NCBI GenBank assembly: GCA_934098665.1
Contig: CAKOOO010000001.1
Coordinates: 30,823-94,822 of the forward strand
Source: an uncultured Bacilli bacterium
GTDB taxonomy: Bacteria; Bacillota_I; Bacilli_A; RF39; UBA660
DNA length: 64,000 bases
Direction of reading: 5' to 3'
The translations under genes and the position numbers were made by a program. A model generated the notes under the pieces. It did not search any database. It worked only from the letters and a program-made list of their open reading frames with translations, and was not told the origin of the DNA. Shown here in pieces: positions 1 to 64,000 of this stretch (position 1 is its first letter; the number at the start of each line of letters is the position of its first letter).

Positions 1-411
1 ACTATTTATATTAATTATCGATGGACTTATATCTTTTGCAATTTGTTCTAACTTTTCTATAAATGCTTCATATATAGATAAAGTATAGTTTTCATAACCA
101 TCCTCTATAATAATATCACTTACGTTTAAACCATTATTTATATTAAATAATGCATAAGCAATAATATTATTATCTAAAACATAATTAATAGTTTGAATAC
201 TTTTATCATATAATTTTTCTTTTATTTGACAGGCAAAAAAATAATTTGAATCAATTTTCATCAAAGACAAATTATTTTCTTTATTACATAAATAGTATTT
301 TGATATTAAATTAAATTTACTTTTAATAGTTTTTGATTCACTAAATTTATAGGCTTTTAACAAATATGACTTACATAAACTATCATTTACACTATTTATA
401 ATTACTTTCAT
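1..411 (-). CDS. hypothetical protein (first 137 codons; 3' end beyond window edge)
   Basis: Uninterrupted minus-strand frame from ATG at 411-409 (MKVIINSVNDSLCKSYLLKAYKF...) to position 1. It is absent from the ORF track only because the window edge cuts it. Lies directly downstream of rbfA. No family recognised. Confidence 0.4.
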   Translation of the reverse strand, partial: MKVIINSVNDSLCKSYLLKAYKFSESKTIKSKFNLISKYYLCNKENNLSLMKIDSNYFFACQIKEKLYDKSIQTINYVLDNNIIAYALFNINNGLNVSDIIIEDGYENYTLSIYEAFIEKLEQIAKDISPSIININS

Positions 412-429
412 AAAACCCCCAAAGTTAAA

Positions 430-777
430 TTAATTATCTTTACTATGTATTTTTTCGATAATTTTATCTATTTTACTTGCATATTCAATAGACTCATCAT
501 AAGAAAATTTTAAAAATGGAATATTTCTTGCATCAATTAAGGGAGCAAGTTTGCCTCTTATAAAAGAACTTGCTTCATTAACTTCTTTTTCAATTTCTTT
601 TTTTGATAAATCACTTAAGGAAGTAAAATATACTTTACAATAACTAAAATCTTTAGAAAGTGAGCATCCAGTTATAGTAATTTGTTTTAAAAGTTCATCA
701 TGACATTCTCTTTGAATTATCATAGGAATATACTTTTCAATATCGCTTTCAATTCTTTTTACATTTAAACTAGGCAC
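430..777 (-). CDS. rbfA: ribosome-binding factor A
   Basis: 115 aa small protein immediately after infB; its GTG start overlaps the infB stop. Has an RbfA-like core (...CKVYFTS...) and conserved infB-rbfA synteny. Confidence 0.85.
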   Translation of the reverse strand: MPSLNVKRIESDIEKYIPMIIQRECHDELLKQITITGCSLSKDFSYCKVYFTSLSDLSKKEIEKEVNEASSFIRGKLAPLIDARNIPFLKFSYDESIEYASKIDKIIEKIHSKDN

Positions 778-2875
778 GTTTAACTTCCTCCATTACAAAT
801 ACTTCGAAAATATCACCGGTTTTAAAGTCATCAAATTTATCAAGTGTTATACCACACTCAAAACCTTTTTTAACTTCTTTAGCTTGGTCTTTTCCTCTTT
901 GTATTGAGGATATTTTAGTTTCAATAACATATTTTCCATCACGAATAACTCTTACATTTGCATTATTTTTAACTATGCCATCAGTTACGTAAACACCTGC
1001 GATATTACCAACTTTAGAAAATTTAAATATTTGTCTAACTTCCGCAGAACCAATAACTTTTTCTTCGAATTTTGGATCAAGCATTCCTGTTAAGGCTGCT
1101 TCAACATCTTCGACAAGTTTATAAATAATTGTGTATGTTCTTATTTCAATATCATATTCTTTAGCCATTGCTTTTGCATCAGAAGAACTTGTTACATTAA
1201 AGCCAATTACAATAGCCTTTGAGGCAGATGCTAAAACTATATCACTTTCTGAAATAGGTCCAATACCACTTCTTATAACTTTTACCTTAACATCCTCAAC
1301 TTTAATGTTTTCAAGAGCGCTTTTAACGGCTTCCTCACTACCTCTTACGTCTGCTTTTAAAACAACAGCAACTTCTCTTTGACCACTATTAATATTATTA
1401 AATAGTTCGTCTAAAGATAAAGACTTCTTTTCATTTTTCTTTTCCTTTTCAGCATTTTTCCTTTTTTCAGCAACAGTTTTAGCTTCTTCAATAGTTTCAA
1501 ATGCCATAAATTTATCACCAGCTTTTGGTGTATCATTAAGGCCAGTAATTTCTACTGGAGTTGATGGACCAGCTTCAACTATATTTTCACCTTTATCATT
1601 TTTCATTGTACGAACCTTACCATATGTAGTTCCTACAACAACTGGATCTCCTAAACGTAAAGTACCATTTAAAATTAGGAATGATGCTATACCGCCTACA
1701 TTTTTATCAAGTTTTTCTTCAATAACTGCACCAAGTGCATATCTTTCTGGATTAGCTTTTAATTCTTTTACTTCCGCTATTGCAAGAATTGTTTCTAAAA
1801 GTGTATCAACACCTTCACCAGTTTTCGCAGATATATTTATAAATGGATATTCCCCACCCCAACTTTCAGGTGTAATACCATTTTCAGTCATTTCTGTATA
1901 AACTCTTTCAATATTTGCATCTGGTTTATCAATTTTATTTACCGCAACAATTATAGGAACGCCAGCGCTTTTTGCATGGTCAATAGCCTCTTTTGTTTGA
2001 GGCATAACACCATCATCGGCTGCAACTATAATAATAACAATATCAGTTACACTAGCACCTCTTGCACGCATTTGGGTAAAAGCTGCATGACCTGGAGTAT
2101 CAATAAATGTTATTTTTTCACCATTTTTTTCAGTTTGATAAGCTCCAATTGCTTGTGTAATACCTCCTGCTTCACCACTTGCAACATTAGAGGATCTTAT
2201 ATAATCTAAAAGAGTTGTTTTACCATGATCTACATGACCCATTATTGTAACTATTGCAGGTCTTGGACGTAAATCGCTTTCATTATCTACAACTTCATAA
2301 TTATCAAAATCTGATATATCTTGACTTTCTTTTTTCTTTAAAGTTTTATTATAATCAAGAGCAACTATTTCAGCATTTTCGAAATCAATAACCTGATTAA
2401 TTGAAAGCATTAAACCTAAACTCATTAATTTTTTAATAATATCATTTGTAGATATTTTAAGAGCATCAGCAAAATCTTTTACTGTCATATTTTCTGTATA
2501 TAAAATAATATTATCTTCATGAGAATTACTCATAAGTTTAGATTTATTTTTATACATTTGTTTTTTTAGATTTTTAAAATCTGCATCTTTACTATCTTTC
2601 TTTTTTAATTTTTGTTTACTTGTGGCAACCATTGAGTCTGTCTTATCAATATTCTCACTTTGAAGTACTTTTTCTACTACATCATCAATTTGATCTTCTT
2701 CTTCGTAAGTAGTTTCCTTATCTGTACTTATTAGATTAATAGTATTATCTATCATAATAATATCATCATCTGAAAGTACTGTGTTTGCATCTGCTTTAAT
2801 ACCTAGTTCACTACATTTTCTTAAAACTTCCGCTACTGATAAATTAACATCTTTTGCATAATCTTTTATATTCAT
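770..2875 (-). CDS. infB: translation initiation factor IF-2
   Basis: 701 aa with GTPase motifs GHVDHGKTTLLD, DTPGH and NKID, plus IF-2 C-terminal domains. Sits in the nusA-ylxR-infB operon context. Confidence 0.97.
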   Translation of the reverse strand: MNIKDYAKDVNLSVAEVLRKCSELGIKADANTVLSDDDIIMIDNTINLISTDKETTYEEEDQIDDVVEKVLQSENIDKTDSMVATSKQKLKKKDSKDADFKNLKKQMYKNKSKLMSNSHEDNIILYTENMTVKDFADALKISTNDIIKKLMSLGLMLSINQVIDFENAEIVALDYNKTLKKKESQDISDFDNYEVVDNESDLRPRPAIVTIMGHVDHGKTTLLDYIRSSNVASGEAGGITQAIGAYQTEKNGEKITFIDTPGHAAFTQMRARGASVTDIVIIIVAADDGVMPQTKEAIDHAKSAGVPIIVAVNKIDKPDANIERVYTEMTENGITPESWGGEYPFINISAKTGEGVDTLLETILAIAEVKELKANPERYALGAVIEEKLDKNVGGIASFLILNGTLRLGDPVVVGTTYGKVRTMKNDKGENIVEAGPSTPVEITGLNDTPKAGDKFMAFETIEEAKTVAEKRKNAEKEKKNEKKSLSLDELFNNINSGQREVAVVLKADVRGSEEAVKSALENIKVEDVKVKVIRSGIGPISESDIVLASASKAIVIGFNVTSSSDAKAMAKEYDIEIRTYTIIYKLVEDVEAALTGMLDPKFEEKVIGSAEVRQIFKFSKVGNIAGVYVTDGIVKNNANVRVIRDGKYVIETKISSIQRGKDQAKEVKKGFECGITLDKFDDFKTGDIFEVFVMEEVKRA

Positions 2876-2896
2876 GCATTACCATCCTTTCTTTTT

Positions 2897-3409
2897 TTAT
2901 CTACTTTTACCTTTTTCTATATCAAGATATCCTAAATCTAAAAGAATACTTGTTAAATCTCTTCCATCATATTTTTTTATTTCTATACTGCTATTTGAGG
3001 CAATTTCTTTTGATAAAGTTGCATCATAATTACTATTAAATACAACCTTTTTAATTCCACTATTAATTATAGAGTTCATACAGTCTTTACATGGAAATGT
3101 ATTTACATATATTGTAGAACCTACAGTTGATATACCATGTCTTGCCGCAAAAGCTATCGCATTTTGTTCTGCATGAGATGCTGGGCAAAGTTCTAAATAT
3201 TTTCCTGATGCGTAATCTGGCATTGCTCTTCTTCTACATCCCCCTAAATCTTCACAATGAGTTACTCCTCTTGCAGGCCCATTAAAGCCAAATGAAATAG
3301 GATTATCATCTTTAACAATAACAGCGCCTACTTTTCTTGAAAGACAAGTACTTCGAAGGGAAGCAAGATCTGCTATAGCCATATAATATTCTTCTTTAGT
3401 CGGTCTCAT
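2897..3409 (-). CDS. dCMP (deoxycytidylate) deaminase, ComEB-like
   Basis: 170 aa with the zinc-binding cytidine/deoxycytidylate deaminase motifs HAEQNA and PCKDC. Its start overlaps the ylxR stop. Confidence 0.85.
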   Translation of the reverse strand: MRPTKEEYYMAIADLASLRSTCLSRKVGAVIVKDDNPISFGFNGPARGVTHCEDLGGCRRRAMPDYASGKYLELCPASHAEQNAIAFAARHGISTVGSTIYVNTFPCKDCMNSIINSGIKKVVFNSNYDATLSKEIASNSSIEIKKYDGRDLTSILLDLGYLDIEKGKSR

Positions 3410-3659
3410 TTACTATCCTTTCTAAAGTATCATACAAACTATCATCAACCTTAACTTCTAATACTCTTTCTAATATTTTAGTTTTTTTAGCTTTATTTAT
3501 TACATTAATATCTTTTTTTAAGTAAGCTCCTTTACCATTACATTTACCTGTTTTATCATAAATTACTGTGCCATCGGGTGTTCTTACAACACGCATTAAA
3601 GAACTTTTTTCACATTTTTCATGACTAACAACACATGTTCTTAAAGGAATTTTTTTCAT
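3396..3659 (-). CDS. ylxR: YlxR/RnpM family RNA-binding protein (DUF448)
   Basis: 87 aa with the PLRTC...GKGAY pattern. Occupies the canonical slot between nusA and infB. Confidence 0.8.
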   Translation of the reverse strand: MKKIPLRTCVVSHEKCEKSSLMRVVRTPDGTVIYDKTGKCNGKGAYLKKDINVINKAKKTKILERVLEVKVDDSLYDTLERIVNETD

Positions 3660-4771
3660 TATTTATTTCCTTCTTCATTAATTTGTTTCATAGTTTTAAT
3701 TTCAAGATAATAATGTGTTAAACGAGAAGCAAGTTTAATATTGCTTCCTTTTTTACCAATAGCTGCGGAAAATTCATCATCACCAACAACTACTAAAGCT
3801 TTCTTTGCTTTTTCATCAATTATATTAACTATTGCATTTCTCGCAGGAACCATAGCATTTTTAATAAATGTAGCAGGATCTTCACTATATAAAACTAGAT
3901 CTATTTTTTCACTACCAAGTTCCTTTAAAATGCCTGCAATACGGCATCCTTTTTCACCAATACATGAACCAATTGGGTCAATTCTTTCATTATTTGAATA
4001 AACACAAACTTTACATCTAACACCCGGTTCACGAACAACTTGATATATTTCAATATCTCCATTAATAATTTCTGGTATTTCTTGTTCAAATAATCTTTTT
4101 ACAAAACCATAATGTTTTCTTGAAAGCATAATAACTGGTCCTTTAACTCCTAAAGTAACTTTAGTTAAATATACTTTAATATTTGAACCCATAACAATTT
4201 TTTCACCAGGAATTATTTCACTTTTAGGAAGCATTCCACGAGTTCTACCAAGGTCAATATAATAATTTCTTTGATCCTCTAAAGCAACCATACCAATCAT
4301 TACTTCGCCTTCTTTATCACTAAACTCATTAATAACGCTTTCTTTTTCAGCTTCTCTAATTTTTTGAGTTAGAACTTGTTTAGCAGTACCCGCAGCAACA
4401 CGACCAAAATCTTTTGGCGTAACTTCTTTTTCAATAGTGTCACCAACTTTAGCTTTAGGATCAATTTTTATCGCATCCTCTAAAAGTATTTGTGCGTCAA
4501 TATTTATTTCTGGTGGAATAACTATTTCATTACCTTCTTCATCAACACTTTCTTTTCCTTCATCAATTTCAGGAACAACTACTAAATAAGAGTAAACTTT
4601 AATATCGCCAGTTTCACGATTAATTTTAACAATTACATTTGTTTTAGAGTCAAAATTTTTCTTATAAGCAGTAGTAAGTGCAAGTGAAAGTCCATCATAA
4701 ATAACATCTTCACTGATATTTTTTTCTTTTGTAACAAGCTTTACAGCCTTAACTAATTCATTTGCATTCAT
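3659..4771 (-). CDS. nusA: transcription termination/antitermination factor NusA
   Basis: 370 aa with an N-terminal NusA domain, S1 and two KH regions. Lies between rimP and ylxR. Confidence 0.95.
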   Translation of the reverse strand: MNANELVKAVKLVTKEKNISEDVIYDGLSLALTTAYKKNFDSKTNVIVKINRETGDIKVYSYLVVVPEIDEGKESVDEEGNEIVIPPEINIDAQILLEDAIKIDPKAKVGDTIEKEVTPKDFGRVAAGTAKQVLTQKIREAEKESVINEFSDKEGEVMIGMVALEDQRNYYIDLGRTRGMLPKSEIIPGEKIVMGSNIKVYLTKVTLGVKGPVIMLSRKHYGFVKRLFEQEIPEIINGDIEIYQVVREPGVRCKVCVYSNNERIDPIGSCIGEKGCRIAGILKELGSEKIDLVLYSEDPATFIKNAMVPARNAIVNIIDEKAKKALVVVGDDEFSAAIGKKGSNIKLASRLTHYYLEIKTMKQINEEGNK

Positions 4772-4772
4772 T

Positions 4773-5021
4773 TTAATTACCTCTTTCTTTACTAGATATA
4801 TCTAGAATATAACTATCTTCAATATCACAATATTTATCCACTACTGGATTAATTATATGAGTAGCCTTTACTATCTCATCAATATCAATACCCCCAACTT
4901 TATCAAGTGTAACCTCTAAAAAGTTGTATTTTCCTTTCTTTTTATATGATATATCATAAACAAATATATCCATATCCTTAATTGCAATATTTATTTTTTC
5001 GATTAACATACTAAAATCCAA
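4773..5021 (-). CDS. rimP: ribosome maturation factor RimP, N-terminal domain only (82 aa)
   Basis: TTG start 6-7 nt after AGAGGGTGA. RimP-like N-terminal domain directly upstream of nusA. About half the usual length, and nusA starts 2 nt after its stop. Confidence 0.65.
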   Translation of the reverse strand: MDFSMLIEKINIAIKDMDIFVYDISYKKKGKYNFLEVTLDKVGGIDIDEIVKATHIINPVVDKYCDIEDSYILDISSKERGN

Positions 5022-5039
5022 AATATATCACCCTCTTTA

Positions 5040-5068
5040 ATAATAAAAGTGGGATTGCAAGCCCACTT
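5040..5068 (-). terminator. rho-independent terminator after the 608-aa membrane protein gene
   Basis: Minus strand reads AAGTGGG-CTTGCAAT-CCCACTT followed by TTTTATTATT. Confidence 0.6.
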
Positions 5069-5091
5069 AATTTGTCAAAAATATTTTAACA

Positions 5092-6918
5092 TTATTTTAC
5101 TGTTATGTCCATATTTTTTTCTTTATTTTTAATATTTAATAAATAAACCACCATAAAGGGCATTGGAAATATTATTGGCATAGCGTATCTAAAATAGGTA
5201 TTCGCAGGTCCCACTACGCAAAAAAGCAAAGAAATTATCATTGGAAGTAAAATAATTAAATACTTATAATTTTTATTTTTAATTAAATAAACTACCATAA
5301 TAATTAAAAGCCATACATTAAAGCCAATGCTTACGAATAAACCAAGCACTGGAACTACCCTATAAATTTCTGCATATGAAGATAAAAACTTTCTTAAAGA
5401 ACCTAATTTATTATAATGATAATTCACTAAATTATCTTCACATATTTTATTATAATATTTTGAATATATATACCAGTTTGTATCTCCTGGGTCAAAATAA
5501 CCATATATATTATTTAAAGTAGCATTTAAATATAAATAAGGATGATAAATTAAACCTTTAACCCATACTTTAAAATAAGATTTTAAATCGGATTTTGTAT
5601 AATATATATTAAATGTTCCTTTAACTGGGTCAGATAATGTTGGTTTATAATTTTTTTTAATTTTATCATAATCAAGTATTTTACTTATTATAATTTTATC
5701 ATTTTCAGATATATCTTCTTCTTTATATTTTATAAGTCTTGCAGTTTGCTGAAATGGAATTGATAAAACTTCTCTTATACTTGTTGGTGTAACACCAAGT
5801 TTTGGAAGTAATATATTTGTATAAGAATAATATATTACAAATAATGACATAGTTAAAATAGTTAAAATTTTTCTATTTTCCTTACTATAAATAAGTGCAA
5901 AAGGAAAAATCATTAATACTAAAAATATACCATTATTTCTAAATAAACATATAAATAAAAGTATTATAAAAAGTAATATAATATTTTTAATAGGAATTTT
6001 TTTATTTTTATAATTATCTATAAACTCTACTAAAGATATTATTAACCATATAATTAAAGTTGTATAAATAGTATCTTTATTTGTATTAACTAAATAAAAT
6101 GAAAAACATGGCATTATTATATATAAAATAAGCATTAAAAATAAATATTTATTAGAAATATTTTTCTTTTTTAAATAAGTAATTGTATAACATAATGTTA
6201 ATGTTAAAAATAAACCTTGAAAAAAAGTATATATAAATAAACCAAAATTATCATTTATTAAAAGTCTTCCTAGTTTTATACTCCATCCTAAAAGCATTGT
6301 ATGTAATACTGGATGATGATTTGTAATATGTACATTTGGATTAATTTGAATTGAATAACTTGTATATTTATTTGGTACATTAAATGCTTGCTTTATTTGA
6401 TTTGAGGGATCTGGTGATAATACTGCAGGATAAAAAGCAATATAATAAATGCTATAAAATATACATAAAATGATAAAACTTACTAAAAATGGATGTTTAT
6501 TAAAATATCTAATAAATTTATTTTCTTTTATATCAAAATCATTTTTATAGATTATAATAAGTTTTTTAGCTAAAGAATATATATTTATAATTAAATAATA
6601 TATTCCTATAAATCTTATTATAGTAAATAAAAACATAAAGTTTTTAAATAATATATTTAAACTAGATATATCTCTATAGCTTTGGCCTATTAAAACACAT
6701 AAACTAAAAAATAAACATAAATATTTATCACATTTATTTAAATTATTTTTATCTTTTTTAAATATAAAATAAAATATACATGAAAAAATAATAATTAATA
6801 TAACTAATTTAATACTAAATATACTTTGACCATAATATATTTTTTTATATGGTAAAAATAATGCTATACTAGATAATAAACTTATTAATATATTTATAAA
6901 CTTCTTTTTCATATCCAT
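5092..6918 (-). CDS. polytopic integral membrane protein, possibly a GT-C-type glycosyltransferase
   Basis: 608 aa with many hydrophobic helices throughout and one larger loop region. No catalytic motif recognised by eye, so the function is a guess. Confidence 0.55.
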   Translation of the reverse strand: MDMKKKFINILISLLSSIALFLPYKKIYYGQSIFSIKLVILIIIFSCIFYFIFKKDKNNLNKCDKYLCLFFSLCVLIGQSYRDISSLNILFKNFMFLFTIIRFIGIYYLIINIYSLAKKLIIIYKNDFDIKENKFIRYFNKHPFLVSFIILCIFYSIYYIAFYPAVLSPDPSNQIKQAFNVPNKYTSYSIQINPNVHITNHHPVLHTMLLGWSIKLGRLLINDNFGLFIYTFFQGLFLTLTLCYTITYLKKKNISNKYLFLMLILYIIMPCFSFYLVNTNKDTIYTTLIIWLIISLVEFIDNYKNKKIPIKNIILLFIILLFICLFRNNGIFLVLMIFPFALIYSKENRKILTILTMSLFVIYYSYTNILLPKLGVTPTSIREVLSIPFQQTARLIKYKEEDISENDKIIISKILDYDKIKKNYKPTLSDPVKGTFNIYYTKSDLKSYFKVWVKGLIYHPYLYLNATLNNIYGYFDPGDTNWYIYSKYYNKICEDNLVNYHYNKLGSLRKFLSSYAEIYRVVPVLGLFVSIGFNVWLLIIMVVYLIKNKNYKYLIILLPMIISLLFCVVGPANTYFRYAMPIIFPMPFMVVYLLNIKNKEKNMDITVK

Positions 6919-6947
6919 AGTATATCACCTTAATCATTTATTAGCAA

Positions 6948-6971
6948 TTTAAAAAATAGTCCTTTGACTAT
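6948..6971 (-). terminator. rho-independent terminator of surface-protein gene A1
   Basis: Minus strand reads ATAGTC-AAAG-GACTAT followed by a T-run, starting 4 nt after the stop at 6975. Confidence 0.6.
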
Positions 6972-6974
6972 CTT

Positions 6975-9128
6975 TTAATTTATTACAAAAGGATTAGTAT
7001 ATGAGCCATCTCCTGAAGATATTTCAGTGCCAGGTTTGATGGAAACGACCGAGCGCACACCCCCCGAGTAGTTCACGATGCTGTAGTAGCTCCACCCAGC
7101 GGAGTTCACTGCCCTGACGACGGCGCTGTAGATGCTGTTAAAGTAGTAGGGAGAACCAAGCCATACATATTGTCCATTATTAAAGTAATGACTACTTCCA
7201 TAATTTGCTAACCTTAATTCTGGTGCTGTTAATAATCCTATAGGATATTTTAATTGTGCTTTTGGATTATTTACACTAAATCTATCTGTTTCATTTGCAC
7301 ATGCCAAGTTTTTATTATTTTCATCATAGTTTTTAAATTCTAATGAAGTCGTTGTACTTCCGCCGTTTGGATTCCATCCATTTGAAGATAAATTAGTTAT
7401 GGTTCTATCATTACAAAATACTGTATCTTCTAGTTTACCTTCATATTTATCTTTTATATTTTTTTCATACCAACTATCTATATATGCTTTTATTGTACTA
7501 TCTTTTGTATTTACATCATTATCATATAGCATTTCATTTAAGGCATCATCTACAGATTTTCCATTTGTTAGCGTTATGTAATATGGAGTACCACCATCAA
7601 TAGCATATACATAATAAATTGATGTACAGCTATTACCATTTGTTAAGCATGTATAATGGTGTGTATTTACATTTGTTTTATTTGTACTCCATGTATCTGT
7701 ATTTATTGTCGTAGTATTAGTTAATGTATATGTTCCATTTGCATATGTAAATGATGAACCAAATACATAATCACTTCCATTGTCTGTTCCATCTACATCA
7801 CCATTTGACAGTGAGTAATAATAAATGTAATATCCACTATATCCCACTATATGATATACATTTGTACATGTTTCAGTTGTAGAACTACTATTACATGTGT
7901 ATTTTCCTACTAATGTACTTATATTTGAATCTGTTACATTTAATGTTGTCGCATTTGTTAATGTGTATTTTTTAGTGCTGTTATCATATGTTACTGCATC
8001 GGCATAAGCTTTTGTTCCACTGAAATATGTACTATTTACTATTGTTTTAGTTGAGTACGTATATACTTTGTTTTCATTATACATATATCCTACATATGCT
8101 AGTGAATTATCATTACTATTAAATTTACTTGTTCCTATTTGTGAATCTGTTCCTGTATTATTACATGTTTTTATTATGCTATTTACTTTTCCAAAACTAA
8201 ATATTACATTATTTCTTGTATTATTTCCACTCGTCCATGAATATTTTCTTGTAAAAACTATCTTTATTACATCTGATGTTGTTAAATCTTTAAAACTTAT
8301 TTGTCCTGTTATTATTCCCGTAAATTTACCTTGACTTACATCATCTTTAAATATTTCTACATTTATGTTATTTAAAGAATCATACATTGATAAATCAAAA
8401 TTTAAAACGTAGTTTCCATTTGATGGTGCTGTAAATGATATTGTTGAACTATTTGTTCCAGTATTTGTACTTGTCCATGTTTTATTTGTTTCATCAAAAT
8501 TATATGAATATGATGTATCATTAATTAAGTTTGAATATTCTGACTGATTTAATGATTCTGAAGTATAAAAATCTTTTTGAACGCCATTATATACTATTTT
8601 AACTCCACCGGTATCTGTAGTTCTTACTATTTTCCAACAATAGTTTGCAAAAAGTACATTGTTATTTTCTACATTGCCAGTATAGTAATATATATTATTT
8701 GCATATGTTGTTGTATCACCATAATCTGCTCCATTATATAGTTTTACAAATTCATCACCATTATTATATCTTTTCTTAACTATACCATATAAAGATGTAT
8801 CTTCCTTATAATCAAAATACAAATAGCATTTATCACTTCCTATAAATGAAAATGATACTGTTCCTGTAGAGTTATCATAACTAGTTACTTGTCCATTATT
8901 TTCACAATGCGTTTTTTCTTCATTTAATATATAATCACCTTTTGGTATATCTTTTGAACTAGACTTGGTATAATCAGTTGCACCATTTTCTTTTATCATT
9001 ATAGATAATTTTTCTTCTTTAATAGGTTTATTTTTACTCAAATTATTTTGTTTTAATTTATAGGTTAAAATTAAGCTTAAAACACCTACTATTAAAAATA
9101 CGAACAACACTATTTTTTTCTTTTTCAT
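6975..9128 (-). CDS. membrane-anchored variable surface protein, paralogue A1 (717 aa)
   Basis: N-terminal signal-anchor MKKKKIVLFVFLIVGVLSLIL. Shares a Cys-containing N-domain with the 24032 and 42194 genes and a ~600-aa core with the 30206 gene. C-terminal WLGSP...GGVRSVVSI...GDGSYTNPFVI module. RBS AAGAGGAG. Confidence 0.85.
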   Translation of the reverse strand: MKKKKIVLFVFLIVGVLSLILTYKLKQNNLSKNKPIKEEKLSIMIKENGATDYTKSSSKDIPKGDYILNEEKTHCENNGQVTSYDNSTGTVSFSFIGSDKCYLYFDYKEDTSLYGIVKKRYNNGDEFVKLYNGADYGDTTTYANNIYYYTGNVENNNVLFANYCWKIVRTTDTGGVKIVYNGVQKDFYTSESLNQSEYSNLINDTSYSYNFDETNKTWTSTNTGTNSSTISFTAPSNGNYVLNFDLSMYDSLNNINVEIFKDDVSQGKFTGIITGQISFKDLTTSDVIKIVFTRKYSWTSGNNTRNNVIFSFGKVNSIIKTCNNTGTDSQIGTSKFNSNDNSLAYVGYMYNENKVYTYSTKTIVNSTYFSGTKAYADAVTYDNSTKKYTLTNATTLNVTDSNISTLVGKYTCNSSSTTETCTNVYHIVGYSGYYIYYYSLSNGDVDGTDNGSDYVFGSSFTYANGTYTLTNTTTINTDTWSTNKTNVNTHHYTCLTNGNSCTSIYYVYAIDGGTPYYITLTNGKSVDDALNEMLYDNDVNTKDSTIKAYIDSWYEKNIKDKYEGKLEDTVFCNDRTITNLSSNGWNPNGGSTTTSLEFKNYDENNKNLACANETDRFSVNNPKAQLKYPIGLLTAPELRLANYGSSHYFNNGQYVWLGSPYYFNSIYSAVVRAVNSAGWSYYSIVNYSGGVRSVVSIKPGTEISSGDGSYTNPFVIN
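7041..7151 (-). other. GC-rich NNC-codon patch (candidate DGR variable region) in A1
   Basis: Hand count gives about 58% G+C in a ~25% G+C gene. 23 of 37 codons end in C (TAC, AAC, AGC, ATC, GCC, GTC, CGC), which is atypical of the surrounding AT-ending codon usage. Encodes PYYFNSIYSAVVRAVNSAGWSYYSIVNYSGGVRSVVS. Confidence 0.55.
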
Positions 9129-9174
9129 AAACTCCTCTTTTTGCCCGTAAATACGGCATTGAGTTTTTTTATAT

Positions 9175-9299
9175 TAGATACATTTAAGAAAATACGAACG
9201 CCTATTTACGTACCTTACATCTTAATAATACACTATTTTTTATAAATTTTAAAGTCTAAATAACGATTTTACGCTATATAATTTTCTTAAATGTATCTA
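9175..9299 (-). promoter_or_regulatory. invertible promoter cassette 1 (promoter faces gene A1: ON)
   Basis: Perfect 19-bp inverted repeats: TAGATACATTTAAGAAAAT at 9175-9193 and its reverse complement at 9281-9299. The 87-bp core carries, on the minus strand, TTTAAA (9253-9248), 17 nt, then TATTAT (9230-9225). The homologous core is inverted at loci 3 and 4. Confidence 0.8.
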
Positions 9300-9330
9300 C
9301 TAAAGGAAAATACGAACAAGGTAAATACTG

Positions 9331-9359
9331 GGTTTGTTTAAGATAAACCTATTTTTTTT
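9331..9359 (+). terminator. weak plus-strand hairpin + T-run just outside cassette 1
   Basis: GGTTT(G)-loop-(T)AAACC followed by TATTTTTTTT. Conserved at loci 2 and 4 with G-U-compatible changes that pair only in plus-strand RNA. Confidence 0.4.
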
Positions 9360-9382
9360 AATTTACAAAAAAAATGATGAAA

Positions 9383-11407
9383 TTATTCATCACATGTAGG
9401 GCATTTAACTTCACCATTTTTTATTACTAATAAATCATTACATTTTGGACATTTATCCCCTGTTGGTTTATACCATGATGCATATTTACATTTAGGGAAA
9501 TTATCACAACCATAAAATTCTTTACCTTTTTTAGTTTTTTTAACTATTATATTTCCATTACATTTTGGACATTTACAAATAATTTCTTTTTCTTCTTGTT
9601 TTTCATTTTTCTTAATATATTTACAAGTTGGGAAATTAGAGCAAGCTACGAATGTTCCATATTTTCCTTTTCTATATACTAAAGGGTTTCCACATTCAGG
9701 GCATATTTCACCAGTTTCTTCAGGCTTTTTCTTTTCCATATTTTTAAATGCATTATCGACAAGTGGTGAAAAATTGTCATAAAACTCTTTAAGCATTTTT
9801 TTATAGTCTTCACGTCCTTCGGCAATTTCATCTAAATCTTTTTCCATATTTGCTGTATATTTAACATTTACTATACTTGAGAAAAATTCTTGTAATTTAT
9901 CTGTTGTTTCAAAACCTACCTCTGTTGGAATAAACTTTTTATCCTCTAAAGTAACATATCCCCTATCTTTAATAGTTGAAATAATTGTTGCATAAGTTGA
10001 GGGTCTTCCTATACCCAGTGACTCTAACTCTTTAATAAGTGAGCTTTCTGTAAATCTTGCTGGTGGTTTTGTAAAGTGCTGAGTTTTAGTTATGTCATCA
10101 CTTACTATAATACCAGCTTTATAATTTTTAAAATCTGGTAATACTGTATCTTCTTGATCTTCGTAATCACTATATACTTTTAAATAACCATCAAAAGTAA
10201 GCACACTACCATTTGCTTTAAAACCATAGTCATTATTATCAAGAAGTACTGTAGTTGCATTAAATTTAGCATCTGCCATAAGTGAAGCTAATGCTCTATA
10301 ATAAATTAATCTATAAAGTTTATATTCATCTGGTGATAAAAACTTTTTAATTTTATCTGGTTCATAATTTATATTTGTAGGCCTAATACCTTCGTGAGCA
10401 TCTTGAACGTTTTCAGTTTTTTTGCTCTTTTTAACATAACCTACATAATTATCTCCAAACTTTCCCTTAATAAAGTTAAATGCAGAAGAAGTAAATTCAT
10501 CAGAAAGTCTTATGCTATCTGTACGCATATAAGTAATAAGGCCATGAAAACCATCCTCAAGTTCAATACCCTCATAAAGTTTTTGAGCTATTTTCATAGT
10601 TTTTGAAGCAGGATATCCAAGTTTATTTGAACTAACTTGCTGAAGTGTAGATGTTTTAAATACTTCTTTAGCAATTCTTTTCTTTTCTTTTTCTTCGACA
10701 CTTTTAATTGTAAATGAATTTGATAAACTATCAAGCACTTTATTTGCATCACTTTCAGTATTTATTTCAATAGCTTTTTCTTTATATGTTTCAAGGCTTG
10801 CTTTAAATTCTTTGAAGTCTGCCTCAATAGTCCAATATTCTTTAGGAATAAAAGCAAGTATTTCTCTTTCTCTATCTACAATAAGTTTTAAGGCAACAGA
10901 CTGAACTCTACCCGCGGATTTTCCTGATGTTTTTGACTGCATAACTTTACTTAATCTAAAGCCAATAATTCTATCTAAAAATCTTCGTGCTTCTCCAGAG
11001 TGAACTAAATTCATATCAATTCTTCGAGGATTTTTTAAAGCCTTTAAAACTACATCTTTAGTAATTTCATTAAATACAATTCTATCATATTTTTCATCTG
11101 GAACTTTAAGTTCATCATATAAATGCCATGAAATTGTTTCTCCCTCACGGTCTGGGTCGGTTGCAAGATAAATATGATCTGCTTTTTCAATTAAATCTTT
11201 TAAATATTTTACATCTTTCTTTTTTCCTTTAATAATTTCATAATTAGGTTTAAAATCATTTTCAATATCAATTCCTAGACCATATTTTCCAGATGTGGCT
11301 AAATCTCTAATATGACCTTTTGAGGATACTACTGTATAATTATCACCTAAATACTTAGAAATAGTTTTACATTTTGCGGGGGATTCTACTATAATAATAT
11401 TTTTCAA
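9383..11407 (-). CDS. topA: DNA topoisomerase I
   Basis: 674 aa with a TOPRIM N-terminus (IIVESPAKCKTI), a type IA core and C-terminal Cys4 zinc ribbons. Confidence 0.95.
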   Translation of the reverse strand: MKNIIIVESPAKCKTISKYLGDNYTVVSSKGHIRDLATSGKYGLGIDIENDFKPNYEIIKGKKKDVKYLKDLIEKADHIYLATDPDREGETISWHLYDELKVPDEKYDRIVFNEITKDVVLKALKNPRRIDMNLVHSGEARRFLDRIIGFRLSKVMQSKTSGKSAGRVQSVALKLIVDREREILAFIPKEYWTIEADFKEFKASLETYKEKAIEINTESDANKVLDSLSNSFTIKSVEEKEKKRIAKEVFKTSTLQQVSSNKLGYPASKTMKIAQKLYEGIELEDGFHGLITYMRTDSIRLSDEFTSSAFNFIKGKFGDNYVGYVKKSKKTENVQDAHEGIRPTNINYEPDKIKKFLSPDEYKLYRLIYYRALASLMADAKFNATTVLLDNNDYGFKANGSVLTFDGYLKVYSDYEDQEDTVLPDFKNYKAGIIVSDDITKTQHFTKPPARFTESSLIKELESLGIGRPSTYATIISTIKDRGYVTLEDKKFIPTEVGFETTDKLQEFFSSIVNVKYTANMEKDLDEIAEGREDYKKMLKEFYDNFSPLVDNAFKNMEKKKPEETGEICPECGNPLVYRKGKYGTFVACSNFPTCKYIKKNEKQEEKEIICKCPKCNGNIIVKKTKKGKEFYGCDNFPKCKYASWYKPTGDKCPKCNDLLVIKNGEVKCPTCDE

Positions 11408-13404
11408 TTTTTAGTCTCCTTTTCTTTTTCTAATGCACTAAATAAATATGCAAAGTAGTTACTTTTTATAGCATTACTACTCATATTCATTTTAGCATAA
11501 ATTTGTGAATTTATTTCTTTTATTTCTTCGTCAGTATATGTAAAGTCTGTAAAGTAAGTAATTTTTCCTGTAGATGAGTTGTAATAAGCATATTCATTTT
11601 TCCAAGAATAATCGTAAAAAACCACTATACTTTGATAGTCAGATGAAAATAAATCTTCTCCCATATAATATCTTGGATCATAATCTAAATCAAATAAATT
11701 AGCAATAGTGGGAACTAAATTAATATAACTTGTATATTCATCCATAGTTATAGTTTCTTTTAAAGAGCTATCATATATAATAAGAGGAACTTTTTCATTT
11801 TCATAGTTAGTTAAATCTCTATTAAGTATTTCATTTAAAATATCTAAATTTATTGCGTATGGGTAGTGATCACCAAATAAAACAATTATAGTATCATCTA
11901 AAAGATTTCTTTCTTTTAGACCATCTATTAAAACACCTATTGCATTATCTAGTTCAGTCATTTTAGATAAATATCTTTTAAGTTCTAATGAATAAGAAAC
12001 ATTTTCAAACTTATCTAAATATTTATCACCATACTCACTTTGTGATGAATAAGGCTGGTGCGTAGTAACTGTAGTAATATAACTCATAAAATTACCAGAT
12101 ATATCATCAAGTTTTTTAAGATATTCTTCCATTAAAGTTACATCACTAGGCCATGCACCATAAACATTTGAATAAGTCATATTAAGAGCATTAACATCAT
12201 AATAATTTTGACTACCCATGTTTGGATGAATTTTTGTTCTTTCATAATAAGTATTATCATAATCATGAAAACTATTTGTTATATAACCACTATTATTAAA
12301 TAAATTAAATATACTTTGTGGATATATATTATTTACATATAAATTTGATGTACAATTATTATAAATTGAATAAAGCGAAGTTATAGCGCTAAACTCATTA
12401 TTACCAGTAGCACAACTATTTCTTGGCGAATAATTATTTTTAAAATAATAACTTGAGGAATATAAACTATAAAAATTAGGAAAATATTGTTCATTTATTA
12501 TAATATCATTAACACTTTCCATCATAATAACTATTAAATTTTTATCCTTATATTTACCAGTAAACGCATTTTTACTAGGTAAGTCACTATCAATAAAATA
12601 TCTATTTAATGTATTTAAATTAGTATTTTGCTCATTATTAATAACATTTAGCCATAAAGTATCATCTTTATCACGAGTTTTATTATTATCATTATAAGCA
12701 AAAATAGTTTCATTTGCTATTTCATTTTCAACATACTTACTTTTTAAATCAAGAAGTGCATAAGATGTTATACCAAAATCTTTAATAGCTAAACTTGGAT
12801 TTGAAACATTTAAAAATAATTCTTTTAAAGAAAGTACTTGATATTTATCTGAATATTTTTCATTTAATGTATTATAATATGTTAATGAAGATAATGTAAA
12901 TATAATAAGTAAAATGCATATAACTATTTGATTTTCATAATAAAAACGTCTTTTTAATTTAAAATCTATTGGATGATTTAAGGATATAATTTTACTAACT
13001 ATAGTAATTAAAAGGCAAATTATAAAAGGTAAAAAAACTAAATAATACTCACCTTTAGAACTTTTTAAAAAATCAAATATATAGTTTTTTACAGCACCTA
13101 CTTGACTTACCGTATTAAAGGACATATAAACTCCTAAAAAGTTTAAAAATAAAATTTGGATAAATGAATAAATGCTATCAATTAATACAGTAAAAATAAT
13201 TAAAACTTTAGATATCTTTTTAGGAAATATTGAATAAACAAGGCTTAAAACTATTGAAATAATATTTACTCCTAAAAAAGTCCTAAAAAAAGATATGTTT
13301 GTTATACTTAATTTATTAATTAATCTAAATATAACTTCAATTAACATAAGACTTATTAAAAGTAAAAAATAGTTATTTAAAATCTTATTTTTATTTAATT
13401 TCAT
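11404..13404 (-). CDS. LtaS-family (sulfatase-like) lipoteichoic acid synthase / phosphoglycerol transferase
   Basis: 666 aa with an N-terminal multi-TM block followed by an extracellular sulfatase-fold domain (...VIMMESV..., ...LFGDHYPY...). Confidence 0.7.
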   Translation of the reverse strand: MKLNKNKILNNYFLLLISLMLIEVIFRLINKLSITNISFFRTFLGVNIISIVLSLVYSIFPKKISKVLIIFTVLIDSIYSFIQILFLNFLGVYMSFNTVSQVGAVKNYIFDFLKSSKGEYYLVFLPFIICLLITIVSKIISLNHPIDFKLKRRFYYENQIVICILLIIFTLSSLTYYNTLNEKYSDKYQVLSLKELFLNVSNPSLAIKDFGITSYALLDLKSKYVENEIANETIFAYNDNNKTRDKDDTLWLNVINNEQNTNLNTLNRYFIDSDLPSKNAFTGKYKDKNLIVIMMESVNDIIINEQYFPNFYSLYSSSYYFKNNYSPRNSCATGNNEFSAITSLYSIYNNCTSNLYVNNIYPQSIFNLFNNSGYITNSFHDYDNTYYERTKIHPNMGSQNYYDVNALNMTYSNVYGAWPSDVTLMEEYLKKLDDISGNFMSYITTVTTHQPYSSQSEYGDKYLDKFENVSYSLELKRYLSKMTELDNAIGVLIDGLKERNLLDDTIIVLFGDHYPYAINLDILNEILNRDLTNYENEKVPLIIYDSSLKETITMDEYTSYINLVPTIANLFDLDYDPRYYMGEDLFSSDYQSIVVFYDYSWKNEYAYYNSSTGKITYFTDFTYTDEEIKEINSQIYAKMNMSSNAIKSNYFAYLFSALEKEKETKN

Positions 13405-14296
13405 TATTATTCCTTTCTATAATTTCTTTAACAGGATTATATGTAGTCCTATAAATATCTAATATACCATATTTTTGTAATAATTCAAGATGTCTTTTGG
13501 TAGGATATCCTTTATGTTTTTTTAGTTCATACTCTGGATGCAATTTATCTATTTCATCCATTATATGGTCTCTTGTTACCTTTGCAAGAACTGATGCAGC
13601 GGCAATTGTTATACTTTTGGCATCACCTTTTATTATTGCTAAAGCATTTTCTCTTTTAAGGTCCATAGCATCTGTTATGATAAAATCTGGTTTTACATCT
13701 AAATTGTCAACTGCCTCATTCATTCCAAGTCTTGAGGATTCTAAAATATTTATTTCGTCAATTTTTTTATTATCAATAATACTTATACTATAACTTATGG
13801 CATCTTTTTTTATTATGTCAAAATATTTTTCTCTTTGTTTTTCAGAAAGTTTTTTAGAATCTGTTAACCCAGGAAGATTATAATCATTTGGAAGTACTAC
13901 ACTTGCACATACTACAGGTCCACATAAGGGGCCCCTTCCTGCTTCATCACAACCCGCAATTAAATTATAACCTTTTTCATGTAAAACATTTTCAAAGTGA
14001 TGATTATCTTTCATTAAAATTAAATCATTTATTTTTCTTTTAATAGTTTTATTTGTTTCTTTTTCATATAATGAATTTAAACTTTCAATATTAAAACCAT
14101 GAATAGTTTCATAATCACAAGATGAATTTACCACGTTAATAAGTTCATTATCTATTTTTTCTTCACCCATTAAAAAGATATAATCACACTCTTTTATAAT
14201 TTTGTAAAATAATAATGCAGTAGACCCTGTAATTATATATTTATCTTTATCTATATCTAAATTATTTAAAATGTTAATTATCTGTTTTTTCTTCAT
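13391..14296 (-). CDS. rnhB: ribonuclease HII with ~100-aa N-terminal extension
   Basis: 301 aa. The C-terminal 200 aa carry the RNase HII motif GCDEAGRGPLCGPVV. Conserved rbgA-rnhB synteny. Confidence 0.9.
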   Translation of the reverse strand: MKKKQIINILNNLDIDKDKYIITGSTALLFYKIIKECDYIFLMGEEKIDNELINVVNSSCDYETIHGFNIESLNSLYEKETNKTIKRKINDLILMKDNHHFENVLHEKGYNLIAGCDEAGRGPLCGPVVCASVVLPNDYNLPGLTDSKKLSEKQREKYFDIIKKDAISYSISIIDNKKIDEINILESSRLGMNEAVDNLDVKPDFIITDAMDLKRENALAIIKGDAKSITIAAASVLAKVTRDHIMDEIDKLHPEYELKKHKGYPTKRHLELLQKYGILDIYRTTYNPVKEIIERNNNEIK

Positions 14297-15134
14297 CTAG
14301 AGTAATTCCTTTTATTTTTCCCCCAATAAAATCATTATATATTCTTTCACTTACTTTTGTAAAGTCAGTTTCATTATTTTTAGTAAATCCCCATTTTAAA
14401 GATAATTTATCAAAAATTTCTATTACATCATTTCCATTAACATTATAAATATCCTTTAAAATGTTTGGATAATTTTTGATATAAAAACTTATTATATAAC
14501 TTGCTATATCATTAATATTTAATACTTCTTTTTTAATAGACCCAATAGAGGCCATATTATAAGCATAAGTCATATTATCAAGTTTAGGCCATAATATTCC
14601 CGGAGAGTCTAAAAGTGTTATACCATATTTTGTAGGAAGAAAATTTAAAGTTTTTGTTACACCTGGTTTATTTCCTACATTTTGGACTTTTTTACCTACC
14701 ATATTATTTATTAAAGTAGATTTACCTACATTTGGAATACCTATTACTAAAGCCTTTATTTCTTTTTGTTTTAAACCTTTACTTTTCCTTTTTTCCTGAA
14801 TATATGATGTACATTTTTTTGTAGCGTCAAAAAGTTTTTTAAAATCTTTATTGTTTTTTAAATCAAGTAGTAAAACTTCATAACCTAAATTTTGATAAAA
14901 TGAAACAAAATAATTTGTTTTCTTTTCATCACATAAATCTTTTTTAGTCATAACAAGTATTTTAGTTTTACCCTTTATTATTTCATTTATATCCTTTATC
15001 ATCGTAGATAATGGACATCTTGCATCGACAACTACATAAACTATATCAATTAAATTAATATTTTCAAGTATTTGTCTTTTTGTTTTAGCCATATGTCCTG
15101 GATAATAGTTTATTTTTGTTATATTTTCATCCAT
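14274..15134 (-). CDS. rbgA: ribosome biogenesis GTPase A (YlqF/RbgA)
   Basis: Circularly permuted GTPase (YPGHMAKT..., TKKDL, GIPNVGKST). I chose the start at 15134 (MDENITK) because AGGAAGTGA lies 4-5 nt upstream; the ORF track starts 10 codons earlier. Confidence 0.9.
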   Translation of the reverse strand: MDENITKINYYPGHMAKTKRQILENINLIDIVYVVVDARCPLSTMIKDINEIIKGKTKILVMTKKDLCDEKKTNYFVSFYQNLGYEVLLLDLKNNKDFKKLFDATKKCTSYIQEKRKSKGLKQKEIKALVIGIPNVGKSTLINNMVGKKVQNVGNKPGVTKTLNFLPTKYGITLLDSPGILWPKLDNMTYAYNMASIGSIKKEVLNINDIASYIISFYIKNYPNILKDIYNVNGNDVIEIFDKLSLKWGFTKNNETDFTKVSERIYNDFIGGKIKGITLDEEKTDN

Positions 15135-15689
15135 TTTATTCACTTCCTTTTTATTTAGTTTCATTTTAAAAAAATACTTTCTAATTACACTTTTTAACTA
15201 AATGATATTATATCATTGTTTTGTCTTTTAATAAAGTCTAATGCTTTAAAATATTTATCTTCGCATTCCGCAATTTCATCAAACTATTGAATTGCTAACT
15301 CAGTATCACAAAACTTCCGTTTCACCGATATTCTCTCCGAGCTACACCCATTACTTGTGTCTGTGGCTGTGCAGGAGTATCTTTAATAATGCACTATCTC
15401 TAACAGGAATGTACTTGATGAATGTGTATCAAATTTTCAAAAAATATTTCTTGCTCTTCTAAAAATAAAATAAAAAGGTGTAGAAAGTATTAACTTTCTC
15501 TCACCTGTTTCCACACTCAAATTTAACTTTTAAAGTCATAATTTCTATAGAATTATAATATAGAAATATTGCTACCTCTTATGAAAAATTAACTAATAAT
15601 GCGTTTATCATCATTCATCATCTTCATTACTAAAAATCTCGTTTGCTATAGCAATTACTGCCATTACATCCGTAAATCTAAAATGATTA

Positions 15690-16009
15690 AATTATCTTTT
15701 TTTATGTTTTAAAAAAAAACAAAATATAGTTTTCTTCAAAAAAATATTTAATTAAAAAATAATCACTAGCATACTTATCAAAAATATAAATCATAACTTC
15801 ATTTTTTCCATAAACCTCTTTAGGTACCTTTATCCTCTGATTAACATTAAACATTCCATCAGTTACTTTGTCTTTGAAAGTGAAAGTCCTCTATCAAACA
15901 CATCCGTAACACTTAAATAGCACACAAATATTCCCACTAAAACTGTACAAATAGATATAATTATTACTGAATACTTTTTTCTTTCAATTAAATTCTTATA
16001 ATATTTCAT
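15690..16009 (-). pseudogene. frameshifted small membrane-anchored protein gene
   Basis: ATG at 16009 after GGAAAGG opens a 48-codon frame (MKYYKNLIERKKYSVIIISICTVLVGIFVCYLS...). That frame stops, and the coding-like sequence continues for 57 codons in another frame (TDGMFNVNQRIKVPKEVYGKNEV...). Confidence 0.3.
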
Positions 16010-16084
16010 AATTTACAACCTTTCCCTCTACTCTAATAATATTCCATCATTAAATAATAAAAAAAGATAGACATTTACGTCTAT

Positions 16085-17911
16085 CTAGTTATTAAATTTT
16101 CTTTTATAAAGTACTGCTCCAGCAAGTCCTAATAATGACACACCGGTAGTAATAATCCAAGTACTAACATTATCTAATGTATTAGGATTTTCCAAATTAT
16201 TACCACCAATAACATACGTACTAAAATGATCAGTTTCAAATACTAAATAATCACCTTCTATTTTTACATCATGTTTCTCTATCTCACCATTATCTTTAAC
16301 ATAATAAGCAGTTAAATCTAATTTTCTAAGTTCATCATTAAGAGGTACATAAACCTTAAATACACCATTTTCTAATTTAGAAATATTTTTATTTATTGAA
16401 TCAGAAAATAATTTTAAATCTACTACTAAACCATTATTAATATTTACTTTCTTTAAGAACTCTTTATATTCATCACTTTTAGCATCAATAACTACCGTAT
16501 TAATTTTAGAATCTAGTGGCACTTCTGAAGAATCAGTTTTAATTGAAATATCAGTTAAAGCATCTACTGTATTCATTACAGGTGTTCTCATTTTTGATGA
16601 ATCCTTAGCAATAAAATAATAATATTCTTCTTCACCAATAGTAACTTTATAGTATTCACCAAGTGTTTTATTAACATCAACTATATCTTTTAAAGATAAT
16701 CCTCCAAAATCATTAATATCAGCAATTTGTCCAGCATATTCTATTTTTACATTTGCTTTTGGAATATATTTATTAACTCTATCTAAAGCCGCTTTAATAT
16801 AAGCTTCTCTAGTATTTTCGGTTTCATCTGGTACATATAAAACGTTATTTTGTTTTACACCAGTAGTATCAACATAAGAATATATAACTCCATCAAATAA
16901 TAGATTTAAGAAACCAAAACAACCACTTGTAAATTGATCATCCCATCCAGCTCTTGTGTCTAACTTAGTTCCAATATTCATATATCCAATCTTATTTTGA
17001 AATTCAGAAGAATAATTAATTATTGAATTAACTGAATCAATCCACTCTCCAAAACTAGGAAAAGCATATTTATAATTAATTGTTTCTAAATCTTCCATCA
17101 AAAATAAATGGTCTTCTATATTTTGATTATCAACTACAAACGTCTTAGCATAACCATCTAATCTATTTTTTATTTTTAAATTAGGTGTTGCAAATTCAAA
17201 AGTAGTTTCGTAAGTCTTTTTTCTATAAGTTTTTACCTTATCAGAGATATTAATCATGCATTTATTTTTCTCATAGCATCCACCAAAAATACTATATTTA
17301 TCAGTATCATATTTACTCAAAGCTGAAGTAATAGCTGTATCAGAAAATATAGAATCATCTAGTGGATCAACACTAGCAACTTTTACTTTACCATCTTTAA
17401 GCATAGAATTATATATTGCATCCATTTCGGTAAAATCAAAATTATCGTTAAAGTTAAATCTTGTAATATCAAAATAAATATCCCTATCATCTAATGTATA
17501 TTTACTATACATATTTCTTAATGTCTTATTATCAGCATCTACTAGCTTGCTTTCCATCATACTGTTGCCATCTTCACCACTGATTGTTACACCAGCCATA
17601 AGCTCTGCACCAGTATAAGTTTTCTTAAAATTCTTAAAGTCTGATGTTAATGTGTAAGTATACTCTTCATCAGCATTAAGATTAAAACCAGTAATAACAA
17701 ATGAATACTTGCTGCCCTCTTGACCATTCATTGAATATTCAATATACTCACCAATATTAGTAACAGCACTGTATGAAGCACTACCTCCCATATCATTTTG
17801 CCCATTACACTTAATATCGCTGTAAGTTATATAAGATTCATCAGCAAATACTATTGTCGGCAAAAATAAAATAGCAACCAAAATCCCTAAAAAGTGTTTT
17901 ACCCTTTTCAT
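16085..17911 (-). CDS. secreted surface protein with C-terminal sorting-signal-like tail
   Basis: 608 aa with signal peptide MKRVKHFLGILVAILFLPTIVFA. The C-terminus is ...LENPNTLDNVSTWIITTGVSLLGLAGAVLYKRKFNN: motif, hydrophobic helix, basic tail. Confidence 0.7.
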   Translation of the reverse strand: MKRVKHFLGILVAILFLPTIVFADESYITYSDIKCNGQNDMGGSASYSAVTNIGEYIEYSMNGQEGSKYSFVITGFNLNADEEYTYTLTSDFKNFKKTYTGAELMAGVTISGEDGNSMMESKLVDADNKTLRNMYSKYTLDDRDIYFDITRFNFNDNFDFTEMDAIYNSMLKDGKVKVASVDPLDDSIFSDTAITSALSKYDTDKYSIFGGCYEKNKCMINISDKVKTYRKKTYETTFEFATPNLKIKNRLDGYAKTFVVDNQNIEDHLFLMEDLETINYKYAFPSFGEWIDSVNSIINYSSEFQNKIGYMNIGTKLDTRAGWDDQFTSGCFGFLNLLFDGVIYSYVDTTGVKQNNVLYVPDETENTREAYIKAALDRVNKYIPKANVKIEYAGQIADINDFGGLSLKDIVDVNKTLGEYYKVTIGEEEYYYFIAKDSSKMRTPVMNTVDALTDISIKTDSSEVPLDSKINTVVIDAKSDEYKEFLKKVNINNGLVVDLKLFSDSINKNISKLENGVFKVYVPLNDELRKLDLTAYYVKDNGEIEKHDVKIEGDYLVFETDHFSTYVIGGNNLENPNTLDNVSTWIITTGVSLLGLAGAVLYKRKFNN

Positions 17912-17959
17912 TTCATCCTCCTATAATAATAGGGTAACACATATTATTAATTTAATCAA

Positions 17960-18346
17960 TTACCAAATTAAAGAGCAGACGTCAAATCTGATTTTACTTA
18001 ATTGTGTTGCTCTTAATGAATTTACTCTATATCCAACTGATATTATGGCATCTAAATTATAAAATTCAATATTTCTCTTAACACTTCTATTTTCTTCTTT
18101 TTGAACTAATTCTATTTTGGAATAAGTTGAATCTTTATCTAACTCATTTTCATTATAGATATTAATTAAATGCTTTGCTATTGCCGGTTGTTCTACATTA
18201 AATAATTCCGCAATAGTTTTTTGAGTCATCCATAAAGTTTCATTTTCATATCTTACTTGTATGCCTTTGTCTTTTTCTTGAAGTTTGAATGTTATAAATT
18301 TTTCAGTGCTACTTCTAATTATTAAATCTTTTGCCATTGTTATCAT
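17960..18346 (-). pseudogene. RhuM-family gene fragment (N-terminal ~113 aa only)
   Basis: Matches the RhuM N-terminus (...WMTQKTIAELF...YNLDAIISVGYRVNSLRATQ). Homology is lost where QFRxWAT should follow, and a stop comes soon after. Confidence 0.6.
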
Positions 18347-18518
18347 CTTCTTTGTCTAAAATAATAGTTTCCCATAAATCACTCTTACATAATTTTTATT
18401 AAAAATTGTAAAAAGGATTTTAATTAAAAGTTTTATAAAATAAGGGGTTTTAAGAGAGTTTATATAAGTCGTTCTTTACCAGTTGATTAAACTTTTATTA
18501 AACCCCATACCATTATTT

Positions 18519-19373
18519 TCACTCATTTTTTTCACCTTCTTTATTGTTTCCTAATAATTTTATCTTTTCAGCATTATTAAGTATATCTAATTGATACTTT
18601 GCAATTTCATTTAATATTTCAAATCTCTCTTTCTTACTTTTTCCTTCCTTAATTAATTCAGCATTATGTGATTCTAAGTTTGATAATACTGTTAATTCAT
18701 TTATTGAAGCATAATCTCTAACATTAGAATTCTTTGCTAAACTAGGATTAAGTTCTCTCCATTTTTTAGCCGTTGTATTAAAGAGCACTACATTTAGAAT
18801 ATCAGCCTCTTCAGCATACTTTAACCATTCACTATCTTTATAATAGTTATTATCAGGCAATATATAGTTTTTAATTGCATCGGTATGAATTAAATAATTG
18901 TTTTTAGTTAATATTCTTTTAACATCCCATTCTCTATTTTCATTTTCTAATGTCTTTAGTCTTTCAAATTCTTTTATCAAATATAATTTAAAAACAGGAC
19001 TAATAGATGAAGCAAATTCAAAAGCAATATCTTTATGAGCATAAGTTCCGCCGTACTTACCACGTTTGGAATATATACCAATTGCATTTGTTTTTTCACA
19101 CCATTCAGTAACACTTAATGTAAATGTGTGAAGCCCTGCACTTTTTCTAAACCCGTCGAATTCGACGGAATTAAAATCTGGATTATAAATTGATTCCCAA
19201 GTTCCTAAAAATTCTAAAGTAATTCTATTTCTTAACCAGTTTCTTATAATGTCATCAGTTTTTGATTTTCCTTCTTTGTATTTACCAAAATCAGAAATGC
19301 AAATATAATCATTATCATTAATGCTTGTTATATTAACTTTTATATTTTGAACTTCAATTGTTTTATTTATCAT
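18519..19373 (-). CDS. KilA-N domain protein
   Basis: 284 aa with a KilA-N-like N-terminal half (...YICISDFGKYK...WLRNRITLEFLGTWE...GGTYAHKDIAFEFASSISP...). Confidence 0.7.
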   Translation of the reverse strand: MINKTIEVQNIKVNITSINDNDYICISDFGKYKEGKSKTDDIIRNWLRNRITLEFLGTWESIYNPDFNSVEFDGFRKSAGLHTFTLSVTEWCEKTNAIGIYSKRGKYGGTYAHKDIAFEFASSISPVFKLYLIKEFERLKTLENENREWDVKRILTKNNYLIHTDAIKNYILPDNNYYKDSEWLKYAEEADILNVVLFNTTAKKWRELNPSLAKNSNVRDYASINELTVLSNLESHNAELIKEGKSKKERFEILNEIAKYQLDILNNAEKIKLLGNNKEGEKNE

Positions 19374-19559
19374 ATATTCACCTCCACTAACTATTTTAAT
19401 ATAAATTACATAGGGGTTGAAACGTCGTAATCACCTCTCTATGTCTATCATAAATAATACCAAAATTACTATATTTTCATCAAGTTTTAGTTGTTTTGCT
19501 CTTTATCTTGTTATAAAAACTATTTATTACTTTCCTCTAATAATAAATCAAAATCTGAT

Positions 19560-19936
19560 TTAAATAATTTCTGCAGTAGTTTGATGTGATACGGCAAAGT
19601 GCATTTTGTTTTGAAGCATTTTAAAAAATTTAATTGTTGTAGGAGATGTTTTATCATAATCCACACTTGTTGCATAAAAATCAGTAACTTTTTGATAAAA
19701 TCGTCTTTCTGATAATCTTATTTCTCTTATTTCGGCAAGTAAAGAATCATAATAGTCTTCATCAAAGAACACACCATTTGCCATTCTTTTTTTTATCTAT
19801 TATATAGTCTTTTTTTGAAAACTCTTTTAATATATAAGTTGCCCACCTTCTAAATTGGATGGCTCTATCTGAATTCAAATATTAGAAATTCTGCACTACT
19901 ACTTCTTACAATTAAATCTTTTGTCACTTTTATCAT
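19560..19936 (-). pseudogene. RhuM-family pseudogene (internal deletion, C-terminal truncation)
   Basis: MIKVTKDLIVRSSSAEFLIFE is followed by a frame break. Homology resumes at ...NSDRAIQFRRWATYILKEF...FFDEDYYDSLLAEIREIRLSERRFYQKVTDFYATSVDYD... and ends early at TTAEII*. Confidence 0.6.
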
Positions 19937-20128
19937 CTCCTTTAACTAAAGTTTTTATATATTTATCACTTTTTTTACCAGTTTTTATTGGCTTGTTGAT
20001 TCCAACAACCCAATTTTTCATTATTACCTTTCTATTTATTTATGTTTGTTATATTTTCTTTCTAACTAACGCATCTTTCATAAATAAAGTATAGCACAGT
20101 TTTAAATTTAAAAAAAGAAAATAATTTT

Positions 20129-20638
20129 TTATAGGACTATTTTCTTTCCATTTTCACAATGCGTAAAAAAATTTTTTACATTAATTCCATATTTAGGTTT
20201 TTCATATTCATAAATAGCTAAATACTCTTTATTAAATTTGTCTATATTATTACCTTTTATAAAATTATTTTTTATGTCATTTAAGGCATCTTTTTCATTT
20301 TGATACTCATATATTCCTTTATATTTTTCAAAAGCATGTTCAAAATAATAAAATTTATCATCCTTTTCATAAATTAAAAAAGCATGAGTTGGACAAGTAA
20401 TTTTTGTATAATAAACTATAAAATAAGTTTTAACTTTATAATTATACTTTTCAAATAAATATCTTTGAAGTTCAACTTGGTCCCAACATACACCAGTCAT
20501 AGTATTTAAAAGTTCTTTTGGTGACTGAAGTTTATATAATTTTGCAAAGTCATCATCAATAATAGTATGAACATTACCATTTTTATCTACATAACCATAA
20601 CTAATATTTTCTAGAATATTCATAATATCAATTTCCAT
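20129..20638 (-). CDS. hypothetical protein, possibly a transglutaminase-like/papain-fold protein
   Basis: 169 aa with a GVCWDQVELQRYLF... Cys motif followed by HAFLIY and EHAF. Weak call made by eye. Confidence 0.4.
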   Translation of the reverse strand: MEIDIMNILENISYGYVDKNGNVHTIIDDDFAKLYKLQSPKELLNTMTGVCWDQVELQRYLFEKYNYKVKTYFIVYYTKITCPTHAFLIYEKDDKFYYFEHAFEKYKGIYEYQNEKDALNDIKNNFIKGNNIDKFNKEYLAIYEYEKPKYGINVKNFFTHCENGKKIVL

Positions 20639-20710
20639 AATATCACCCTTTACAAAAATATTTTATCATAAATTTGCAAAATAAAAAGCCCTAACTTGGG
20701 CTTTAAGTAA

Positions 20711-21148
20711 TTAACAAACGCAGTCTACATAGCAATCAGTTAAGCATCTAATGCAACATAGACAAGAGCAGTCCATTGTGAAAAATGAATTTGTGGAAAC
20801 ATATGGATTTAAAGAAGTTTCATCTGGATTTGTAGCAAGAACTCTAAATGTACAACAATTTCCTTCGATTTTTTCAACCCTAAATACTGTAGAGCATGTA
20901 TCACTTGAAGTACCTGCCGGACAAGCTACAGCCTCTTTAGCTACTGGCATTGACCAAGGCTGTCCATTTGCACAACATGTATAAAGCATTACTGGTCTTG
21001 TATTACAAATAAGGCAGTTTGCACCCCCACCAAGCATTGGTCTATCACATGTATCTAAACAGTTTTCAGGGCAAGCATTATCTTGAAGCACAAGAATAAC
21101 TGATAGTATTTCATTTATGCAATTACCGCTTTTTTTTGCGTTATTCAT
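20711..21148 (-). CDS. cysteine-rich spore coat/exosporium protein, CotY/CotZ-like
   Basis: 145 aa with 19 Cys. Colinear with Bacillus CotZ as I recall it (...LQDNACPENC..., TVFRVEKIEGNCCTFRVL, C-terminal DCSCLCCIRCL). Confidence 0.65.
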   Translation of the reverse strand: MNNAKKSGNCINEILSVILVLQDNACPENCLDTCDRPMLGGGANCLICNTRPVMLYTCCANGQPWSMPVAKEAVACPAGTSSDTCSTVFRVEKIEGNCCTFRVLATNPDETSLNPYVSTNSFFTMDCSCLCCIRCLTDCYVDCVC

Positions 21149-21253
21149 AAAATAATCACCCTCTCTTTTACTTTCATTATAATTTATGTGAAAAAATATA
21201 AAACGTGATTTACATAAATAAAATATTTTGATAAAATTACTATTGGAGGAAAT

Positions 21254-21577
21254 ATGTTAAATAATATTTATGTACAATATGCTATTATAGCAATTATTAT
21301 CACATTAATTGTGTTAGTGGTTTTAAAATTAAGAAAGAAAAACTTTAATATTGAAGCAAATAAACTTATTACCTATCTTGGTGGTAAAGATAATATAATT
21401 AATGCAGAATGTAATATGAGTAGATTTAAAGTCATTTTAAAAGATACCTCTGTAGTGGATAAAGAAGGTATTCAAAGACTTGGTGCTCAAGGAATTGTAG
21501 AAATTGATAACCAACTTAAAATAATTTTTGGTAAAGATGCCAAAGCACTTAAAAAATATATTAGCGATATTGTCTAA
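21254..21577 (+). CDS. membrane-anchored PTS EIIB-like domain protein
   Basis: 107 aa. One N-terminal TM helix, then GGKDNIINAECNMSRFKVILKD, resembling the glucose-family EIIB fold (GGxxNI...C.TR.R). Confidence 0.5.
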   Translation: MLNNIYVQYAIIAIIITLIVLVVLKLRKKNFNIEANKLITYLGGKDNIINAECNMSRFKVILKDTSVVDKEGIQRLGAQGIVEIDNQLKIIFGKDAKALKKYISDIV

Positions 21578-21586
21578 TATATTTTT

Positions 21587-21886
21587 TTATAACTTAATAA
21601 TATTTTTTATATCACTAATTTTAATTTTTTCATTAGTAATAGTAAGTAAATAATTATCTGTTTTACCTACGACAGTGGCTTCTTTAACATCACTTTCTAA
21701 AAAAATCTTACATCTTGATTTATAAACAAAATTTTTCGAAGAAAAAATATCATTAATCTTTGCTTTAATACTTTTACTATTATCCTCTAAAAAAGATGAT
21801 TTTCCATAAAACCTATCTTGTGAATTATTAAGTTTCTTTTTAATTTCAAAAGCAGATACACTTGGTAATTTGTCCATTTTCTTCAC
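21587..21886 (-). CDS. hypothetical protein
   Basis: 99-aa ORF. No family recognised. Confidence 0.4.
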   Translation of the reverse strand: MKKMDKLPSVSAFEIKKKLNNSQDRFYGKSSFLEDNSKSIKAKINDIFSSKNFVYKSRCKIFLESDVKEATVVGKTDNYLLTITNEKIKISDIKNIIKL

Positions 21887-21933
21887 CCACTATAATATAT
21901 GATATTTTTTTAAAATTAGACAATAATATAATT

Positions 21934-22998
21934 ATGAAGAAAAATAAAATAATAATTATAATATGTATTTTACTTTTAAGTGTAATTAGCATTATTAATA
22001 TTTATAATGCAAAGTATTTAAATATTTTATATAAAAATTATTATATTAAGCAAATTATATGGACTATATTAGGTATTTTAATAATGATTATAATAAGTAA
22101 ATTAAATATAAAAAATATTTTTAAATTAAGCTATATATTTTATATAATAAATATAATTTTACTTATTTTAGTATTGATAATTGGTAAAGAAATAAATGGT
22201 AGTAAAGGATGGTTAAACTTTAAAATAATTTCTTTTCAACCAAGTGAACTACAAAAACTTTCTTTAACACTTTTACTTATAAATACAGTTTTAAAAAAAG
22301 AAGATAATAAAATTATATTTTTAAAATTATTTATTTTTACGTTTATTCCATCATTACTTGTTTTTATAGAACCTGATACGGGAGCTGTAATATTTTATAT
22401 TATAATATTTTTAACTATTTTATTTTGTAAAAAGTTTAGTAAAAAAACTTATATTTATTTATTTTTAAGTTTATTTATTTTATCATTATCATTTGTTTTT
22501 ATTTTTAAATATCATCCGTATTTACTTAAAAAGGTTTTAGGAAAAGGATTTTATTACCGTATAAACCGCATTTTAAATTATAAAGAAAGTTATCAAATGG
22601 ATATGGCACTTACAAATATTTTTAGCGTGGGATTAATAAGAAATGGTTTTAATAAAATACTTTTATATGTACCCGAAGGTGTTACTGATTTTATATTTGC
22701 ATTTTCCATTGGAAATTTTGGTTATATTTTATTTTTTATAATAGTAGTTATTTATTTAATAATTCTATTAAACTTATCTTATTTAATTAAACCATATAAT
22801 GATAAAAAAACTAATTATTTGATAATTAGTTTCATTGTTTCTTTTTTTGCAAACATTTTTATAAATATATTAATGAATTTAGGCCTTATTCCTATCATAG
22901 GTATAACTTTACCTTTTTTATCTTATGGTGGAAGTAATATGATTTTATATTATCTATATATAAGTATTATATTTAATTTAACTAATAAGGATATTTAG
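21934..22998 (+). CDS. SEDS-family peptidoglycan polymerase (FtsW/RodA/SpoVE)
   Basis: Multi-TM protein with SEDS motifs (ISFQPSELQKL, EPDTGA, PEGVTDFIFA, LPFLSYGGSN). Start placed at MKKNKIII (21934); the track ORF extends further upstream into the neighbouring gene. Confidence 0.85.
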   Translation: MKKNKIIIIICILLLSVISIINIYNAKYLNILYKNYYIKQIIWTILGILIMIIISKLNIKNIFKLSYIFYIINIILLILVLIIGKEINGSKGWLNFKIISFQPSELQKLSLTLLLINTVLKKEDNKIIFLKLFIFTFIPSLLVFIEPDTGAVIFYIIIFLTILFCKKFSKKTYIYLFLSLFILSLSFVFIFKYHPYLLKKVLGKGFYYRINRILNYKESYQMDMALTNIFSVGLIRNGFNKILLYVPEGVTDFIFAFSIGNFGYILFFIIVVIYLIILLNLSYLIKPYNDKKTNYLIISFIVSFFANIFINILMNLGLIPIIGITLPFLSYGGSNMILYYLYISIIFNLTNKDI

Positions 22999-23203
22999 GC
23001 ATATAGTATGAATAAGAATAATTTGCTGATGGATAATATGGATTAAAACCATTATTTACTGGAGCAGCATTAACTATTGGTCTAGGTCTTGAAAGACCTA
23101 CGACTGCTGAACCAGCAAGGCCTCCTAATAAAAATGGCACGAAAAATCCCCTATTATCATTTAAGTAAACTGGCCTTGGCATTTTGTATGGATAATTTAT
23201 CAT
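22982..23203 (-). CDS. small Tyr/Pro-rich protein with a central hydrophobic segment
   Basis: 73 aa with locally raised G+C. The composition (YPY, NPYYPSANYSYSYY) resembles coat-type proteins. Speculative. Confidence 0.35.
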   Translation of the reverse strand: MINYPYKMPRPVYLNDNRGFFVPFLLGGLAGSAVVGLSRPRPIVNAAPVNNGFNPYYPSANYSYSYYMPKYPY

Positions 23204-23287
23204 TTAATTCACCCTTTCTAAAATATGCTATGTAACTATTAAATAATAGTTAAAACAAAAGCCTATAAAAGCATATATTTAATTATA

Positions 23288-23638
23288 ATGATTAGAAATT
23301 TTCCACCAAATTACGATCCTAATCTTTTTTCAATGGTTGCTGCGATCGCTGGAGCTATAGCCTCTGGTGATTTTGATGATTATGAACTTAACTCAATTGG
23401 TAACTGGGTTATTCTTTTTGGTCAGTATCTTTTAACATTTGCAGCCCAGCAACAACTTATTGAGCAAAGAATTGAAGGACATAACATAAATATAAATTCT
23501 AGAAAAGCTAAACAAGGTGGAAGTCCATATGATACAGGAAGAAGTAACCAAAATGTTCGTAGTGAAGTTGACTATCTTTTAAAAGCGCTTGAGAAAATAG
23601 AAAAAGAATTAAAAGATTTAAAAAATAATTCTAGTTAA
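23288..23638 (+). CDS. hypothetical protein
   Basis: 116-aa ORF, divergent from the 22982 gene. No family recognised. Confidence 0.45.
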   Translation: MIRNFPPNYDPNLFSMVAAIAGAIASGDFDDYELNSIGNWVILFGQYLLTFAAQQQLIEQRIEGHNININSRKAKQGGSPYDTGRSNQNVRSEVDYLLKALEKIEKELKDLKNNSS

Positions 23639-23678
23639 TTATACTTTTGTAACATTTTGACATGTTCTGTCGAAGTCA

Positions 23679-23706
23679 TTGATTAATATTTTTTTATATG
23701 TATAAT
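23679..23706 (+). promoter_or_regulatory. sigma-A-type promoter of the small-ORF transcript (copy 1)
   Basis: TTGATT (23679-23684), 16 nt ending in TG, then TATAAT (23701-23706). The predicted start falls at the GAACGTG 5' arm. The equivalent promoter is conserved in copy 2. Confidence 0.5.
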
Positions 23707-23714
23707 AACTACTT

Positions 23715-23983
23715 GAACGTGATGGAACTGGCGTTGCCACCAAATTTCAGGGGGTTAAATATCTGAAAGGAGGATGATGTTTATGACGAAGAAAAAGATT
23801 ATTAATTTCCTATTCTTTTGCATACTATTTCTCATGAGTCTTTACAGCTTTGAGACAATAGAAAACGCCGTCCATGTTTTAATAAAGTTATTTAGACTTT
23901 TAAAAGAGTTTATTTTAGCTTTATTAACATAGATAGCGTTATCTAATCTAACCAATTAGGCAACGTGAAATTCTATCACGTTC
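23715..23983 (+). other. small structured transcript closed by a 5'/3' end helix (copy 1)
   Basis: 5' arm GAACGTGATGGAACTGGCGTTGCC (23715-23738) pairs with 3' arm GGCAACGTGAAATTCTATCACGTTC (23959-23983): 9+4 bp, an internal loop, then 7 bp. An AACATA/TATGTT hairpin follows. Confidence 0.5.
23783..23932 (+). CDS. 49-aa Lys-rich hydrophobic peptide (type I toxin-like)
   Basis: AAGGAGGA lies 8 nt upstream of the ATG. Encodes MTKKKIINFLFFCILFLMSLYSFETIENAVHVLIKLFRLLKEFILALLT. Too short for the supplied ORF track. Confidence 0.45.
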   Translation: MTKKKIINFLFFCILFLMSLYSFETIENAVHVLIKLFRLLKEFILALLT

Positions 23984-24031
23984 ACCTATTAATAATATAA
24001 CATATTTTTATGTTTTAATACAAACTATTTT

Positions 24032-25621
24032 TTAACTTTCTACTACATATGGATTATTCCACGTACCATCGCCTGATAAATTTACATCTTTTGATATTGA
24101 GATGACAGGGCGTATGGCATACCAAGTATTAGATGCATAAACACTTTGTGTGGCGTTATTAATATATACAGCAACTTCAATAAGACTATTTGTACTATTC
24201 CAGTAATACGATGTTCCTAACCAAAAACCAGCATTTGCATTTAGATACATATTTGATATAGCATTTTTAAAATCACTTCCAGCTAAAACTAATTCATCTG
24301 CTGTTAATAATCCAACCGGAATATTTAATTTTCCATTACCATTAGTCGTACTTACTGTAAATTTATCTTCACTATTAGGGCACAGCAAACTTGGACTTGC
24401 TGACACATATAATCTTTGATATGCATCAAAATAATAAGAATATGTAGGGTTAGACATCCAAGTTGTTCTTGTAGTCCTATCATTACAAAATATTTGTTCA
24501 GCAATAGCATCATTTAATTGATTTAAATTAGTATAATTATTGTACCAGTTTTCAATATACAATTTTATGTTACTATTATTTTGACTACCATGTTGTTCAC
24601 CAAGCGTATACATAAATCCGCCATATTCTGTGTTTGAAGCCGTATTATTAAATGGATTTATGCCAATATAATTATTATATGTTGTTAAAACAACCTTTGT
24701 ACTTTCAGTTGGTTCAGTAATTCCTGAGTAAATTAATCTTATTGAACCATCTCCATTTATTCTGACAATACGCCAATATATATCTTTCCCTAAAATTCCA
24801 GTTTGAGAACAACTACCACTAGATGGCTTTGTAGAAGAAAGAGAAGTAGCATCCATACACGCATAAGCATCACTTGTATATTTTCCAAATTTTAACCAGT
24901 TATTATCTACGGCTCCTCTAAAATAGTAAGATGTTCCTAAGTCATCTTCGATTGCATACATTCCTTCATTTTCAGTTGCTGCAATTGTAAAATCTGGTGT
25001 ATCTTTTGCTTCAATTGCATCTTTTCCACCATTATTATTTAAAATTAATAACACTGCTGATGACATAAAACTTATTTCATCAGATACTTTAACATTACCT
25101 GTGGCATCCTTTACCCACAAATATGGTGTATCACTTGTTATTGATGTAGATAGTGTATATGGTGTTGTTGGTATATTAAGCCACTCTTCAGGTTCAATAT
25201 CACTACTACTTGAAAGTCCATAACTTTTTAACATTACATTATCATTAAGTGTTACTGTTAAAATATCATTTTCTACTTTTAAGTCATCACTAATTGTTGG
25301 TGCTATGCTATCTTCATCAAAATATAATGTACATCTATCACTTCCTATAAAACTAAAACCCACTACACCACTAACATTATCATAACTTGAAATTTCCCCA
25401 TTATTTTCACAAAAACTTTTTTCTTTATTAAGTAAATAACTTCCTTTAGGAATATTTTTTGAATTTGTATAACTACTTGAATTATTTTCTTTTACATATA
25501 TTGCATAACTTTTATTTACTAACTTATTTTTATTTAAATTTATCTTTTTATTATATATAAAAATAATACTTAAAACTCCTATCAATAAAAATACGAACAA
25601 CACTATTTTTCCCTTTTTCAT
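24032..25621 (-). CDS. membrane-anchored variable surface protein, paralogue B1 (529 aa)
   Basis: Signal-anchor MKKGKIVLFVFLLIGVLSIIF. N-terminal ~185 aa homologous to the 42194 gene. C-terminal FWLGTSYYWNS...AIRPVISI...GDGTWNNPYVV module. RBS AAGAGGAG. Confidence 0.85.
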   Translation of the reverse strand: MKKGKIVLFVFLLIGVLSIIFIYNKKINLNKNKLVNKSYAIYVKENNSSSYTNSKNIPKGSYLLNKEKSFCENNGEISSYDNVSGVVGFSFIGSDRCTLYFDEDSIAPTISDDLKVENDILTVTLNDNVMLKSYGLSSSSDIEPEEWLNIPTTPYTLSTSITSDTPYLWVKDATGNVKVSDEISFMSSAVLLILNNNGGKDAIEAKDTPDFTIAATENEGMYAIEDDLGTSYYFRGAVDNNWLKFGKYTSDAYACMDATSLSSTKPSSGSCSQTGILGKDIYWRIVRINGDGSIRLIYSGITEPTESTKVVLTTYNNYIGINPFNNTASNTEYGGFMYTLGEQHGSQNNSNIKLYIENWYNNYTNLNQLNDAIAEQIFCNDRTTRTTWMSNPTYSYYFDAYQRLYVSASPSLLCPNSEDKFTVSTTNGNGKLNIPVGLLTADELVLAGSDFKNAISNMYLNANAGFWLGTSYYWNSTNSLIEVAVYINNATQSVYASNTWYAIRPVISISKDVNLSGDGTWNNPYVVES

Positions 25622-25667
25622 ACACTCCTCTTTTTTCCCGTAAATACGCCATACTTTTTTCTTATAT

Positions 25668-25793
25668 TAGATACTTTTAAGAAAATTGTACATCGATTTT
25701 ACGTATCTTACTATTAAATTATACATTAATTTTCATGATTTTTAAACCCTTTTTAACGATTTTTTCTTGTTCGTTTTTTCTTAAAAGTATCTA
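25668..25793 (-). promoter_or_regulatory. invertible promoter cassette 2 (promoter faces gene B1: ON)
   Basis: Perfect 18-bp inverted repeats: TAGATACTTTTAAGAAAA at 25668-25685 and its reverse complement at 25776-25793. On the minus strand the core carries TTTAAA (25746-25741), 17 nt, then TATAAT (25723-25718). Confidence 0.8.
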
Positions 25794-25824
25794 CTTTAGG
25801 AAAATACGAACAAGATAATTACTG

Positions 25825-25852
25825 GGTTTATTTGATATGAACCTATTTTTTT
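25825..25852 (+). terminator. weak plus-strand hairpin + T-run just outside cassette 2
   Basis: GGTTTA-TTTGATA-TGAACC (one G-U pair) followed by TATTTTTTT. Confidence 0.4.
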
Positions 25853-26105
25853 AATTTGCATAAAAAAGGCCCCAAAAAAGGAGCACTTAAAAATATTTAT
25901 AAAAATTTTAATTATATTTGTCATATAGTATTAAAGGTCACTGATAAAAGTAATAAATCAATTAAGAAAATTATTCAAATTAATTTAAACTGCTTTGATA
26001 GATATGGCGATGATAAATTTTTATATAAAACAGTGTTATGTGAAGTTTCAAGTCATAAACAGTATTTCGATTTAATCGAAATAGATGATATAAGCCTTTT
26101 AACCT

Positions 26106-29100
26106 CTATAAAGTTCTTTCTAGACCTTCATTTGTTTCAAGCATATTTAAATAATTATTTACATTTGAATTTAGCATACCTAAATTTTGGGGATATTCAG
26201 CACTAATGGTCTCAAGTAATTTTTTAGTTTCTGAAACATTTCTATCAAGAATAGCCTTAAATAAACTCATAACATTATTTGTAAGTTCGTTTGCTTTTTG
26301 CGCTGATGTAATGCCCATATTTATTGCAACTTCACTACCTATTAAAGGAAGTAAATCATCTCTTGCCATTTCAAGAGCATTTATTGTAACAAAATGATTT
26401 ATAATAATTTGATTTATTTTAAATAGTTCTTGATTTAAAAGCGTTCTTGTAACATTAAATCTATTATTTTTTTCTTTCATTATCTGTTGCATCGTATTTA
26501 CCTCTAAAAAAGAAGCATAAGTAAGTGCATCTTCTGGATTAATTTTACTTAGCTTTTCATTTAAAATATTTAAAATTTCATTTGATTTTTTTGAATATTC
26601 ATTATTTTTATGAAAATAAATTGTGATATATTTTCTTATTAAATCAAATGTTAATAACTCTTTTGAAAGAATTTTTATATTATCATTAATAGCATTTTTT
26701 AAAGTACTTATATCTGTAATACTTTTTTCTTCTTCATAAGGTTCCACTAGAAAAGACCAAAAACTTTTTTTAGGTTTATTTTTTTTAGATAGTAAATCAT
26801 TTATTGTTTGAATAGACAAACTAGCACTATTTATAGATAATGCCTTTCTTTCTTCACTCGAAAGGACTTCATACTCAGCATTTAAACTTTTACCAAAATT
26901 CATAACAGAATTTAAACTTTGAATATCAATATTCTCAACTTCTAAATTGTTTAAGTTTTCAATAGTTTCTGAAAGTGATGGAACATATCTTTTAGTATTT
27001 GTAAGTTCATATAAAAGTGCTTTTTTATTATTTATTAAATCATCAAAATAATTACTTTCTATTAGATTTATTAATATATTTTGTAAACTATTTTTATATT
27101 TATGGCCATTAACTTCCGTAATAAAATAATTTTCTAAGGATACAAAATTTTCTAAATTAATATCATTATAAGCAAATTCACTATTAAAAATGCCAAATTT
27201 TTCTATAATACTTTCTTTAGTTATACCATATTTTTCTAAAGATTTTTGGTAAAAATAAATTGCATCATTATCAAAATTCATAGATATAAATTCATATAAC
27301 ATATTTACTTTTATATTAGTTAAATTTATTTTGCATAGTTTTTCAAGTAATTGTAAAGTAGCATTATCATTTTCTATACATAACATTTTTTTATAATCAT
27401 CATATTTTTTCTTATTTGATACCCTATTAATTTCTTTATCCATATTTTCTTTAATTTCATCTATAGTTTTACCCATAAATAATTTTTTTAAAATTAGACT
27501 ATTATCTTTTTCTTCTTCAAAAAGTTTATATAAAGTTTTTAATATGCTTTTTTCTAAATATGAACCAAAAACTTTTTCAACCTCTATAGGATAATCAACA
27601 TTATTAAATTTTTGTTTTAAAGTTGTATTTACTCTTCCATCAGAAAGATTAATTTCTAAATAATTATCACATGAAAATATAAAACTAACATTATAAATAT
27701 CCTTGAGTGTTTTTTTAAGACTATTTTCATCTAAACCAGTATTTTTCAAAACATCAGATAAAGCGTTTACTATATTTGATTTAAATGAGTATAAAGTTAG
27801 CATTATTGAAAATACTTTTAAATCAGTTTTTGATAAAACGTTATTTACAACTTCACAAGATTCTAATTTTTCATAAATTTCATATGATGTATTAAAAAAC
27901 TCTTTATAAGTTTTATCTTTATCTTTGTAAATTCTTTCGTAAGATTCTTCATTTTCTTTCATTTCTAAAAGTTTATAATAATTTATAACATCACTATCTA
28001 GATTATTAGTTTTATTTTTTGTAAATGTATTAAATAAATTCATTATAAAATCACTACTTGTCATAAATTTTAATTTGTCTTTAGCATCTTTATAACCTAT
28101 TAATATTTCATTTAAATATGTTTGATAGTCTATATATTGAGAGTCACTTAATACAATACTATATTTAGATAAAATCATTTCAAGAGTAATTCCATTTTCT
28201 AAAAAATATTTTGATAGTTTGCCATTATTTTGATAATCAAATATGATAAGTGTTAAATACATATTATCATTAGGATAAAGCCTTTTATTATGAGTATTAA
28301 CGCTATTATACATAGCACATATCAATTGATAATCACCTTTTTCTTTTGGAACAGTATCAGCATAAAATTCTGTAATAATTTCCTCTTTTGAAGGAGTGAG
28401 CAAAATACTTTTAGCTTTTTCTTTAGTTAGCCCTGCATTTAAAAATATTTTTTCAACCTCCACTGAGTTAGTTACATTTCTATTAAATAATGCTAAAAAT
28501 AATTCATTTATATTTTTATATTTTAAATATTTTTCAAAATAATATTTTACTAGTGTATAATCTACCTTTTCATTTTCTATAAAAGTACTATATTTTTCTT
28601 TATTTACAATATCAAATTCATAAGTGGAAAGTTTATTTTGAATTTCTTTACAAGAACTAGTTAAAAGTATAGACATTAAAATTGTAATACTTGATAAGTC
28701 ATTATAGTCACTAAAGTTATCTTTTGCTTTTTGAAATATTATAGATGCATTTTCTACGACTTTAATAACATCAATACTTGCCTTTTCATATAAATCATTT
28801 CTGATTTCACTTATATAGTTCATTTCCATATTATTAATGTTATTATCATAAGGCAATATTTTTGCTACACTTACTTGAGGTATAAAGCAATATTCAATAT
28901 TATTCATTTTATAGCATTGCATTACAACCCTTTTATAAATTTTTAAAGGAGATAATGTTATATAGTCAATTTCATTATTTAAAAAGCAAAAATAAGAATT
29001 TAAATTATTAAACAATTCTTCATAATTAGTATTTGGATTGTATGAGGACAATTTGATATTCGCAAGTTTGTGTTCCTCGATGACACCACTATAATAATTA

Positions 29101-29351
29101 GTTTTTTCAAAATAAACATCATTTTTTAAAATATCTTTTGAGTGTGAACTATAAGGCGTAGTATTAAAAATTTTAATCATTAATACTGCTAACTTGCTTT
29201 CTTCAATGGAAAAATATATATTTTTTCTGCAACCACAAACTAAAATATTTCTTAAATACAAATCTTCATATTTTGAATAATTTTTCAAAACTGTAAATAC
29301 AAAATCTTTTGTTTCTTTTGGAACAAGTTCCATAAATTTTTGATAATTCAT
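26106..29351 (-). CDS. large uncharacterised cytoplasmic protein; C-terminal ~350 aa TelA/YaaN-like
   Basis: About 1080 aa with no TM segments or signal peptide. Start placed at MNYQKF (29351), 5 nt after GGGGT. The C-terminal helical region resembles the toxic-anion-resistance TelA family; this is from memory and not verified. Confidence 0.6.
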   Translation of the reverse strand: MNYQKFMELVPKETKDFVFTVLKNYSKYEDLYLRNILVCGCRKNIYFSIEESKLAVLMIKIFNTTPYSSHSKDILKNDVYFEKTNYYSGVIEEHKLANIKLSSYNPNTNYEELFNNLNSYFCFLNNEIDYITLSPLKIYKRVVMQCYKMNNIEYCFIPQVSVAKILPYDNNINNMEMNYISEIRNDLYEKASIDVIKVVENASIIFQKAKDNFSDYNDLSSITILMSILLTSSCKEIQNKLSTYEFDIVNKEKYSTFIENEKVDYTLVKYYFEKYLKYKNINELFLALFNRNVTNSVEVEKIFLNAGLTKEKAKSILLTPSKEEIITEFYADTVPKEKGDYQLICAMYNSVNTHNKRLYPNDNMYLTLIIFDYQNNGKLSKYFLENGITLEMILSKYSIVLSDSQYIDYQTYLNEILIGYKDAKDKLKFMTSSDFIMNLFNTFTKNKTNNLDSDVINYYKLLEMKENEESYERIYKDKDKTYKEFFNTSYEIYEKLESCEVVNNVLSKTDLKVFSIMLTLYSFKSNIVNALSDVLKNTGLDENSLKKTLKDIYNVSFIFSCDNYLEINLSDGRVNTTLKQKFNNVDYPIEVEKVFGSYLEKSILKTLYKLFEEEKDNSLILKKLFMGKTIDEIKENMDKEINRVSNKKKYDDYKKMLCIENDNATLQLLEKLCKINLTNIKVNMLYEFISMNFDNDAIYFYQKSLEKYGITKESIIEKFGIFNSEFAYNDINLENFVSLENYFITEVNGHKYKNSLQNILINLIESNYFDDLINNKKALLYELTNTKRYVPSLSETIENLNNLEVENIDIQSLNSVMNFGKSLNAEYEVLSSEERKALSINSASLSIQTINDLLSKKNKPKKSFWSFLVEPYEEEKSITDISTLKNAINDNIKILSKELLTFDLIRKYITIYFHKNNEYSKKSNEILNILNEKLSKINPEDALTYASFLEVNTMQQIMKEKNNRFNVTRTLLNQELFKINQIIINHFVTINALEMARDDLLPLIGSEVAINMGITSAQKANELTNNVMSLFKAILDRNVSETKKLLETISAEYPQNLGMLNSNVNNYLNMLETNEGLERTL

Positions 29352-29384
29352 AATTACCCCCATAAAGTGAAATTATTGTACCAT

Positions 29385-29409
29385 AAAAAAAAGGATATTT
29401 CAATTATCC
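29385..29409 (-). terminator. rho-independent terminator of the DUF218 gene
   Basis: Minus strand reads GGATA-ATTGAAA-TATCC followed by T8. Overlaps the stop codon at 29404-29406. Confidence 0.55.
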
Positions 29410-30141
29410 TAATATTAGAAATTTTACAAAAGCAAGGGCTTCCCTTAAAAGGTTATTTGGAAGATAGTATTCGTTAGAACCCGCAGGTAATCCTTTAGCA
29501 TTTACGCCATATTTTTTGCCTATCAAAAGAGCTCTATACATATGAAAATTATTTGTAACTATTCCAATAGTTTTATTATCACGGGTTAATTTTTTTGAAT
29601 TAATTAAATTTTCTTTAGTAGTATGGCTTTTATCTTCAATAATTATTCTTTCTTCATTAATACCATTTTCTATTAAATATTTTTTCATAATACTTGCTTC
29701 GGTATACTTTTCATTATTACCTTTGCCACCACTTACAATTACAAAAGTATTTTCATTTTCTTTCAAATAACTTACTGCTTTATCAAGTCTATATTTTAAA
29801 ACTATGCTTGGTTTATCATCATTAACTTGGGCTCCTAAAACAATGATATAATCTAAATTATTTACATTTTTTATATTCATTTTACTTATAATTAAACTTT
29901 CAATAATTAAAAAAATACCTAAACATATAGCTAAAATAATAATAAATATTTTTTTAAAAGTTTTATGTTTATCAAAAAAATTAATTTTTATTAAAATAAA
30001 CATGGTAAGAAAAAATATACTTATTAAAAACCATATTAAATAAAATAATGTTCCAGAATTAACATTTAAAATAGATATACCATATAAAAATGTAATAACA
30101 CATAAAACTAAATTTATTATTAATAATATTTTTCTTTTCAT
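29404..30141 (-). CDS. YdcF/ElyC-like DUF218 membrane protein
   Basis: N-terminal TM helices followed by a DUF218-like domain (IIVLGAQV..., VIVSGGKGN, HTTKEN, IVTNNFHMYRA). Start taken at MKRKILL (30141). Confidence 0.7.
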   Translation of the reverse strand: MKRKILLIINLVLCVITFLYGISILNVNSGTLFYLIWFLISIFFLTMFILIKINFFDKHKTFKKIFIIILAICLGIFLIIESLIISKMNIKNVNNLDYIIVLGAQVNDDKPSIVLKYRLDKAVSYLKENENTFVIVSGGKGNNEKYTEASIMKKYLIENGINEERIIIEDKSHTTKENLINSKKLTRDNKTIGIVTNNFHMYRALLIGKKYGVNAKGLPAGSNEYYLPNNLLREALAFVKFLILG

Positions 30142-30205
30142 ATCTATATTATAACTAAATTTTATTAAAAAAAATACTACTTTTTTTACATTAAGTAGCA
30201 TTTAA

Positions 30206-32689
30206 TTACTCTATTACAAAAGGATTTGTATATGAGCCATCACCTGATGATATTTCAGTTCCAGGTTTGATGGAAACGGCAGAGCGCACACCCCCCTCGC
30301 GGCCCACGTTTTCGTTCCAGCTACTGGAGCTCACTCCCAAGACGGCGGAGGTGTTAATGCCGAATCTGTAGGGAGAACTAAGAAAAACATTTTGGCCATT
30401 ATCAAAGTAATGACCATTTGAATTTGAATATCCCGCTAAACTTAATTCTGGTGCTGTTAATAATCCTATAGGATATTTTAACCTTGCTTTTGGATTATTT
30501 ACACTAAATCTATCTGTTTCATTTGCACATACTAAACTTTTATTCCTTAGACTATAATTTTTAAATTGTAATTCAGTTGTTGTACTTCCTCCATTTGGAT
30601 TCCAACCATTTTGTGATTCATTATCCATTGACCTATCATTACAAAATACTGTATCTTCTAGCCTATCATCATATTTATCTTTTATATTTTCTTCATACCA
30701 ACTATCTATATATGCTTTTATTGTACTATCTTTTGTATTTACATCATCGTTATATAACATTTCATTTAAAGCATCATTTACTGATTTTCCTCCAGTTAAG
30801 GTTATGTAATATAACGTTCCATTAGAATCATAATATACATAATAAACGGAGGTACAGCTATTACCATTTGTTAAACATGTATAATGATGAGTATTTACAT
30901 TTGTACTACTTGTACTCCATGTATCTGAATTTATTGTTACTGTATCAGTTAATGTATATGTTCCATTATATGTAAATGATGAACCAAATACATAATTACT
31001 TCCATTATCTGTTCCATCTACATCTCCTTTTGACAATGAGTAATAATAAATATAATTTGATTTATATCCTACTATATAATATACATTCGTACATGTTTCT
31101 GTTATAGAACTACTACTACAAGTATATTTTCCCACTAATGAACTTATATTTGACCATGTTACATTTAATGTTGTTGCTGTTGCACTATCAAGTGTATATT
31201 TACTCATACTACTATCATATATTACTGCATCGGCATATGCTTTTGTTCCATCGAAATATTCATTATTTACTATTGCTTTACTTGAAGGTGTATATACTTT
31301 GTTTTCATTATACATGTATCCCACATATGCTGGTGAATTATAATTACTATTAAATAGAGTTGTTCCTATTTGTGAATTATCTCCTATATTATTACATGAT
31401 TTTATTATACTATTAACTCTACCAAAACTAAATATTACATTATTTCTATCTCCTATCGTCCATGAATATTTTCTTGTATATATAATTTTTATTACATTTG
31501 ATGTAGTTAAGTTTTTAAAAACAATTTGTCCATTATCTGTTCCTGTAAATTTTCCTTGACTTACGTTATCTTTAAATATTTCTACATTTATACCATATTC
31601 ATAATCATTCATTGATAAATCATAATTTATTACATAATCTCCATTTGATGGTGCAGTAAATGATATTGTTGAACTATTTGTTCCAGTATTTGTACTTGTC
31701 CACATTTTATTTGTTTCATCAAATGTATATGGATATGTAGCATCATTACTTAAATTTACATATTCTGACTGACTTAATGACTCTGAAGTATAAAAATCTT
31801 TCTGTACACCATTATATACTATTTTAACTCCACCAGTATCTGTAGTTCTTACTATCTTCCAGCAGTAGTTTGCAAATAAAACATTATTATTTTCTACATT
31901 GCCATCAAAATAATATATATTATTTGCATATGTTGTTGTATCGCCATAATCTGCTCCATTATATAGTTTTACATATTCATCATTTGCATTATATCTTTTA
32001 GCAATTGCATTATATAAAGTTGGTTCTAATTCTTCAACTGTACAACTATTATTTTCTACATATATTGTTCCTGTAAACGATTTATCTACTAGTTGTGACT
32101 GGTCTAAATTTAAATTATAGTATCTTCCTGTTATATTTATATCTTGTATAGTACTTGTTCCACTACTTTTAATGGTGGCTCCTTTTACAAGTATTTTTTT
32201 TGCTCCTACTGTAGATGTTTTTGGTGTCCATGAGCTATCATAAGCAAAATTAGTTTCATTTACATAACTATTTGTTCCACTTGGGCTTTCTACTTGCATC
32301 GTAATTTCTTTTGTAGCTCCACTTGTTACATTTACTGTGTTTCCATATATTTCACTATCAAGATTATATTCATATACTACATCATATGTACATGTTGTTG
32401 TTACGTTTGGTGCTCCAGTTAAATTAACAGTAAGCGTTGCTGTATTTTCTGCGGCTAGTCCAGTATTTCCCTTAAACATACCACTTTTAGGTACTATTAC
32501 ATTTAAATTTGCACTTGTGGCAATAAAAGAGGTATTACCTATATCATTTGCATAAATATTTACCGCTACTTTATTTTCTAAATTTACTGTAAACATCCCA
32601 AAATATGCAAATGATGCCCCAATTAATATTAGAAGTAATACTAAACATGCTATAGCACTTTTTATAGTTATTTTCTTTTTATTTTTCAT
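30206..32689 (-). CDS. variable surface protein, paralogue A2 (827 aa) with a different N-terminal module
   Basis: Residues ~224-827 are closely similar to A1 residues ~104-717. The N-terminal ~220 aa are unrelated to A1 and begin MKNKKKITIKSAIACLVLLLILIGASFAYFG, resembling a TasA/camelysin SipW-type signal peptide. Confidence 0.85.
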   Translation of the reverse strand: MKNKKKITIKSAIACLVLLLILIGASFAYFGMFTVNLENKVAVNIYANDIGNTSFIATSANLNVIVPKSGMFKGNTGLAAENTATLTVNLTGAPNVTTTCTYDVVYEYNLDSEIYGNTVNVTSGATKEITMQVESPSGTNSYVNETNFAYDSSWTPKTSTVGAKKILVKGATIKSSGTSTIQDINITGRYYNLNLDQSQLVDKSFTGTIYVENNSCTVEELEPTLYNAIAKRYNANDEYVKLYNGADYGDTTTYANNIYYFDGNVENNNVLFANYCWKIVRTTDTGGVKIVYNGVQKDFYTSESLSQSEYVNLSNDATYPYTFDETNKMWTSTNTGTNSSTISFTAPSNGDYVINYDLSMNDYEYGINVEIFKDNVSQGKFTGTDNGQIVFKNLTTSNVIKIIYTRKYSWTIGDRNNVIFSFGRVNSIIKSCNNIGDNSQIGTTLFNSNYNSPAYVGYMYNENKVYTPSSKAIVNNEYFDGTKAYADAVIYDSSMSKYTLDSATATTLNVTWSNISSLVGKYTCSSSSITETCTNVYYIVGYKSNYIYYYSLSKGDVDGTDNGSNYVFGSSFTYNGTYTLTDTVTINSDTWSTSSTNVNTHHYTCLTNGNSCTSVYYVYYDSNGTLYYITLTGGKSVNDALNEMLYNDDVNTKDSTIKAYIDSWYEENIKDKYDDRLEDTVFCNDRSMDNESQNGWNPNGGSTTTELQFKNYSLRNKSLVCANETDRFSVNNPKARLKYPIGLLTAPELSLAGYSNSNGHYFDNGQNVFLSSPYRFGINTSAVLGVSSSSWNENVGREGGVRSAVSIKPGTEISSGDGSYTNPFVIE
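30272..30373 (-). other. GC-rich NNC-codon patch (candidate DGR variable region) in A2
   Basis: Hand count gives about 62% G+C, and 19 of 34 codons end in C. Encodes PYRFGINTSAVLGVSSSSWNENVGREGGVRSAVS. It sits at the same position as the A1 patch, but the sequence differs and is 3 codons shorter. Confidence 0.55.
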
Positions 32690-32811
32690 AAAAACTTCTT
32701 TCCTTTCTTTAGTATGTTATTTATTATTTAAATAAATACGAACAATTAAAATTTTTTCAAAATTTAAATCTTAATTTTTTCCCGTAAGTACGCACGTCTT
32801 TTTTCTTATAT

Positions 32812-32936
32812 TAGGTAGATTTAAGAAAAATACATAACGTAATTTCGTTATTTAGACTTTAAAAATTACAAAAAATGATGTATTATTTAATAGTAAGGTA
32901 CGTAAAATCGAAGTAAGATTTTCTTAAATCTACCTA
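32812..32936 (+). promoter_or_regulatory. invertible promoter cassette 3 (promoter faces away from gene A2: OFF)
   Basis: Perfect 18-bp inverted repeats: TAGGTAGATTTAAGAAAA at 32812-32829 and its reverse complement at 32919-32936. The core carries, on the plus strand, TTTAAA (32858-32863), 17 nt, then TATTAT (32881-32886). The core is the reverse complement of the locus 1 core. Confidence 0.8.
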
Positions 32937-33035
32937 CTTTAGGAAAATACGAACAAGATAAACACTTAAGAAAATGAAAATTAATAAATTTTTTAAATTT
33001 ACATAAAAAAATTAAAGTAAATTACTCTAATTTTC

Positions 33036-33587
33036 TTATTTATTAACTCCATATTTTTTAGTAATAGGATCTAAAAATAATTCATTTTTTAAGGGATATA
33101 TTGTTAAAAGTAAATAAAAAGCAAATATAATAAATAAAATAATGCAACCTAAATAATTTAAAACAAATATTTCTTTAACATTATTTATTATATAATAATA
33201 AAAGTACTGGGAAACAAATACCGCTATATAAAAAATTAAAATATCTATAACTAAATAACTTTTTTTAGTAAACATTTTATAACCATAAAAAAGTATTGGA
33301 ATAAGTAAAATAACTATAATAATTGAGATAGATTTTGCAAAAAAATAGTTTATAGGTAAATTTATGCCTTCGAAAATTCCTAATAAAAATGAAGCAGAAA
33401 GTGCCATCTTAATATGTTCCCAAGTACTTTCATTTACTGCTGAAAAAATAGATGAAATTTTATTTTTATTAAATAACTTATATGTAAAATGAAAAAATGT
33501 ACCTAATATACTAACAAATAAAAAACCAATAATTAAATTCATAATATATGATATGAAAAAAAGTGCTACTTTATTCAACAGTAACAC
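33036..33587 (-). CDS. small polytopic membrane protein
   Basis: 183 aa with about 5 TM helices and an NESTWEHIKM motif. Overlaps the glmS stop, so the true start may be an internal Met. Confidence 0.55.
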   Translation of the reverse strand: MLLLNKVALFFISYIMNLIIGFLFVSILGTFFHFTYKLFNKNKISSIFSAVNESTWEHIKMALSASFLLGIFEGINLPINYFFAKSISIIIVILLIPILFYGYKMFTKKSYLVIDILIFYIAVFVSQYFYYYIINNVKEIFVLNYLGCIILFIIFAFYLLLTIYPLKNELFLDPITKKYGVNK

Positions 33588-35322
33588 TTTTTGCTAAATT
33601 TCTTGGTTTATCTATATCTTCACCTTTTAATAAGGCAACTTTATATGCAAGTAGTTGAAGACTTGCAACAACAAGTATAGGGTCTATAATACTATTTATA
33701 TGAGGTACTTTTATTTTATCATCATAAAAATCTCCCTGTATATCTAAACTTGTTATAAATAGTGAATATGCTCCCCTTGCATGAACTTCTTTAACATTAC
33801 TTATTGTTTTTAAAGCCAAATTTTCATCTGTAATTATACTCATTACTGGAGTATCATTTTCAATAAGGGAAATTGTACCATGTTTAAGTTCTCCAGAGGC
33901 AAATGCAGATGAGTTTATATAGCTTATTTCCTTTAATTTAAGGCTTCCTTCTTCGCAAAGGCCATAATCTATTCCCCTACCAATAAAGAAAGCATCTTTT
34001 TTATTATATATTTTTTTTGCGTATTTTTGATAGTCTATGTCAAATACAGTATCAAGTGCTTCATTTACTTTATAAAAATCATTTAAATCATTTACACCTC
34101 CCATTTTAAGGGCAATAAGTGTAAGAAGTAAATATTGAGCAGTAAATGCTTTAGTCGTTGCTACCGCTATTTCTGTTCCAGCTTTAATATATAATACTTT
34201 ACCTGCTTCTCTAGCTATCGAAGAACCTACTACATTTACAATAGCAAGAGTATCTATACCATCATTTTTAGTAATTCTAAGGGCCTCTAAAGTATCAGCA
34301 GTTTCACCAGATTGAGAAATAAATACTACTAAAGTATTCTTATCATAAAAATGTTTTTGATATCTAAATTCACTTGCTAAAAATACTTCACACTTAATAC
34401 TTGCATATTCTTCGAATACTTTTTTAGCAATATCTGCAGTATAACTTGCACTACCACAACCTACAAAATAAATATTTTTATATTTTTTAAACTCAGGCAT
34501 ATTTTCATTAAAATGACCATCAGTAATATAATGATTTAAAATATTATTAATAACTATAGGTTCTTCATGAATTTCCTTAAGCATAAAATGCGGATAATCA
34601 CCTTTCATTACATCATTACTTGTACCTTCAAAAGTTAAAAGTTTTTTCTTTAATAAATTTAAATTACTATCATAAATATATTCTTTATCAGAAATTTTAA
34701 CTATTTCATCATTTTCAAGTAAATAAAATTTATTTGTATATTTAAGTGCCGCTGTCATATCTGATACTAAAAAATATTCATTATTCTTTTTTGCAAGTAT
34801 TAAAGGAACATTTTTTCTAGCACCATATAAAGTATCAGGTTCATCTTCATTAATAATTGCAAGAGCATAACTTCCTTTTATATCGTTTTTAAGTCTTGCT
34901 AAAGTTTTAAGCATATCATGATTTTCATTATATAAATGATTTATATATCCACATAATATTTCTGTATCTGTTTCACTTTTTAAATTAACATTAATTATTT
35001 CCTTTAAATCTTTATAATTTTCAATAATACCATTATGAACAAGAGTTATTTTACCTTGTTTATGAGGATGTGCATTAATATCTGTTACTCCCCCATGAGT
35101 TGCCCATCTTGTATGAGCTATGCCAATGTTTCCATAGTCATCACTAGTAACTAAATTTTCAAGATTTTTAACCCTTCCTATAGTTTTTTTAATAGTTATT
35201 TTACCCCCATTTATATAAGCAAGTCCTGCTGAATCATAGCCTCTATATTCAAGTGATTTTAAGCCATTTAATAAAACAGGAATACTATTTTGGTTTCCTT
35301 TGTAACCAACAATTCCACACAT
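33571..35322 (-). CDS. glmS: glutamine--fructose-6-phosphate aminotransferase
   Basis: 583 aa with the N-terminal nucleophile MCGIVGY, two SIS domains and a C-terminal ...AKSVTVE. Preceded by the glmS ribozyme. Confidence 0.97.
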   Translation of the reverse strand: MCGIVGYKGNQNSIPVLLNGLKSLEYRGYDSAGLAYINGGKITIKKTIGRVKNLENLVTSDDYGNIGIAHTRWATHGGVTDINAHPHKQGKITLVHNGIIENYKDLKEIINVNLKSETDTEILCGYINHLYNENHDMLKTLARLKNDIKGSYALAIINEDEPDTLYGARKNVPLILAKKNNEYFLVSDMTAALKYTNKFYLLENDEIVKISDKEYIYDSNLNLLKKKLLTFEGTSNDVMKGDYPHFMLKEIHEEPIVINNILNHYITDGHFNENMPEFKKYKNIYFVGCGSASYTADIAKKVFEEYASIKCEVFLASEFRYQKHFYDKNTLVVFISQSGETADTLEALRITKNDGIDTLAIVNVVGSSIAREAGKVLYIKAGTEIAVATTKAFTAQYLLLTLIALKMGGVNDLNDFYKVNEALDTVFDIDYQKYAKKIYNKKDAFFIGRGIDYGLCEEGSLKLKEISYINSSAFASGELKHGTISLIENDTPVMSIITDENLALKTISNVKEVHARGAYSLFITSLDIQGDFYDDKIKVPHINSIIDPILVVASLQLLAYKVALLKGEDIDKPRNLAKSVTVE

Positions 35323-35347
35323 AAAAAATTTCCTTTCTTGTTTTATT

Positions 35348-35478
35348 AAATACCTCTTTGTTATAATTTATATTTTATTTTTTCAAAGTATTTTACGAAG
35401 TAAAACTTCTCCGCTTACACATCCGCTGAAAAATCGACAATGTAAGTCCTCGTCACCTATAACCGGCCATGCGCTATT
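35348..35478 (-). ncRNA. glmS ribozyme: glmS ribozyme/riboswitch
   Basis: Minus strand reads AGCGCAUGGCCGG...GUGACGAGGACUUACAUUGUCGAUUUUUCAGCGGAUGUGUAAGC.... This matches the conserved glmS ribozyme core (AGCGCC..., GACGAGG, AUCGAAUUUUCGGCGGAUGCC). It sits in the 5' UTR of glmS. Confidence 0.8.
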
Positions 35479-35519
35479 ATAAAAAAATACTCCTTTCGCT
35501 TTCTATAATTTCTAAAAAG

Positions 35520-35548
35520 ATTATACCACACATAATAATTTTTACCAA
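35520..35548 (-). promoter_or_regulatory. sigma-A-type promoter of the glmS leader
   Basis: Minus strand reads TTGGTA, 17 nt, then TGgTATAAT (extended -10), about 40 nt upstream of the ribozyme start. Confidence 0.55.
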
Positions 35549-35586
35549 ATTTTTTCATTAAACTATACATTAATTATGTAAATAAC

Positions 35587-35614
35587 TTGCAAATAGTAAT
35601 TAATTTGCTATAAT
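35587..35614 (+). promoter_or_regulatory. sigma-A-type promoter of the tandem HExxH genes
   Basis: TTGCAA (35587-35592), 16 nt, then TATAAT (35609-35614). Lies 30 nt upstream of the ATG at 35644. Confidence 0.5.
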
Positions 35615-35643
35615 AATATTTACGAAAAAGAAAGGCTGAAAAC

Positions 35644-36615
35644 ATGGAATTGAAGCAACCCATAAATGATTTATATAAACATTGTCACTATGCTAAACAT
35701 ATTAATTATAATAGTTTAAATGAACAAATTGAAAAAGAAAACTTTTATTTAAATAATAATTTTATTTATGAAGAAATGATAAACAGTTTTTTAGATAATA
35801 ATGAGCAAGTTCATAATAAAAAAACTAAATATAATGAACATTTAAATGAAGATGATTTATTTACTTTAACTTATGATTTTTTTAAAAATTTAGATAGTGA
35901 TATTTTTAAAACATTTACTATTTTATTTAATAATAAAGAAAATAACATAAGTTTTATAAAAGATAAAATTAATTCTAGATATATTGGCTACACTAAAAAG
36001 TATCCAAATAATTTTATTAAAATTGAAATGATTAAAAATAATAATATAACGGATTTATATACCCTTGTACATGAATATGGTCATGCAATAAATCATTTAA
36101 ATAATGATTTTAACTATACTTTATATAGAAAACCTTTTTCAGAAATTGAAAGTACATTTTTAGAAATTTTATTATCAAATTATTTAGAAAAAAATGGATT
36201 TAATCAAAAAGATATTTTATATTATAATAATTTTAAGTTTGATAGCATATATAAAGATGCCCTTTTTATGAAAGCTAAATATTTATTTTTAGATTTTCAA
36301 AATTTAAATCATTTAAATTGTCATAATAAAAATTATTATAAAGAAATTAAGCATATGGTAAATATTTCAAAAAAAGATATTAAATATTTATATAGTATAA
36401 ATTCTTATGAACTTCTTCCTTATGTAGTAAGTCCTTTATATGCTTTTGAACTTTATGATATGTATTTAAAATCAAAAGAAAAAGCTATGAGTGTATATAA
36501 AAAAATAATTTCTTTTGATAGCCCATCATCAATAGATATAATAAAAAATTTAGAAAGTTTTTATTTATACCCTAATGAAACTGATACATGTATAAGATAT
36601 TTAAAAAGGAAGTAA
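35644..36615 (+). CDS. HExxH zinc metallopeptidase-like protein (half-size, M3/PepF-like motif region)
   Basis: 323 aa with HEYGHAINH followed about 25 residues later by SEIESTFLE, an HExxH...E arrangement as in M3 oligoendopeptidases. No signal peptide. Confidence 0.5.
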   Translation: MELKQPINDLYKHCHYAKHINYNSLNEQIEKENFYLNNNFIYEEMINSFLDNNEQVHNKKTKYNEHLNEDDLFTLTYDFFKNLDSDIFKTFTILFNNKENNISFIKDKINSRYIGYTKKYPNNFIKIEMIKNNNITDLYTLVHEYGHAINHLNNDFNYTLYRKPFSEIESTFLEILLSNYLEKNGFNQKDILYYNNFKFDSIYKDALFMKAKYLFLDFQNLNHLNCHNKNYYKEIKHMVNISKKDIKYLYSINSYELLPYVVSPLYAFELYDMYLKSKEKAMSVYKKIISFDSPSSIDIIKNLESFYLYPNETDTCIRYLKRK

Positions 36616-36616
36616 T

Positions 36617-37522
36617 ATGAAAGTAAATGTTAATGAATATAAAAATAAATTAAGAAAAAAAATATATATTGATAATAAAAATATTAGTTTTAATCCAAAT
36701 ATAACTAGGGTTATAGAAAACTTTGCTTGTGTAAATAAGGCATCTGACTGGAAAGAAAATTCAGTAGTAAGTTTAACTAAAAATGACATATTTGATCTTA
36801 CTTATGATTTTTATAAAAGTTTTTTAGATAAGAATCTTTTTAATATATTTGAGTGTTATTTTAAAAACAGAAATGAAAATATTTATTTTTTAAAAAAATC
36901 AAAATATAATCTCGAAGGATATACAGATGAAAATAACATAATTAAAATAATTAACAATAATAAATATAATTATATTATCCTTGATACACTTATTCATGAA
37001 ATTGGTCATGCTATAGCAAATATTTATAACGATAAAAATTGTAATTTAGATTATAAGCTAGCTTATAGTGAAATAGAAAGTATTTTTCCAGAATTTTTAT
37101 CAACTATGTTTATTAATGAAAAAGAATATTCACAAACTATTTATAATTCATATTTATCATTATGTAACTTAAATAACATTTTAAATTATAAACTTGAGGT
37201 ATATTACTATATGAAAAATAATAACATAGATATAAATAATAAAGATTTATTTTTTAAACTTAATAATGATTTAGGTTGTGACTATGAATGTCTAGCTCAA
37301 ACTTATGAAACATCATTTAATTATTATCTTCCCTATACTATTGGTTCAGCTTATGCATTTTTTCTAATTAATATTTATATTGATGATAAAGACTATGCTT
37401 TAAAACTTTATAAAGATATACTAAATATGCATTTTTATAATGAAAGATATTATGAAAAATATTTAAGTAATAATGGTATATATCCAAACTATTCTTGTAA
37501 ACTTTTTAGGGTAAAAAAATAA
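36617..37522 (+). CDS. HExxH zinc metallopeptidase-like protein, tandem paralogue
   Basis: 301 aa with HEIGHAIAN...SEIESIFPE. Colinear with the preceding gene and starts 1 nt after its stop. Confidence 0.5.
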   Translation: MKVNVNEYKNKLRKKIYIDNKNISFNPNITRVIENFACVNKASDWKENSVVSLTKNDIFDLTYDFYKSFLDKNLFNIFECYFKNRNENIYFLKKSKYNLEGYTDENNIIKIINNNKYNYIILDTLIHEIGHAIANIYNDKNCNLDYKLAYSEIESIFPEFLSTMFINEKEYSQTIYNSYLSLCNLNNILNYKLEVYYYMKNNNIDINNKDLFFKLNNDLGCDYECLAQTYETSFNYYLPYTIGSAYAFFLINIYIDDKDYALKLYKDILNMHFYNERYYEKYLSNNGIYPNYSCKLFRVKK

Positions 37523-37546
37523 TAAAAAAGAATGATTTTCTCATCC

Positions 37547-37690
37547 TTAATTATTATTACTATTATTTGTTAAAGAATACATATTTTTCATCTTGAACTT
37601 TTTACCTTTGTTATTACCTAAATACATATAAGTACCTAGACCTGCGCCAGTTATTGCCATGCCAAGCATCATATATCCGATTTTTTTCAT
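37547..37690 (-). CDS. 47-aa small membrane protein
   Basis: GAGGTG lies 5 nt upstream of the ATG at 37690. Encodes MKKIGYMMLGMAITGAGLGTYMYLGNNKGKKFKMKNMYSLTNNSNNN. Below the ORF-track length cutoff. Confidence 0.4.
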   Translation of the reverse strand: MKKIGYMMLGMAITGAGLGTYMYLGNNKGKKFKMKNMYSLTNNSNNN

Positions 37691-37729
37691 TTAACACCTC
37701 TACTTATAGTATGAGATGTTTTTTTTATT

Positions 37730-39928
37730 TTATTCATTAAAATACCCTTGAAGATACTCTTTTAAAGAAGTTTTTCTTTTACTTGAATAGTTATTTTGAA
37801 TAGCCCTTATAAAAGAAGATGGATCCCCTATAATAGTTAAACTTTTTTTGGCACGAGATACACCTGTATAAATTAACTTATTATAAAGCATAATATTATA
37901 TCCTTTTGATATTGGCATAATAACATGTTCAAATTCACTACCTTGACTTTTATGAATTGTTATTGCATAAGCAAGAGTTATATTTTTTAAATCTTTTTTT
38001 TCATAAAAAACTATATTACCATCAAAATCTATTGTAATTTTTATTTTACCATCACTACCCGTAAAAATATTTATTATTTTACCTATATCTCCATTAAAAA
38101 CATTATTATCGGCATCATTAATAAGTTGAAGTACTTTATCTTTTACTTTATAAGTTTTATCACCATATTTAATAGAATATAAACTATCATCCTTATTATA
38201 AATTTTTTCTAAATAAAGATTTAAATTATCAATACCATTTATCCCTTTATACATTGGTGCAAGCACTTGCATTTTAGTTTCATCGATACCTTTTGTAAGA
38301 GCATATTTTGCCGCATTTACTACTTTAGATAAAATTTCCTGTTCGGGGCACACTATAAATGAATAATCGTCTCTTTTTATAGTAAAGTCATCTTCGAGAT
38401 TCTGAGCTTTAATATCTTTAGCAAGATAAGGTATATATGAATTATCACTTTGCCTATAAATAGTTGAAAGAATATTAAAACTTATTACATCACTATCTAT
38501 TAAATCATGTAATACAAGACCTGGGCCTACTGAAGGAAGCTGGTAGATATCCCCTACTAAAATAAGTTTTATATTTGAGTTATAAGCACAAAGTAGACTT
38601 CTCATTAAACTAACATCTATCATTGAGCATTCATCTACAATAACAAGTTTATGGTATAGTTTATTATGTTCATTATATTCAAATGTACCATCTTCTTTAT
38701 GCCAGCGAAGTAGTCTATGTATAGTACAGGCTCCAAGGCCTGTTGCACAAGAAAGTTTTTTCGAAGCTCTACCTGTTGGTGCAAGAAGGGTAATATTACT
38801 AATTATCTCTTCATTATTAAAATTATGTTTTTTAATATAAAATTTTACTATTGCTTCAATAATTGTTGTTTTACCAGTTCCTGGACCACCAGAAATAATA
38901 GATATATTTTCAGTTAAACTATTTTTTATAGCCTCAAGTTGTTCTTTAGAATATTCTTTACCTGTTTCATTAGAAATTAACTTTATTTGCTCATCAAAAT
39001 CATTAATTTCTTCTTTTTTTTGTTTATCAATTAAATATAAATATCTTGCAATATCTTTTTCTTCATCATAATATTTTTTTAAATAATATCTTAACCCATC
39101 TTTAATAATTAAATTATCATTTATAAGACTTTCTAAATAATTATCAAAGTCTTCATCACTTAAGGTTATTTCATAATTTGCATTTAAATATTTATATATT
39201 TCATCTTTATAATAATATGTAGATCCATCAGAAAAAGATATATCACAAAGTGTATTTAAAAGGCACTGTTTACATCTTAAAGGACTATCTTTAGAAATTT
39301 TATTTTTGTATATATCATCAAGTTTTTTAAATTCAAAAATGTCCTTTAAAAGATATAAATTACCTTCGATTATAGGCGTTATATCACTATAATGTTTATT
39401 TAATACTTTTGATGCTTCCTCATAATTAAAGCCAAAAGAAATAAGAGTTTTAATAAGTGTTTCATTCATTTCAAAACGCTGAAGACTTCCATATATTTTA
39501 GCACTTTTTAAAGTAGTCATCCCCTTAACTTTAAATAAATTATTAATATCCTCGGTAATAAGTTTTATAGCATTAACACCTAAAGTGTCCACAATTCTTT
39601 TAGCAAATACTTTTGAGCAGCCTTCAACAAAAGGGCTTTCAAAAAATTTAATTAACTCTTCTTTAGTAGTGGGCATAACTACCTCTATTCTATAAGAATT
39701 AAATTGCCATGAATATTTTGGATGATTAATTAAAGAGCCATATATTTTATATTTTGCATCTAAATTAAGATTTGGAAAACTACCTGTTACATGTATTATG
39801 TTACTCACTTTACCTTTTAAAAAAGTTTCATCATTTTCATCAAGTTTAAAAAGAGTAACATAATAGTTACTATCCTTGTTTTCGTAAATAATTTTTTTAA
39901 ATTTTCCAACAATATATTTTTCTTCCAT
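37730..39928 (-). CDS. recD2: RecD2-type ATP-dependent DNA helicase
   Basis: 732 aa with Walker A (SGGPGTGKTT), VDECSM, and SF1B helicase motifs through ...TIHKSQGSEF. Confidence 0.9.
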   Translation of the reverse strand: MEEKYIVGKFKKIIYENKDSNYYVTLFKLDENDETFLKGKVSNIIHVTGSFPNLNLDAKYKIYGSLINHPKYSWQFNSYRIEVVMPTTKEELIKFFESPFVEGCSKVFAKRIVDTLGVNAIKLITEDINNLFKVKGMTTLKSAKIYGSLQRFEMNETLIKTLISFGFNYEEASKVLNKHYSDITPIIEGNLYLLKDIFEFKKLDDIYKNKISKDSPLRCKQCLLNTLCDISFSDGSTYYYKDEIYKYLNANYEITLSDEDFDNYLESLINDNLIIKDGLRYYLKKYYDEEKDIARYLYLIDKQKKEEINDFDEQIKLISNETGKEYSKEQLEAIKNSLTENISIISGGPGTGKTTIIEAIVKFYIKKHNFNNEEIISNITLLAPTGRASKKLSCATGLGACTIHRLLRWHKEDGTFEYNEHNKLYHKLVIVDECSMIDVSLMRSLLCAYNSNIKLILVGDIYQLPSVGPGLVLHDLIDSDVISFNILSTIYRQSDNSYIPYLAKDIKAQNLEDDFTIKRDDYSFIVCPEQEILSKVVNAAKYALTKGIDETKMQVLAPMYKGINGIDNLNLYLEKIYNKDDSLYSIKYGDKTYKVKDKVLQLINDADNNVFNGDIGKIINIFTGSDGKIKITIDFDGNIVFYEKKDLKNITLAYAITIHKSQGSEFEHVIMPISKGYNIMLYNKLIYTGVSRAKKSLTIIGDPSSFIRAIQNNYSSKRKTSLKEYLQGYFNE

Positions 39929-41160
39929 TACACAGTTAATTTATAAATTTCTCCTTTTATAAGTTTTTCATTAGTTTTTACAAGTAAATAATTTGAAGTA
40001 TGACCTATTGAATAATCATCAGTTACTTCTTCGATTATTACATCCATTTTCTTTCCCTTAAATTTATTATAATAATTTTTTTCAAGTTCATTTGAAAGTT
40101 CCATAAGTTTTTTTACTCTTTCATGTTTTACATTTTCTTTTACTTTTCCACTCAACATGCTAGCTTTTGTTCCTTTTCTTTCTGAATATGGAAACACATG
40201 TACTTTTGAAAAATTGATTTTTTTAACAGTTTCTATTGTTTCTAAAAACATTTCTTCAGTTTCTCCGGGAAAACCCACTATAATATCTGTGGTTATAGAA
40301 ATATCAGGTCTTACTTTTCTAATTTCATTTATTTTTTCTATAAAATAATTTAAATCATATTTTCTATTCATCATTTTTAAAATACATTTACTACCAGACT
40401 GAATTGGTATATGAATATGATTACATATTTTATCATTTATTTTAAGTTCATTTATAAATTTATCACTAATTTGTGTAATTTCTATAGAGGACTGTCTTAT
40501 ACGTAAAAGATTATCTATTTCACTCATTTTTTTAATTAAATCAGTTAAATCTTTACCATCATCATAATATGAACCTGTATCAATACCCGTTAAAACGATT
40601 TCCTTAAAGCCATTATTTGCAAGTGTTTGGGCTTCATTTATAGCAAGAGAAAATTTTTTGCTACGAGTCATACCTCTTACAAAAGGAATTACACAATATG
40701 AACAAAAATTATCACAACCATCTTCGATTTTTATATAAGCTCTAGTATGGTCAAATGATGTTATTTCCATGTTTTCAAATGGTAATGCACGAGTTTTAGC
40801 AATATATTCAAGGGGAGTCCTTTTATCTAAATACTCATTAATAACATTTACTATATTATGTTTATTAATATTTCCCATTAGAATATCTATATCATATTCT
40901 TCATAACTACCTTTATTATTTTGAACAGAACAACCACATACCACTAAAATAGCATTAGGATTTTCCCTTTTAAGTCTTCTTACTTCCTTCATACTTTTTT
41001 TATCTGATGTATCTGTAACCGTGCATGTATTTAAAATTAAAATATCACATTTTTTATTTTCATTACAAAAAGAAAACCCATTTTTTATTAAGGCTTCCTT
41101 CATAAAATTACTTTCATAACTATTTACTTTACAACCAAGTGTAATAATATTAAATTTCAT
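39928..41160 (-). CDS. mtaB: MiaB-like radical-SAM tRNA methylthiotransferase (MtaB/YqeV family)
   Basis: 410 aa with an N-terminal UPF0004 Cys triad (GCKVN...NTC...GC), radical-SAM CDNFCSYC and a TRAM-like C-terminus. Confidence 0.7.
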   Translation of the reverse strand: MKFNIITLGCKVNSYESNFMKEALIKNGFSFCNENKKCDILILNTCTVTDTSDKKSMKEVRRLKRENPNAILVVCGCSVQNNKGSYEEYDIDILMGNINKHNIVNVINEYLDKRTPLEYIAKTRALPFENMEITSFDHTRAYIKIEDGCDNFCSYCVIPFVRGMTRSKKFSLAINEAQTLANNGFKEIVLTGIDTGSYYDDGKDLTDLIKKMSEIDNLLRIRQSSIEITQISDKFINELKINDKICNHIHIPIQSGSKCILKMMNRKYDLNYFIEKINEIRKVRPDISITTDIIVGFPGETEEMFLETIETVKKINFSKVHVFPYSERKGTKASMLSGKVKENVKHERVKKLMELSNELEKNYYNKFKGKKMDVIIEEVTDDYSIGHTSNYLLVKTNEKLIKGEIYKLTV

Positions 41161-41172
41161 AAAACCACCCTT

Positions 41173-41694
41173 TTAATTTAAACTTTTTTGTAACTCTTTT
41201 AAAGTTTTTAAAAATTCTTCTTCTTTTCTCAAACTCATTAAATGAACTTCCATTTTAATTGGTTCACTTTTTTTAACATTTATTAAATTATTTAAATCAA
41301 CTTTTTTAACTAAAACATCACCAGTTTTATCTTCATCTAAATAGTTAAGTTCATATTGACCTGTATTTGATAAAAGTTCATCATAACTTATTATTGCTTT
41401 TTCTTCCTCTTCTTTTTCATAAGGTGTAAAGTCAATTGGTTTAACATTTTTAAGTGCTGTTGCTATTTCTTTTAAATCATTATCTTTAATATTATCAATA
41501 TTAGGATTATTGTTTACTTTTTCAATTTCATTTAATACTAAATTTTCACTTTCCATATCATTGCCATTTACTTTTATAAAATATATTAAAGACACCACTA
41601 GTACGATTAAAAATACTACTGTAAAAAAGAAAACATAATCAATAAATGCTAAACTTTTTAAAAATACTATTATATCATTAAGCATATTATACAC
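41173..41694 (-). CDS. hypothetical membrane-anchored protein
   Basis: 173 aa. One N-terminal TM helix followed by an acidic, Lys-rich soluble part. Confidence 0.5.
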   Translation of the reverse strand: MYNMLNDIIVFLKSLAFIDYVFFFTVVFLIVLVVSLIYFIKVNGNDMESENLVLNEIEKVNNNPNIDNIKDNDLKEIATALKNVKPIDFTPYEKEEEEKAIISYDELLSNTGQYELNYLDEDKTGDVLVKKVDLNNLINVKKSEPIKMEVHLMSLRKEEEFLKTLKELQKSLN

Positions 41695-41846
41695 CTTCCA
41701 TAAAACTATTGTAGCAGTATTTATCTTATTTTTAAAGTATTTTTTTATTTATTTACTTTCATATTGTAAAGTGTGTAAAGGTGCATAGATTATTATACAT
41801 TGATATTAAAGTTTATGTAACATTTTGACATGTAATGCCCTATCGC

Positions 41847-41874
41847 TTACAATATTAAAAATATATTTTATAAT
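41847..41874 (+). promoter_or_regulatory. sigma-A-type promoter of the small-ORF transcript (copy 2)
   Basis: TTACAA, 16 nt, then TATAAT (41869-41874). Same position relative to the GAACGTG 5' arm as in copy 1. Confidence 0.45.
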
Positions 41875-41881
41875 ATCTTTT

Positions 41882-42148
41882 GAACGTGCAAGAATGGCGT
41901 TACCTTCTAAATTTTTGGGGTTTTGGATAACAAAATCTAGAGATGAGGAATGTATGTGAAAAAGAAAACGTATGAAAGACTACTTTTCTGGATCATATTA
42001 CTTTCTTGGTTATAACATATCAAGACAAAATAAGAAGCGTCATCCGTAGTTTACTAGATTTCATCATTTGCTTACTGCAACTTTTGATTTCTAGTATAGG
42101 ATAACGCTATCTTCAAGAAATTCTAGGTAACATTAATCTATCAAGTTC
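41882..42148 (+). other. small structured transcript closed by a 5'/3' end helix (copy 2)
   Basis: 5' arm GAACGTGCAAGAATGGCGTTACC; 3' arm GGTAAC...CAAGTTC. Copy 2 pairs GTTACC with GGTAAC where copy 1 pairs GTTGCC with GGCAAC, a compensatory double change. Confidence 0.45.
41956..42015 (+). CDS. 19-aa Lys-rich hydrophobic mini-ORF (truncated relative to copy 1)
   Basis: GAGGA lies 6 nt upstream of the GTG. Encodes (M)KKKTYERLLFWIILLSWL. Nucleotide homology to copy 1 continues beyond its stop, so this copy may be degenerate. Confidence 0.3.
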   Translation: MKKKTYERLLFWIILLSWL

Positions 42149-42193
42149 CTCATTTATAATATATCACTTTTATATAAATTTATGCACGTGTTT

Positions 42194-43642
42194 TTAACCA
42201 ATATGATATGGACTGGTTTGAGAACCAGTGCCACCTACTATTTTTATAGCATCACTATCTAAATAGAAAGTTGGACGGACTGCAAACTGGTTGCTTCCGA
42301 CAAGGTAGTTATAGTTGTAGCTGATGTTCACAAACCCTGGCGAAAACAAAATAGCAGCATTATTCGAATTCGAAGAAAAAGGGGAAAGAAGCCATTCTCC
42401 ACTACTTACAAAACTACTTTGTGATGTAAACAACCAATCATTATTATAACAATCACTATATGATGAATCGTCCCAATAATATAATGCTTTTGCTCTACAA
42501 CTTGACTTATTTGTTGTAGAACCTCCCACTGTGGCATAACCATAATCACTTGGGTACATTAATCCAATTTTTGCAAATATACTGCTTGGATTACCACTAT
42601 ATATTGCACTTGTATTTCTTTCCTCTGTATAAATACCTTCTGCCGTTAAAGTACCATAATTCGATGAACTCGCTCCACCTAAATGCCATTTTGCATTTGC
42701 TACCCCACTAGATAGTTTACTATTTACATTTGAAGTGCCTAATATAGTAGTTAAATATGTACCATTAATTTCAGTTTTTAATGATACGATCTCCCAATTA
42801 TTTGTTCCTGATGAATTCCAATACTTTCCACTTGTTCCACCATAGTTATTTGTATCTATTACTTTTAATAGTTTTTTAGTTCCACTACTATTTGTTCCAT
42901 CACTTGAATACTCTTCATCAAATAATCCAATTATTCTAAATAATAATGAAGTACTTGAACATGTACCTTCTTTTTGATTATCTAAACATATGTAGTTATT
43001 TGGATTAGCTCCTTCATATCTTATTCCATTTTCGTCAAATATATCTGTATTGTTTGCTACCATTAATGTTTCAAATGATGTTCCAAGTGATATTGTAAAT
43101 TCTTTTATAGTTTTATTTCCTGCACTATCTTTTACCCATAGAAAATACGTACCTTCACTTTCTATAGTAATATTTAAATTATAGGTTGTACCAGTTATTT
43201 GTGTCCAACTTGTTGGCTCTACATTATTACTCATACTTAATCCATATCCAACCAAATTATTATTATCTGATAATGTAGCGGTTAATATATTTTCATTTAC
43301 TGTTAAATTATTTATTGTTGGTGCTATGCTGTCTTCATCAAAATATAAAGTACATCTATCACTTCCTATAAAACTAAAACCCACTACACCACTAACATTA
43401 TCATAACTTGAGATTTCTCCATTATTTTCACAAAAACTTTTTTCTTTATTAAGTAAATAACTTCCTTTGGGAATACTTTTTGAATTTGTATAACTACTTG
43501 AATTATTTTCTTTTACATATATTGCATAGCCTTTATTTACTAACTTATTTTTATTTAAATTTACTTTTTTATTATAGATAAAAACCATACCTAAAATCCC
43601 TATTATTAAAAATACGAACAACACTATTTTTTTCTTCTTCAT
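42194..43642 (-). CDS. membrane-anchored variable surface protein, paralogue B2 (482 aa)
   Basis: Start placed at MKKKKIVLFVFLIIGILGMVF (43642) after AAGAGGAG; the track ORF begins 10 codons upstream. N-terminal region homologous to B1. C-terminal EWLLSP...FAVRPTFYL...GGTGSQTSPYHIG. Confidence 0.85.
   Translation of the reverse strand: MKKKKIVLFVFLIIGILGMVFIYNKKVNLNKNKLVNKGYAIYVKENNSSSYTNSKSIPKGSYLLNKEKSFCENNGEISSYDNVSGVVGFSFIGSDRCTLYFDEDSIAPTINNLTVNENILTATLSDNNNLVGYGLSMSNNVEPTSWTQITGTTYNLNITIESEGTYFLWVKDSAGNKTIKEFTISLGTSFETLMVANNTDIFDENGIRYEGANPNNYICLDNQKEGTCSSTSLLFRIIGLFDEEYSSDGTNSSGTKKLLKVIDTNNYGGTSGKYWNSSGTNNWEIVSLKTEINGTYLTTILGTSNVNSKLSSGVANAKWHLGGASSSNYGTLTAEGIYTEERNTSAIYSGNPSSIFAKIGLMYPSDYGYATVGGSTTNKSSCRAKALYYWDDSSYSDCYNNDWLFTSQSSFVSSGEWLLSPFSSNSNNAAILFSPGFVNISYNYNYLVGSNQFAVRPTFYLDSDAIKIVGGTGSQTSPYHIG
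42272..42351 (-). other. shorter AAC/NNC-codon-rich patch in B2
   Basis: GTG AAC ATC AGC TAC AAC TAT AAC TAC CTT GTC GGA AGC AAC CAG TTT GCA GTC CGT CCA encodes FVNISYNYNYLVGSNQFAVRP. AAC/TAC/AGC codons are unusual for this genome. Weaker than the A1 and A2 patches. Confidence 0.35.
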
Positions 43643-43688
43643 ACACTCCTCTTTTTGCCAGTAAATACGCACGTCTATTTTCTCATAT

Positions 43689-43813
43689 TAGGTAGATTTA
43701 AGAAAATTACATAACGTAATTTCGTTAAAAAGGGTTTAAAAATTATAAAAATTAATGTATAATTTAATAGTAAGGTACGTAAATACGAGATAGAATTTTC
43801 TTAAATCTACCTA
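43689..43813 (+). promoter_or_regulatory. invertible promoter cassette 4 (promoter faces away from gene B2: OFF)
   Basis: Perfect 20-bp inverted repeats: TAGGTAGATTTAAGAAAATT at 43689-43708 and its reverse complement at 43794-43813. The core carries, on the plus strand, TTTAAA (43735-43740), 17 nt, then TATAAT (43758-43763). The core is the reverse complement of the locus 2 core. Confidence 0.8.
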
Positions 43814-43844
43814 CTTTAGGAAAATACGAACAAAGTAGATACTG

Positions 43845-43872
43845 GGTTTATTTGATATAAGCCTATTTTTTT
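43845..43872 (+). terminator. weak plus-strand hairpin + T-run just outside cassette 4
   Basis: GGTTTA-TTTGATA-TAAGCC (one G-U pair) followed by TATTTTTTT. It lies downstream of the OFF-oriented promoter. Confidence 0.4.
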
Positions 43873-43943
43873 AATTTATACTAAAAAACCACTAAAAATA
43901 GTGTTCTTTAAAACAAAAATATTGAAAATATATAAGCAAAATG

Positions 43944-44798
43944 CTACTTTATTTTTAAAATAATTTTATCAAAAAATGGATAACATAAACTTAAAATAAG
44001 TGATGTAATATAAACTCCTATATTAATGTCAAAAAATGAAAATAAAAATGTAAATAAGCCTAGGGCAAAACCATAAATATAGTTTCCACCTTTTGTATAT
44101 GGTGTAAAAATAGATATAGTATTTAAATAAACAAATGCAAATATTAAATTATTATTTAAAGTAAAATTTATATCAGCATTATTACCTAGTAAAAATGAAA
44201 TTGTTATAAGAACATAATATACTACAAAAGCTGTTATAGGAATATGTTTTTTATATTCAAATTTAGTTATTAAATAGATAAAAGATAGTATACTATAAAT
44301 TGTTAATGTATTAGATATTCCCCCACTTCCACATCCAAATAAATAATTTGTTAATGTATAATTGTGAACTACACTTTCTTCATATATATTTTGATAGCTT
44401 AAATTTTTAAATAAATAAGAAGTAATTATATATAAAATCATATATATAAGTGGTATATTTAATTTTTTAAATTTATATAAAATATTTAATAATACTAAAA
44501 GTACTATAAAAACTATAATATTTGTTTTCGCAGGGGTAATTATGCTTATAAAAATATTTAAAAGAAGTCTATATGATATAAAATCCTCTTCAAAAAGTTT
44601 TTTTAAAATATAGGTAGTTATAATAGAAATGCATACTAAAAATGGTACTTTAAATAAACTAAATAAATTAATTAAATCTTTTTTATAAAGAAGTATACCA
44701 TTTTTATAAAAACCATAAAGTGCAAATGGAATCATTAATAAAAGTAATAATTTAATAAAACTTTTACTATCATTTTTAGCTCTTAAATAAACATTCAT
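43944..44798 (-). CDS. RnfD/NqrB-like polytopic membrane protein
   Basis: 284 aa, about 8 TM helices, translationally coupled to the RnfC-like gene upstream. Family call made by eye only. Confidence 0.45.
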   Translation of the reverse strand: MNVYLRAKNDSKSFIKLLLLLMIPFALYGFYKNGILLYKKDLINLFSLFKVPFLVCISIITTYILKKLFEEDFISYRLLLNIFISIITPAKTNIIVFIVLLVLLNILYKFKKLNIPLIYMILYIITSYLFKNLSYQNIYEESVVHNYTLTNYLFGCGSGGISNTLTIYSILSFIYLITKFEYKKHIPITAFVVYYVLITISFLLGNNADINFTLNNNLIFAFVYLNTISIFTPYTKGGNYIYGFALGLFTFLFSFFDINIGVYITSLILSLCYPFFDKIILKIK

Positions 44799-45937
44799 TT
44801 TTCACTCCTTAAATATTTTCTTAAGTTAATTTTACATGGACAAATATATGAGCATAGTCCACAGTCTATACAGCTTTTGCTTTTAATACCTGTGTCCATA
44901 ACTTTTTTAGGATTAACTTTAACAGGACATATTTTATAGCACATACCACACAAATTGCATTTTTCTTCTTTAAAAGTATCTTTATTTGTTATAATAAGTC
45001 CCTTTGTATTTTCAGTAATAACTTCTTTATCTAGATCTATTTCATAACCTGTCATTAAACCATTACAAATATAAAGAGCATTATCAAATTTTTTTATGTT
45101 TAATTTTTTTAGTACATCTTTAATAAGACTACCATTTTTAACGTTTACAACAAAACTTTTTGGTAAAAAAGGACTTACTATACTTACAAAAGTTGTATAT
45201 GATAGTTCATCATTTAAAAGTTTATATATTTTATATAAATCACTTGCACTTATAACTAAACTATCTTCATTTAATAAATTCATATTTTCAAGTAAAAAAT
45301 AGTCTTGTGCTAAAAGATAATAATCATTAATTAAAGATAAATTTATTTTAGGATAAGTACCTATTTTTGATAAAAATAAATTTATATTATCTGTATCATT
45401 ACTTTTAATAGATATAAATGCATTATCAATTTGAAATATATTTACAAAATCATCAATTAATTTAAGAAGTTTGTTTGCATATTTTTTTAAAATAAATGGA
45501 TTATTTTGAATATATGGTTCATCTTCCATACCATTAATAATAAGATTTTTTATATTCTTATTTTCAAGCATTTTTGCAAATGAAAGATAATTATTTTCAG
45601 ATAAAGTACTTATAATATTTGCTCTTGTAAGTGTTACATTTTTATTATTTATTTTTTCTTTTTCTTCATAAGTATTTTCAATAACTACACATTTAGTTTT
45701 TTTATTATAAATATTTAAAAAAGTAGTTCCTTTTATAACACCTGATATAGGGCTTTTAATTTTATTTAGTTTGTTTTCAACAACAATTTCATTAATTAAA
45801 ACTTTATCATCTTGTTTTTTTAAAAGTTCAAAGCCATCATATATTGGTAAATATACATAATCAGGATTTAAATATTCATAAATATCATTATCAAATAATA
45901 TATTTAATTTTTTTTCTAATTTAATTAATTTTCTCAT
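44795..45937 (-). CDS. RnfC-like protein with C-terminal 2x[4Fe-4S] ferredoxin motifs
   Basis: 380 aa with CNLCGMCYKICP and CIDCGLCSYICP. INGMEDEPYIQNNPF resembles RnfC INGAECEPY. I did not see a clear NADH/FMN glycine-rich motif. Confidence 0.5.
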   Translation of the reverse strand: MRKLIKLEKKLNILFDNDIYEYLNPDYVYLPIYDGFELLKKQDDKVLINEIVVENKLNKIKSPISGVIKGTTFLNIYNKKTKCVVIENTYEEKEKINNKNVTLTRANIISTLSENNYLSFAKMLENKNIKNLIINGMEDEPYIQNNPFILKKYANKLLKLIDDFVNIFQIDNAFISIKSNDTDNINLFLSKIGTYPKINLSLINDYYLLAQDYFLLENMNLLNEDSLVISASDLYKIYKLLNDELSYTTFVSIVSPFLPKSFVVNVKNGSLIKDVLKKLNIKKFDNALYICNGLMTGYEIDLDKEVITENTKGLIITNKDTFKEEKCNLCGMCYKICPVKVNPKKVMDTGIKSKSCIDCGLCSYICPCKINLRKYLRSEK

Positions 45938-45956
45938 AAACTAATGATAACATACT

Positions 45957-47717
45957 TTAGTTTTCATTTAAATATTTTTTTAACTCCATAGCTATTTTTT
46001 CAGGAATTATTTTTTTAAGTTCCTTTATATCCGCATTTTTTATTTTTTCAATACTACCATAAGTTTTAAGTAAATTATTTATTCTACTTGAACCTAAACC
46101 TTCAACATTTGCAAGCATACTTTTAAGCATACCTTTACTTCTTATAGTTTTATGATAAGTAATAACAAATCTATGTACTTCATCTTGTATTCTTGTTAAA
46201 TAATTAAATACATCTTCATGGTTAGTTAAATCATAGGTTTTATATGTATCGCTATCTAAAAGAGCATTTGTATGATGATGATTGTCCTTTTTTAAACCAA
46301 CAACTTTAATATTTAAATTTAAAGTATTAAGAACTTCTTTACAAGCATTTATTTGATTTAAACCACCATCTAAAATTATTAAATCAGGTATTTCCTCATT
46401 TTCTACAATACATCTAAAATATCTTCGATAAATTACTTCTTTCATCATATGATAATCATCATTTTTGTCTACACTAATTTTGTATTTACGATAATCATTT
46501 TTACTTGGTTTACCATTTTTAAAGACAACCATTGCACCAACAGAAAATGAGCCAAAAAGGTTTGAATTATCAAATGCATCTATACGATATAAACTATTCA
46601 TATTAAGAATTTTTCTTAAATTTTCATTTGCTTCGAATACTCTTTTTTCATCATTTTTAAATCTTTCTAAACTATTATCTAAAGTTATTTTAGCATTTTC
46701 ATATGAAAGACTTAATAGTTTTTTCTTATTTCCCTTTATAGGTTTAATAAAAGTTACTGATAAAAGTTTTTCCAAAACAGACGTGTCAATTTCGCTTGGT
46801 ACAATTATTTCTTTAGGAATTTCATGTTTTTGATAAAATGAATATAAATAACTTATTATCTGTTCTTCATTAGTTTCAATTGGTACAATAATATTATTAT
46901 GACTTCCAAGTAGTTTACCAGACCTTATGAAAAGTATTTCAATAGAAAGATAGCCTTTATAATAGTAATATGCTACTACATCACGGTTTACAAAATCATT
47001 TGACTGAACTTTTTGCTTTTCGGTAATATAGTTTATATAATCAAGTTCATTTTTGAGTTCTAAAGCTTTTTCATAATTTAAATTTTCAGAGAAAAACTCT
47101 ATTTTTTCATTTATCTTTGAGGTAATTATTTTATCATTGCCCCTTAAAAAGGAAAGAATTTCATTTTCCATTGTTTTTATTTTTTCTTCATTAGTATTTT
47201 TTACGCAATATCCAAGACACTCACCAATATGATAATAAAGGCATACTTCTTTAGGCTTTCCCTCACATTTTTTAAGAGGATATAATCTATTTAAAAGTGA
47301 TACTATTTTCCTTGCCGCATAAGCATTTGGATATGGTCCAAATAAAAGTTTTTTATCACTTTTTTTAACATTTGTATATCTAGATACTTTTAAAAGTGGA
47401 TATGGCTTTTTAACATATTCAATATATGGATAAGTTTTATCATCCTTAAGTAAAATATTATATTTTGGATTATATTTTTTTATTAAATTTATTTCCAATA
47501 TAAAACTTTCAGTTTCTGTTTTTGTAACAATATACTGAAAATGATGTACTTCACTAACCATTAAGGCTGTTTTACCTGTAACAGTTCCTCGAAAATATGA
47601 ATGAAGTCTTTTATTTAAATCTTTGGCTTTTCCAACATAAATAATTATTCCATCACTATTAACCATTTGATATGAACCTGGTGCATGTGGAACTAGTTTT
47701 AATTCTTCCTTAAACAT
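45957..47717 (-). CDS. uvrC: excinuclease ABC subunit C
   Basis: 586 aa with an N-terminal GIY-YIG domain (GSYQMVNSDGIIIYVGKAKDLNKRLHSYF), UVR and endonuclease V-like domains, and C-terminal HhH. Confidence 0.95.
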   Translation of the reverse strand: MFKEELKLVPHAPGSYQMVNSDGIIIYVGKAKDLNKRLHSYFRGTVTGKTALMVSEVHHFQYIVTKTETESFILEINLIKKYNPKYNILLKDDKTYPYIEYVKKPYPLLKVSRYTNVKKSDKKLLFGPYPNAYAARKIVSLLNRLYPLKKCEGKPKEVCLYYHIGECLGYCVKNTNEEKIKTMENEILSFLRGNDKIITSKINEKIEFFSENLNYEKALELKNELDYINYITEKQKVQSNDFVNRDVVAYYYYKGYLSIEILFIRSGKLLGSHNNIIVPIETNEEQIISYLYSFYQKHEIPKEIIVPSEIDTSVLEKLLSVTFIKPIKGNKKKLLSLSYENAKITLDNSLERFKNDEKRVFEANENLRKILNMNSLYRIDAFDNSNLFGSFSVGAMVVFKNGKPSKNDYRKYKISVDKNDDYHMMKEVIYRRYFRCIVENEEIPDLIILDGGLNQINACKEVLNTLNLNIKVVGLKKDNHHHTNALLDSDTYKTYDLTNHEDVFNYLTRIQDEVHRFVITYHKTIRSKGMLKSMLANVEGLGSSRINNLLKTYGSIEKIKNADIKELKKIIPEKIAMELKKYLNEN

Positions 47718-47791
47718 ACTTTTTTCTCCCTATAAAAATATTATACTACAAAAATACTTAAAAATAAGATATAATTTTTATGAGGTATATT

Positions 47792-48139
47792 ATGTTATTA
47801 AATGAGTATGAATTAACTATTAAAAAATCTAAATTTATTGGTTTACTATATAAAATAGATAAAGTGGAAGATGTAAAAAATATAATAAATGAATTAAAAA
47901 AAGAGCACCCTAAAGCAAACCATTTTCCTTATGCTTTTATACTAGATAATAAAGCTGGCAAAACTGATGATAAAGAACCTCATAATAGTGCGGGAATGCA
48001 AATATATAATATGCTTAAATATAGTAATTTATGTGCTCATTTACTTGTTATAATAAGATACTTTGGTGGAACTAAACTTGGTGCAAGTAACCTTTTAAGA
48101 GCTTACCTTGAAGTTGCCAAAAATACTATTAAAAAATAA
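47792..48139 (+). CDS. IMPACT/YigZ-family N-terminal domain protein
   Basis: About 115 aa with ...DDKEPHNSAGMQIYNML... and IRYFGGTKLGASNLLRAY. Start taken at MLLNEY, 5 nt after GAGGT. Lacks the usual C-terminal domain. Confidence 0.65.
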   Translation: MLLNEYELTIKKSKFIGLLYKIDKVEDVKNIINELKKEHPKANHFPYAFILDNKAGKTDDKEPHNSAGMQIYNMLKYSNLCAHLLVIIRYFGGTKLGASNLLRAYLEVAKNTIKK

Positions 48140-48156
48140 TGTAACTTTAATAATCA

Positions 48157-48189
48157 TAAAAAAAATCACAAATTAATGTGATTTTTTTA
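48157..48189. terminator. bidirectional rho-independent terminator
   Basis: A-run, ATCACA-AATTAA-TGTGAT, T-run. Lies between two convergent genes. Confidence 0.7.
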
Positions 48190-49944
48190 TTAGTTCATTT
48201 TTTTCTTAAGTATTAATGCAGTTGCTCCTAAAAGTGCTAAACTCATAAGAGTAACTGAAGTATAAACTAAAATTCCATCAACTGTATTAGGATTTTCTAC
48301 TTTATTAGTTGTATTAGAATTTTCTACTTTATCAGTTGTATTAGGTTTTTCTACTTTATCAGTATTATCTTTAGTTTCAGTTTTTTCTGGAGTATAGAAA
48401 CTAAGTTCAAATGTAGAGAAACTTTCTGTTTCAATTTCAATATATTTTTGTCCATTTTCTTCCTTAATTTCATATTCTTTAGTATCAATTACTGTTTCTC
48501 CATTTTTATGTACTACTTTTGCATGTGTAAATGTAATTTCATTAGGAACCGCAACTTTAACTTTTATTTTACCAGTTATTGCTTCATTTGGAAGTACTTT
48601 AGCTTCTTGATTAATTATATAATAAGGTTTAATATCAAGAACTAAAACACCTTTTTCTTTATCATAAGATTTAATTTCAGTAGACATTTTAACTTCAATT
48701 AAAGTGTTTTCTACTCCCTCGATTTTAGATGAATCTATAGCATCTTTTAACCCTGTAACAGTATCAGTAAGTTTTGCATCAGTTAATTCTTTAGCAACTT
48801 TTTCGTCTACTTTATCACTAACTTTAACTTCTGGAGTAGTAACAACTAATTCACCTTTGTTTTCACTTACTATAGTATACATTTCACCATTTTTAACAGC
48901 TTTTACACCTGTTACTAGTTTTACTCCACCTTTTTTAGCAACTATTTCATCAGTAAATGAACCACCAGAAATTTCAATTTCATCAGGTTTCAACATATCA
49001 ATGTTTCCATAGAATCTTCCACCTTTAACCTCAACTGAAGTTACTAGTTTACTATTTACAACATCATCTGCATTTTTTTGTGCTATGTAATGATAAATTG
49101 AATTTCCATATGCTGAATGGTATTCCCCACCTTCAATAGTAAGTTCAATATTTCCAGCATATCCATTATTTGATTCAATAGCAATTGCAGCACCCGTGGC
49201 ATTAATACCATCGCCATTATATGTACCTTTAACTTTCTCTCCAGTAGCATATATTGTAGCATTCTTAATATTAATTTTTCCGGCTTTTATACCAAATCCA
49301 CCTTTATCGCCTTCAATTGTAGCTCCATCAATATTCCAAATTGCATATCCAGCTGCATATAGTCCATAATCCTTACTAATAAATTTAGCAGTATTATAAA
49401 TGTTAATAACAGGACAATTTTTTATCCTTTTATTATTTCCACTTATAGTAAATGCAGGTTGTGGAACTTCACTAACAGATTTAAATGTACCTTTAAGATT
49501 TACTGTAACACCAAAAGCATCCCAGCTAATATATGTTCCATAATCTCCTTCTAAAGTTACATTTTCATCAACAGTAAGTGATGACCAATTTGTATCATTT
49601 TCATCTTCTGAACCATAAATAACAACTGGAGCAGCAAGATGCATAGTACCATTAATAGTACCTTTACCTGTAATTGTTAAGTAACCTTTATTAACTTTAA
49701 TTCTATTGTTTTGAGTTAAAATGTTATGATCATTTAAATCAAGTGTAACAGTTTTACCATCATTAACATTAATATCGCCAGTTAAAGTTAAATTTTCAGT
49801 TAACTTAGCCTCGCCGCCATTTTTAAAGACTTCGGCAAGTTCGTCTTCTGTTTTAACTTCTTTAGTTTCCGCAAATACAATTGAGGGCAAAATCATTGCA
49901 AAAACCATTACTAAAGTTAAAACAACTCTTTTTAGGTTTTTCAT
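48190..49944 (-). CDS. secreted surface protein (beta-helix-like repeats) with C-terminal sorting-signal-like tail
   Basis: 584 aa with signal peptide MKNLKRVVLTLVMVFAMILPSIVFA. C-terminus: DKVEKPNTT DKVENSNTT NKVENPNTVDG, a hydrophobic helix, then KKKMN. Confidence 0.7.
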   Translation of the reverse strand: MKNLKRVVLTLVMVFAMILPSIVFAETKEVKTEDELAEVFKNGGEAKLTENLTLTGDINVNDGKTVTLDLNDHNILTQNNRIKVNKGYLTITGKGTINGTMHLAAPVVIYGSEDENDTNWSSLTVDENVTLEGDYGTYISWDAFGVTVNLKGTFKSVSEVPQPAFTISGNNKRIKNCPVINIYNTAKFISKDYGLYAAGYAIWNIDGATIEGDKGGFGIKAGKINIKNATIYATGEKVKGTYNGDGINATGAAIAIESNNGYAGNIELTIEGGEYHSAYGNSIYHYIAQKNADDVVNSKLVTSVEVKGGRFYGNIDMLKPDEIEISGGSFTDEIVAKKGGVKLVTGVKAVKNGEMYTIVSENKGELVVTTPEVKVSDKVDEKVAKELTDAKLTDTVTGLKDAIDSSKIEGVENTLIEVKMSTEIKSYDKEKGVLVLDIKPYYIINQEAKVLPNEAITGKIKVKVAVPNEITFTHAKVVHKNGETVIDTKEYEIKEENGQKYIEIETESFSTFELSFYTPEKTETKDNTDKVEKPNTTDKVENSNTTNKVENPNTVDGILVYTSVTLMSLALLGATALILKKKMN

Positions 49945-50031
49945 TAATTCCCTATCCTTTCTAGCTTAATGTTATCATAAGTTAGCAAATTATACAATAA
50001 TAAAAAGCAAAAAAATTAGTCTAACTGTAAA

Positions 50032-50814
50032 CTAATTTTTATTTATAACATTTATATAGTTGTAAGGTATTTCAATATTATTTTTATCAAACACTTTCTT
50101 TAAATTTTCATTTAATTGACAACTATTTTCAAAACTTTCAGATAAATCTTTACCCCATACATAACATCTAAGTATTATTGAGGAACTATCCCATCTTATT
50201 ACTTTAACATTTACTTCATAATCATCTTTATATAATTTTTTAAGTTCTTCCTTTGCAAGTTTTATAGCCTTATCTATATCAGCTGAATAAGATATACCAT
50301 ACTCACAAAAAGTGCAATGTTTACTTTCATTATAATCATAATTTTCAATTGTAAGGGTATTTAAAACACTATTAGGAATAATATATCTTTGATTGTTATA
50401 TCCTTTTATTATAGTATGTCTCATTGATATTTCAAGTACAGTTCCCGAAATATCTTTTTCTAAAATGTGAACTTTATCACCAACCTCAATTGGATGAGAA
50501 AATAAAAGAGAAATACTACCAAATAGATTCTTAAGAGCTTCTTGAGCCGCTAAACCTAAAATAGTAGTTAATATACCTACTGCAGAAAGTAATGTAACAG
50601 AAAGTGATTTAAACATTTTAAATTTTGATAAGCAAAGTGTTACACCTATACCAAATATAATTACCGTTTTAAGTCTATTAAAAAATATTAAAACCGTTTT
50701 TAAATTCTTATTATTTTTTTTATCCATTACTTTTTTAATAAATTTATCAATTACTAAATTTATTATATAACTTATTAAAAGTATTACCACAATACTTATT
50801 ATTTGTTCTAACAT
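50032..50814 (-). CDS. MscS-family small-conductance mechanosensitive channel
   Basis: 260 aa. Three N-terminal TM helices followed by an MscS beta-domain-like region (...FSHPIEVGDKV...GTVLEISMRHT...). Confidence 0.7.
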   Translation of the reverse strand: MLEQIISIVVILLISYIINLVIDKFIKKVMDKKNNKNLKTVLIFFNRLKTVIIFGIGVTLCLSKFKMFKSLSVTLLSAVGILTTILGLAAQEALKNLFGSISLLFSHPIEVGDKVHILEKDISGTVLEISMRHTIIKGYNNQRYIIPNSVLNTLTIENYDYNESKHCTFCEYGISYSADIDKAIKLAKEELKKLYKDDYEVNVKVIRWDSSSIILRCYVWGKDLSESFENSCQLNENLKKVFDKNNIEIPYNYINVINKN

Positions 50815-50884
50815 ATTATCACCATACTTATTATATAATTTATAAAAAAAAGAAACAAGTTTATTTTACTAGTTTCTTAGAAAA

Positions 50885-51637
50885 TTAATATTCATCATAA
50901 AAACCTTTAGCATATAGTTTTTGTTTAGTAAGCATTTTTGCTTTATCTAAAGGATATTTTTTTATAAATTTATTATATATTTTTTCATATTCTTTTTGAT
51001 ATATTTCTTTATCAGAAAACTGTATATTATTTAAATAAATATTAAAATTAGTATAACCTAAGTTTCTTAAATCAGCACTTACTTTTTGAATAAACATTTT
51101 TTTTGAAAGTCTCTTATTAGTTTTAAGTTTTTTATTAATTATTTTATTTATTCTTTCTTCATTAATATCATCAAATAAAGTTAAATACTTTGAAATGTCT
51201 TCTTTTTTAAAACCATTTTTCAAAAGCTGTCTTTTAACTTTTTCTGGTCCATCTAAAGAAAGATTTATTTTATCATTTATATATGATTTTATATAAAGTT
51301 CATCATTTAAATAGCCTTGCTTTTTAAGTAATTCTATAATTTTATCTTGCTCTTTTTTTAATATGAATAAACTATTTAGTTTTTTTCTAATTTCATTTTC
51401 TGTTCGAAGACGAAAACTTACAAATTTTATTATTTTATAATATGCATCATAAAAGCTATTATCTTTTTTAATATTTTCAAATAAAACATTATCTATTTCT
51501 TTTTTTGAAAAAAGCAAGTATTTTATAATTGTATCTTGATATAAATTATATTTTTCATTATCAATTGTTACTACATACTTACCATTTTTATTTACTTTAA
51601 TATTTTGAATTTTCAAATTAATTTTGTTCCTCTGCAA
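50885..51637 (-). CDS. recX: RecX-family regulatory protein
   Basis: 250 aa of repeated three-helix RecX-like units (...ENEIRKKL...LLKKQGYLNDELY...QLLKNGFKKEDI...). Confidence 0.7.
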   Translation of the reverse strand: MQRNKINLKIQNIKVNKNGKYVVTIDNEKYNLYQDTIIKYLLFSKKEIDNVLFENIKKDNSFYDAYYKIIKFVSFRLRTENEIRKKLNSLFILKKEQDKIIELLKKQGYLNDELYIKSYINDKINLSLDGPEKVKRQLLKNGFKKEDISKYLTLFDDINEERINKIINKKLKTNKRLSKKMFIQKVSADLRNLGYTNFNIYLNNIQFSDKEIYQKEYEKIYNKFIKKYPLDKAKMLTKQKLYAKGFYDEY

Positions 51638-52604
51638 GATAATTTGATGCTACTTCATCTAAATCTTTTATTAAAGCATCAACATCTTTCTTTTCACTTA
51701 TTCTTGCTCCAGATGCATATTGATGTCCACCACCATTATATTTTGAAGCAACCTCATTTATAATTGGTCCTCTTGAGCGAATATTAACTTTATATATTTC
51801 ATTTCTTTCATCATAAGTGATAAAACACCAAACGTTTAGTTCTTCGATGAAATTAAAATTATTAATTAGCACTGAAGCAGCAGATAAATCTACTTTATAT
51901 TCTTCGACTACTTTATTATCAATTAAAATATAGCCAAACTTATTATCAGTAATTACTAAATTATTTATTATATAAGCCTCAAACTTACACTCATTAAAAC
52001 TTTTTTGATATAAATTTCCATAAAGATTTGTAAAATCAAGATTATAATCTTTACATAATTTAGCAGCCATTTCAAAAGTACCAACTGTCGTATTTTTAAA
52101 TAAAAATCTTTCACTATCAGAAACTATTCCTAAAAATAATTTTTCTGCAATTTCTTTATCCATATTAAGTTTTGTTTCATAAATAAGATTTGCAACCATT
52201 TCACAGGTTGAAGAATAATCACTTGATGTAAAATCAGCAGTACCTATGATATCTTCTTTAGGATGATGGTCTATTTTAACAATGTCTTTATAATCTAAAT
52301 CATCAGTTCCATCTACTCTATAAAAGTTAGGTACGTCAAGTACTATCAAAAGGCAATTTGTCAGACTATTAAAATCTGGTTTATCTAAAGAGCCTAAATA
52401 TTTAAATTTACTTACTCCAGCGCCTACTGCATAAACTCTTTTATTTGGAAATGTAAGTTTAATAGAATCACGAAGAGCAATTTGACTTGCAACAGCATCT
52501 GGATCTGGTCCAATATGTCTTGCAAGCACTATCTCATCATATTTTTTTATTAACTTAAATATCTTTTTGTATATTTCCTTATTTATATTAATCACCCATT
52601 TCAA
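51618..52604 (-). CDS. nrnA: DHH/DHHA1 phosphoesterase (NrnA-type nanoRNase/pAp phosphatase)
   Basis: 328 aa with DHH motifs (HIGPDPDAVAS, LDVPN, IDHHP) and DHHA1 GGGHQYASG. Confidence 0.85.
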   Translation of the reverse strand: MKWVININKEIYKKIFKLIKKYDEIVLARHIGPDPDAVASQIALRDSIKLTFPNKRVYAVGAGVSKFKYLGSLDKPDFNSLTNCLLIVLDVPNFYRVDGTDDLDYKDIVKIDHHPKEDIIGTADFTSSDYSSTCEMVANLIYETKLNMDKEIAEKLFLGIVSDSERFLFKNTTVGTFEMAAKLCKDYNLDFTNLYGNLYQKSFNECKFEAYIINNLVITDNKFGYILIDNKVVEEYKVDLSAASVLINNFNFIEELNVWCFITYDERNEIYKVNIRSRGPIINEVASKYNGGGHQYASGARISEKKDVDALIKDLDEVASNYLAEEQN

Positions 52605-53778
52605 TTTTTAACTTCATTGTATCTTGGGCAATTAAAAGTTCTTCATTAGTTGGTAAAATGTAAACTGGAATACTAGAGTCTTCAGCAGAAATTTTCTTAT
52701 ATTCTCCACGAACATTATTTAACGTATCATCAAGTTTTACACCTAATGATTTAATTCTATCAACAACCATTTTTCTCATTCTTGCACTGTTTTCACCAAC
52801 ACCAGCAGTAAATACTATAGCATCAGCTCCACCAAGCATATTGTTATACACAGCAATATAATTAGCAATTTTTTGTGCATACATATTTTCCGCTAAAACA
52901 GCCATTTTATTTCCTTCCATTGCGGCATTTTCAACATCTCTTGCATCTGATGATATTCCTGATACTCCTAAAAAACCACTCTTCTTATTTAAATCATTAG
53001 TAATTTCAGAAATAGTTTTACCAGTTTTGTTACATACATATTCTAAAATAGATGGATCGATATCACCACATCTTGTTCCCATCATAACACCTGCAAGTGG
53101 AGTAAATCCCATTGAAGTATCTACTACTTTGCCTTCATCAATAGCACAAAGTGATGCACCATTTCCAATATGGCAAGTAATAACTTTTAATTCTTCATTT
53201 TCAAGTTTTTTGCAAAGTTCTCCATATACAAATCTATGACTTGTTCCGTGGAAACCATATTTTCTTACACCATATTTTTCATACCATTCATAAGGTACTG
53301 GATATAAGAAATGTTCTTCATCCATTGTTTGATGAAAACCTGTATCAAATACCCCAACATTTATTACTCCAGGAAGAGCTTTCATAAATGCCTCAACTCC
53401 AAGAAGGTTTGCGGGATTATGTAGTGGTCCAAGTTCGTTATATTTACTTATTCTTTTAACTACATCTTCATTTAAAACTACTGGATGAGTAAATTCTGCT
53501 CCTCCGTGTAGTATTCTATGGCCTATACCTTCGATTTCATTTAATGATGAAACAATATGCATATCCACTAAATCTTTAATTAAGCATTCAACTGCTACAG
53601 AATGATCCTTTAGATATACTTCCTTTCTTGTTTTTTCACCATCATATTTAATTGTATAGAAACTATCTTTTAGACCTATTTTTTCAAATACACCACTTGC
53701 AATAGCTTCAGTTTTAGGAAGTTCAAATAAAGTAAATTTTAAAGATGAACTACCTGCGTTTATTGATAATATTTTCAT
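52588..53778 (-). CDS. ackA: acetate kinase
   Basis: MKILSINAGSSSLKF start at 53778 after GAGGTG; the track ORF begins 19 codons upstream without an RBS. Acetate/propionate kinase signatures are present throughout. Confidence 0.95.
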   Translation of the reverse strand: MKILSINAGSSSLKFTLFELPKTEAIASGVFEKIGLKDSFYTIKYDGEKTRKEVYLKDHSVAVECLIKDLVDMHIVSSLNEIEGIGHRILHGGAEFTHPVVLNEDVVKRISKYNELGPLHNPANLLGVEAFMKALPGVINVGVFDTGFHQTMDEEHFLYPVPYEWYEKYGVRKYGFHGTSHRFVYGELCKKLENEELKVITCHIGNGASLCAIDEGKVVDTSMGFTPLAGVMMGTRCGDIDPSILEYVCNKTGKTISEITNDLNKKSGFLGVSGISSDARDVENAAMEGNKMAVLAENMYAQKIANYIAVYNNMLGGADAIVFTAGVGENSARMRKMVVDRIKSLGVKLDDTLNNVRGEYKKISAEDSSIPVYILPTNEELLIAQDTMKLKIEMGD

Positions 53779-54163
53779 TTCTTTCACCTCAAAATTATTA
53801 TACAAGAAAAAAGTAGTTTTTGCTACCTTTTTCATTTTATTTACTTATTTTTTTTATCAATGTTTTTATTTTATACAAATGAATGCAAAATATTTTTTTA
53901 AAACTACGATAAAATAATATAAATGTTTAAGCATTTAAAAAAAACTTCACTAGGAAGATTTTTTAATACTATTAATATTACATGAAGATGTCTTTGAATA
54001 TATATCATAATTATTAACTTTATCTTTTCTTTGAGAAGATAAATTAAATCCATAATCATTAAAATATTCATTTAAAAGTTTTTCATTTCTATTTTCCATA
54101 ACAATTTTTGATGATTTATAATATCTTTTATTCATATAATTATTATGGTTTTTTATTTAAAAA

Positions 54164-55345
54164 TTATAACAAATCTTCATAAGTTTTATCATTTATATTT
54201 AAAGTAATTACTTTTTCATTTTTTATAGCTTCATAAATTAAATTATCTTTATCCACTAAAAGTTCATATTCTTTAGCAAGTTTTAAATCCGGATGAATTA
54301 CTGGATGTTTAGGTACAAATATGGTACAACAATCCTCATATGGTCTTATGGAAATATCATAAGTACCTATTTTTTTAGCTAAATCAATTATCTCTAATTT
54401 ATCAAAACAGCATACTGGTCTAATAACTGGTTTTTTTATTGATTCATTTATAACTTCCATACTTTTTAATGTTTGAGATGCTACTTGGCCAACACTTTCA
54501 CCATTAATAATAACATGAGCATTAACTCTATTTGCAATAATTGCAGAAATTTGATACATAAATCTTCGCATAATCGTAATTAAATAAAAATTAGGTATAT
54601 TTTTAATAATTTCCTCTTGAATATGGGTAAAATTTATAACATGAACTTTTATATTACCATTATAAATCGAAAGTTTTTTTGCTAAATCAAATACTTTTTC
54701 TCTTGCCATATCTGATGTATGAGGTGGTGAATCAAAATAAATTGCCTCAAGTCTAATTCCTCTTTTCATAGCAAGATATCCTGCCACTGGAGAATCTATT
54801 CCTCCAGAAAGCATTAAAAGTCCTTTACCAAGTGTTGAAACTGGATAACCACCTAAACCTTTTATACCATCAAAATATACAAGTACCTCATTTATTCTAA
54901 CTTCAACAAAAATTTCTAAATCATACCCTGTCATTAATACTTTTTTATTTTCTATATTTTTTAAAATATATGAACCAATTATTTTTGATATATCCACTGA
55001 AGAAATTTCATAATGTTTATCACTTCTTTTAGTGGTAACTCTAAATGAATTAAAATCTATGTTTTTTATTAAAGAAAGTATATTTTCCTTAATAATGTCA
55101 ATATTTTTATCTTTAAAAATATAACCTATCATAATTTCATGAATACCAAAAACATTTAAAAGTTTATTTTTTACTTTTTCTATTTCATCAGTATAAATAA
55201 CCATTCTACCAATATCTGAAACTATTTTATAATTAATGTCATTTAAACTTTTTTCTATATTATGTTTTAATGTTTTAATAAAAAAATTTATATTATCACT
55301 TTTGGTAGAAAGTTCTGCATATTTTATAATTATTACTTTTTCCAT
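54164..55345 (-). CDS. thiI: tRNA 4-thiouridine synthase ThiI
   Basis: 393 aa with a THUMP domain and the PP-loop SGGIDSPVA. Next to a cysteine desulfurase, as in Bacillus. Confidence 0.93.
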   Translation of the reverse strand: MEKVIIIKYAELSTKSDNINFFIKTLKHNIEKSLNDINYKIVSDIGRMVIYTDEIEKVKNKLLNVFGIHEIMIGYIFKDKNIDIIKENILSLIKNIDFNSFRVTTKRSDKHYEISSVDISKIIGSYILKNIENKKVLMTGYDLEIFVEVRINEVLVYFDGIKGLGGYPVSTLGKGLLMLSGGIDSPVAGYLAMKRGIRLEAIYFDSPPHTSDMAREKVFDLAKKLSIYNGNIKVHVINFTHIQEEIIKNIPNFYLITIMRRFMYQISAIIANRVNAHVIINGESVGQVASQTLKSMEVINESIKKPVIRPVCCFDKLEIIDLAKKIGTYDISIRPYEDCCTIFVPKHPVIHPDLKLAKEYELLVDKDNLIYEAIKNEKVITLNINDKTYEDLL

Positions 55346-56482
55346 TTAATCCCCCTTAACTAAACTATTTAGTGCTTCATAATTTTTATCAAATATACAT
55401 AAAAATTTATCTATTTCTTCGGTAGTTGTTAAACTTGAAAGGCTTATTCTAATCGTATGAGATGCCCTATCTTTATCATGATAAAGAGCATAAACTGACT
55501 TTGATAAAAGCCCAGATGCACAAGCCGTATTTGTAGAAACATAAACTTCATCATTATCAAGTGCATGAATAAATGTTTCTGGTTTAATATTCATAAGCGA
55601 AATATTAAGTATATGTGGAATTGAATATTTTGTTTTATTAATTAACACACCATCATACTTTTTTAAATGAAGACAAATTCTTTCATTTAATAAATTAATA
55701 TATTTTTCTTTTTTCTCAATTCCTGTTAAAGCAAGTCTTAATGCTTTAGAAAAGCCCACAATTAAAGGAAGTGCTGGCGTGCCAGGTTTTAAATCATTAC
55801 TTTTTCCACTTCCAAATATTAAAGGTTTAATTTTAACCATACTATTTTTATAAAGCATAGCAATTCCTTTTGGACCATATATTTTATGGGAGGAAATTGT
55901 TGCTAAATCAGTATCTAAAAGTGATACCGAAATTTTACCTACTGCTTGGGTCATATCACTATGTAATATTACTTTAGGATTTTCTTTTTTTATTATCTGT
56001 CTTATAAGTTTAAGAGGTTGCCTAATACCAAGTTCACTATTAACACAAGCAATACTTACTAAAATAGTGTCTGGTCTGATTAACCTTTTTAATTCATCAA
56101 AATCGACAAGACCATCATTATTTACATTTACATAACTTATTTCAAATCCTATTGATGATAAATAATCACATATATCATAAACATCAGGATGTTCAAGTGT
56201 TGAAACAATAATATGTTTACCAGTTTTAAAATAAGCAAGTGCCACTCCAATTATAGCAAGATTATTACTTTCTGTTGAAGATGATGTATAAGTTATTTCA
56301 CTTTCTAATATATTAAGTTCATTTGCAATTTGTTTTGTTGCACTATTTAAAAGATTTCTAGATTTTATTCCAAGTCCATTTAACGAATTTGCATTGCCAA
56401 TAAACTCTCTAGTAACTTTATTTATAGTATCTTGAACCTCTAAAGATACTGGTGTTGTTGCACTATAATCTAAATAAATCAT
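55346..56482 (-). CDS. class V aminotransferase-fold cysteine desulfurase (NifZ/IscS-like)
   Basis: 378 aa with the PLP-lysine motif SSHKIYGPKG and the active-site loop ...STNTACASG. Adjacent to thiI. Confidence 0.88.
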   Translation of the reverse strand: MIYLDYSATTPVSLEVQDTINKVTREFIGNANSLNGLGIKSRNLLNSATKQIANELNILESEITYTSSSTESNNLAIIGVALAYFKTGKHIIVSTLEHPDVYDICDYLSSIGFEISYVNVNNDGLVDFDELKRLIRPDTILVSIACVNSELGIRQPLKLIRQIIKKENPKVILHSDMTQAVGKISVSLLDTDLATISSHKIYGPKGIAMLYKNSMVKIKPLIFGSGKSNDLKPGTPALPLIVGFSKALRLALTGIEKKEKYINLLNERICLHLKKYDGVLINKTKYSIPHILNISLMNIKPETFIHALDNDEVYVSTNTACASGLLSKSVYALYHDKDRASHTIRISLSSLTTTEEIDKFLCIFDKNYEALNSLVKGD

Positions 56483-56491
56483 ATATCCCCC

Positions 56492-58243
56492 TTAATCTTT
56501 AAAATTTTCTAGTAATTTTTTATGAATACCTGGTTCAACTATATTTATTGCACTTATAGCTTGCTCAAGACATAATTTATAATTACCTTTATAAAATGAA
56601 TTTTCAGCTTTTGTTAAACCAAAATCAACATCTTTATTTACTACTCTATATCTATTACCATACACAATTGCCATTTCAGCCATTTTAGCGGTCTTTGTTG
56701 TTTCATTTATTGTATTATATACTTTTAAAACTAAATCTCTTGCAGTATCAACACGCATATTTAATATTTTAATGGATATAGGTCTTTTTTCAAGTTCTGA
56801 AACCATTTCTTTTATAGCAAGTGTAGCCTCAGCAAATTCAACATAATAATTTTTAGGTATAACGGGTAAATTATACTCTTTTGTTTTACTTTTACTTTTT
56901 TTCAAAATATCTTCGATTTCTATAAGTTGATCTCTTGCACGTAGCTCATCATCTTTTAAACTACTTAACGTTTCAAGAGTATGATTTAACCTTTCTTCAT
57001 TTTTTAAAAGTTTACTATTAATGTTTTCCATTTCACTTGCAAGACGCGAATATGAAAGTGTTTTATTTCTAAATAGTTCAATAACATGATCATAACTATT
57101 ATGATTATCCACCAAATTATCTTTTATTTCTGTAATTACGGCAACTTCATCATCTGTTAAGTCATAACTATATTTTAGTTCACCAATTTTTTTATATAGT
57201 TCACTAGAAATTTTTTCAAGTTTAGAAAGTTTAATTCCAATAGAACGCATATAATCATCAAAAAGATTTTTAGAAAGTTTTTCTTTATCAAAATCAGCAT
57301 ATAATGAATCAAAATAATCATGCATTGTTTTAAGTTCAAAAATAGAGTCCTCTACATCAAGTACATTTAATCTTTGAAATATATCCACGATTTTCTTTTG
57401 TGCTTCTTCAATATTATACTCAATATTTAAATAGTCTAAATTATAACCACTTTGAAGCATTTTTTTATAAATAAGTTTAATATCTTCGATTTTTTTAGGA
57501 ATTAAATTTTCACCATATAAAACAATGGTTTTAGTATCATTAATAATCTCTTTTAAATTAGACACAATATCATCAATTGCTTTAACAATTTTTGGTGCTT
57601 CAGTATAAGCATTTTTATCCATCGCTTCTTCGAAACTTGCAAATAATTTATCAACATTTTCAAACTGAAGTTCAATAGGAACTTTTATTTTACTATATCC
57701 TTCCATATCTTCTTTATAAGTATTAATAACTTCACGATATTCTGCTTTAAGTTTAGTAATTTTTTCACGATTTCTTTCTTCACTTAATGTTATCTCTTTT
57801 ATTTCATCAAGTAAAAAATTTGACTTTGTTTGTAAATAATTTAAATCCATTTCTGTTTTAATAATCGAAGATTTTAAATTTTGATAATCTTTTGTTTCAA
57901 AATATCCTTGAACATCAGTTATTAAATCAGTTATTTTAGGAATGTCTTCATTTTTTATTTCATTAAATCTTTTTTGCCAATTGTTATATTTTTTTCTTAA
58001 ATCATCATTATTTATAAGTGATTCTACTTTATTAAGTTCAGAAAGTATCCCTGCTGATATAATTAAATTTTTTTGACGTTCTAATTCATTAATTTGTGAT
58101 TGATATTTCTTTTTTGTTTTATTTGATATCACAAGCAAAACAATAACAATGATAATCATTGCTAGAAAATAATAACCAATAGCAAATAACATAAACATCT
58201 CTCTAGTCATCCATTTTCTTCCTTTGTATTTTAATTTTACCAT
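56492..58243 (-). CDS. ezrA: septation ring formation regulator EzrA
   Basis: 583 aa. One N-terminal TM helix followed by a long coiled-coil. ezrA/cysteine desulfurase/thiI synteny as in Bacillus. Confidence 0.85.
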   Translation of the reverse strand: MVKLKYKGRKWMTREMFMLFAIGYYFLAMIIIVIVLLVISNKTKKKYQSQINELERQKNLIISAGILSELNKVESLINNDDLRKKYNNWQKRFNEIKNEDIPKITDLITDVQGYFETKDYQNLKSSIIKTEMDLNYLQTKSNFLLDEIKEITLSEERNREKITKLKAEYREVINTYKEDMEGYSKIKVPIELQFENVDKLFASFEEAMDKNAYTEAPKIVKAIDDIVSNLKEIINDTKTIVLYGENLIPKKIEDIKLIYKKMLQSGYNLDYLNIEYNIEEAQKKIVDIFQRLNVLDVEDSIFELKTMHDYFDSLYADFDKEKLSKNLFDDYMRSIGIKLSKLEKISSELYKKIGELKYSYDLTDDEVAVITEIKDNLVDNHNSYDHVIELFRNKTLSYSRLASEMENINSKLLKNEERLNHTLETLSSLKDDELRARDQLIEIEDILKKSKSKTKEYNLPVIPKNYYVEFAEATLAIKEMVSELEKRPISIKILNMRVDTARDLVLKVYNTINETTKTAKMAEMAIVYGNRYRVVNKDVDFGLTKAENSFYKGNYKLCLEQAISAINIVEPGIHKKLLENFKD

Positions 58244-58272
58244 AAAACGAAAAAAAAAAGAATATGATTTTA

Positions 58273-58301
58273 TTGATTTTTTTTATATTTTATATTATAA
58301 T
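58273..58301 (+). promoter_or_regulatory. candidate promoter of tRNA-Arg
   Basis: TTGATT, 17 nt, then TATAAT. Lies 19 nt upstream of the tRNA 5' end. Confidence 0.4.
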
Positions 58302-58320
58302 TAATTTGCTTTTGAGAAAT

Positions 58321-58397
58321 GCGCCCATAGCTCAACTGGATAGAGCGTTTGACTACGGATCAAAAGGTTGGGGGTTCGAATCCCTTTGGGCGTACCA
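58321..58397 (+). tRNA. trnR: tRNA-Arg (anticodon ACG)
   Basis: Folded by hand: acceptor GCGCCCA/TGGGCGT, D-arm GCTC/GAGC, anticodon stem TTTGA/TCAAA with loop CTACGGA, T-loop TTCGAAT, encoded CCA. Confidence 0.9.
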
Positions 58398-58425
58398 ATT
58401 TTATAATGTACACGCAAAAATTTAT

Positions 58426-58453
58426 TTGCAAAATGGAAATTATATGATATAAT
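58426..58453 (+). promoter_or_regulatory. candidate promoter of tRNA-Pro
   Basis: TTGCAA, 16 nt, then TATAAT. Lies 11 nt upstream of the tRNA 5' end. Confidence 0.4.
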
Positions 58454-58464
58454 AAGTTTGTTTT

Positions 58465-58541
58465 CGAGAAGTAGCACAGTTTGGTAGTGCACTACGCTTG
58501 GGACGTAGGGGTCGCAGGTTCAAATCCTGTCTTCTCGACCA
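58465..58541 (+). tRNA. trnP: tRNA-Pro (anticodon UGG)
   Basis: Folded by hand: acceptor CGAGAAG/CTTCTCG, D-arm GCAC/GTGC, anticodon stem CTACG/CGTAG with loop CTTGGGA (G37), T-loop TTCAAAT, encoded CCA. Confidence 0.9.
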
Positions 58542-58550
58542 TTTAATAAT

Positions 58551-58576
58551 AACTAGGAATTTCCTAGTTTTTTTTA
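58551..58576 (+). terminator. rho-independent terminator after the tRNA pair
   Basis: AACTAGGAA-T-TTCCTAGTT followed by T7. Confidence 0.7.
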
Positions 58577-59077
58577 TTTTTCTTTTTGAACCATTTTTAC
58601 ATCACTAATATATACATATGAATTTTTATCAATATCATAAACTATTTTATATAGATTTTTTAAATTTTTTTTATTTGTATTAATTATTAACAATTGTCTT
58701 TCTATTTTGTCATAATTATTATTTAAATCTAAAATAGAAAATTTATAATTATTTTCATATAAAGTATTAAATAAAATACTATTATTTTTTTCTGTAATTA
58801 CGTTGATATTAACTGATGTTTTTATAAAATTATTTGATATATATGAACCAATTAAATTTCCAGTGGAATATCCAAGTGCATAACTTATTGGTATCCATAT
58901 AGAATTTAAATTTACATTTAAAGCTTGCCTTGCCACCATAAACCAAATTAAAACTTCAAAAAAAGAAATTACAGTTGAAAATATAGTTTTTCCCTTTAAT
59001 GTATAAAAAGTTCTAATAGTATTTAATGAAACATCAAGTATTCTTGCAAAATATATTTGTATGCATAAACTAATCAT
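58574..59077 (-). CDS. UPF0316 (YebE-like) membrane protein
   Basis: 167 aa. ...[20 protein letters not shown]...[10 protein letters not shown]... matches the UPF0316/DUF2179 family pattern as I recall it. Confidence 0.65.
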
Positions 59078-59850
59078 TTAATAAGCCTTCTTACTTTAGC
59101 AAGAGCACATTTTTCAATTCTTGATACTTGAGCTTGAGAAATATTTAAAGTATCCGCTATTTCGGTTTGTGTTTTACCAATTACATAACGCTCTAATAAA
59201 ACGTTTTTTTCTCTTGTATTAATTTTTTTTAGTGCTTTATATAAAGATATCATTGTATCTTTATCTACATTACTTCCCCTTGTGTCCGCAAGTTGGTCCT
59301 CTAGATAGATAGTATTATCACCATCACTATAAATTGGTGCAAAAATGCTAACTGGATCTTTTAATGAATTCATCGCAAAACCAACGTCATATTCACTCAT
59401 ATTTAAAGATGATGCAATAACACATGTTGTAGGTTCTTTTCCATACTTATTAATATACTGTTCTTTAAATCTTAATATTTTATAAGCGTCATCTTTTATA
59501 CTTCTTGCAATACGCATTTGGGTATTATCTCTTAAATATTTTTTTATTTCGCCAATGATAAGCGGAACTGCATAAGTAGAAAGTTTTAAATTATATGATA
59601 AATCGAAATTATCTATTGCCTTGATTAAACCAATTACCCCTACTTGAAATAAATCATCTTGATTTATACCAGATTTATTAAAACCCTTAAGCACTGATAA
59701 AACTAATTTTAAATTTCCATTAACAAGATCCTCTTTTGCAAGTTTATCTCCATTATGATATAAATTAAATAACTTTATATTTTCTTCATGAGTTAAACAT
59801 TTAAGTTTACTTGTATTTATACCTGTAATATCTACTTTGTAATTACTCAT
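59074..59850 (-). CDS. sigG: sporulation sigma factor SigG
   Basis: 258 aa. Colinear with Bacillus SigG, including the diagnostic N-terminus (KVDITGINTSKLKCL vs KVEICGVDTSKLPVL), LVNGNLKLVLSV, DDLFQVGVIGL, STYAVPLIIGEIKKYLRDN and ISQAQVSRIEK. Confidence 0.85.
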   Translation of the reverse strand: MSNYKVDITGINTSKLKCLTHEENIKLFNLYHNGDKLAKEDLVNGNLKLVLSVLKGFNKSGINQDDLFQVGVIGLIKAIDNFDLSYNLKLSTYAVPLIIGEIKKYLRDNTQMRIARSIKDDAYKILRFKEQYINKYGKEPTTCVIASSLNMSEYDVGFAMNSLKDPVSIFAPIYSDGDNTIYLEDQLADTRGSNVDKDTMISLYKALKKINTREKNVLLERYVIGKTQTEIADTLNISQAQVSRIEKCALAKVRRLIK

Positions 59851-59869
59851 ATCTTTTTCCTTTCAAAGA

Positions 59870-59899
59870 TATTTTGGCAAAAAATAAAGATTTTTATTC
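59870..59899 (-). promoter_or_regulatory. candidate forespore (sigma-F/sigma-G type) promoter of sigG
   Basis: Minus strand reads GAATA (59899-59895), 18 nt, then CAAAATA (59876-59870). Compare the Bacillus sigma-G consensus GHATR-N18-CATxHTA (one mismatch). About 20 nt upstream of the RBS. Confidence 0.4.
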
Positions 59900-59953
59900 A
59901 AAATAAAAAGTGTGAAACTTTTTTATATGTTTTTCTTATTAAAAGTTTCACAC
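59900..59953 (-). terminator. terminator hairpin, copy A (after the fic-like gene)
   Basis: 13-bp stem GTGTGAAACTTTT/AAAAGTTTCACAC with an 18-nt loop, followed on the minus strand by TTTTTATTTT. Near-identical copy at 60920-60974. Confidence 0.6.
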
Positions 59954-59958
59954 AATAT

Positions 59959-60891
59959 TTAAATTTTACGATAGCATTTATTCATTAGAAAGTTCATAAT
60001 TTCATCATCAATGTCACTTTCATAATACTTTATAAGTAGATTTTTATATTCTGAAACTAAATTATCTGGTATAACTATTAAACCTTTTCCTTTGCTAATT
60101 AAATAATGATTAGCAAATATTACTGAAGTTCTTTTATTTCCATCAATAAACATTTGAGATTTAACTACATATAATAATAATTTAATACTTTTTTGAACAT
60201 CATCAATATCTAAACTAAGAATATTATTTAAATTATCTTTTATATCAGCCTCAATTGGAAGTTCAGGTGTCCAAGACGTACCACCAATTTTAACTGGAGT
60301 TGTTCTAAGACTTCCCGCTAAATAATAAAATCCTTCCTCAACAAATTTATTTATAGAACATAAAATATTATAATCAGTTTTACTTAAAATAACATTTTTA
60401 TTTAATATAAATTCCCAAGCGTGTTTTAAATTAACAACTTTTAATATATCATCAACAATCATATTATTTACTTTATTACCATTTATAATATTTTCTATTT
60501 CAGAAAGTGTTGTAGCAATTCCCTCAAGTATTGCTTGATTATAAATCGTATCTACTAAATGTTTTCTTGCAAAATCAATATTTTTAGCAACATCTAAAGG
60601 TAAATCTTCATCAAAATAATTTAGTTTATTTAATTCTTTTTCTATATTACGAATAGATTTTTTTAATGTTTTAGCTTTAATATTATTATTTAACACTAAA
60701 TTATATAATTCTTCTGTGTATTCACCCACATATTTTGTGGATTGTAAGCCATCCTCTTTTGTATGCAAATAGATATATTTTTTGCTATCTTTTTCTCTAA
60801 TTTCAATAGCTCCATATACAAGTTCATTAAGTAAAGTTACATATTGTCTTTTTTGATTCAATAAATTTAATATTTTTATTTGATTTTCCAT
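59959..60891 (-). CDS. Fic/Doc-family protein with a degenerate active-site motif
   Basis: Start taken at MENQIKIL (60891) after GGTGGTG. The C-terminal motif is QMFIDGNKRTSVIF; compare Doc HxFxDGNKRT, where His is replaced here by Gln. Confidence 0.6.
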   Translation of the reverse strand: MENQIKILNLLNQKRQYVTLLNELVYGAIEIREKDSKKYIYLHTKEDGLQSTKYVGEYTEELYNLVLNNNIKAKTLKKSIRNIEKELNKLNYFDEDLPLDVAKNIDFARKHLVDTIYNQAILEGIATTLSEIENIINGNKVNNMIVDDILKVVNLKHAWEFILNKNVILSKTDYNILCSINKFVEEGFYYLAGSLRTTPVKIGGTSWTPELPIEADIKDNLNNILSLDIDDVQKSIKLLLYVVKSQMFIDGNKRTSVIFANHYLISKGKGLIVIPDNLVSEYKNLLIKYYESDIDDEIMNFLMNKCYRKI

Positions 60892-60919
60892 ATCAACACC
60901 ACCGCTATCATTATACAAC

Positions 60920-60974
60920 AAAAAATAAAAAATGTGAAACTTTTTTAATATTTTTCTTATTAAAAGTTTCACAC
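60920..60974 (-). terminator. terminator hairpin, copy B (upstream of the fic-like gene)
   Basis: 12-bp stem TGTGAAACTTTT/AAAAGTTTCACA with the same loop as copy A, followed on the minus strand by a T-run. Confidence 0.55.
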
Positions 60975-60977
60975 TAA

Positions 60978-61178
60978 TTATCTTCGATATAAATTATATC
61001 TATATTCTCTTTCAGCCTCATGTTTTAAATAATTTGCATCTTTACAAATATCTTTCATAATTTTTTCTTTACTACAAATTCTATCTTCGCTTGCCTTAAA
61101 TTCTGCATAGATGTATATTCTTTTACAAGGAACCTCTAAACTATTTAAGGCCTCTTTTATAAAATTTAACATTACCAA
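60978..61178 (-). CDS. 66-aa hypothetical ORF (possibly a gene remnant)
   Basis: ORF with no convincing RBS. It is followed by terminator copy B, and the region upstream (61179-61551) is non-coding. Confidence 0.3.
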   Translation of the reverse strand: MVMLNFIKEALNSLEVPCKRIYIYAEFKASEDRICSKEKIMKDICKDANYLKHEAEREYRYNLYRR

Positions 61179-61551
61179 GTTTTAAAAGTAATACTATTAA
61201 ACTATTTAATATACTTTTTAAGAATATAAGGTTTACCAAATTTTCTTTTATTAAGAATCCTCTTTAATGTCCAATTCTTATTAAATGTTTAAAATCTAAT
61301 TTTAATACATTAAAAAACTTAGACATTTCTATCTAAGTTTAAAATTTTTTTTCGCTTTTAATTGCAGCTTGTACCACAGTTTAGTTCGGAATGCTTTGAT
61401 ATTTTTTTTCAACTAATTGACTTAACGTTTTTTCTTTTAAATTTTTTTATAAAAATAGGGCTCTATCCTAAAATAGACCCCTTACAAAAATGATTTAACA
61501 TTTTTTCCTTGCATAGATAATATATCATAAACATTTATCTATGTCAAACTA

Positions 61552-62541
61552 TTACTCCAAATTTTCTTTATAATTTTTCTCAATAATTTTATCAAAATAA
61601 TTATATATGGATTTCAATAGTCCATTATTATTATAGTATTTTCCATTCAAAATTATTCTTCCATAAAATAATTTTGTAATATCGTGTTTTACATTATTTT
61701 TTACGCCATCACTACTTACTATAATATTAAATATATATAAAGTATATGTAATTTGTCTTATTCTTGAATTAGAAAGTTTAGTATTTCTATTCTCTTTCCC
61801 AATATCACAATCCTTTAAATAATTAATAACTAACGTATCAGCTCTATGTGTATTGTCTTTTTTGTCTAGTTCACATAATACACAAGAATTATGAGCAACA
61901 GCATTTCTAAGTTTATTTACTTCTCTTAAAATAAATATATATTTATTATCGTCTAAAACATAATGTTTAGTAAAGAAATCAAAAAAATTAATCAATTCAC
62001 CAAATGTGATTATTTCAAGAAATTCCCAAATAGGTATATTTTCTATTTTAGTATCTTTATCTAAATCGTATTTAGAAAATATTTTTTGATAATACTCATT
62101 TGAAACTTTTTTTCTAATACTTTCATGCATTCTTTTAGGACGTTCCTTGTCATTAAAATCTTTTTTCAAATATAAATTAACAATTTTATAACCATCTTCT
62201 TCTGATATTTTCTCAATAGTATTTAGTATTCTTATTTTTAAATAATGTTCTATATCAATTATCATTTTAAATAATACTAATCTAGTTCTATAGTCTATAA
62301 TAGATAAATCTTTTAAATATGCAAAATCTAAATCTATATATTTTCCTTCAAGCTCACCACATTGATATTTAACAAAATTATTTTTATATGATGTTACATT
62401 ATAATAGTTATTATTCTCTTTTAAATATATTTCAGCATCTTGTTCTGAGTAACATTCAAATTTAATGTTTTTATTTTTCAAATAAGGAACCATATCAGAT
62501 ATTTTCATCATTGGTCTTAATATCAAAGTTTTATTATTCAT
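61552..62541 (-). CDS. Abi_2 (AbiD/AbiF-like) abortive-infection family protein
   Basis: Start taken at MNNKTLIL (62541) after AGGAGGG. Typical Abi_2 layout (...YLKENNNYYNVTSYKNNF..., IIDYRTRLVLFKMIIDIEHYLK, KLRNAVAHNS). Confidence 0.75.
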   Translation of the reverse strand: MNNKTLILRPMMKISDMVPYLKNKNIKFECYSEQDAEIYLKENNNYYNVTSYKNNFVKYQCGELEGKYIDLDFAYLKDLSIIDYRTRLVLFKMIIDIEHYLKIRILNTIEKISEEDGYKIVNLYLKKDFNDKERPKRMHESIRKKVSNEYYQKIFSKYDLDKDTKIENIPIWEFLEIITFGELINFFDFFTKHYVLDDNKYIFILREVNKLRNAVAHNSCVLCELDKKDNTHRADTLVINYLKDCDIGKENRNTKLSNSRIRQITYTLYIFNIIVSSDGVKNNVKHDITKLFYGRIILNGKYYNNNGLLKSIYNYFDKIIEKNYKENLE

Positions 62542-62652
62542 AATTACCCTCCTATTTGGATTTTTTAATAGATAATTATATTTTATCATAAATATTAATA
62601 TTTTTTTACTTTAGATACAAAAAAAACTGAGATTTTTTCCTACTACAATGGT

Positions 62653-63891
62653 TTATCTATGCATTCCATTATGTTCATTTGTTGGTAAAATCATATGATC
62701 AGAATACGTTCCATCATTTGATTGAAAATTATAATCTACTGGTTCTTTCATCATTTTTTCATACTCTTCTCGTAATGCTTGTAGTGAACCCTTTTCAGGT
62801 GAGTTTTGATTATTTATTTCTTTAGAATTACTATTTATTATTCCTTGTAATTCTTGCATGACATCTTTATTTAAACAAATATTATTTGGATCAATATTTA
62901 ATTGTAACAATTTACTTTTTAATTTTCCAACAATCGAATTAACAAATTCATAATCAACTCTTTGTATAGCTGATAATAAATAAGATACTCCTTGATAGTA
63001 TGAAACTTTATCTCGTTTGGCTTTATAGTAATCTTTACCACTATCATTCATCAAACTATCATCTACTAAATCTTTTGCAAAAACAGGGGTTATTCCATCA
63101 GATCTTACTGACATATTTGGGTGTGTATTAACCCAATCTCTTACAGACTCAACTAAAACTTGTGATACATTATCAGACATCAATCCTGTAAAACTTTCCT
63201 TGCCTTGTAGTTGTTTATTTTCTTGTGCATAGCCAATCCAATTATCAATATTATTTGTAAATTCGTGCGGTCTATTAATCTGACTAATTAATTTGGGATT
63301 ATTAATTGCAACTGCATTTAATACATCAATTGTATTTTTCAATTCATTTGAACTTGAATAAATAACAATAAAATCCTTTGGTCCTTGAATATGTGAGGTA
63401 TTAATTTTAAAATAAAAAGGTAATTTTCTATTTTCAAATTCTTTAATAAGTTTTTCACTAAATTGTGCTATCACTTTTGCATTTGCATTTATATAAAACC
63501 TATGACTAATCTCATTTTTCCCATATCCACCATTATTTGTTAATTGACTTGATTGAAAAGTATACCATCCTAACTGATTATTTGAAATTGGATTAGTATA
63601 TGTAGTATTTCCGTTTTCGTCTGTTTTTGTGATAGGTTTCATAGTATTAATTGCTTGAAAATGCTTTGAAGCACGATTAACAAATTCATTGATATAATCA
63701 AAATCTTGACTAGAACTTGCACTTTCTTTTGATGAATTTAAATATTGCTTAAATATGTTTTTTAAATGCTCAACATCACTATTTTGGTGTAATTGTGAAG
63801 TCATGTTTTGAAATTCTAAAATCATTTTTTTAACAAAATCTTCATTTACTGATTTGTTATTACTATTAATTAATTTATCTATTGTTATCAT
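62653..63891 (-). CDS. hypothetical protein, possibly HopA1-like effector-family fold
   Basis: Start taken at MITIDKL (63891) after GAGGTG. HRFYINANAKVIAQFSEKLIKEFENRKLPFYFKIN...DFIVIYSS resembles the HopA1-family core pattern. Weak call from memory. Confidence 0.35.
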   Translation of the reverse strand: MITIDKLINSNNKSVNEDFVKKMILEFQNMTSQLHQNSDVEHLKNIFKQYLNSSKESASSSQDFDYINEFVNRASKHFQAINTMKPITKTDENGNTTYTNPISNNQLGWYTFQSSQLTNNGGYGKNEISHRFYINANAKVIAQFSEKLIKEFENRKLPFYFKINTSHIQGPKDFIVIYSSSNELKNTIDVLNAVAINNPKLISQINRPHEFTNNIDNWIGYAQENKQLQGKESFTGLMSDNVSQVLVESVRDWVNTHPNMSVRSDGITPVFAKDLVDDSLMNDSGKDYYKAKRDKVSYYQGVSYLLSAIQRVDYEFVNSIVGKLKSKLLQLNIDPNNICLNKDVMQELQGIINSNSKEINNQNSPEKGSLQALREEYEKMMKEPVDYNFQSNDGTYSDHMILPTNEHNGMHR

Positions 63892-63899
63892 CTTACACC

Positions 63900-64000
63900 T
63901 CACATCTTATCAATATTTTCTAAAAAAGTATTTAATGATTTATACCACTCAAACATACCAAGTTTTCTATTTTGATATCTAATTAGTTCTTCTTCATTAT
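63900..64000 (-). CDS. hypothetical protein (C-terminal 33 codons; 5' end beyond window edge)
   Basis: Open minus-strand frame ...NEEELIRYQNRKLGMFEWYKSLNTFLENIDKM* runs in from the window edge. Its stop overlaps the next gene's RBS region. Confidence 0.35.
   Translation of the reverse strand, partial: NEEELIRYQNRKLGMFEWYKSLNTFLENIDKM

Follow-up and report, generated by a model that had tools for sequence, protein, structure and literature searches.

Invertible promoter switches are a well-known kind of genetic element, and two described systems come closest to the one reported here. In Bacteroides fragilis, the master serine invertase Mpi acts on many short, scattered promoter segments (PMC5903667). 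In C. difficile, the flgB switch consists of 154 bp between 21-bp repeats, and the switches served by RecV include that of cwpV (PMC5386303, PMC2784873). The C. difficile switches are located downstream of a fixed promoter and act via termination or Rho (PMC5386303).

We analyzed a 64-kb stretch of DNA (hereafter, the window) from an uncultured gut lineage of Bacillota. It carries four cassettes that are homologous to one another, and the third lies upstream of a gene that we call A2. The region 32801-32947 is very probably an active inversion switch that controls A2, and inversion in natural populations is shown directly, between samples. Literature searches on the repeat sequence, on RF39 together with invertible promoters, and on phase variation in the lineage found nothing relevant; the A2 example itself is new. 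MAGs of this low-GC gut lineage are labelled either ‘Mycoplasma sp. CAG:472’ or ‘uncultured Bacilli’.

The multi-locus organization without a nearby recombinase gene most resembles the Mpi system of B. fragilis. Common to both are short scattered promoter segments with a shared repeat consensus, each at a surface-structure locus, the lack of a recombinase gene beside the switches, and a mixture of ON and OFF states in one genome. In contrast, Mpi is a serine recombinase, whereas the A2-type sites, with their 11-7-11 arrangement, look like those of a tyrosine recombinase. Furthermore, the host here belongs to an uncultured Bacillota lineage with 25% GC, the core is much shorter (89 bp), and the cargo is an orphan protein family instead of capsule loci.

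The host type and the likely enzyme class most resemble the RecV system of C. difficile. Both hosts are gut Firmicutes, both have short invertible segments before surface-structure genes, and in both cases inversion was first recognized by in silico comparison of strains. The service of several sites by one distant tyrosine recombinase is counted as a further likeness, with a presumed enzyme on our side. The systems differ in that the promoter lies inside the core here and is fixed upstream of the segment in C. difficile. Their repeats are also unrelated, being AAGTTRCTATWTTACAAAAAA there and TAGGTAGATTTAAGAAAA here.

The fimS element of E. coli, which is inverted by FimB and FimE, is about 300 bp long, has 9-bp repeats, and lies adjacent to its recombinase genes. 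It shares with the A2 switch a promoter within the invertible element, tyrosine recombinases (probable here), half-sites by the repeats, and accessory protein sites (putative here). However, the present system has 29-bp sites, an 89-bp core, no adjacent recombinase gene, and at least four paralogous copies. The loxP, FRT, and dif sites are built from elements of 11-13 bp around a spacer of 6-8 bp, the direction of which decides between inversion and excision. Their likeness to the A2-type sites is one of geometry, without sequence similarity.

Cassette geometry, recombination sites, and the class of the enzyme

Cassette 3 covers 147 bp (32801-32947), with 118 bp between the crossover centres. 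The first-pass annotation had described perfect 18-bp inverted repeats around an 89-bp core, and our search confirmed both: the arms TAGGTAGATTTAAGAAAA are located at 32812-32829 on the plus strand and at 32919-32936 on the minus strand, and the invertible core of 89 nt occupies 32830-32918. A repeat finder extended the arms to 29 nt with 90% complementarity (32801-32829 and 32919-32947). The distance from the switch to the start codon, previously given as about 125 nt, was counted as 122 nt from the inner arm to the ATG of A2 at 32689.

Every cassette in the window is placed upstream of a minus-strand gene. Cassette 1 (9164-9310, spacer TAGATAC) has its promoter facing the gene at 6975-9128, which encodes the 717-aa protein A1, and is thus ON. 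Cassette 2 (25657-25804, also with spacer TAGATAC) is ON as well, and the gene behind it (24032-25621) encodes 529 aa. In cassette 3 (spacer TAGGTAG), the promoter points away from A2 (30206-32689, 827 aa), which is the OFF state. Cassette 4 (43678-43824) has the same spacer as cassette 3, is likewise OFF, and precedes a gene for 482 aa at 42194-43642.

This arrangement is far from random. Perfect inverted repeats of at least 18 nt that are at most 200 nt apart occur in the window at the four cassettes only, and 60 first-order Markov simulations yielded zero such repeats. With up to three mismatches allowed, the arm motif occurs 9 times in the window against an expectation of 0.81; eight of these nine occurrences form four pairs of equal geometry (9175/9282, 25668/25776, 32812/32919, and 43689/43796).

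To describe the sites, 19 cassettes from the window, related MAGs, and metagenomes were aligned. Each "arm" turned out to be a palindromic 29-bp site in itself, with an 11-nt element, a 7-nt spacer, and a second 11-nt element. This 11-7-11 pattern was present at both sites of each of the 13 distinct cassettes that were compared. Of the 11-mers, the core-proximal pair is conserved best, with part of this conservation fixed by the search pattern, and the distal pair is looser. At cassette 3, the outer site (32919-32947, which includes the arm 32919-32936) reads TTTTCCTAAAG / TAGGTAG / ATTTAAGAAAA toward the gene. The inner, gene-side site (32801-32829, including the arm 32812-32829) reads TTTTCTTAAAT / CTACCTA / ATATAAGAAAA in the same direction, and its spacer is the exact inverse of the outer one.

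Nine different 7-nt spacers were found among the 13 cassettes, including TAGATAC, TAGGTAG, TATGTAG, CTTAAAC, and TATACAG. Between partner sites, the spacer was identical and inverted at 7/7 positions in 13 of 13 cassettes, a result that is biased because these cassettes were first picked for extended inverted repeats. Imperfect spacers also exist, with 6/7 matches in L110 and L139, 5/7 in L137, and 3/7 in L138. These four cassettes with mismatched spacers appear fixed. A metagenome scan with the pattern TTTAAGAAAA-N84-94-TTTTCTTAAA, which has no bias to known loci, returned 120 loci; about 15 were true cassettes, as recognized by their flanks, and the rest were mostly chance matches in unrelated AT-rich DNA. 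Cassettes with differing spacers are predicted not to cross-react, and cassettes 3 and 4 could do so through their common spacer.

At the sites of tyrosine recombinases, such as loxP, FRT, and dif, two binding elements in inverted orientation flank an asymmetric 6-8 bp spacer that is matched between partners. Hin-type serine invertases use 26-bp sites of the form 12-2-12 with a 2-bp crossover, and an 11-7-11 site with a freely variable 7-nt centre does not fit this form. Judged from site geometry alone, the flipping enzyme would rather be a tyrosine recombinase. It is probably encoded elsewhere in the genome, from where it would serve all cassettes. A Pfam search of essentially every ORF of at least 100 aa revealed no recombinase in the 64-kb window. 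Searches by phmmer with Hin, XerD, and FimB seeds found none among 222 ORFs, which were taken from the window and from 20 related loci, and there was also none within 10 kb past the low-coordinate end of the window. A Hin/Gin-type arrangement, with the invertase in or beside the segment, was not found either, as the 89-nt core is without an ORF and the phmmer search with the Hin seed was empty at all loci.

Two unannotated plus-strand ORFs (35644-36615 and 36617-37522) were considered as well; they have HExxH motifs and are not recombinases. No candidate for an enzyme with the catalytic residues R-H-R-Y was linked to the cassettes. In L133, a Phage_integrase gene of 285 aa lies beside an A2-type gene that has no switch, and it may encode a housekeeping Xer.

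The same switch might also be flipped by a distant serine recombinase like Mpi, which is rather unlikely but is the alternative that survives best. It has a precedent in Mpi itself, which inverts many short scattered promoter segments (PMC5903667), and recombinases of neither class were found near the cassettes. The sites speak against it. They have an odd-length 11-7-11 form, and their centre varies between cassettes and matches within the selected ones, which is how the overlap region of a tyrosine recombinase behaves. The 12-2-12 sites of Hin-type enzymes, with their 2-bp crossover, fit such a centre poorly. A tyrosine recombinase is therefore kept as the preferred candidate.

The core promoter and transcription of A2

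The core contains a promoter-like sequence on the plus strand at 32858-32886, with the -35 hexamer TTTAAA (32858-32863), a spacer of 17 nt, and the -10 hexamer TATTAT (32881-32886) preceded by TG. Its coordinates and its direction away from the A2 ATG agree with what had been claimed at the outset. In promoter orientation, the 89-nt core begins with an 8-nt linker, CGTAATTTCG, 10 nt, TTTAAA, and 17 nt ending in TG; the remainder consists of TATTAT, 14 nt, CGTAAAATCG, and another 8-nt linker. The promoter match alone is not significant in DNA of 25% GC (3 matches against 6.3 expected in shuffles). Its position (start at 29-30, with 32 nt to the core end) and its strand are constant in the four window cassettes and in the L007, L067, L095, and L018 groups. 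In the group of cassettes L020, L036, and L130, the promoter strand is ambiguous.

A consensus scan found no promoter-like site on the gene strand, either within the 122-nt leader or in 32937-33200, on the upstream side of the outer site. The whole window was also scanned against Rfam, which revealed no known RNA elements at the switch. We infer from the sequence that transcription of A2 depends on the orientation of the core. Related loci bear on this point. L137 and L138 have the N-terminal module and the leader stub of A2, and their two sites have drifted apart: the spacers no longer match, and a C has become an A in the conserved half-site. In both, the promoter is fixed in the direction of the A2-type gene, an outcome to be expected of a gene that relies on the core promoter.

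Hairpins outside cassettes 1, 2, and 4 are a second indication. On the outward strand they have energies of -8.3 to -8.5 kcal/mol, with G-U pairs and a tail of U7-8, whereas on the opposite strand they reach just -1.2 to -2.2 kcal/mol. Such strand-specific outward terminators imply real outward transcription from cores in the OFF state. Cassette 3 is without an outward hairpin, and its OFF-state transcript may, speculatively, run antisense into the DUF6512 gene and glmS.

The switched unit probably comprises two genes. A2, on the minus strand (30206-32689), has the RBS GGAAAG about 10 nt upstream of its ATG, and a DUF218 gene on the same strand (29404-30201) follows after 4 nt and is probably co-transcribed. 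Next comes a terminator-like hairpin with T8, which was read by eye at about 29384-29410, and beyond it lies a separate TGnTACAAT promoter for a 1085-aa gene. The 4-nt gap, followed by a terminator and a separate promoter, points to A2 and the DUF218 gene as the likely extent of the unit. The 1085-aa gene was rejected as a member of it, since this gene is no paralogue and is served by the separate promoter beyond the terminator.

Two other accounts of A2 transcription are weighed here. In the first, the switch would act after initiation, as at cwpV and flgB. The transcript would come from a fixed promoter further upstream or by read-through out of the glmS-DUF6512 operon, and the orientation of the segment would set termination or mRNA stability. 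We regard this as very unlikely. The operon does lie on the strand of A2, with its end 89 nt upstream from the outer site, and the C. difficile precedents act in this way (PMC5386303). However, behind DUF6512 there is an AT-rich hairpin that resembles a terminator and has a T-run, and clear terminators precede the other cassettes. In addition, the ON-state leader of about 165 nt shows no significant fold (z = -1.3), and there is no terminator in either orientation. Finally, a conserved -35/-10 pair in the core and outward terminators are expected only if the core itself fires.

In the second account, the cassette would be no more than a relic for A2, and its inversion would leave the gene unaffected. 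A2 would use a weak promoter of its own within the leader of 122 nt, such as TTGAAA-16-TATTTA, which lies around the 12-mer that is discussed below. The leader is AT-rich and has a TTGAAA hexamer on the minus strand at 32753-32758, and more distant A2-type genes use fixed promoters and carry no switch. Against this, zero gene-strand sites pass the promoter scan, the candidate -10 is without the invariant final T, inversion still occurs at the A2 locus, and the relatives with decayed sites have stayed ON, as expected if the core promoter is needed. There is little probability left for such a relic, and dependence on the core promoter remains the preferred reading.

Inversion in natural populations and the proposed mechanism

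For cassette 3, the comparison set consisted of four other assemblies with exactly the A2 protein (L008, L009, L010, and L011). In L009 and L011, the A2 protein and both flanks are identical to those of the window, and the 89-nt core is the exact reverse complement, as revealed by alignment and by a string check. These flipped cores between identical flanks support the claim, made from the window sequence at first pass, that the segment is an invertible promoter cassette which is now OFF. The core of L008 is oriented as in the window. L010 differs from the window strain by a few SNPs, and its core is flipped as well. For cassette 2, five other assemblies were available; three of them (L142, L144, and L145) have the exact reverse complement and two have the window orientation. 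A related locus in another species was likewise found in both orientations (L018, L083, and L128 versus L041 and L122). Orientations were read from consensus assemblies, one per sample, and the evidence is one between samples.

That both orientations are assembly artefacts of the inverted repeat is scarcely credible: assemblers with small k-mers can be confused by short inverted repeats, but the repeat is just 18-29 nt long and thus shorter than the k-mers implied by the contig names (k99, k141), exact reverse-complement cores were found at two different cassettes in independent samples, the spacers match in the selected cassettes, and the architecture is kept across species.

In the proposed mechanism, a recombinase encoded elsewhere, probably a tyrosine recombinase by the geometry of the sites, would exchange strands within the 7-bp spacers and so flip the core. 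Each 29-bp site would offer it two 11-bp binding elements, separated by an asymmetric spacer of 7 bp. A sigma-70-type promoter is predicted in the middle of the core, and each end of the core has an 8-nt linker and a 10-nt CGTA...CG motif. In the state seen in the window, the promoter would fire away from A2 (OFF). After inversion, transcription from it would cross the inner site and a leader of about 165 nt before reaching A2 (ON). The switch would in this way turn A2, and probably the DUF218 gene too, on and off.

The A2 gene, its leader, and the 12-mer

A2 has no sequence match in Pfam (even at E = 10), NCBIfam, or the PDB, and more than 3,000 relatives in public data are likewise without a Pfam or PDB match. 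In an AlphaFold2 model with a mean pLDDT of 78, the protein starts with a membrane helix at its N-terminus and continues with beta-rich domains. A Foldseek comparison of this model with the PDB gave generic beta-sandwich, CBM, CUB, or adhesin folds with TM values of at most 0.12, and because these matches are generic only, the function of A2 is left unassigned. On the strength of the model, A2 is described only as a putative membrane-anchored, extracytoplasmic, beta-rich protein of a large orphan mosaic family. Membrane-anchored extracytoplasmic proteins are the kind of product that is typically under phase variation.

By its sequence, A2 is a mosaic gene of a family that shuffles modules. Over residues 1-215, A2 shares 96-98% identity with P0002, P0003, and P0005, the bodies of which are just 63-70% identical to A2. 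The A2 body is 79% identical to A1, and 71-75% identical to proteins whose N-modules match at just 25-44%. Five distant A2-type genes (N-module identity of at most 44%) have short upstream regions with ordinary promoters and are switchless. The idea that A2-type genes always carry a switch was rejected on the basis of these five homologues.

Between the switch and A2 lies a leader stub (32726-32782, minus strand) that shares homology with A1-type genes from their leader through the RBS and ATG to the anchor, and in which the reading frame is closed. From the inner site toward the gene, the alignment of cassette 3 with the paralogues holds through GCGTAYTTACGGGAAAAAA, after which the similarity thins. 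When the upstream regions were aligned, 32726-32782 (minus strand) matched the leader, RBS, ATG, and anchor regions of three paralogues with very uneven similarity. The identity is 11/22 before a 12-mer, 12/12 within it (32734-32745), and about 6/15 after it; by a naive calculation, with the flanks at background identity, 12/12 would arise by chance at about 5e-6. The RBS has changed from AGAGGAG in the paralogues to TTAAGAT in the stub, and the ATG is lost. The first-pass annotation had seen here a decayed remnant of an RBS, start codon, and anchor. The alignment and the loss of both signals bear this out in part, but only the 12-mer TTGTTCGTATTT is clearly conserved.

The further claim that the switch predates a replacement of the 5' module fits a mosaic family with the module identities of A2 and is supported in essence, though it gives one of two possible orders of events. 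In the other, an A2-type gene would have acquired a switch that already carried its 5' stub. In L006, an A2-type N-module follows directly after the switch, without a stub. The A2 cassette offers a view of how switches spread, as the switch and the stub of an old gene now serve a different N-terminal module.

Four GTA/CGTA...TAC/CG motifs accompany the sites, each 8-9 nt from a half-site, and the outer pair lies beyond the distal half-sites. Inside the core, CGTAATTTCG (32838-32847) lies 8 nt from the inner site and CGTAAAATCG (32901-32910) lies 8 nt from the outer site. The latter is conserved as GTACGTAAATACG across cassettes, and both are putative accessory protein sites. On the gene flank, CGTACTTACG (32783-32792, minus strand; GCGTATTTACGGG in the paralogues) is found 8 nt past the inner site, and its counterpart in the upstream flank is AGTGTTTATC. 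With motifs 8-9 nt away on each side, each crossover site is bracketed symmetrically. From their sequence, the GTA...TAC and CGTA...CG motifs are possible accessory or arm-type protein sites.

The 12-mer TTGTTCGTATTT has exactly 8 exact occurrences in the window, always as direct pairs that are 211-213 nt apart around a cassette. At cassette 3, the upstream copy (32945-32956, minus strand) abuts the outer site with a 3-nt overlap, and the downstream copy (32734-32745, minus strand) lies in direct orientation at a distance of 211 nt and is non-coding. The junction of the upstream copy with the outer site reads TTGTTCGTA|TTTTCCTAAAG. The upstream 12-mer and further flank, for example CCAGTATTTACC, are kept across several species, beyond what the search pattern required. 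GTTCGTA adjoins the core-proximal half-sites as well, in cassettes 1 and 2 and in L067, and for this reason the upstream 12-mer looks like an extension of the half-site.

The downstream copy can be read in two ways. In A1-type genes it encodes LFVF of the signal anchor, and in more distant cassettes it differs at synonymous positions (for example TTGTTTGTAC and TTGTTCGTGA), which fits constraint at the protein level in those genes. In the A2 leader it is intact though non-coding. It may be a working DNA element of the switch, that is, an orphan site for the recombinase or a regulator, and not a coding relic; the relic reading is possible and equally good.

We tentatively consider, as a minority view, that the crossover sites are compound units of about 65 bp. 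Each would run from a 10-nt motif through an 8-nt linker, the 11-7-11 site, and another 8-nt linker to a second 10-nt motif. The 12-mer would be an extended half-site, and the orphan copy, about 54 nt past the inner site, would give the invertase or a regulator a third place to bind. If this is true, the orphan 12-mer might favour one direction of switching, link expression to the occupancy by the recombinase, or make it possible to excise the switch as a whole. The element, with its crossover centres 118 bp apart, would then be among the most compact promoter switches described.

Compact size, cassette-specific spacers, and the unexplained 12-mer are the noteworthy features of this switch. 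The 11-7-11 sites with their cassette-specific spacers provide a clean site model with testable predictions, and cassette orientation, which is readable directly from metagenomes, can serve as a population marker. An uncultured gut lineage would use multi-locus promoter inversion to vary an orphan family of membrane-anchored surface proteins. The same machinery would serve at least three other cassettes in the window, so that a cell could display varied combinations of this mosaic family. If the compound-unit reading holds, one recombinase would coordinate the whole surface-protein repertoire in this uncultured gut lineage.

Related surface-protein loci and their switches

The surface-protein family is, on sequence comparison, strongly mosaic. 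Identities of the N-terminal modules and the bodies are discordant when A2 (30206-32689, minus strand), the gene downstream of cassette 3, is compared with its relatives. Against the related proteins P0002, P0003, and P0005, the N-terminal module is 96-98% identical and the body 63-70%, whereas the corresponding values against A1, the gene downstream of cassette 1 (6975-9128), are 30% and 79%.

Decayed or partial switches were found in loci of other assemblies. L137:1150-1510 and L138:1150-1510 carry an A2-type N-terminal module together with the leader stub seen at A2 (the remnant homologous to the 5' ends of A1-type paralogues), and their recombination sites have decayed. The partner sites match at 5/7 spacer positions in L137 and 3/7 in L138, TTTTCTTAAA is changed to TTTTATTAAA in both, and both are fixed with the promoter ON. 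In L137 the core is hybrid, resembling cassette 2 on the left and cassette 3 on the right. A further locus, L005:170-260, contains a solo site consisting of the outer half-site, a spacer, and a gene-side half-site, followed directly by an A2-type gene; it lacks both core and promoter and may represent a deleted or ancestral state of the switch.

A tyrosine recombinase gene (285 aa; Phage_integrase and SAM-like N domains) lies at L133:4945-5802, where it adjoins ireB, ruvX, and yceG and directly follows an A2-type gene that has no switch. It may encode a housekeeping Xer protein, and apart from it no recombinases were seen near members of the surface-protein family.

Other features of the window and the host

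Upstream of glmS (33571-35322), whose operon reads toward cassette 3, Rfam identifies a glmS ribozyme (RF00234, 60.5 bits; 35339-35486, minus strand). At 15306-15386 (minus strand) there is a borderline Rfam match to pemK RNA, scoring 35.0 bits where the gathering score is 34.8. Two tandem paralogous ORFs of 323 and 301 aa (35644-37522, plus strand) lie within a stretch of 20% GC; both contain a HExGHA metalloprotease-like motif, and neither has a Pfam match. An alternative sigma factor is encoded at 59074-59850. Genes reminiscent of mobile elements or defence (RhuM fragment, KilA-N, Fic, Abi_2, and HopA1-like) occupy 17960-19373 and 59959-63903.

The organism is a walled Bacillota of 25% GC and probably forms spores. 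Sporulation-type genes (CotZ-like, SpoVIF, and Peptidase_S55/SpoIVB-like) occur at 20711-21148 and in related assemblies (L139:13881-14123 and L132:1383-2342), and FtsW and EzrA are likewise present. Related MAGs carry the label 'Mycoplasma sp.', which is misleading.

Cassette flanks and shared spacers

Conserved plus-strand hairpins stand just outside cassettes 1, 2, and 4 (9318-9362, 25812-25856, and 43832-43876). They fold on the outward strand only, using G-U pairs, and are followed by a U7-8 tract. Each resembles a terminator that would halt transcription running outward from an OFF-state core. The outer flank of cassette 3 differs from these and has no hairpin.

Cassettes 3 (32801-32947) and 4 (43678-43824), separated by 10.9 kb, have almost identical 29-bp sites and share the 7-nt spacer TAGGTAG; TAGATAC is common to cassettes 1 and 2. 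If a spacer match permits recombination, cassettes 3 and 4, and likewise 1 and 2, could recombine pairwise and thereby rearrange the chromosome.

Follow-up and report, generated by a model that had tools for sequence, protein, structure and literature searches.

Switching of surface structures between ON and OFF states by promoter inversion is known in its classical form from E. coli fimS, with FimB and FimE, and from Salmonella hin. In both cases the recombinase genes lie adjacent to or inside the invertible element. The sites of Hin/Gin-type serine invertases are 26 bp long and have a 2-bp core. In Mycoplasma penetrans, the mpl genes (P35) constitute a surface multigene family with several loci, in which most genes have their own short invertible promoters and are turned ON and OFF independently, with genes for candidate tyrosine recombinases located elsewhere; this is the account given in PMC2268961, which cites Horino et al. 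2003. The same source describes, for Bacteroides fragilis, many capsule and surface promoter invertons under a globally acting recombinase, with combinatorial variation as the outcome (PMC2268961). In Clostridioides difficile, several unlinked invertons (cwpV, flgB, cmrRST, pdcB and others) depend on a single tyrosine recombinase, RecV, that acts in trans; switching is altered or locked when the inverted repeats change. The 13-6-13 sites of RecV are treated as canonical tyrosine-recombinase sites (PMC12282940). Inverton surveys such as PhaseFinder and DeepInverton exist; the DeepInverton paper contains no mention of Mollicutes, Tenericutes, RF39 or Bacilli, and our literature search found no paper on invertons in the lineage considered here.

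We have analyzed a 64-kb stretch of DNA from an uncultured Bacilli bacterium (hereafter, the window), in which four similar intergenic cassettes are present. The present work is concerned with the fourth of them, located upstream of a gene designated B2. We conclude, with a probability of roughly 0.8, that the region between positions 43677 and 43825 is an invertible promoter (inverton) that is found in the OFF orientation and controls B2.

Cassette 4 and its paralogues in the window

The first-pass annotation placed perfect 20-bp inverted repeats at the borders of cassette 4, and both direct reading of the sequence and a repeat finder confirm them: the left arm is TAGGTAGATTTAAGAAAATT and the right arm is its exact reverse complement (Table 1). 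The element bounded by these arms is 125 bp long and intergenic, with 85 bp separating the arms, an rnfD-like gene on one side and B2 on the other. According to the repeat finder, imperfect complementarity (80%) extends to 50 nucleotides per arm (43676-43725 and 43777-43826). The B2 start codon is read on the minus strand (CAT at 43640-43642) and is preceded by a GAGGAG Shine-Dalgarno sequence. A TTTAAA-17-TATAAT sequence (10 of 12 hexamer positions matched) had also been annotated in the core, on the plus strand and pointing away from B2, which starts at 43642, and its position and direction are as described. It is the sole σ70-like match on either strand between positions 43400 and 44100. 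DNA as AT-rich as this is expected to produce many such matches by chance (5.4 in the same scan), so the hexamers alone are no evidence of a promoter.

Table 1. Features of cassette 4 and of the four cassettes as a group (positions in the window).
Feature	Positions	Strand	Remarks
Gene-proximal putative recombination site, 12-7-12	43677-43707		contains left arm, 43689-43708
Proximal outer half-site ATTTTCTCATAT	43677-43688		
Proximal 7-bp spacer TAGGTAG	43689-43695		
Proximal inner half-site ATTTAAGAAAAT	43696-43707		
85-bp core between perfect arms	43709-43793		
Promoter-like site, TTTAAA-17-TATAAT	43735-43763	+	TTTAAA 43735-43740, 17 nt, TATAAT 43758-43763; OFF state
Gene-distal putative recombination site, 12-7-12	43795-43825		contains right arm, 43794-43813
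Distal inner half-site ATTTTCTTAAAT	43795-43806		
Distal spacer CTACCTA	43807-43813		TAGGTAG on the other strand
Distal outer half-site CTTTAGGAAAAT	43814-43825		
Weak hairpin followed by seven U	43843-43872	+ only	possible terminator
Hairpin with U-run, end of upstream rnfC/rnfD-like operon	43881-43911	-	-9.6 kcal/mol
Fixed B2 5' leader	43643-43676	-	GAGGAG at 43646-43651; kept among paralogues
B2, the presumed controlled gene, 482 aa	42194-43642	-	predicted N-terminal transmembrane helix, then beta-sandwich domains
Cassette 1	9175-9299		spacer TAGATAC; ON in window and in every other sample seen; gene 6975-9128 (-), 717 aa
Cassette 2	25668-25793		spacer TAGATAC; ON in window, OFF in three other samples; B1, 24032-25621 (-), 529 aa
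Cassette 3	32812-32936		spacer TAGGTAG; OFF in window, ON in other samples; gene 30206-32689 (-), 827 aa
Cassette 4	43689-43813		spacer TAGGTAG; OFF in window; B2, 42194-43642 (-), 482 aa

When the window was searched with the arm sequence and up to three mismatches were allowed, seven matches were obtained against 0.13 expected, a number that was reached in none of 100 shuffled sequences. These matches mark the four cassettes of 125-126 bp listed in Table 1, each of which is located upstream of a minus-strand gene for a paralogous, presumably membrane-anchored protein. With the conserved flanks as the reference, loci 1 and 2 carry the core as the reverse complement of that present at loci 3 and 4, and the promoter-like site accordingly faces the gene at the former two loci (the ON state) and faces away from it at the latter two (the OFF state). 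At least ten cassettes, in both orientations, are present in a separate metagenome, OIZL01; its contigs have only the gene family in common with the window and are not syntenic with it, so they offer no comparison between orthologous loci. No Rfam family matched in or near any of the cassettes.

Two kinds of short repeated motifs were observed around the cassettes. The 13-mer AAAATACGAACAA is present within the B2 N-terminal coding sequence (43609-43621) and again in the distal flank (43821-43833), with the same arrangement at the other loci, and motifs related to CGTATTT(A/T)C recur in the core, the 5' leader and the distal flank. They could be binding sites of an accessory protein or parts of a leader hairpin (-15.8 kcal/mol).

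Inversion and the layout of the recombination sites

Other gut metagenome assemblies carrying these loci were found by exact-protein look-up; they are consensus assemblies and not reads. Locus 2, which is ON in the window and in L138 and L141, is OFF in three other samples (L137, L139 and L140). Locus 3, OFF in the window, L154 and L155, is ON in L156 and L158, and also in L157, where the distal flank differs. The sole difference between the alternative alleles of loci 2 and 3 over 800 bp is an exact reverse complement of the middle 89-90 bp, bounded by 18-bp repeats. The same was seen in a related species that encodes P0071, a protein 65% identical to B2. In ten human-gut samples that share this gene and its neighbours, eight have the cassette in one orientation, and in the remaining two (L133 and L135) a 108-bp segment is exactly reverse-complemented. 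This segment is bounded by the 11-bp repeats ATTATATAGAT and ATCTATATAAT, which correspond to the spacer (see below) and 2 bp on each side of it. The cassette family thus inverts. In assembly ERZ27287225, locus 3 is OFF while loci 1 and 2 are ON; in ERZ27287474, locus 2 is OFF and locus 3 is ON. Since the states differ between loci within one sample, it follows that the switches are independent. The annotation of cassette 4 as an invertible cassette in the OFF state is upheld, with inversion observed at loci 2 and 3 and in the related-species orthologue, and the OFF assignment at locus 4 made by comparison with ON alleles.

Alignment of all distinct cassette states revealed that each cassette end is a 12-7-12 dyad, in which a half-site fitting ATTTTCYYAWAK is followed by a 7-bp asymmetric spacer and an inverted half-site. 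The outer half-site lies outside the inverted segment, next come the spacer and the inner half-site, and all four half-sites of a cassette fit the same motif. At locus 4, the dyad is matched without mismatches at 43678-43706 and 43796-43824. A degenerate form of the dyad was found eight times in the 64 kb (0.64 expected), once at each cassette end; since the pattern was derived from these very sites, the result demonstrates exclusivity and is not an independent discovery. The 20-bp repeat makes up only part of the recombination site, whose outer half-site falls outside it. Since the perfect repeat of the P0071 species shrinks to the spacer and 2 bp on each side, strand exchange would have to occur there. 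If locus 4 behaves as loci 2 and 3 do, everything between its two spacers would flip.

The repeat variants distinguished by the first-pass annotation turned out to be spacer variants: TAGGTAG at loci 3 and 4 and TAGATAC at loci 1 and 2, matched between the arms of each locus just as it had stated, with TATATAG in the P0071 species. Of the 14 distinct cassettes tabulated, 12 have two identical spacers, as does every cassette that was seen to flip. The two spacers are mismatched in L162 (TAGATAC versus TAGGTAG; near L162:798-1000), in L120a (TAGGTAG versus TAGATAG; cassette near L120 5747-5772, with its gene-sense match at position 3157 of the minus strand) and, outside the 14, in the locus 1 cassette of L169 (TAGATAC versus TAGATAT, together with a half-site change; L169:3540-3700). 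All three mismatched cassettes are ON and were seen in no other state, which fits the idea that a spacer mismatch may lock a switch ON through a requirement for overlap homology, the sample being only three. At the syntenic locus 4 position, strains differ in spacer class and each is internally matched (L159 compared with the window), which shows concerted spacer change at one chromosomal position. The earlier suggestion that the arms are kept matched by function or by the inversion process holds insofar as matching is the rule; the three mismatched cassettes depart from it, and gene conversion between paralogues that replaces a cassette as a whole would account for the concerted change just as well as the chemistry of inversion would.

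In two contigs, a cassette with its gene is linked to a distal flank otherwise typical of another locus (compare 32937-33010 and 43814-43880 of the window). L157:1-200 connects the locus 3 gene to a flank of the hairpin type, and L166:1-260 connects a B2 allele of the L161 type to a distal flank of the locus 3 type. In both, the point of exchange is at the distal recombination site. These joins could be products of site-specific recombination between cassettes (a deletion with an excised circle) or assembly chimeras.

B2, the promoter-like site and rival explanations

The paralogues are 17-46% identical to B2 overall, and B1 and B2 have a nearly identical N-terminal stretch of about 110 amino acids. 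No Pfam or NCBIfam family was found for B2 and its paralogues, and no relative of B2 with a solved structure could be detected by sequence in the PDB. The AlphaFold model of B2 (mean pLDDT 59) consists of a transmembrane helix (residues 2-32), confidently predicted beta-sandwich domains (approximately residues 40-190) and a poorly modelled C-terminal half. The only Foldseek matches of this model were to generic Ig, PKD and adhesin beta-sandwiches, and none reached E ≤ 0.001. The N-terminal helix lacks a lipobox cysteine. On the basis of the model, we read B2 and its paralogues as membrane-anchored surface proteins. More than 3,500 homologues were found, nearly all of them from metagenome assemblies, and the sample-labelled ones that were seen come from the gut.

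The promoter-like site may be judged from ON-oriented cores: all 11 distinct cassettes keep the -35 TTTAAA, the -10 TAT[A/T]AT and a spacing of 17 nt, although the sequence between the hexamers drifts, and this pattern of conservation is promoter-like. A block downstream of the -10 element is also strongly conserved. One could propose instead that the segment carries no promoter and works after initiation, as at cwpV or flgB, through an orientation-dependent terminator or a Rho effect on a transcript that started upstream. Such switches exist in Firmicutes (PMC7446863), and the proposal gains from the hexamer match not being significant by itself and from the conserved downstream block having no assigned role. 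However, what is conserved in the core are the hexamers and their spacing, and a σ70-like scan of 43400-44100 found no promoter-like site on the gene strand upstream of or outside cassette 4. Moreover, since the upstream rnfC/rnfD-like operon is closed by its own hairpin with a U-run, read-through into B2 is unlikely. The read-through RNA would fold nearly alike in both orientations (-52.9 versus -52.0 kcal/mol), with no hairpin and U-run specific to one of them, so an orientation-dependent terminator of the cwpV type is not supported. We consider regulation after initiation very improbable. Still further from the data is the view that the element does not act as a switch at all, being either a MITE or a chance palindrome. 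Its terminal inverted repeats and size of about 125 bp are indeed MITE-like, but copies are found only upstream of one gene family, the flanks are conserved on both sides, there is no pattern of target-site duplication, and exact in-place inversion was observed at sister loci; for a chance palindrome, the seven arm matches against 0.13 expected are far too many. This view is effectively refuted.

The main rival to a working inverton is that the switch at locus 4 once worked but is now locked, or fossil, in the OFF state, which would leave B2 constitutively silent in this strain. Locus 4 was recovered from other samples via its neighbours, i.e., the rnfD-like gene and, for other strains, the downstream neighbour. 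The allele present in the window is OFF in six of six informative assemblies (five full, L145-L149, and one partial, L150), and no other state of it was seen; most of the related syntenic alleles are OFF as well (L159/L165, L161/L163 and L166). Against a locked copy stands a syntenic, though divergent, allele in L162 that is ON, from which it follows that the locus 4 position can be ON. The sites of locus 4 are also the most perfect of the four, with a perfect 20-bp repeat, matched spacers and no dyad mismatches, whereas the clearly decayed arms of L169 have no counterpart there. The B2 frame is intact and has been conserved, with 100% identity on six contigs and close homologues at 78-84% identity. 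Uniformity of state is itself a weak guide, since assemblies show only the majority orientation and locus 1 is equally uniform (ON in all). A locked copy thus appears rather improbable, and the preferred reading, a cassette 4 that is switch-competent, is likely on the evidence of its sites and of the intact B2 frame.

Breaks of contigs at cassettes (L136, L150, L151 and six OIZL01 contigs) were considered as a sign of mixed orientation and rejected as proof of it, because identities of about 40 nucleotides between paralogous cassettes break assemblies anyway. L150 ends in the middle of the core and L151 inside the distal arm; at these breaks, loci 3 and 4 have about 40 identical nucleotides in common, and coverage is low.

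In the OFF state, a transcript started at the promoter-like site would run antisense into the upstream operon, and the hairpin at 43843-43872 could stop it. The predicted stability of this hairpin is -8.3 kcal/mol on the plus strand and -1.2 kcal/mol on the minus strand, with a z-score of -1.6 at locus 4. Loci 1 and 2 have equivalent distal hairpins, the one at locus 2 with a z-score of -3.3, whereas locus 3 has none. A consensus terminator scan called no terminator near cassette 4, this hairpin included. Since the hairpin was not called and locus 3 lacks it, its terminator role is one that we infer.

The recombinase, the host and comparison with known systems

No recombinase gene was found among the ORFs of the 64-kb window, and six-frame translations of the window contained no recombinase signature motifs, with no resolvase-type ORF or signature among them. 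The search was also negative in the 10 kb to the left and approximately 6 kb to the right of the window (about 80 kb in total around the loci), in the gene tables of all related loci and, by Pfam, among the ORFs of the OIZL01 contigs. Since no recombinase is encoded within about 80 kb of the loci, the enzyme would act in trans from elsewhere. A 12-7-12 arrangement with asymmetric spacers identical between partners is the canonical form of tyrosine-recombinase core sites. Such sites have two inverted binding elements of about 11-13 bp around an asymmetric 6-8-bp overlap that is identical in the partners, and the 12-7-12 layout is found at all eight cassette ends. Because of this layout, and by an argument published for RecV sites (PMC12282940), a tyrosine recombinase is favoured as the probable enzyme; as a hallmark, the architecture is suggestive only, and a serine recombinase with its cut within the 11-bp repeat would also be possible. 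As to whether a single enzyme could act on both repeat variants, a question raised by the first-pass annotation, both spacer classes invert in one species with the same half-sites, so one enzyme would be sufficient as far as can be told from the sites. A scan of 596 Gb of contigs with TAGRTASWTTTAAGAAAA produced 116 lone chance matches and no real cassettes, the pattern being too degenerate.

Among the B2 homologues, a single source name was found, the NCBI label "hypothetical protein [Mycoplasma sp.]". Genes for FtsW/RodA, a Mur ligase, a PBP5-type carboxypeptidase, SpoVIF and a sporulation-type sigma factor are present in the lineage, and the ORFs of the organism read intact in genetic code 11. 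Since cell-wall and sporulation genes are present and code 11 is used, the Mycoplasma label looks like a misnomer, and the host is, judging by its gene content, probably a walled, spore-forming member of the Bacillota.

Several other features of the window were recorded. A glmS ribozyme (Rfam RF00234, 60.5 bits) at 35339-35486 (-) is located upstream of glmS (33571-35322), an ordinary arrangement, and a borderline Rfam match to pemK RNA (35.0 bits, with a gathering score of 34.8) is found at 15306-15386 (-). Two tandem paralogues of about 300 amino acids on the minority strand (35644-37522, +) have HExxH motifs (VHEYGHAINH and IHEIGHAIAN) and no Pfam family, and may be uncharacterised metallopeptidases. 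A KilA-N domain protein (18519-19373) beside a short RhuM-like ORF (together 17960-19373, -) may be a remnant of a mobile element. Three adjoining genes with Fic, Abi_2 and HopA1-like domains (59959-63903, -) form a defence-like or toxin-like islet next to tRNA-Arg and tRNA-Pro (58321-58541). Two further large secreted or anchored proteins with a signal peptide and a C-terminal transmembrane segment, similar in this respect to proteins of the cell surface, are encoded at 16085-17911 and 48190-49944 (-), and no cassette is present upstream of either gene.

Taken together, the data can be accommodated in the following scheme. B2 would be one of at least four paralogous genes in the window for membrane-anchored surface proteins, each with its own switch. 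A recombinase encoded elsewhere would bind two 31-bp sites in inverted orientation, each composed of two 12-bp half-sites around the asymmetric spacer, and strand exchange within the spacers would flip the approximately 110 bp between them. After the flip, TTTAAA-17-TATAAT would face B2 and yield an mRNA whose leader is about 100 nt long. As the cassette stands now, the promoter would fire toward the upstream operon, and the weak plus-strand hairpin with its U-run may stop the transcript. Independent switching of the loci would lead to combinatorial surface variation.

A wider proposal, tentative and in our opinion unlikely to hold in full, is that one trans-acting tyrosine recombinase serves at least ten surface-protein invertons, with spacers acting as address codes, mismatches locking switches ON, and exchange within a spacer class reshuffling genes and flanks. 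If this is true, recombination would be limited to the ends of one cassette or to cassettes of the same spacer class, which would keep the loci independent, and occasional exchange between cassettes of the same class would account for the joins in L157 and L166.

If the scheme is right, an uncultured and poorly annotated human-gut lineage of Bacillota varies a large surface-protein family by multi-locus promoter inversion, and a family of more than 3,500 homologues without a known domain acquires its first functional context, phase-variable surface exposure. The 31-bp site motif could be used to look for the recombinase and for the other members of the regulon, and orientation markers could be scored in existing gut metagenomes. 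No new principle is involved, since invertons of surface molecules are already well known in gut bacteria.

Judged by its sequence, the element is not a member of the RecV, mpl/P35 or Hin/Gin systems. Unlike at fimS and hin, the surrounding stretch of about 80 kb contains no recombinase gene, and the invertible segment itself is much too short to hold one; compared with Hin/Gin elements, the segment is non-coding and only about 110 bp long, and the centre of its sites is 7 bp, an odd number. The RecV switches of C. difficile resemble those described here in belonging to gut Firmicutes and in having inverted binding motifs around a short spacer. However, the sites here are 12-7-12 rather than 13-6-13 and differ in sequence, the RecV motif AWAGTWNCCNTTW-N6-WAANGGNWACTWT having no match in the window with up to three mismatches allowed; in addition, the switches here all control one paralogous family, and the promoter appears to lie inside the segment. 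B. fragilis (Mpi, Tsr), a gut commensal of a different phylum, likewise combines multiple promoter invertons, which inverton surveys have catalogued, with surface variation. Its Mpi enzyme belongs to the serine recombinases and has the repeat consensus ARACGTWCGT, which is absent from the window.

The closest system in logic is that of the M. penetrans mpl genes. The proteins differ: those studied here have an N-terminal transmembrane helix and no lipobox, and are thus not lipoproteins like P35, and no significant similarity to the M. penetrans families was detected (MpPF26, E = 0.14). The host here, moreover, appears to be a walled and probably spore-forming member of the Bacillota. The likeness lies in the logic: in both systems, surface-protein genes at multiple loci appear to have invertible promoters of their own, and the recombinase would be encoded elsewhere.
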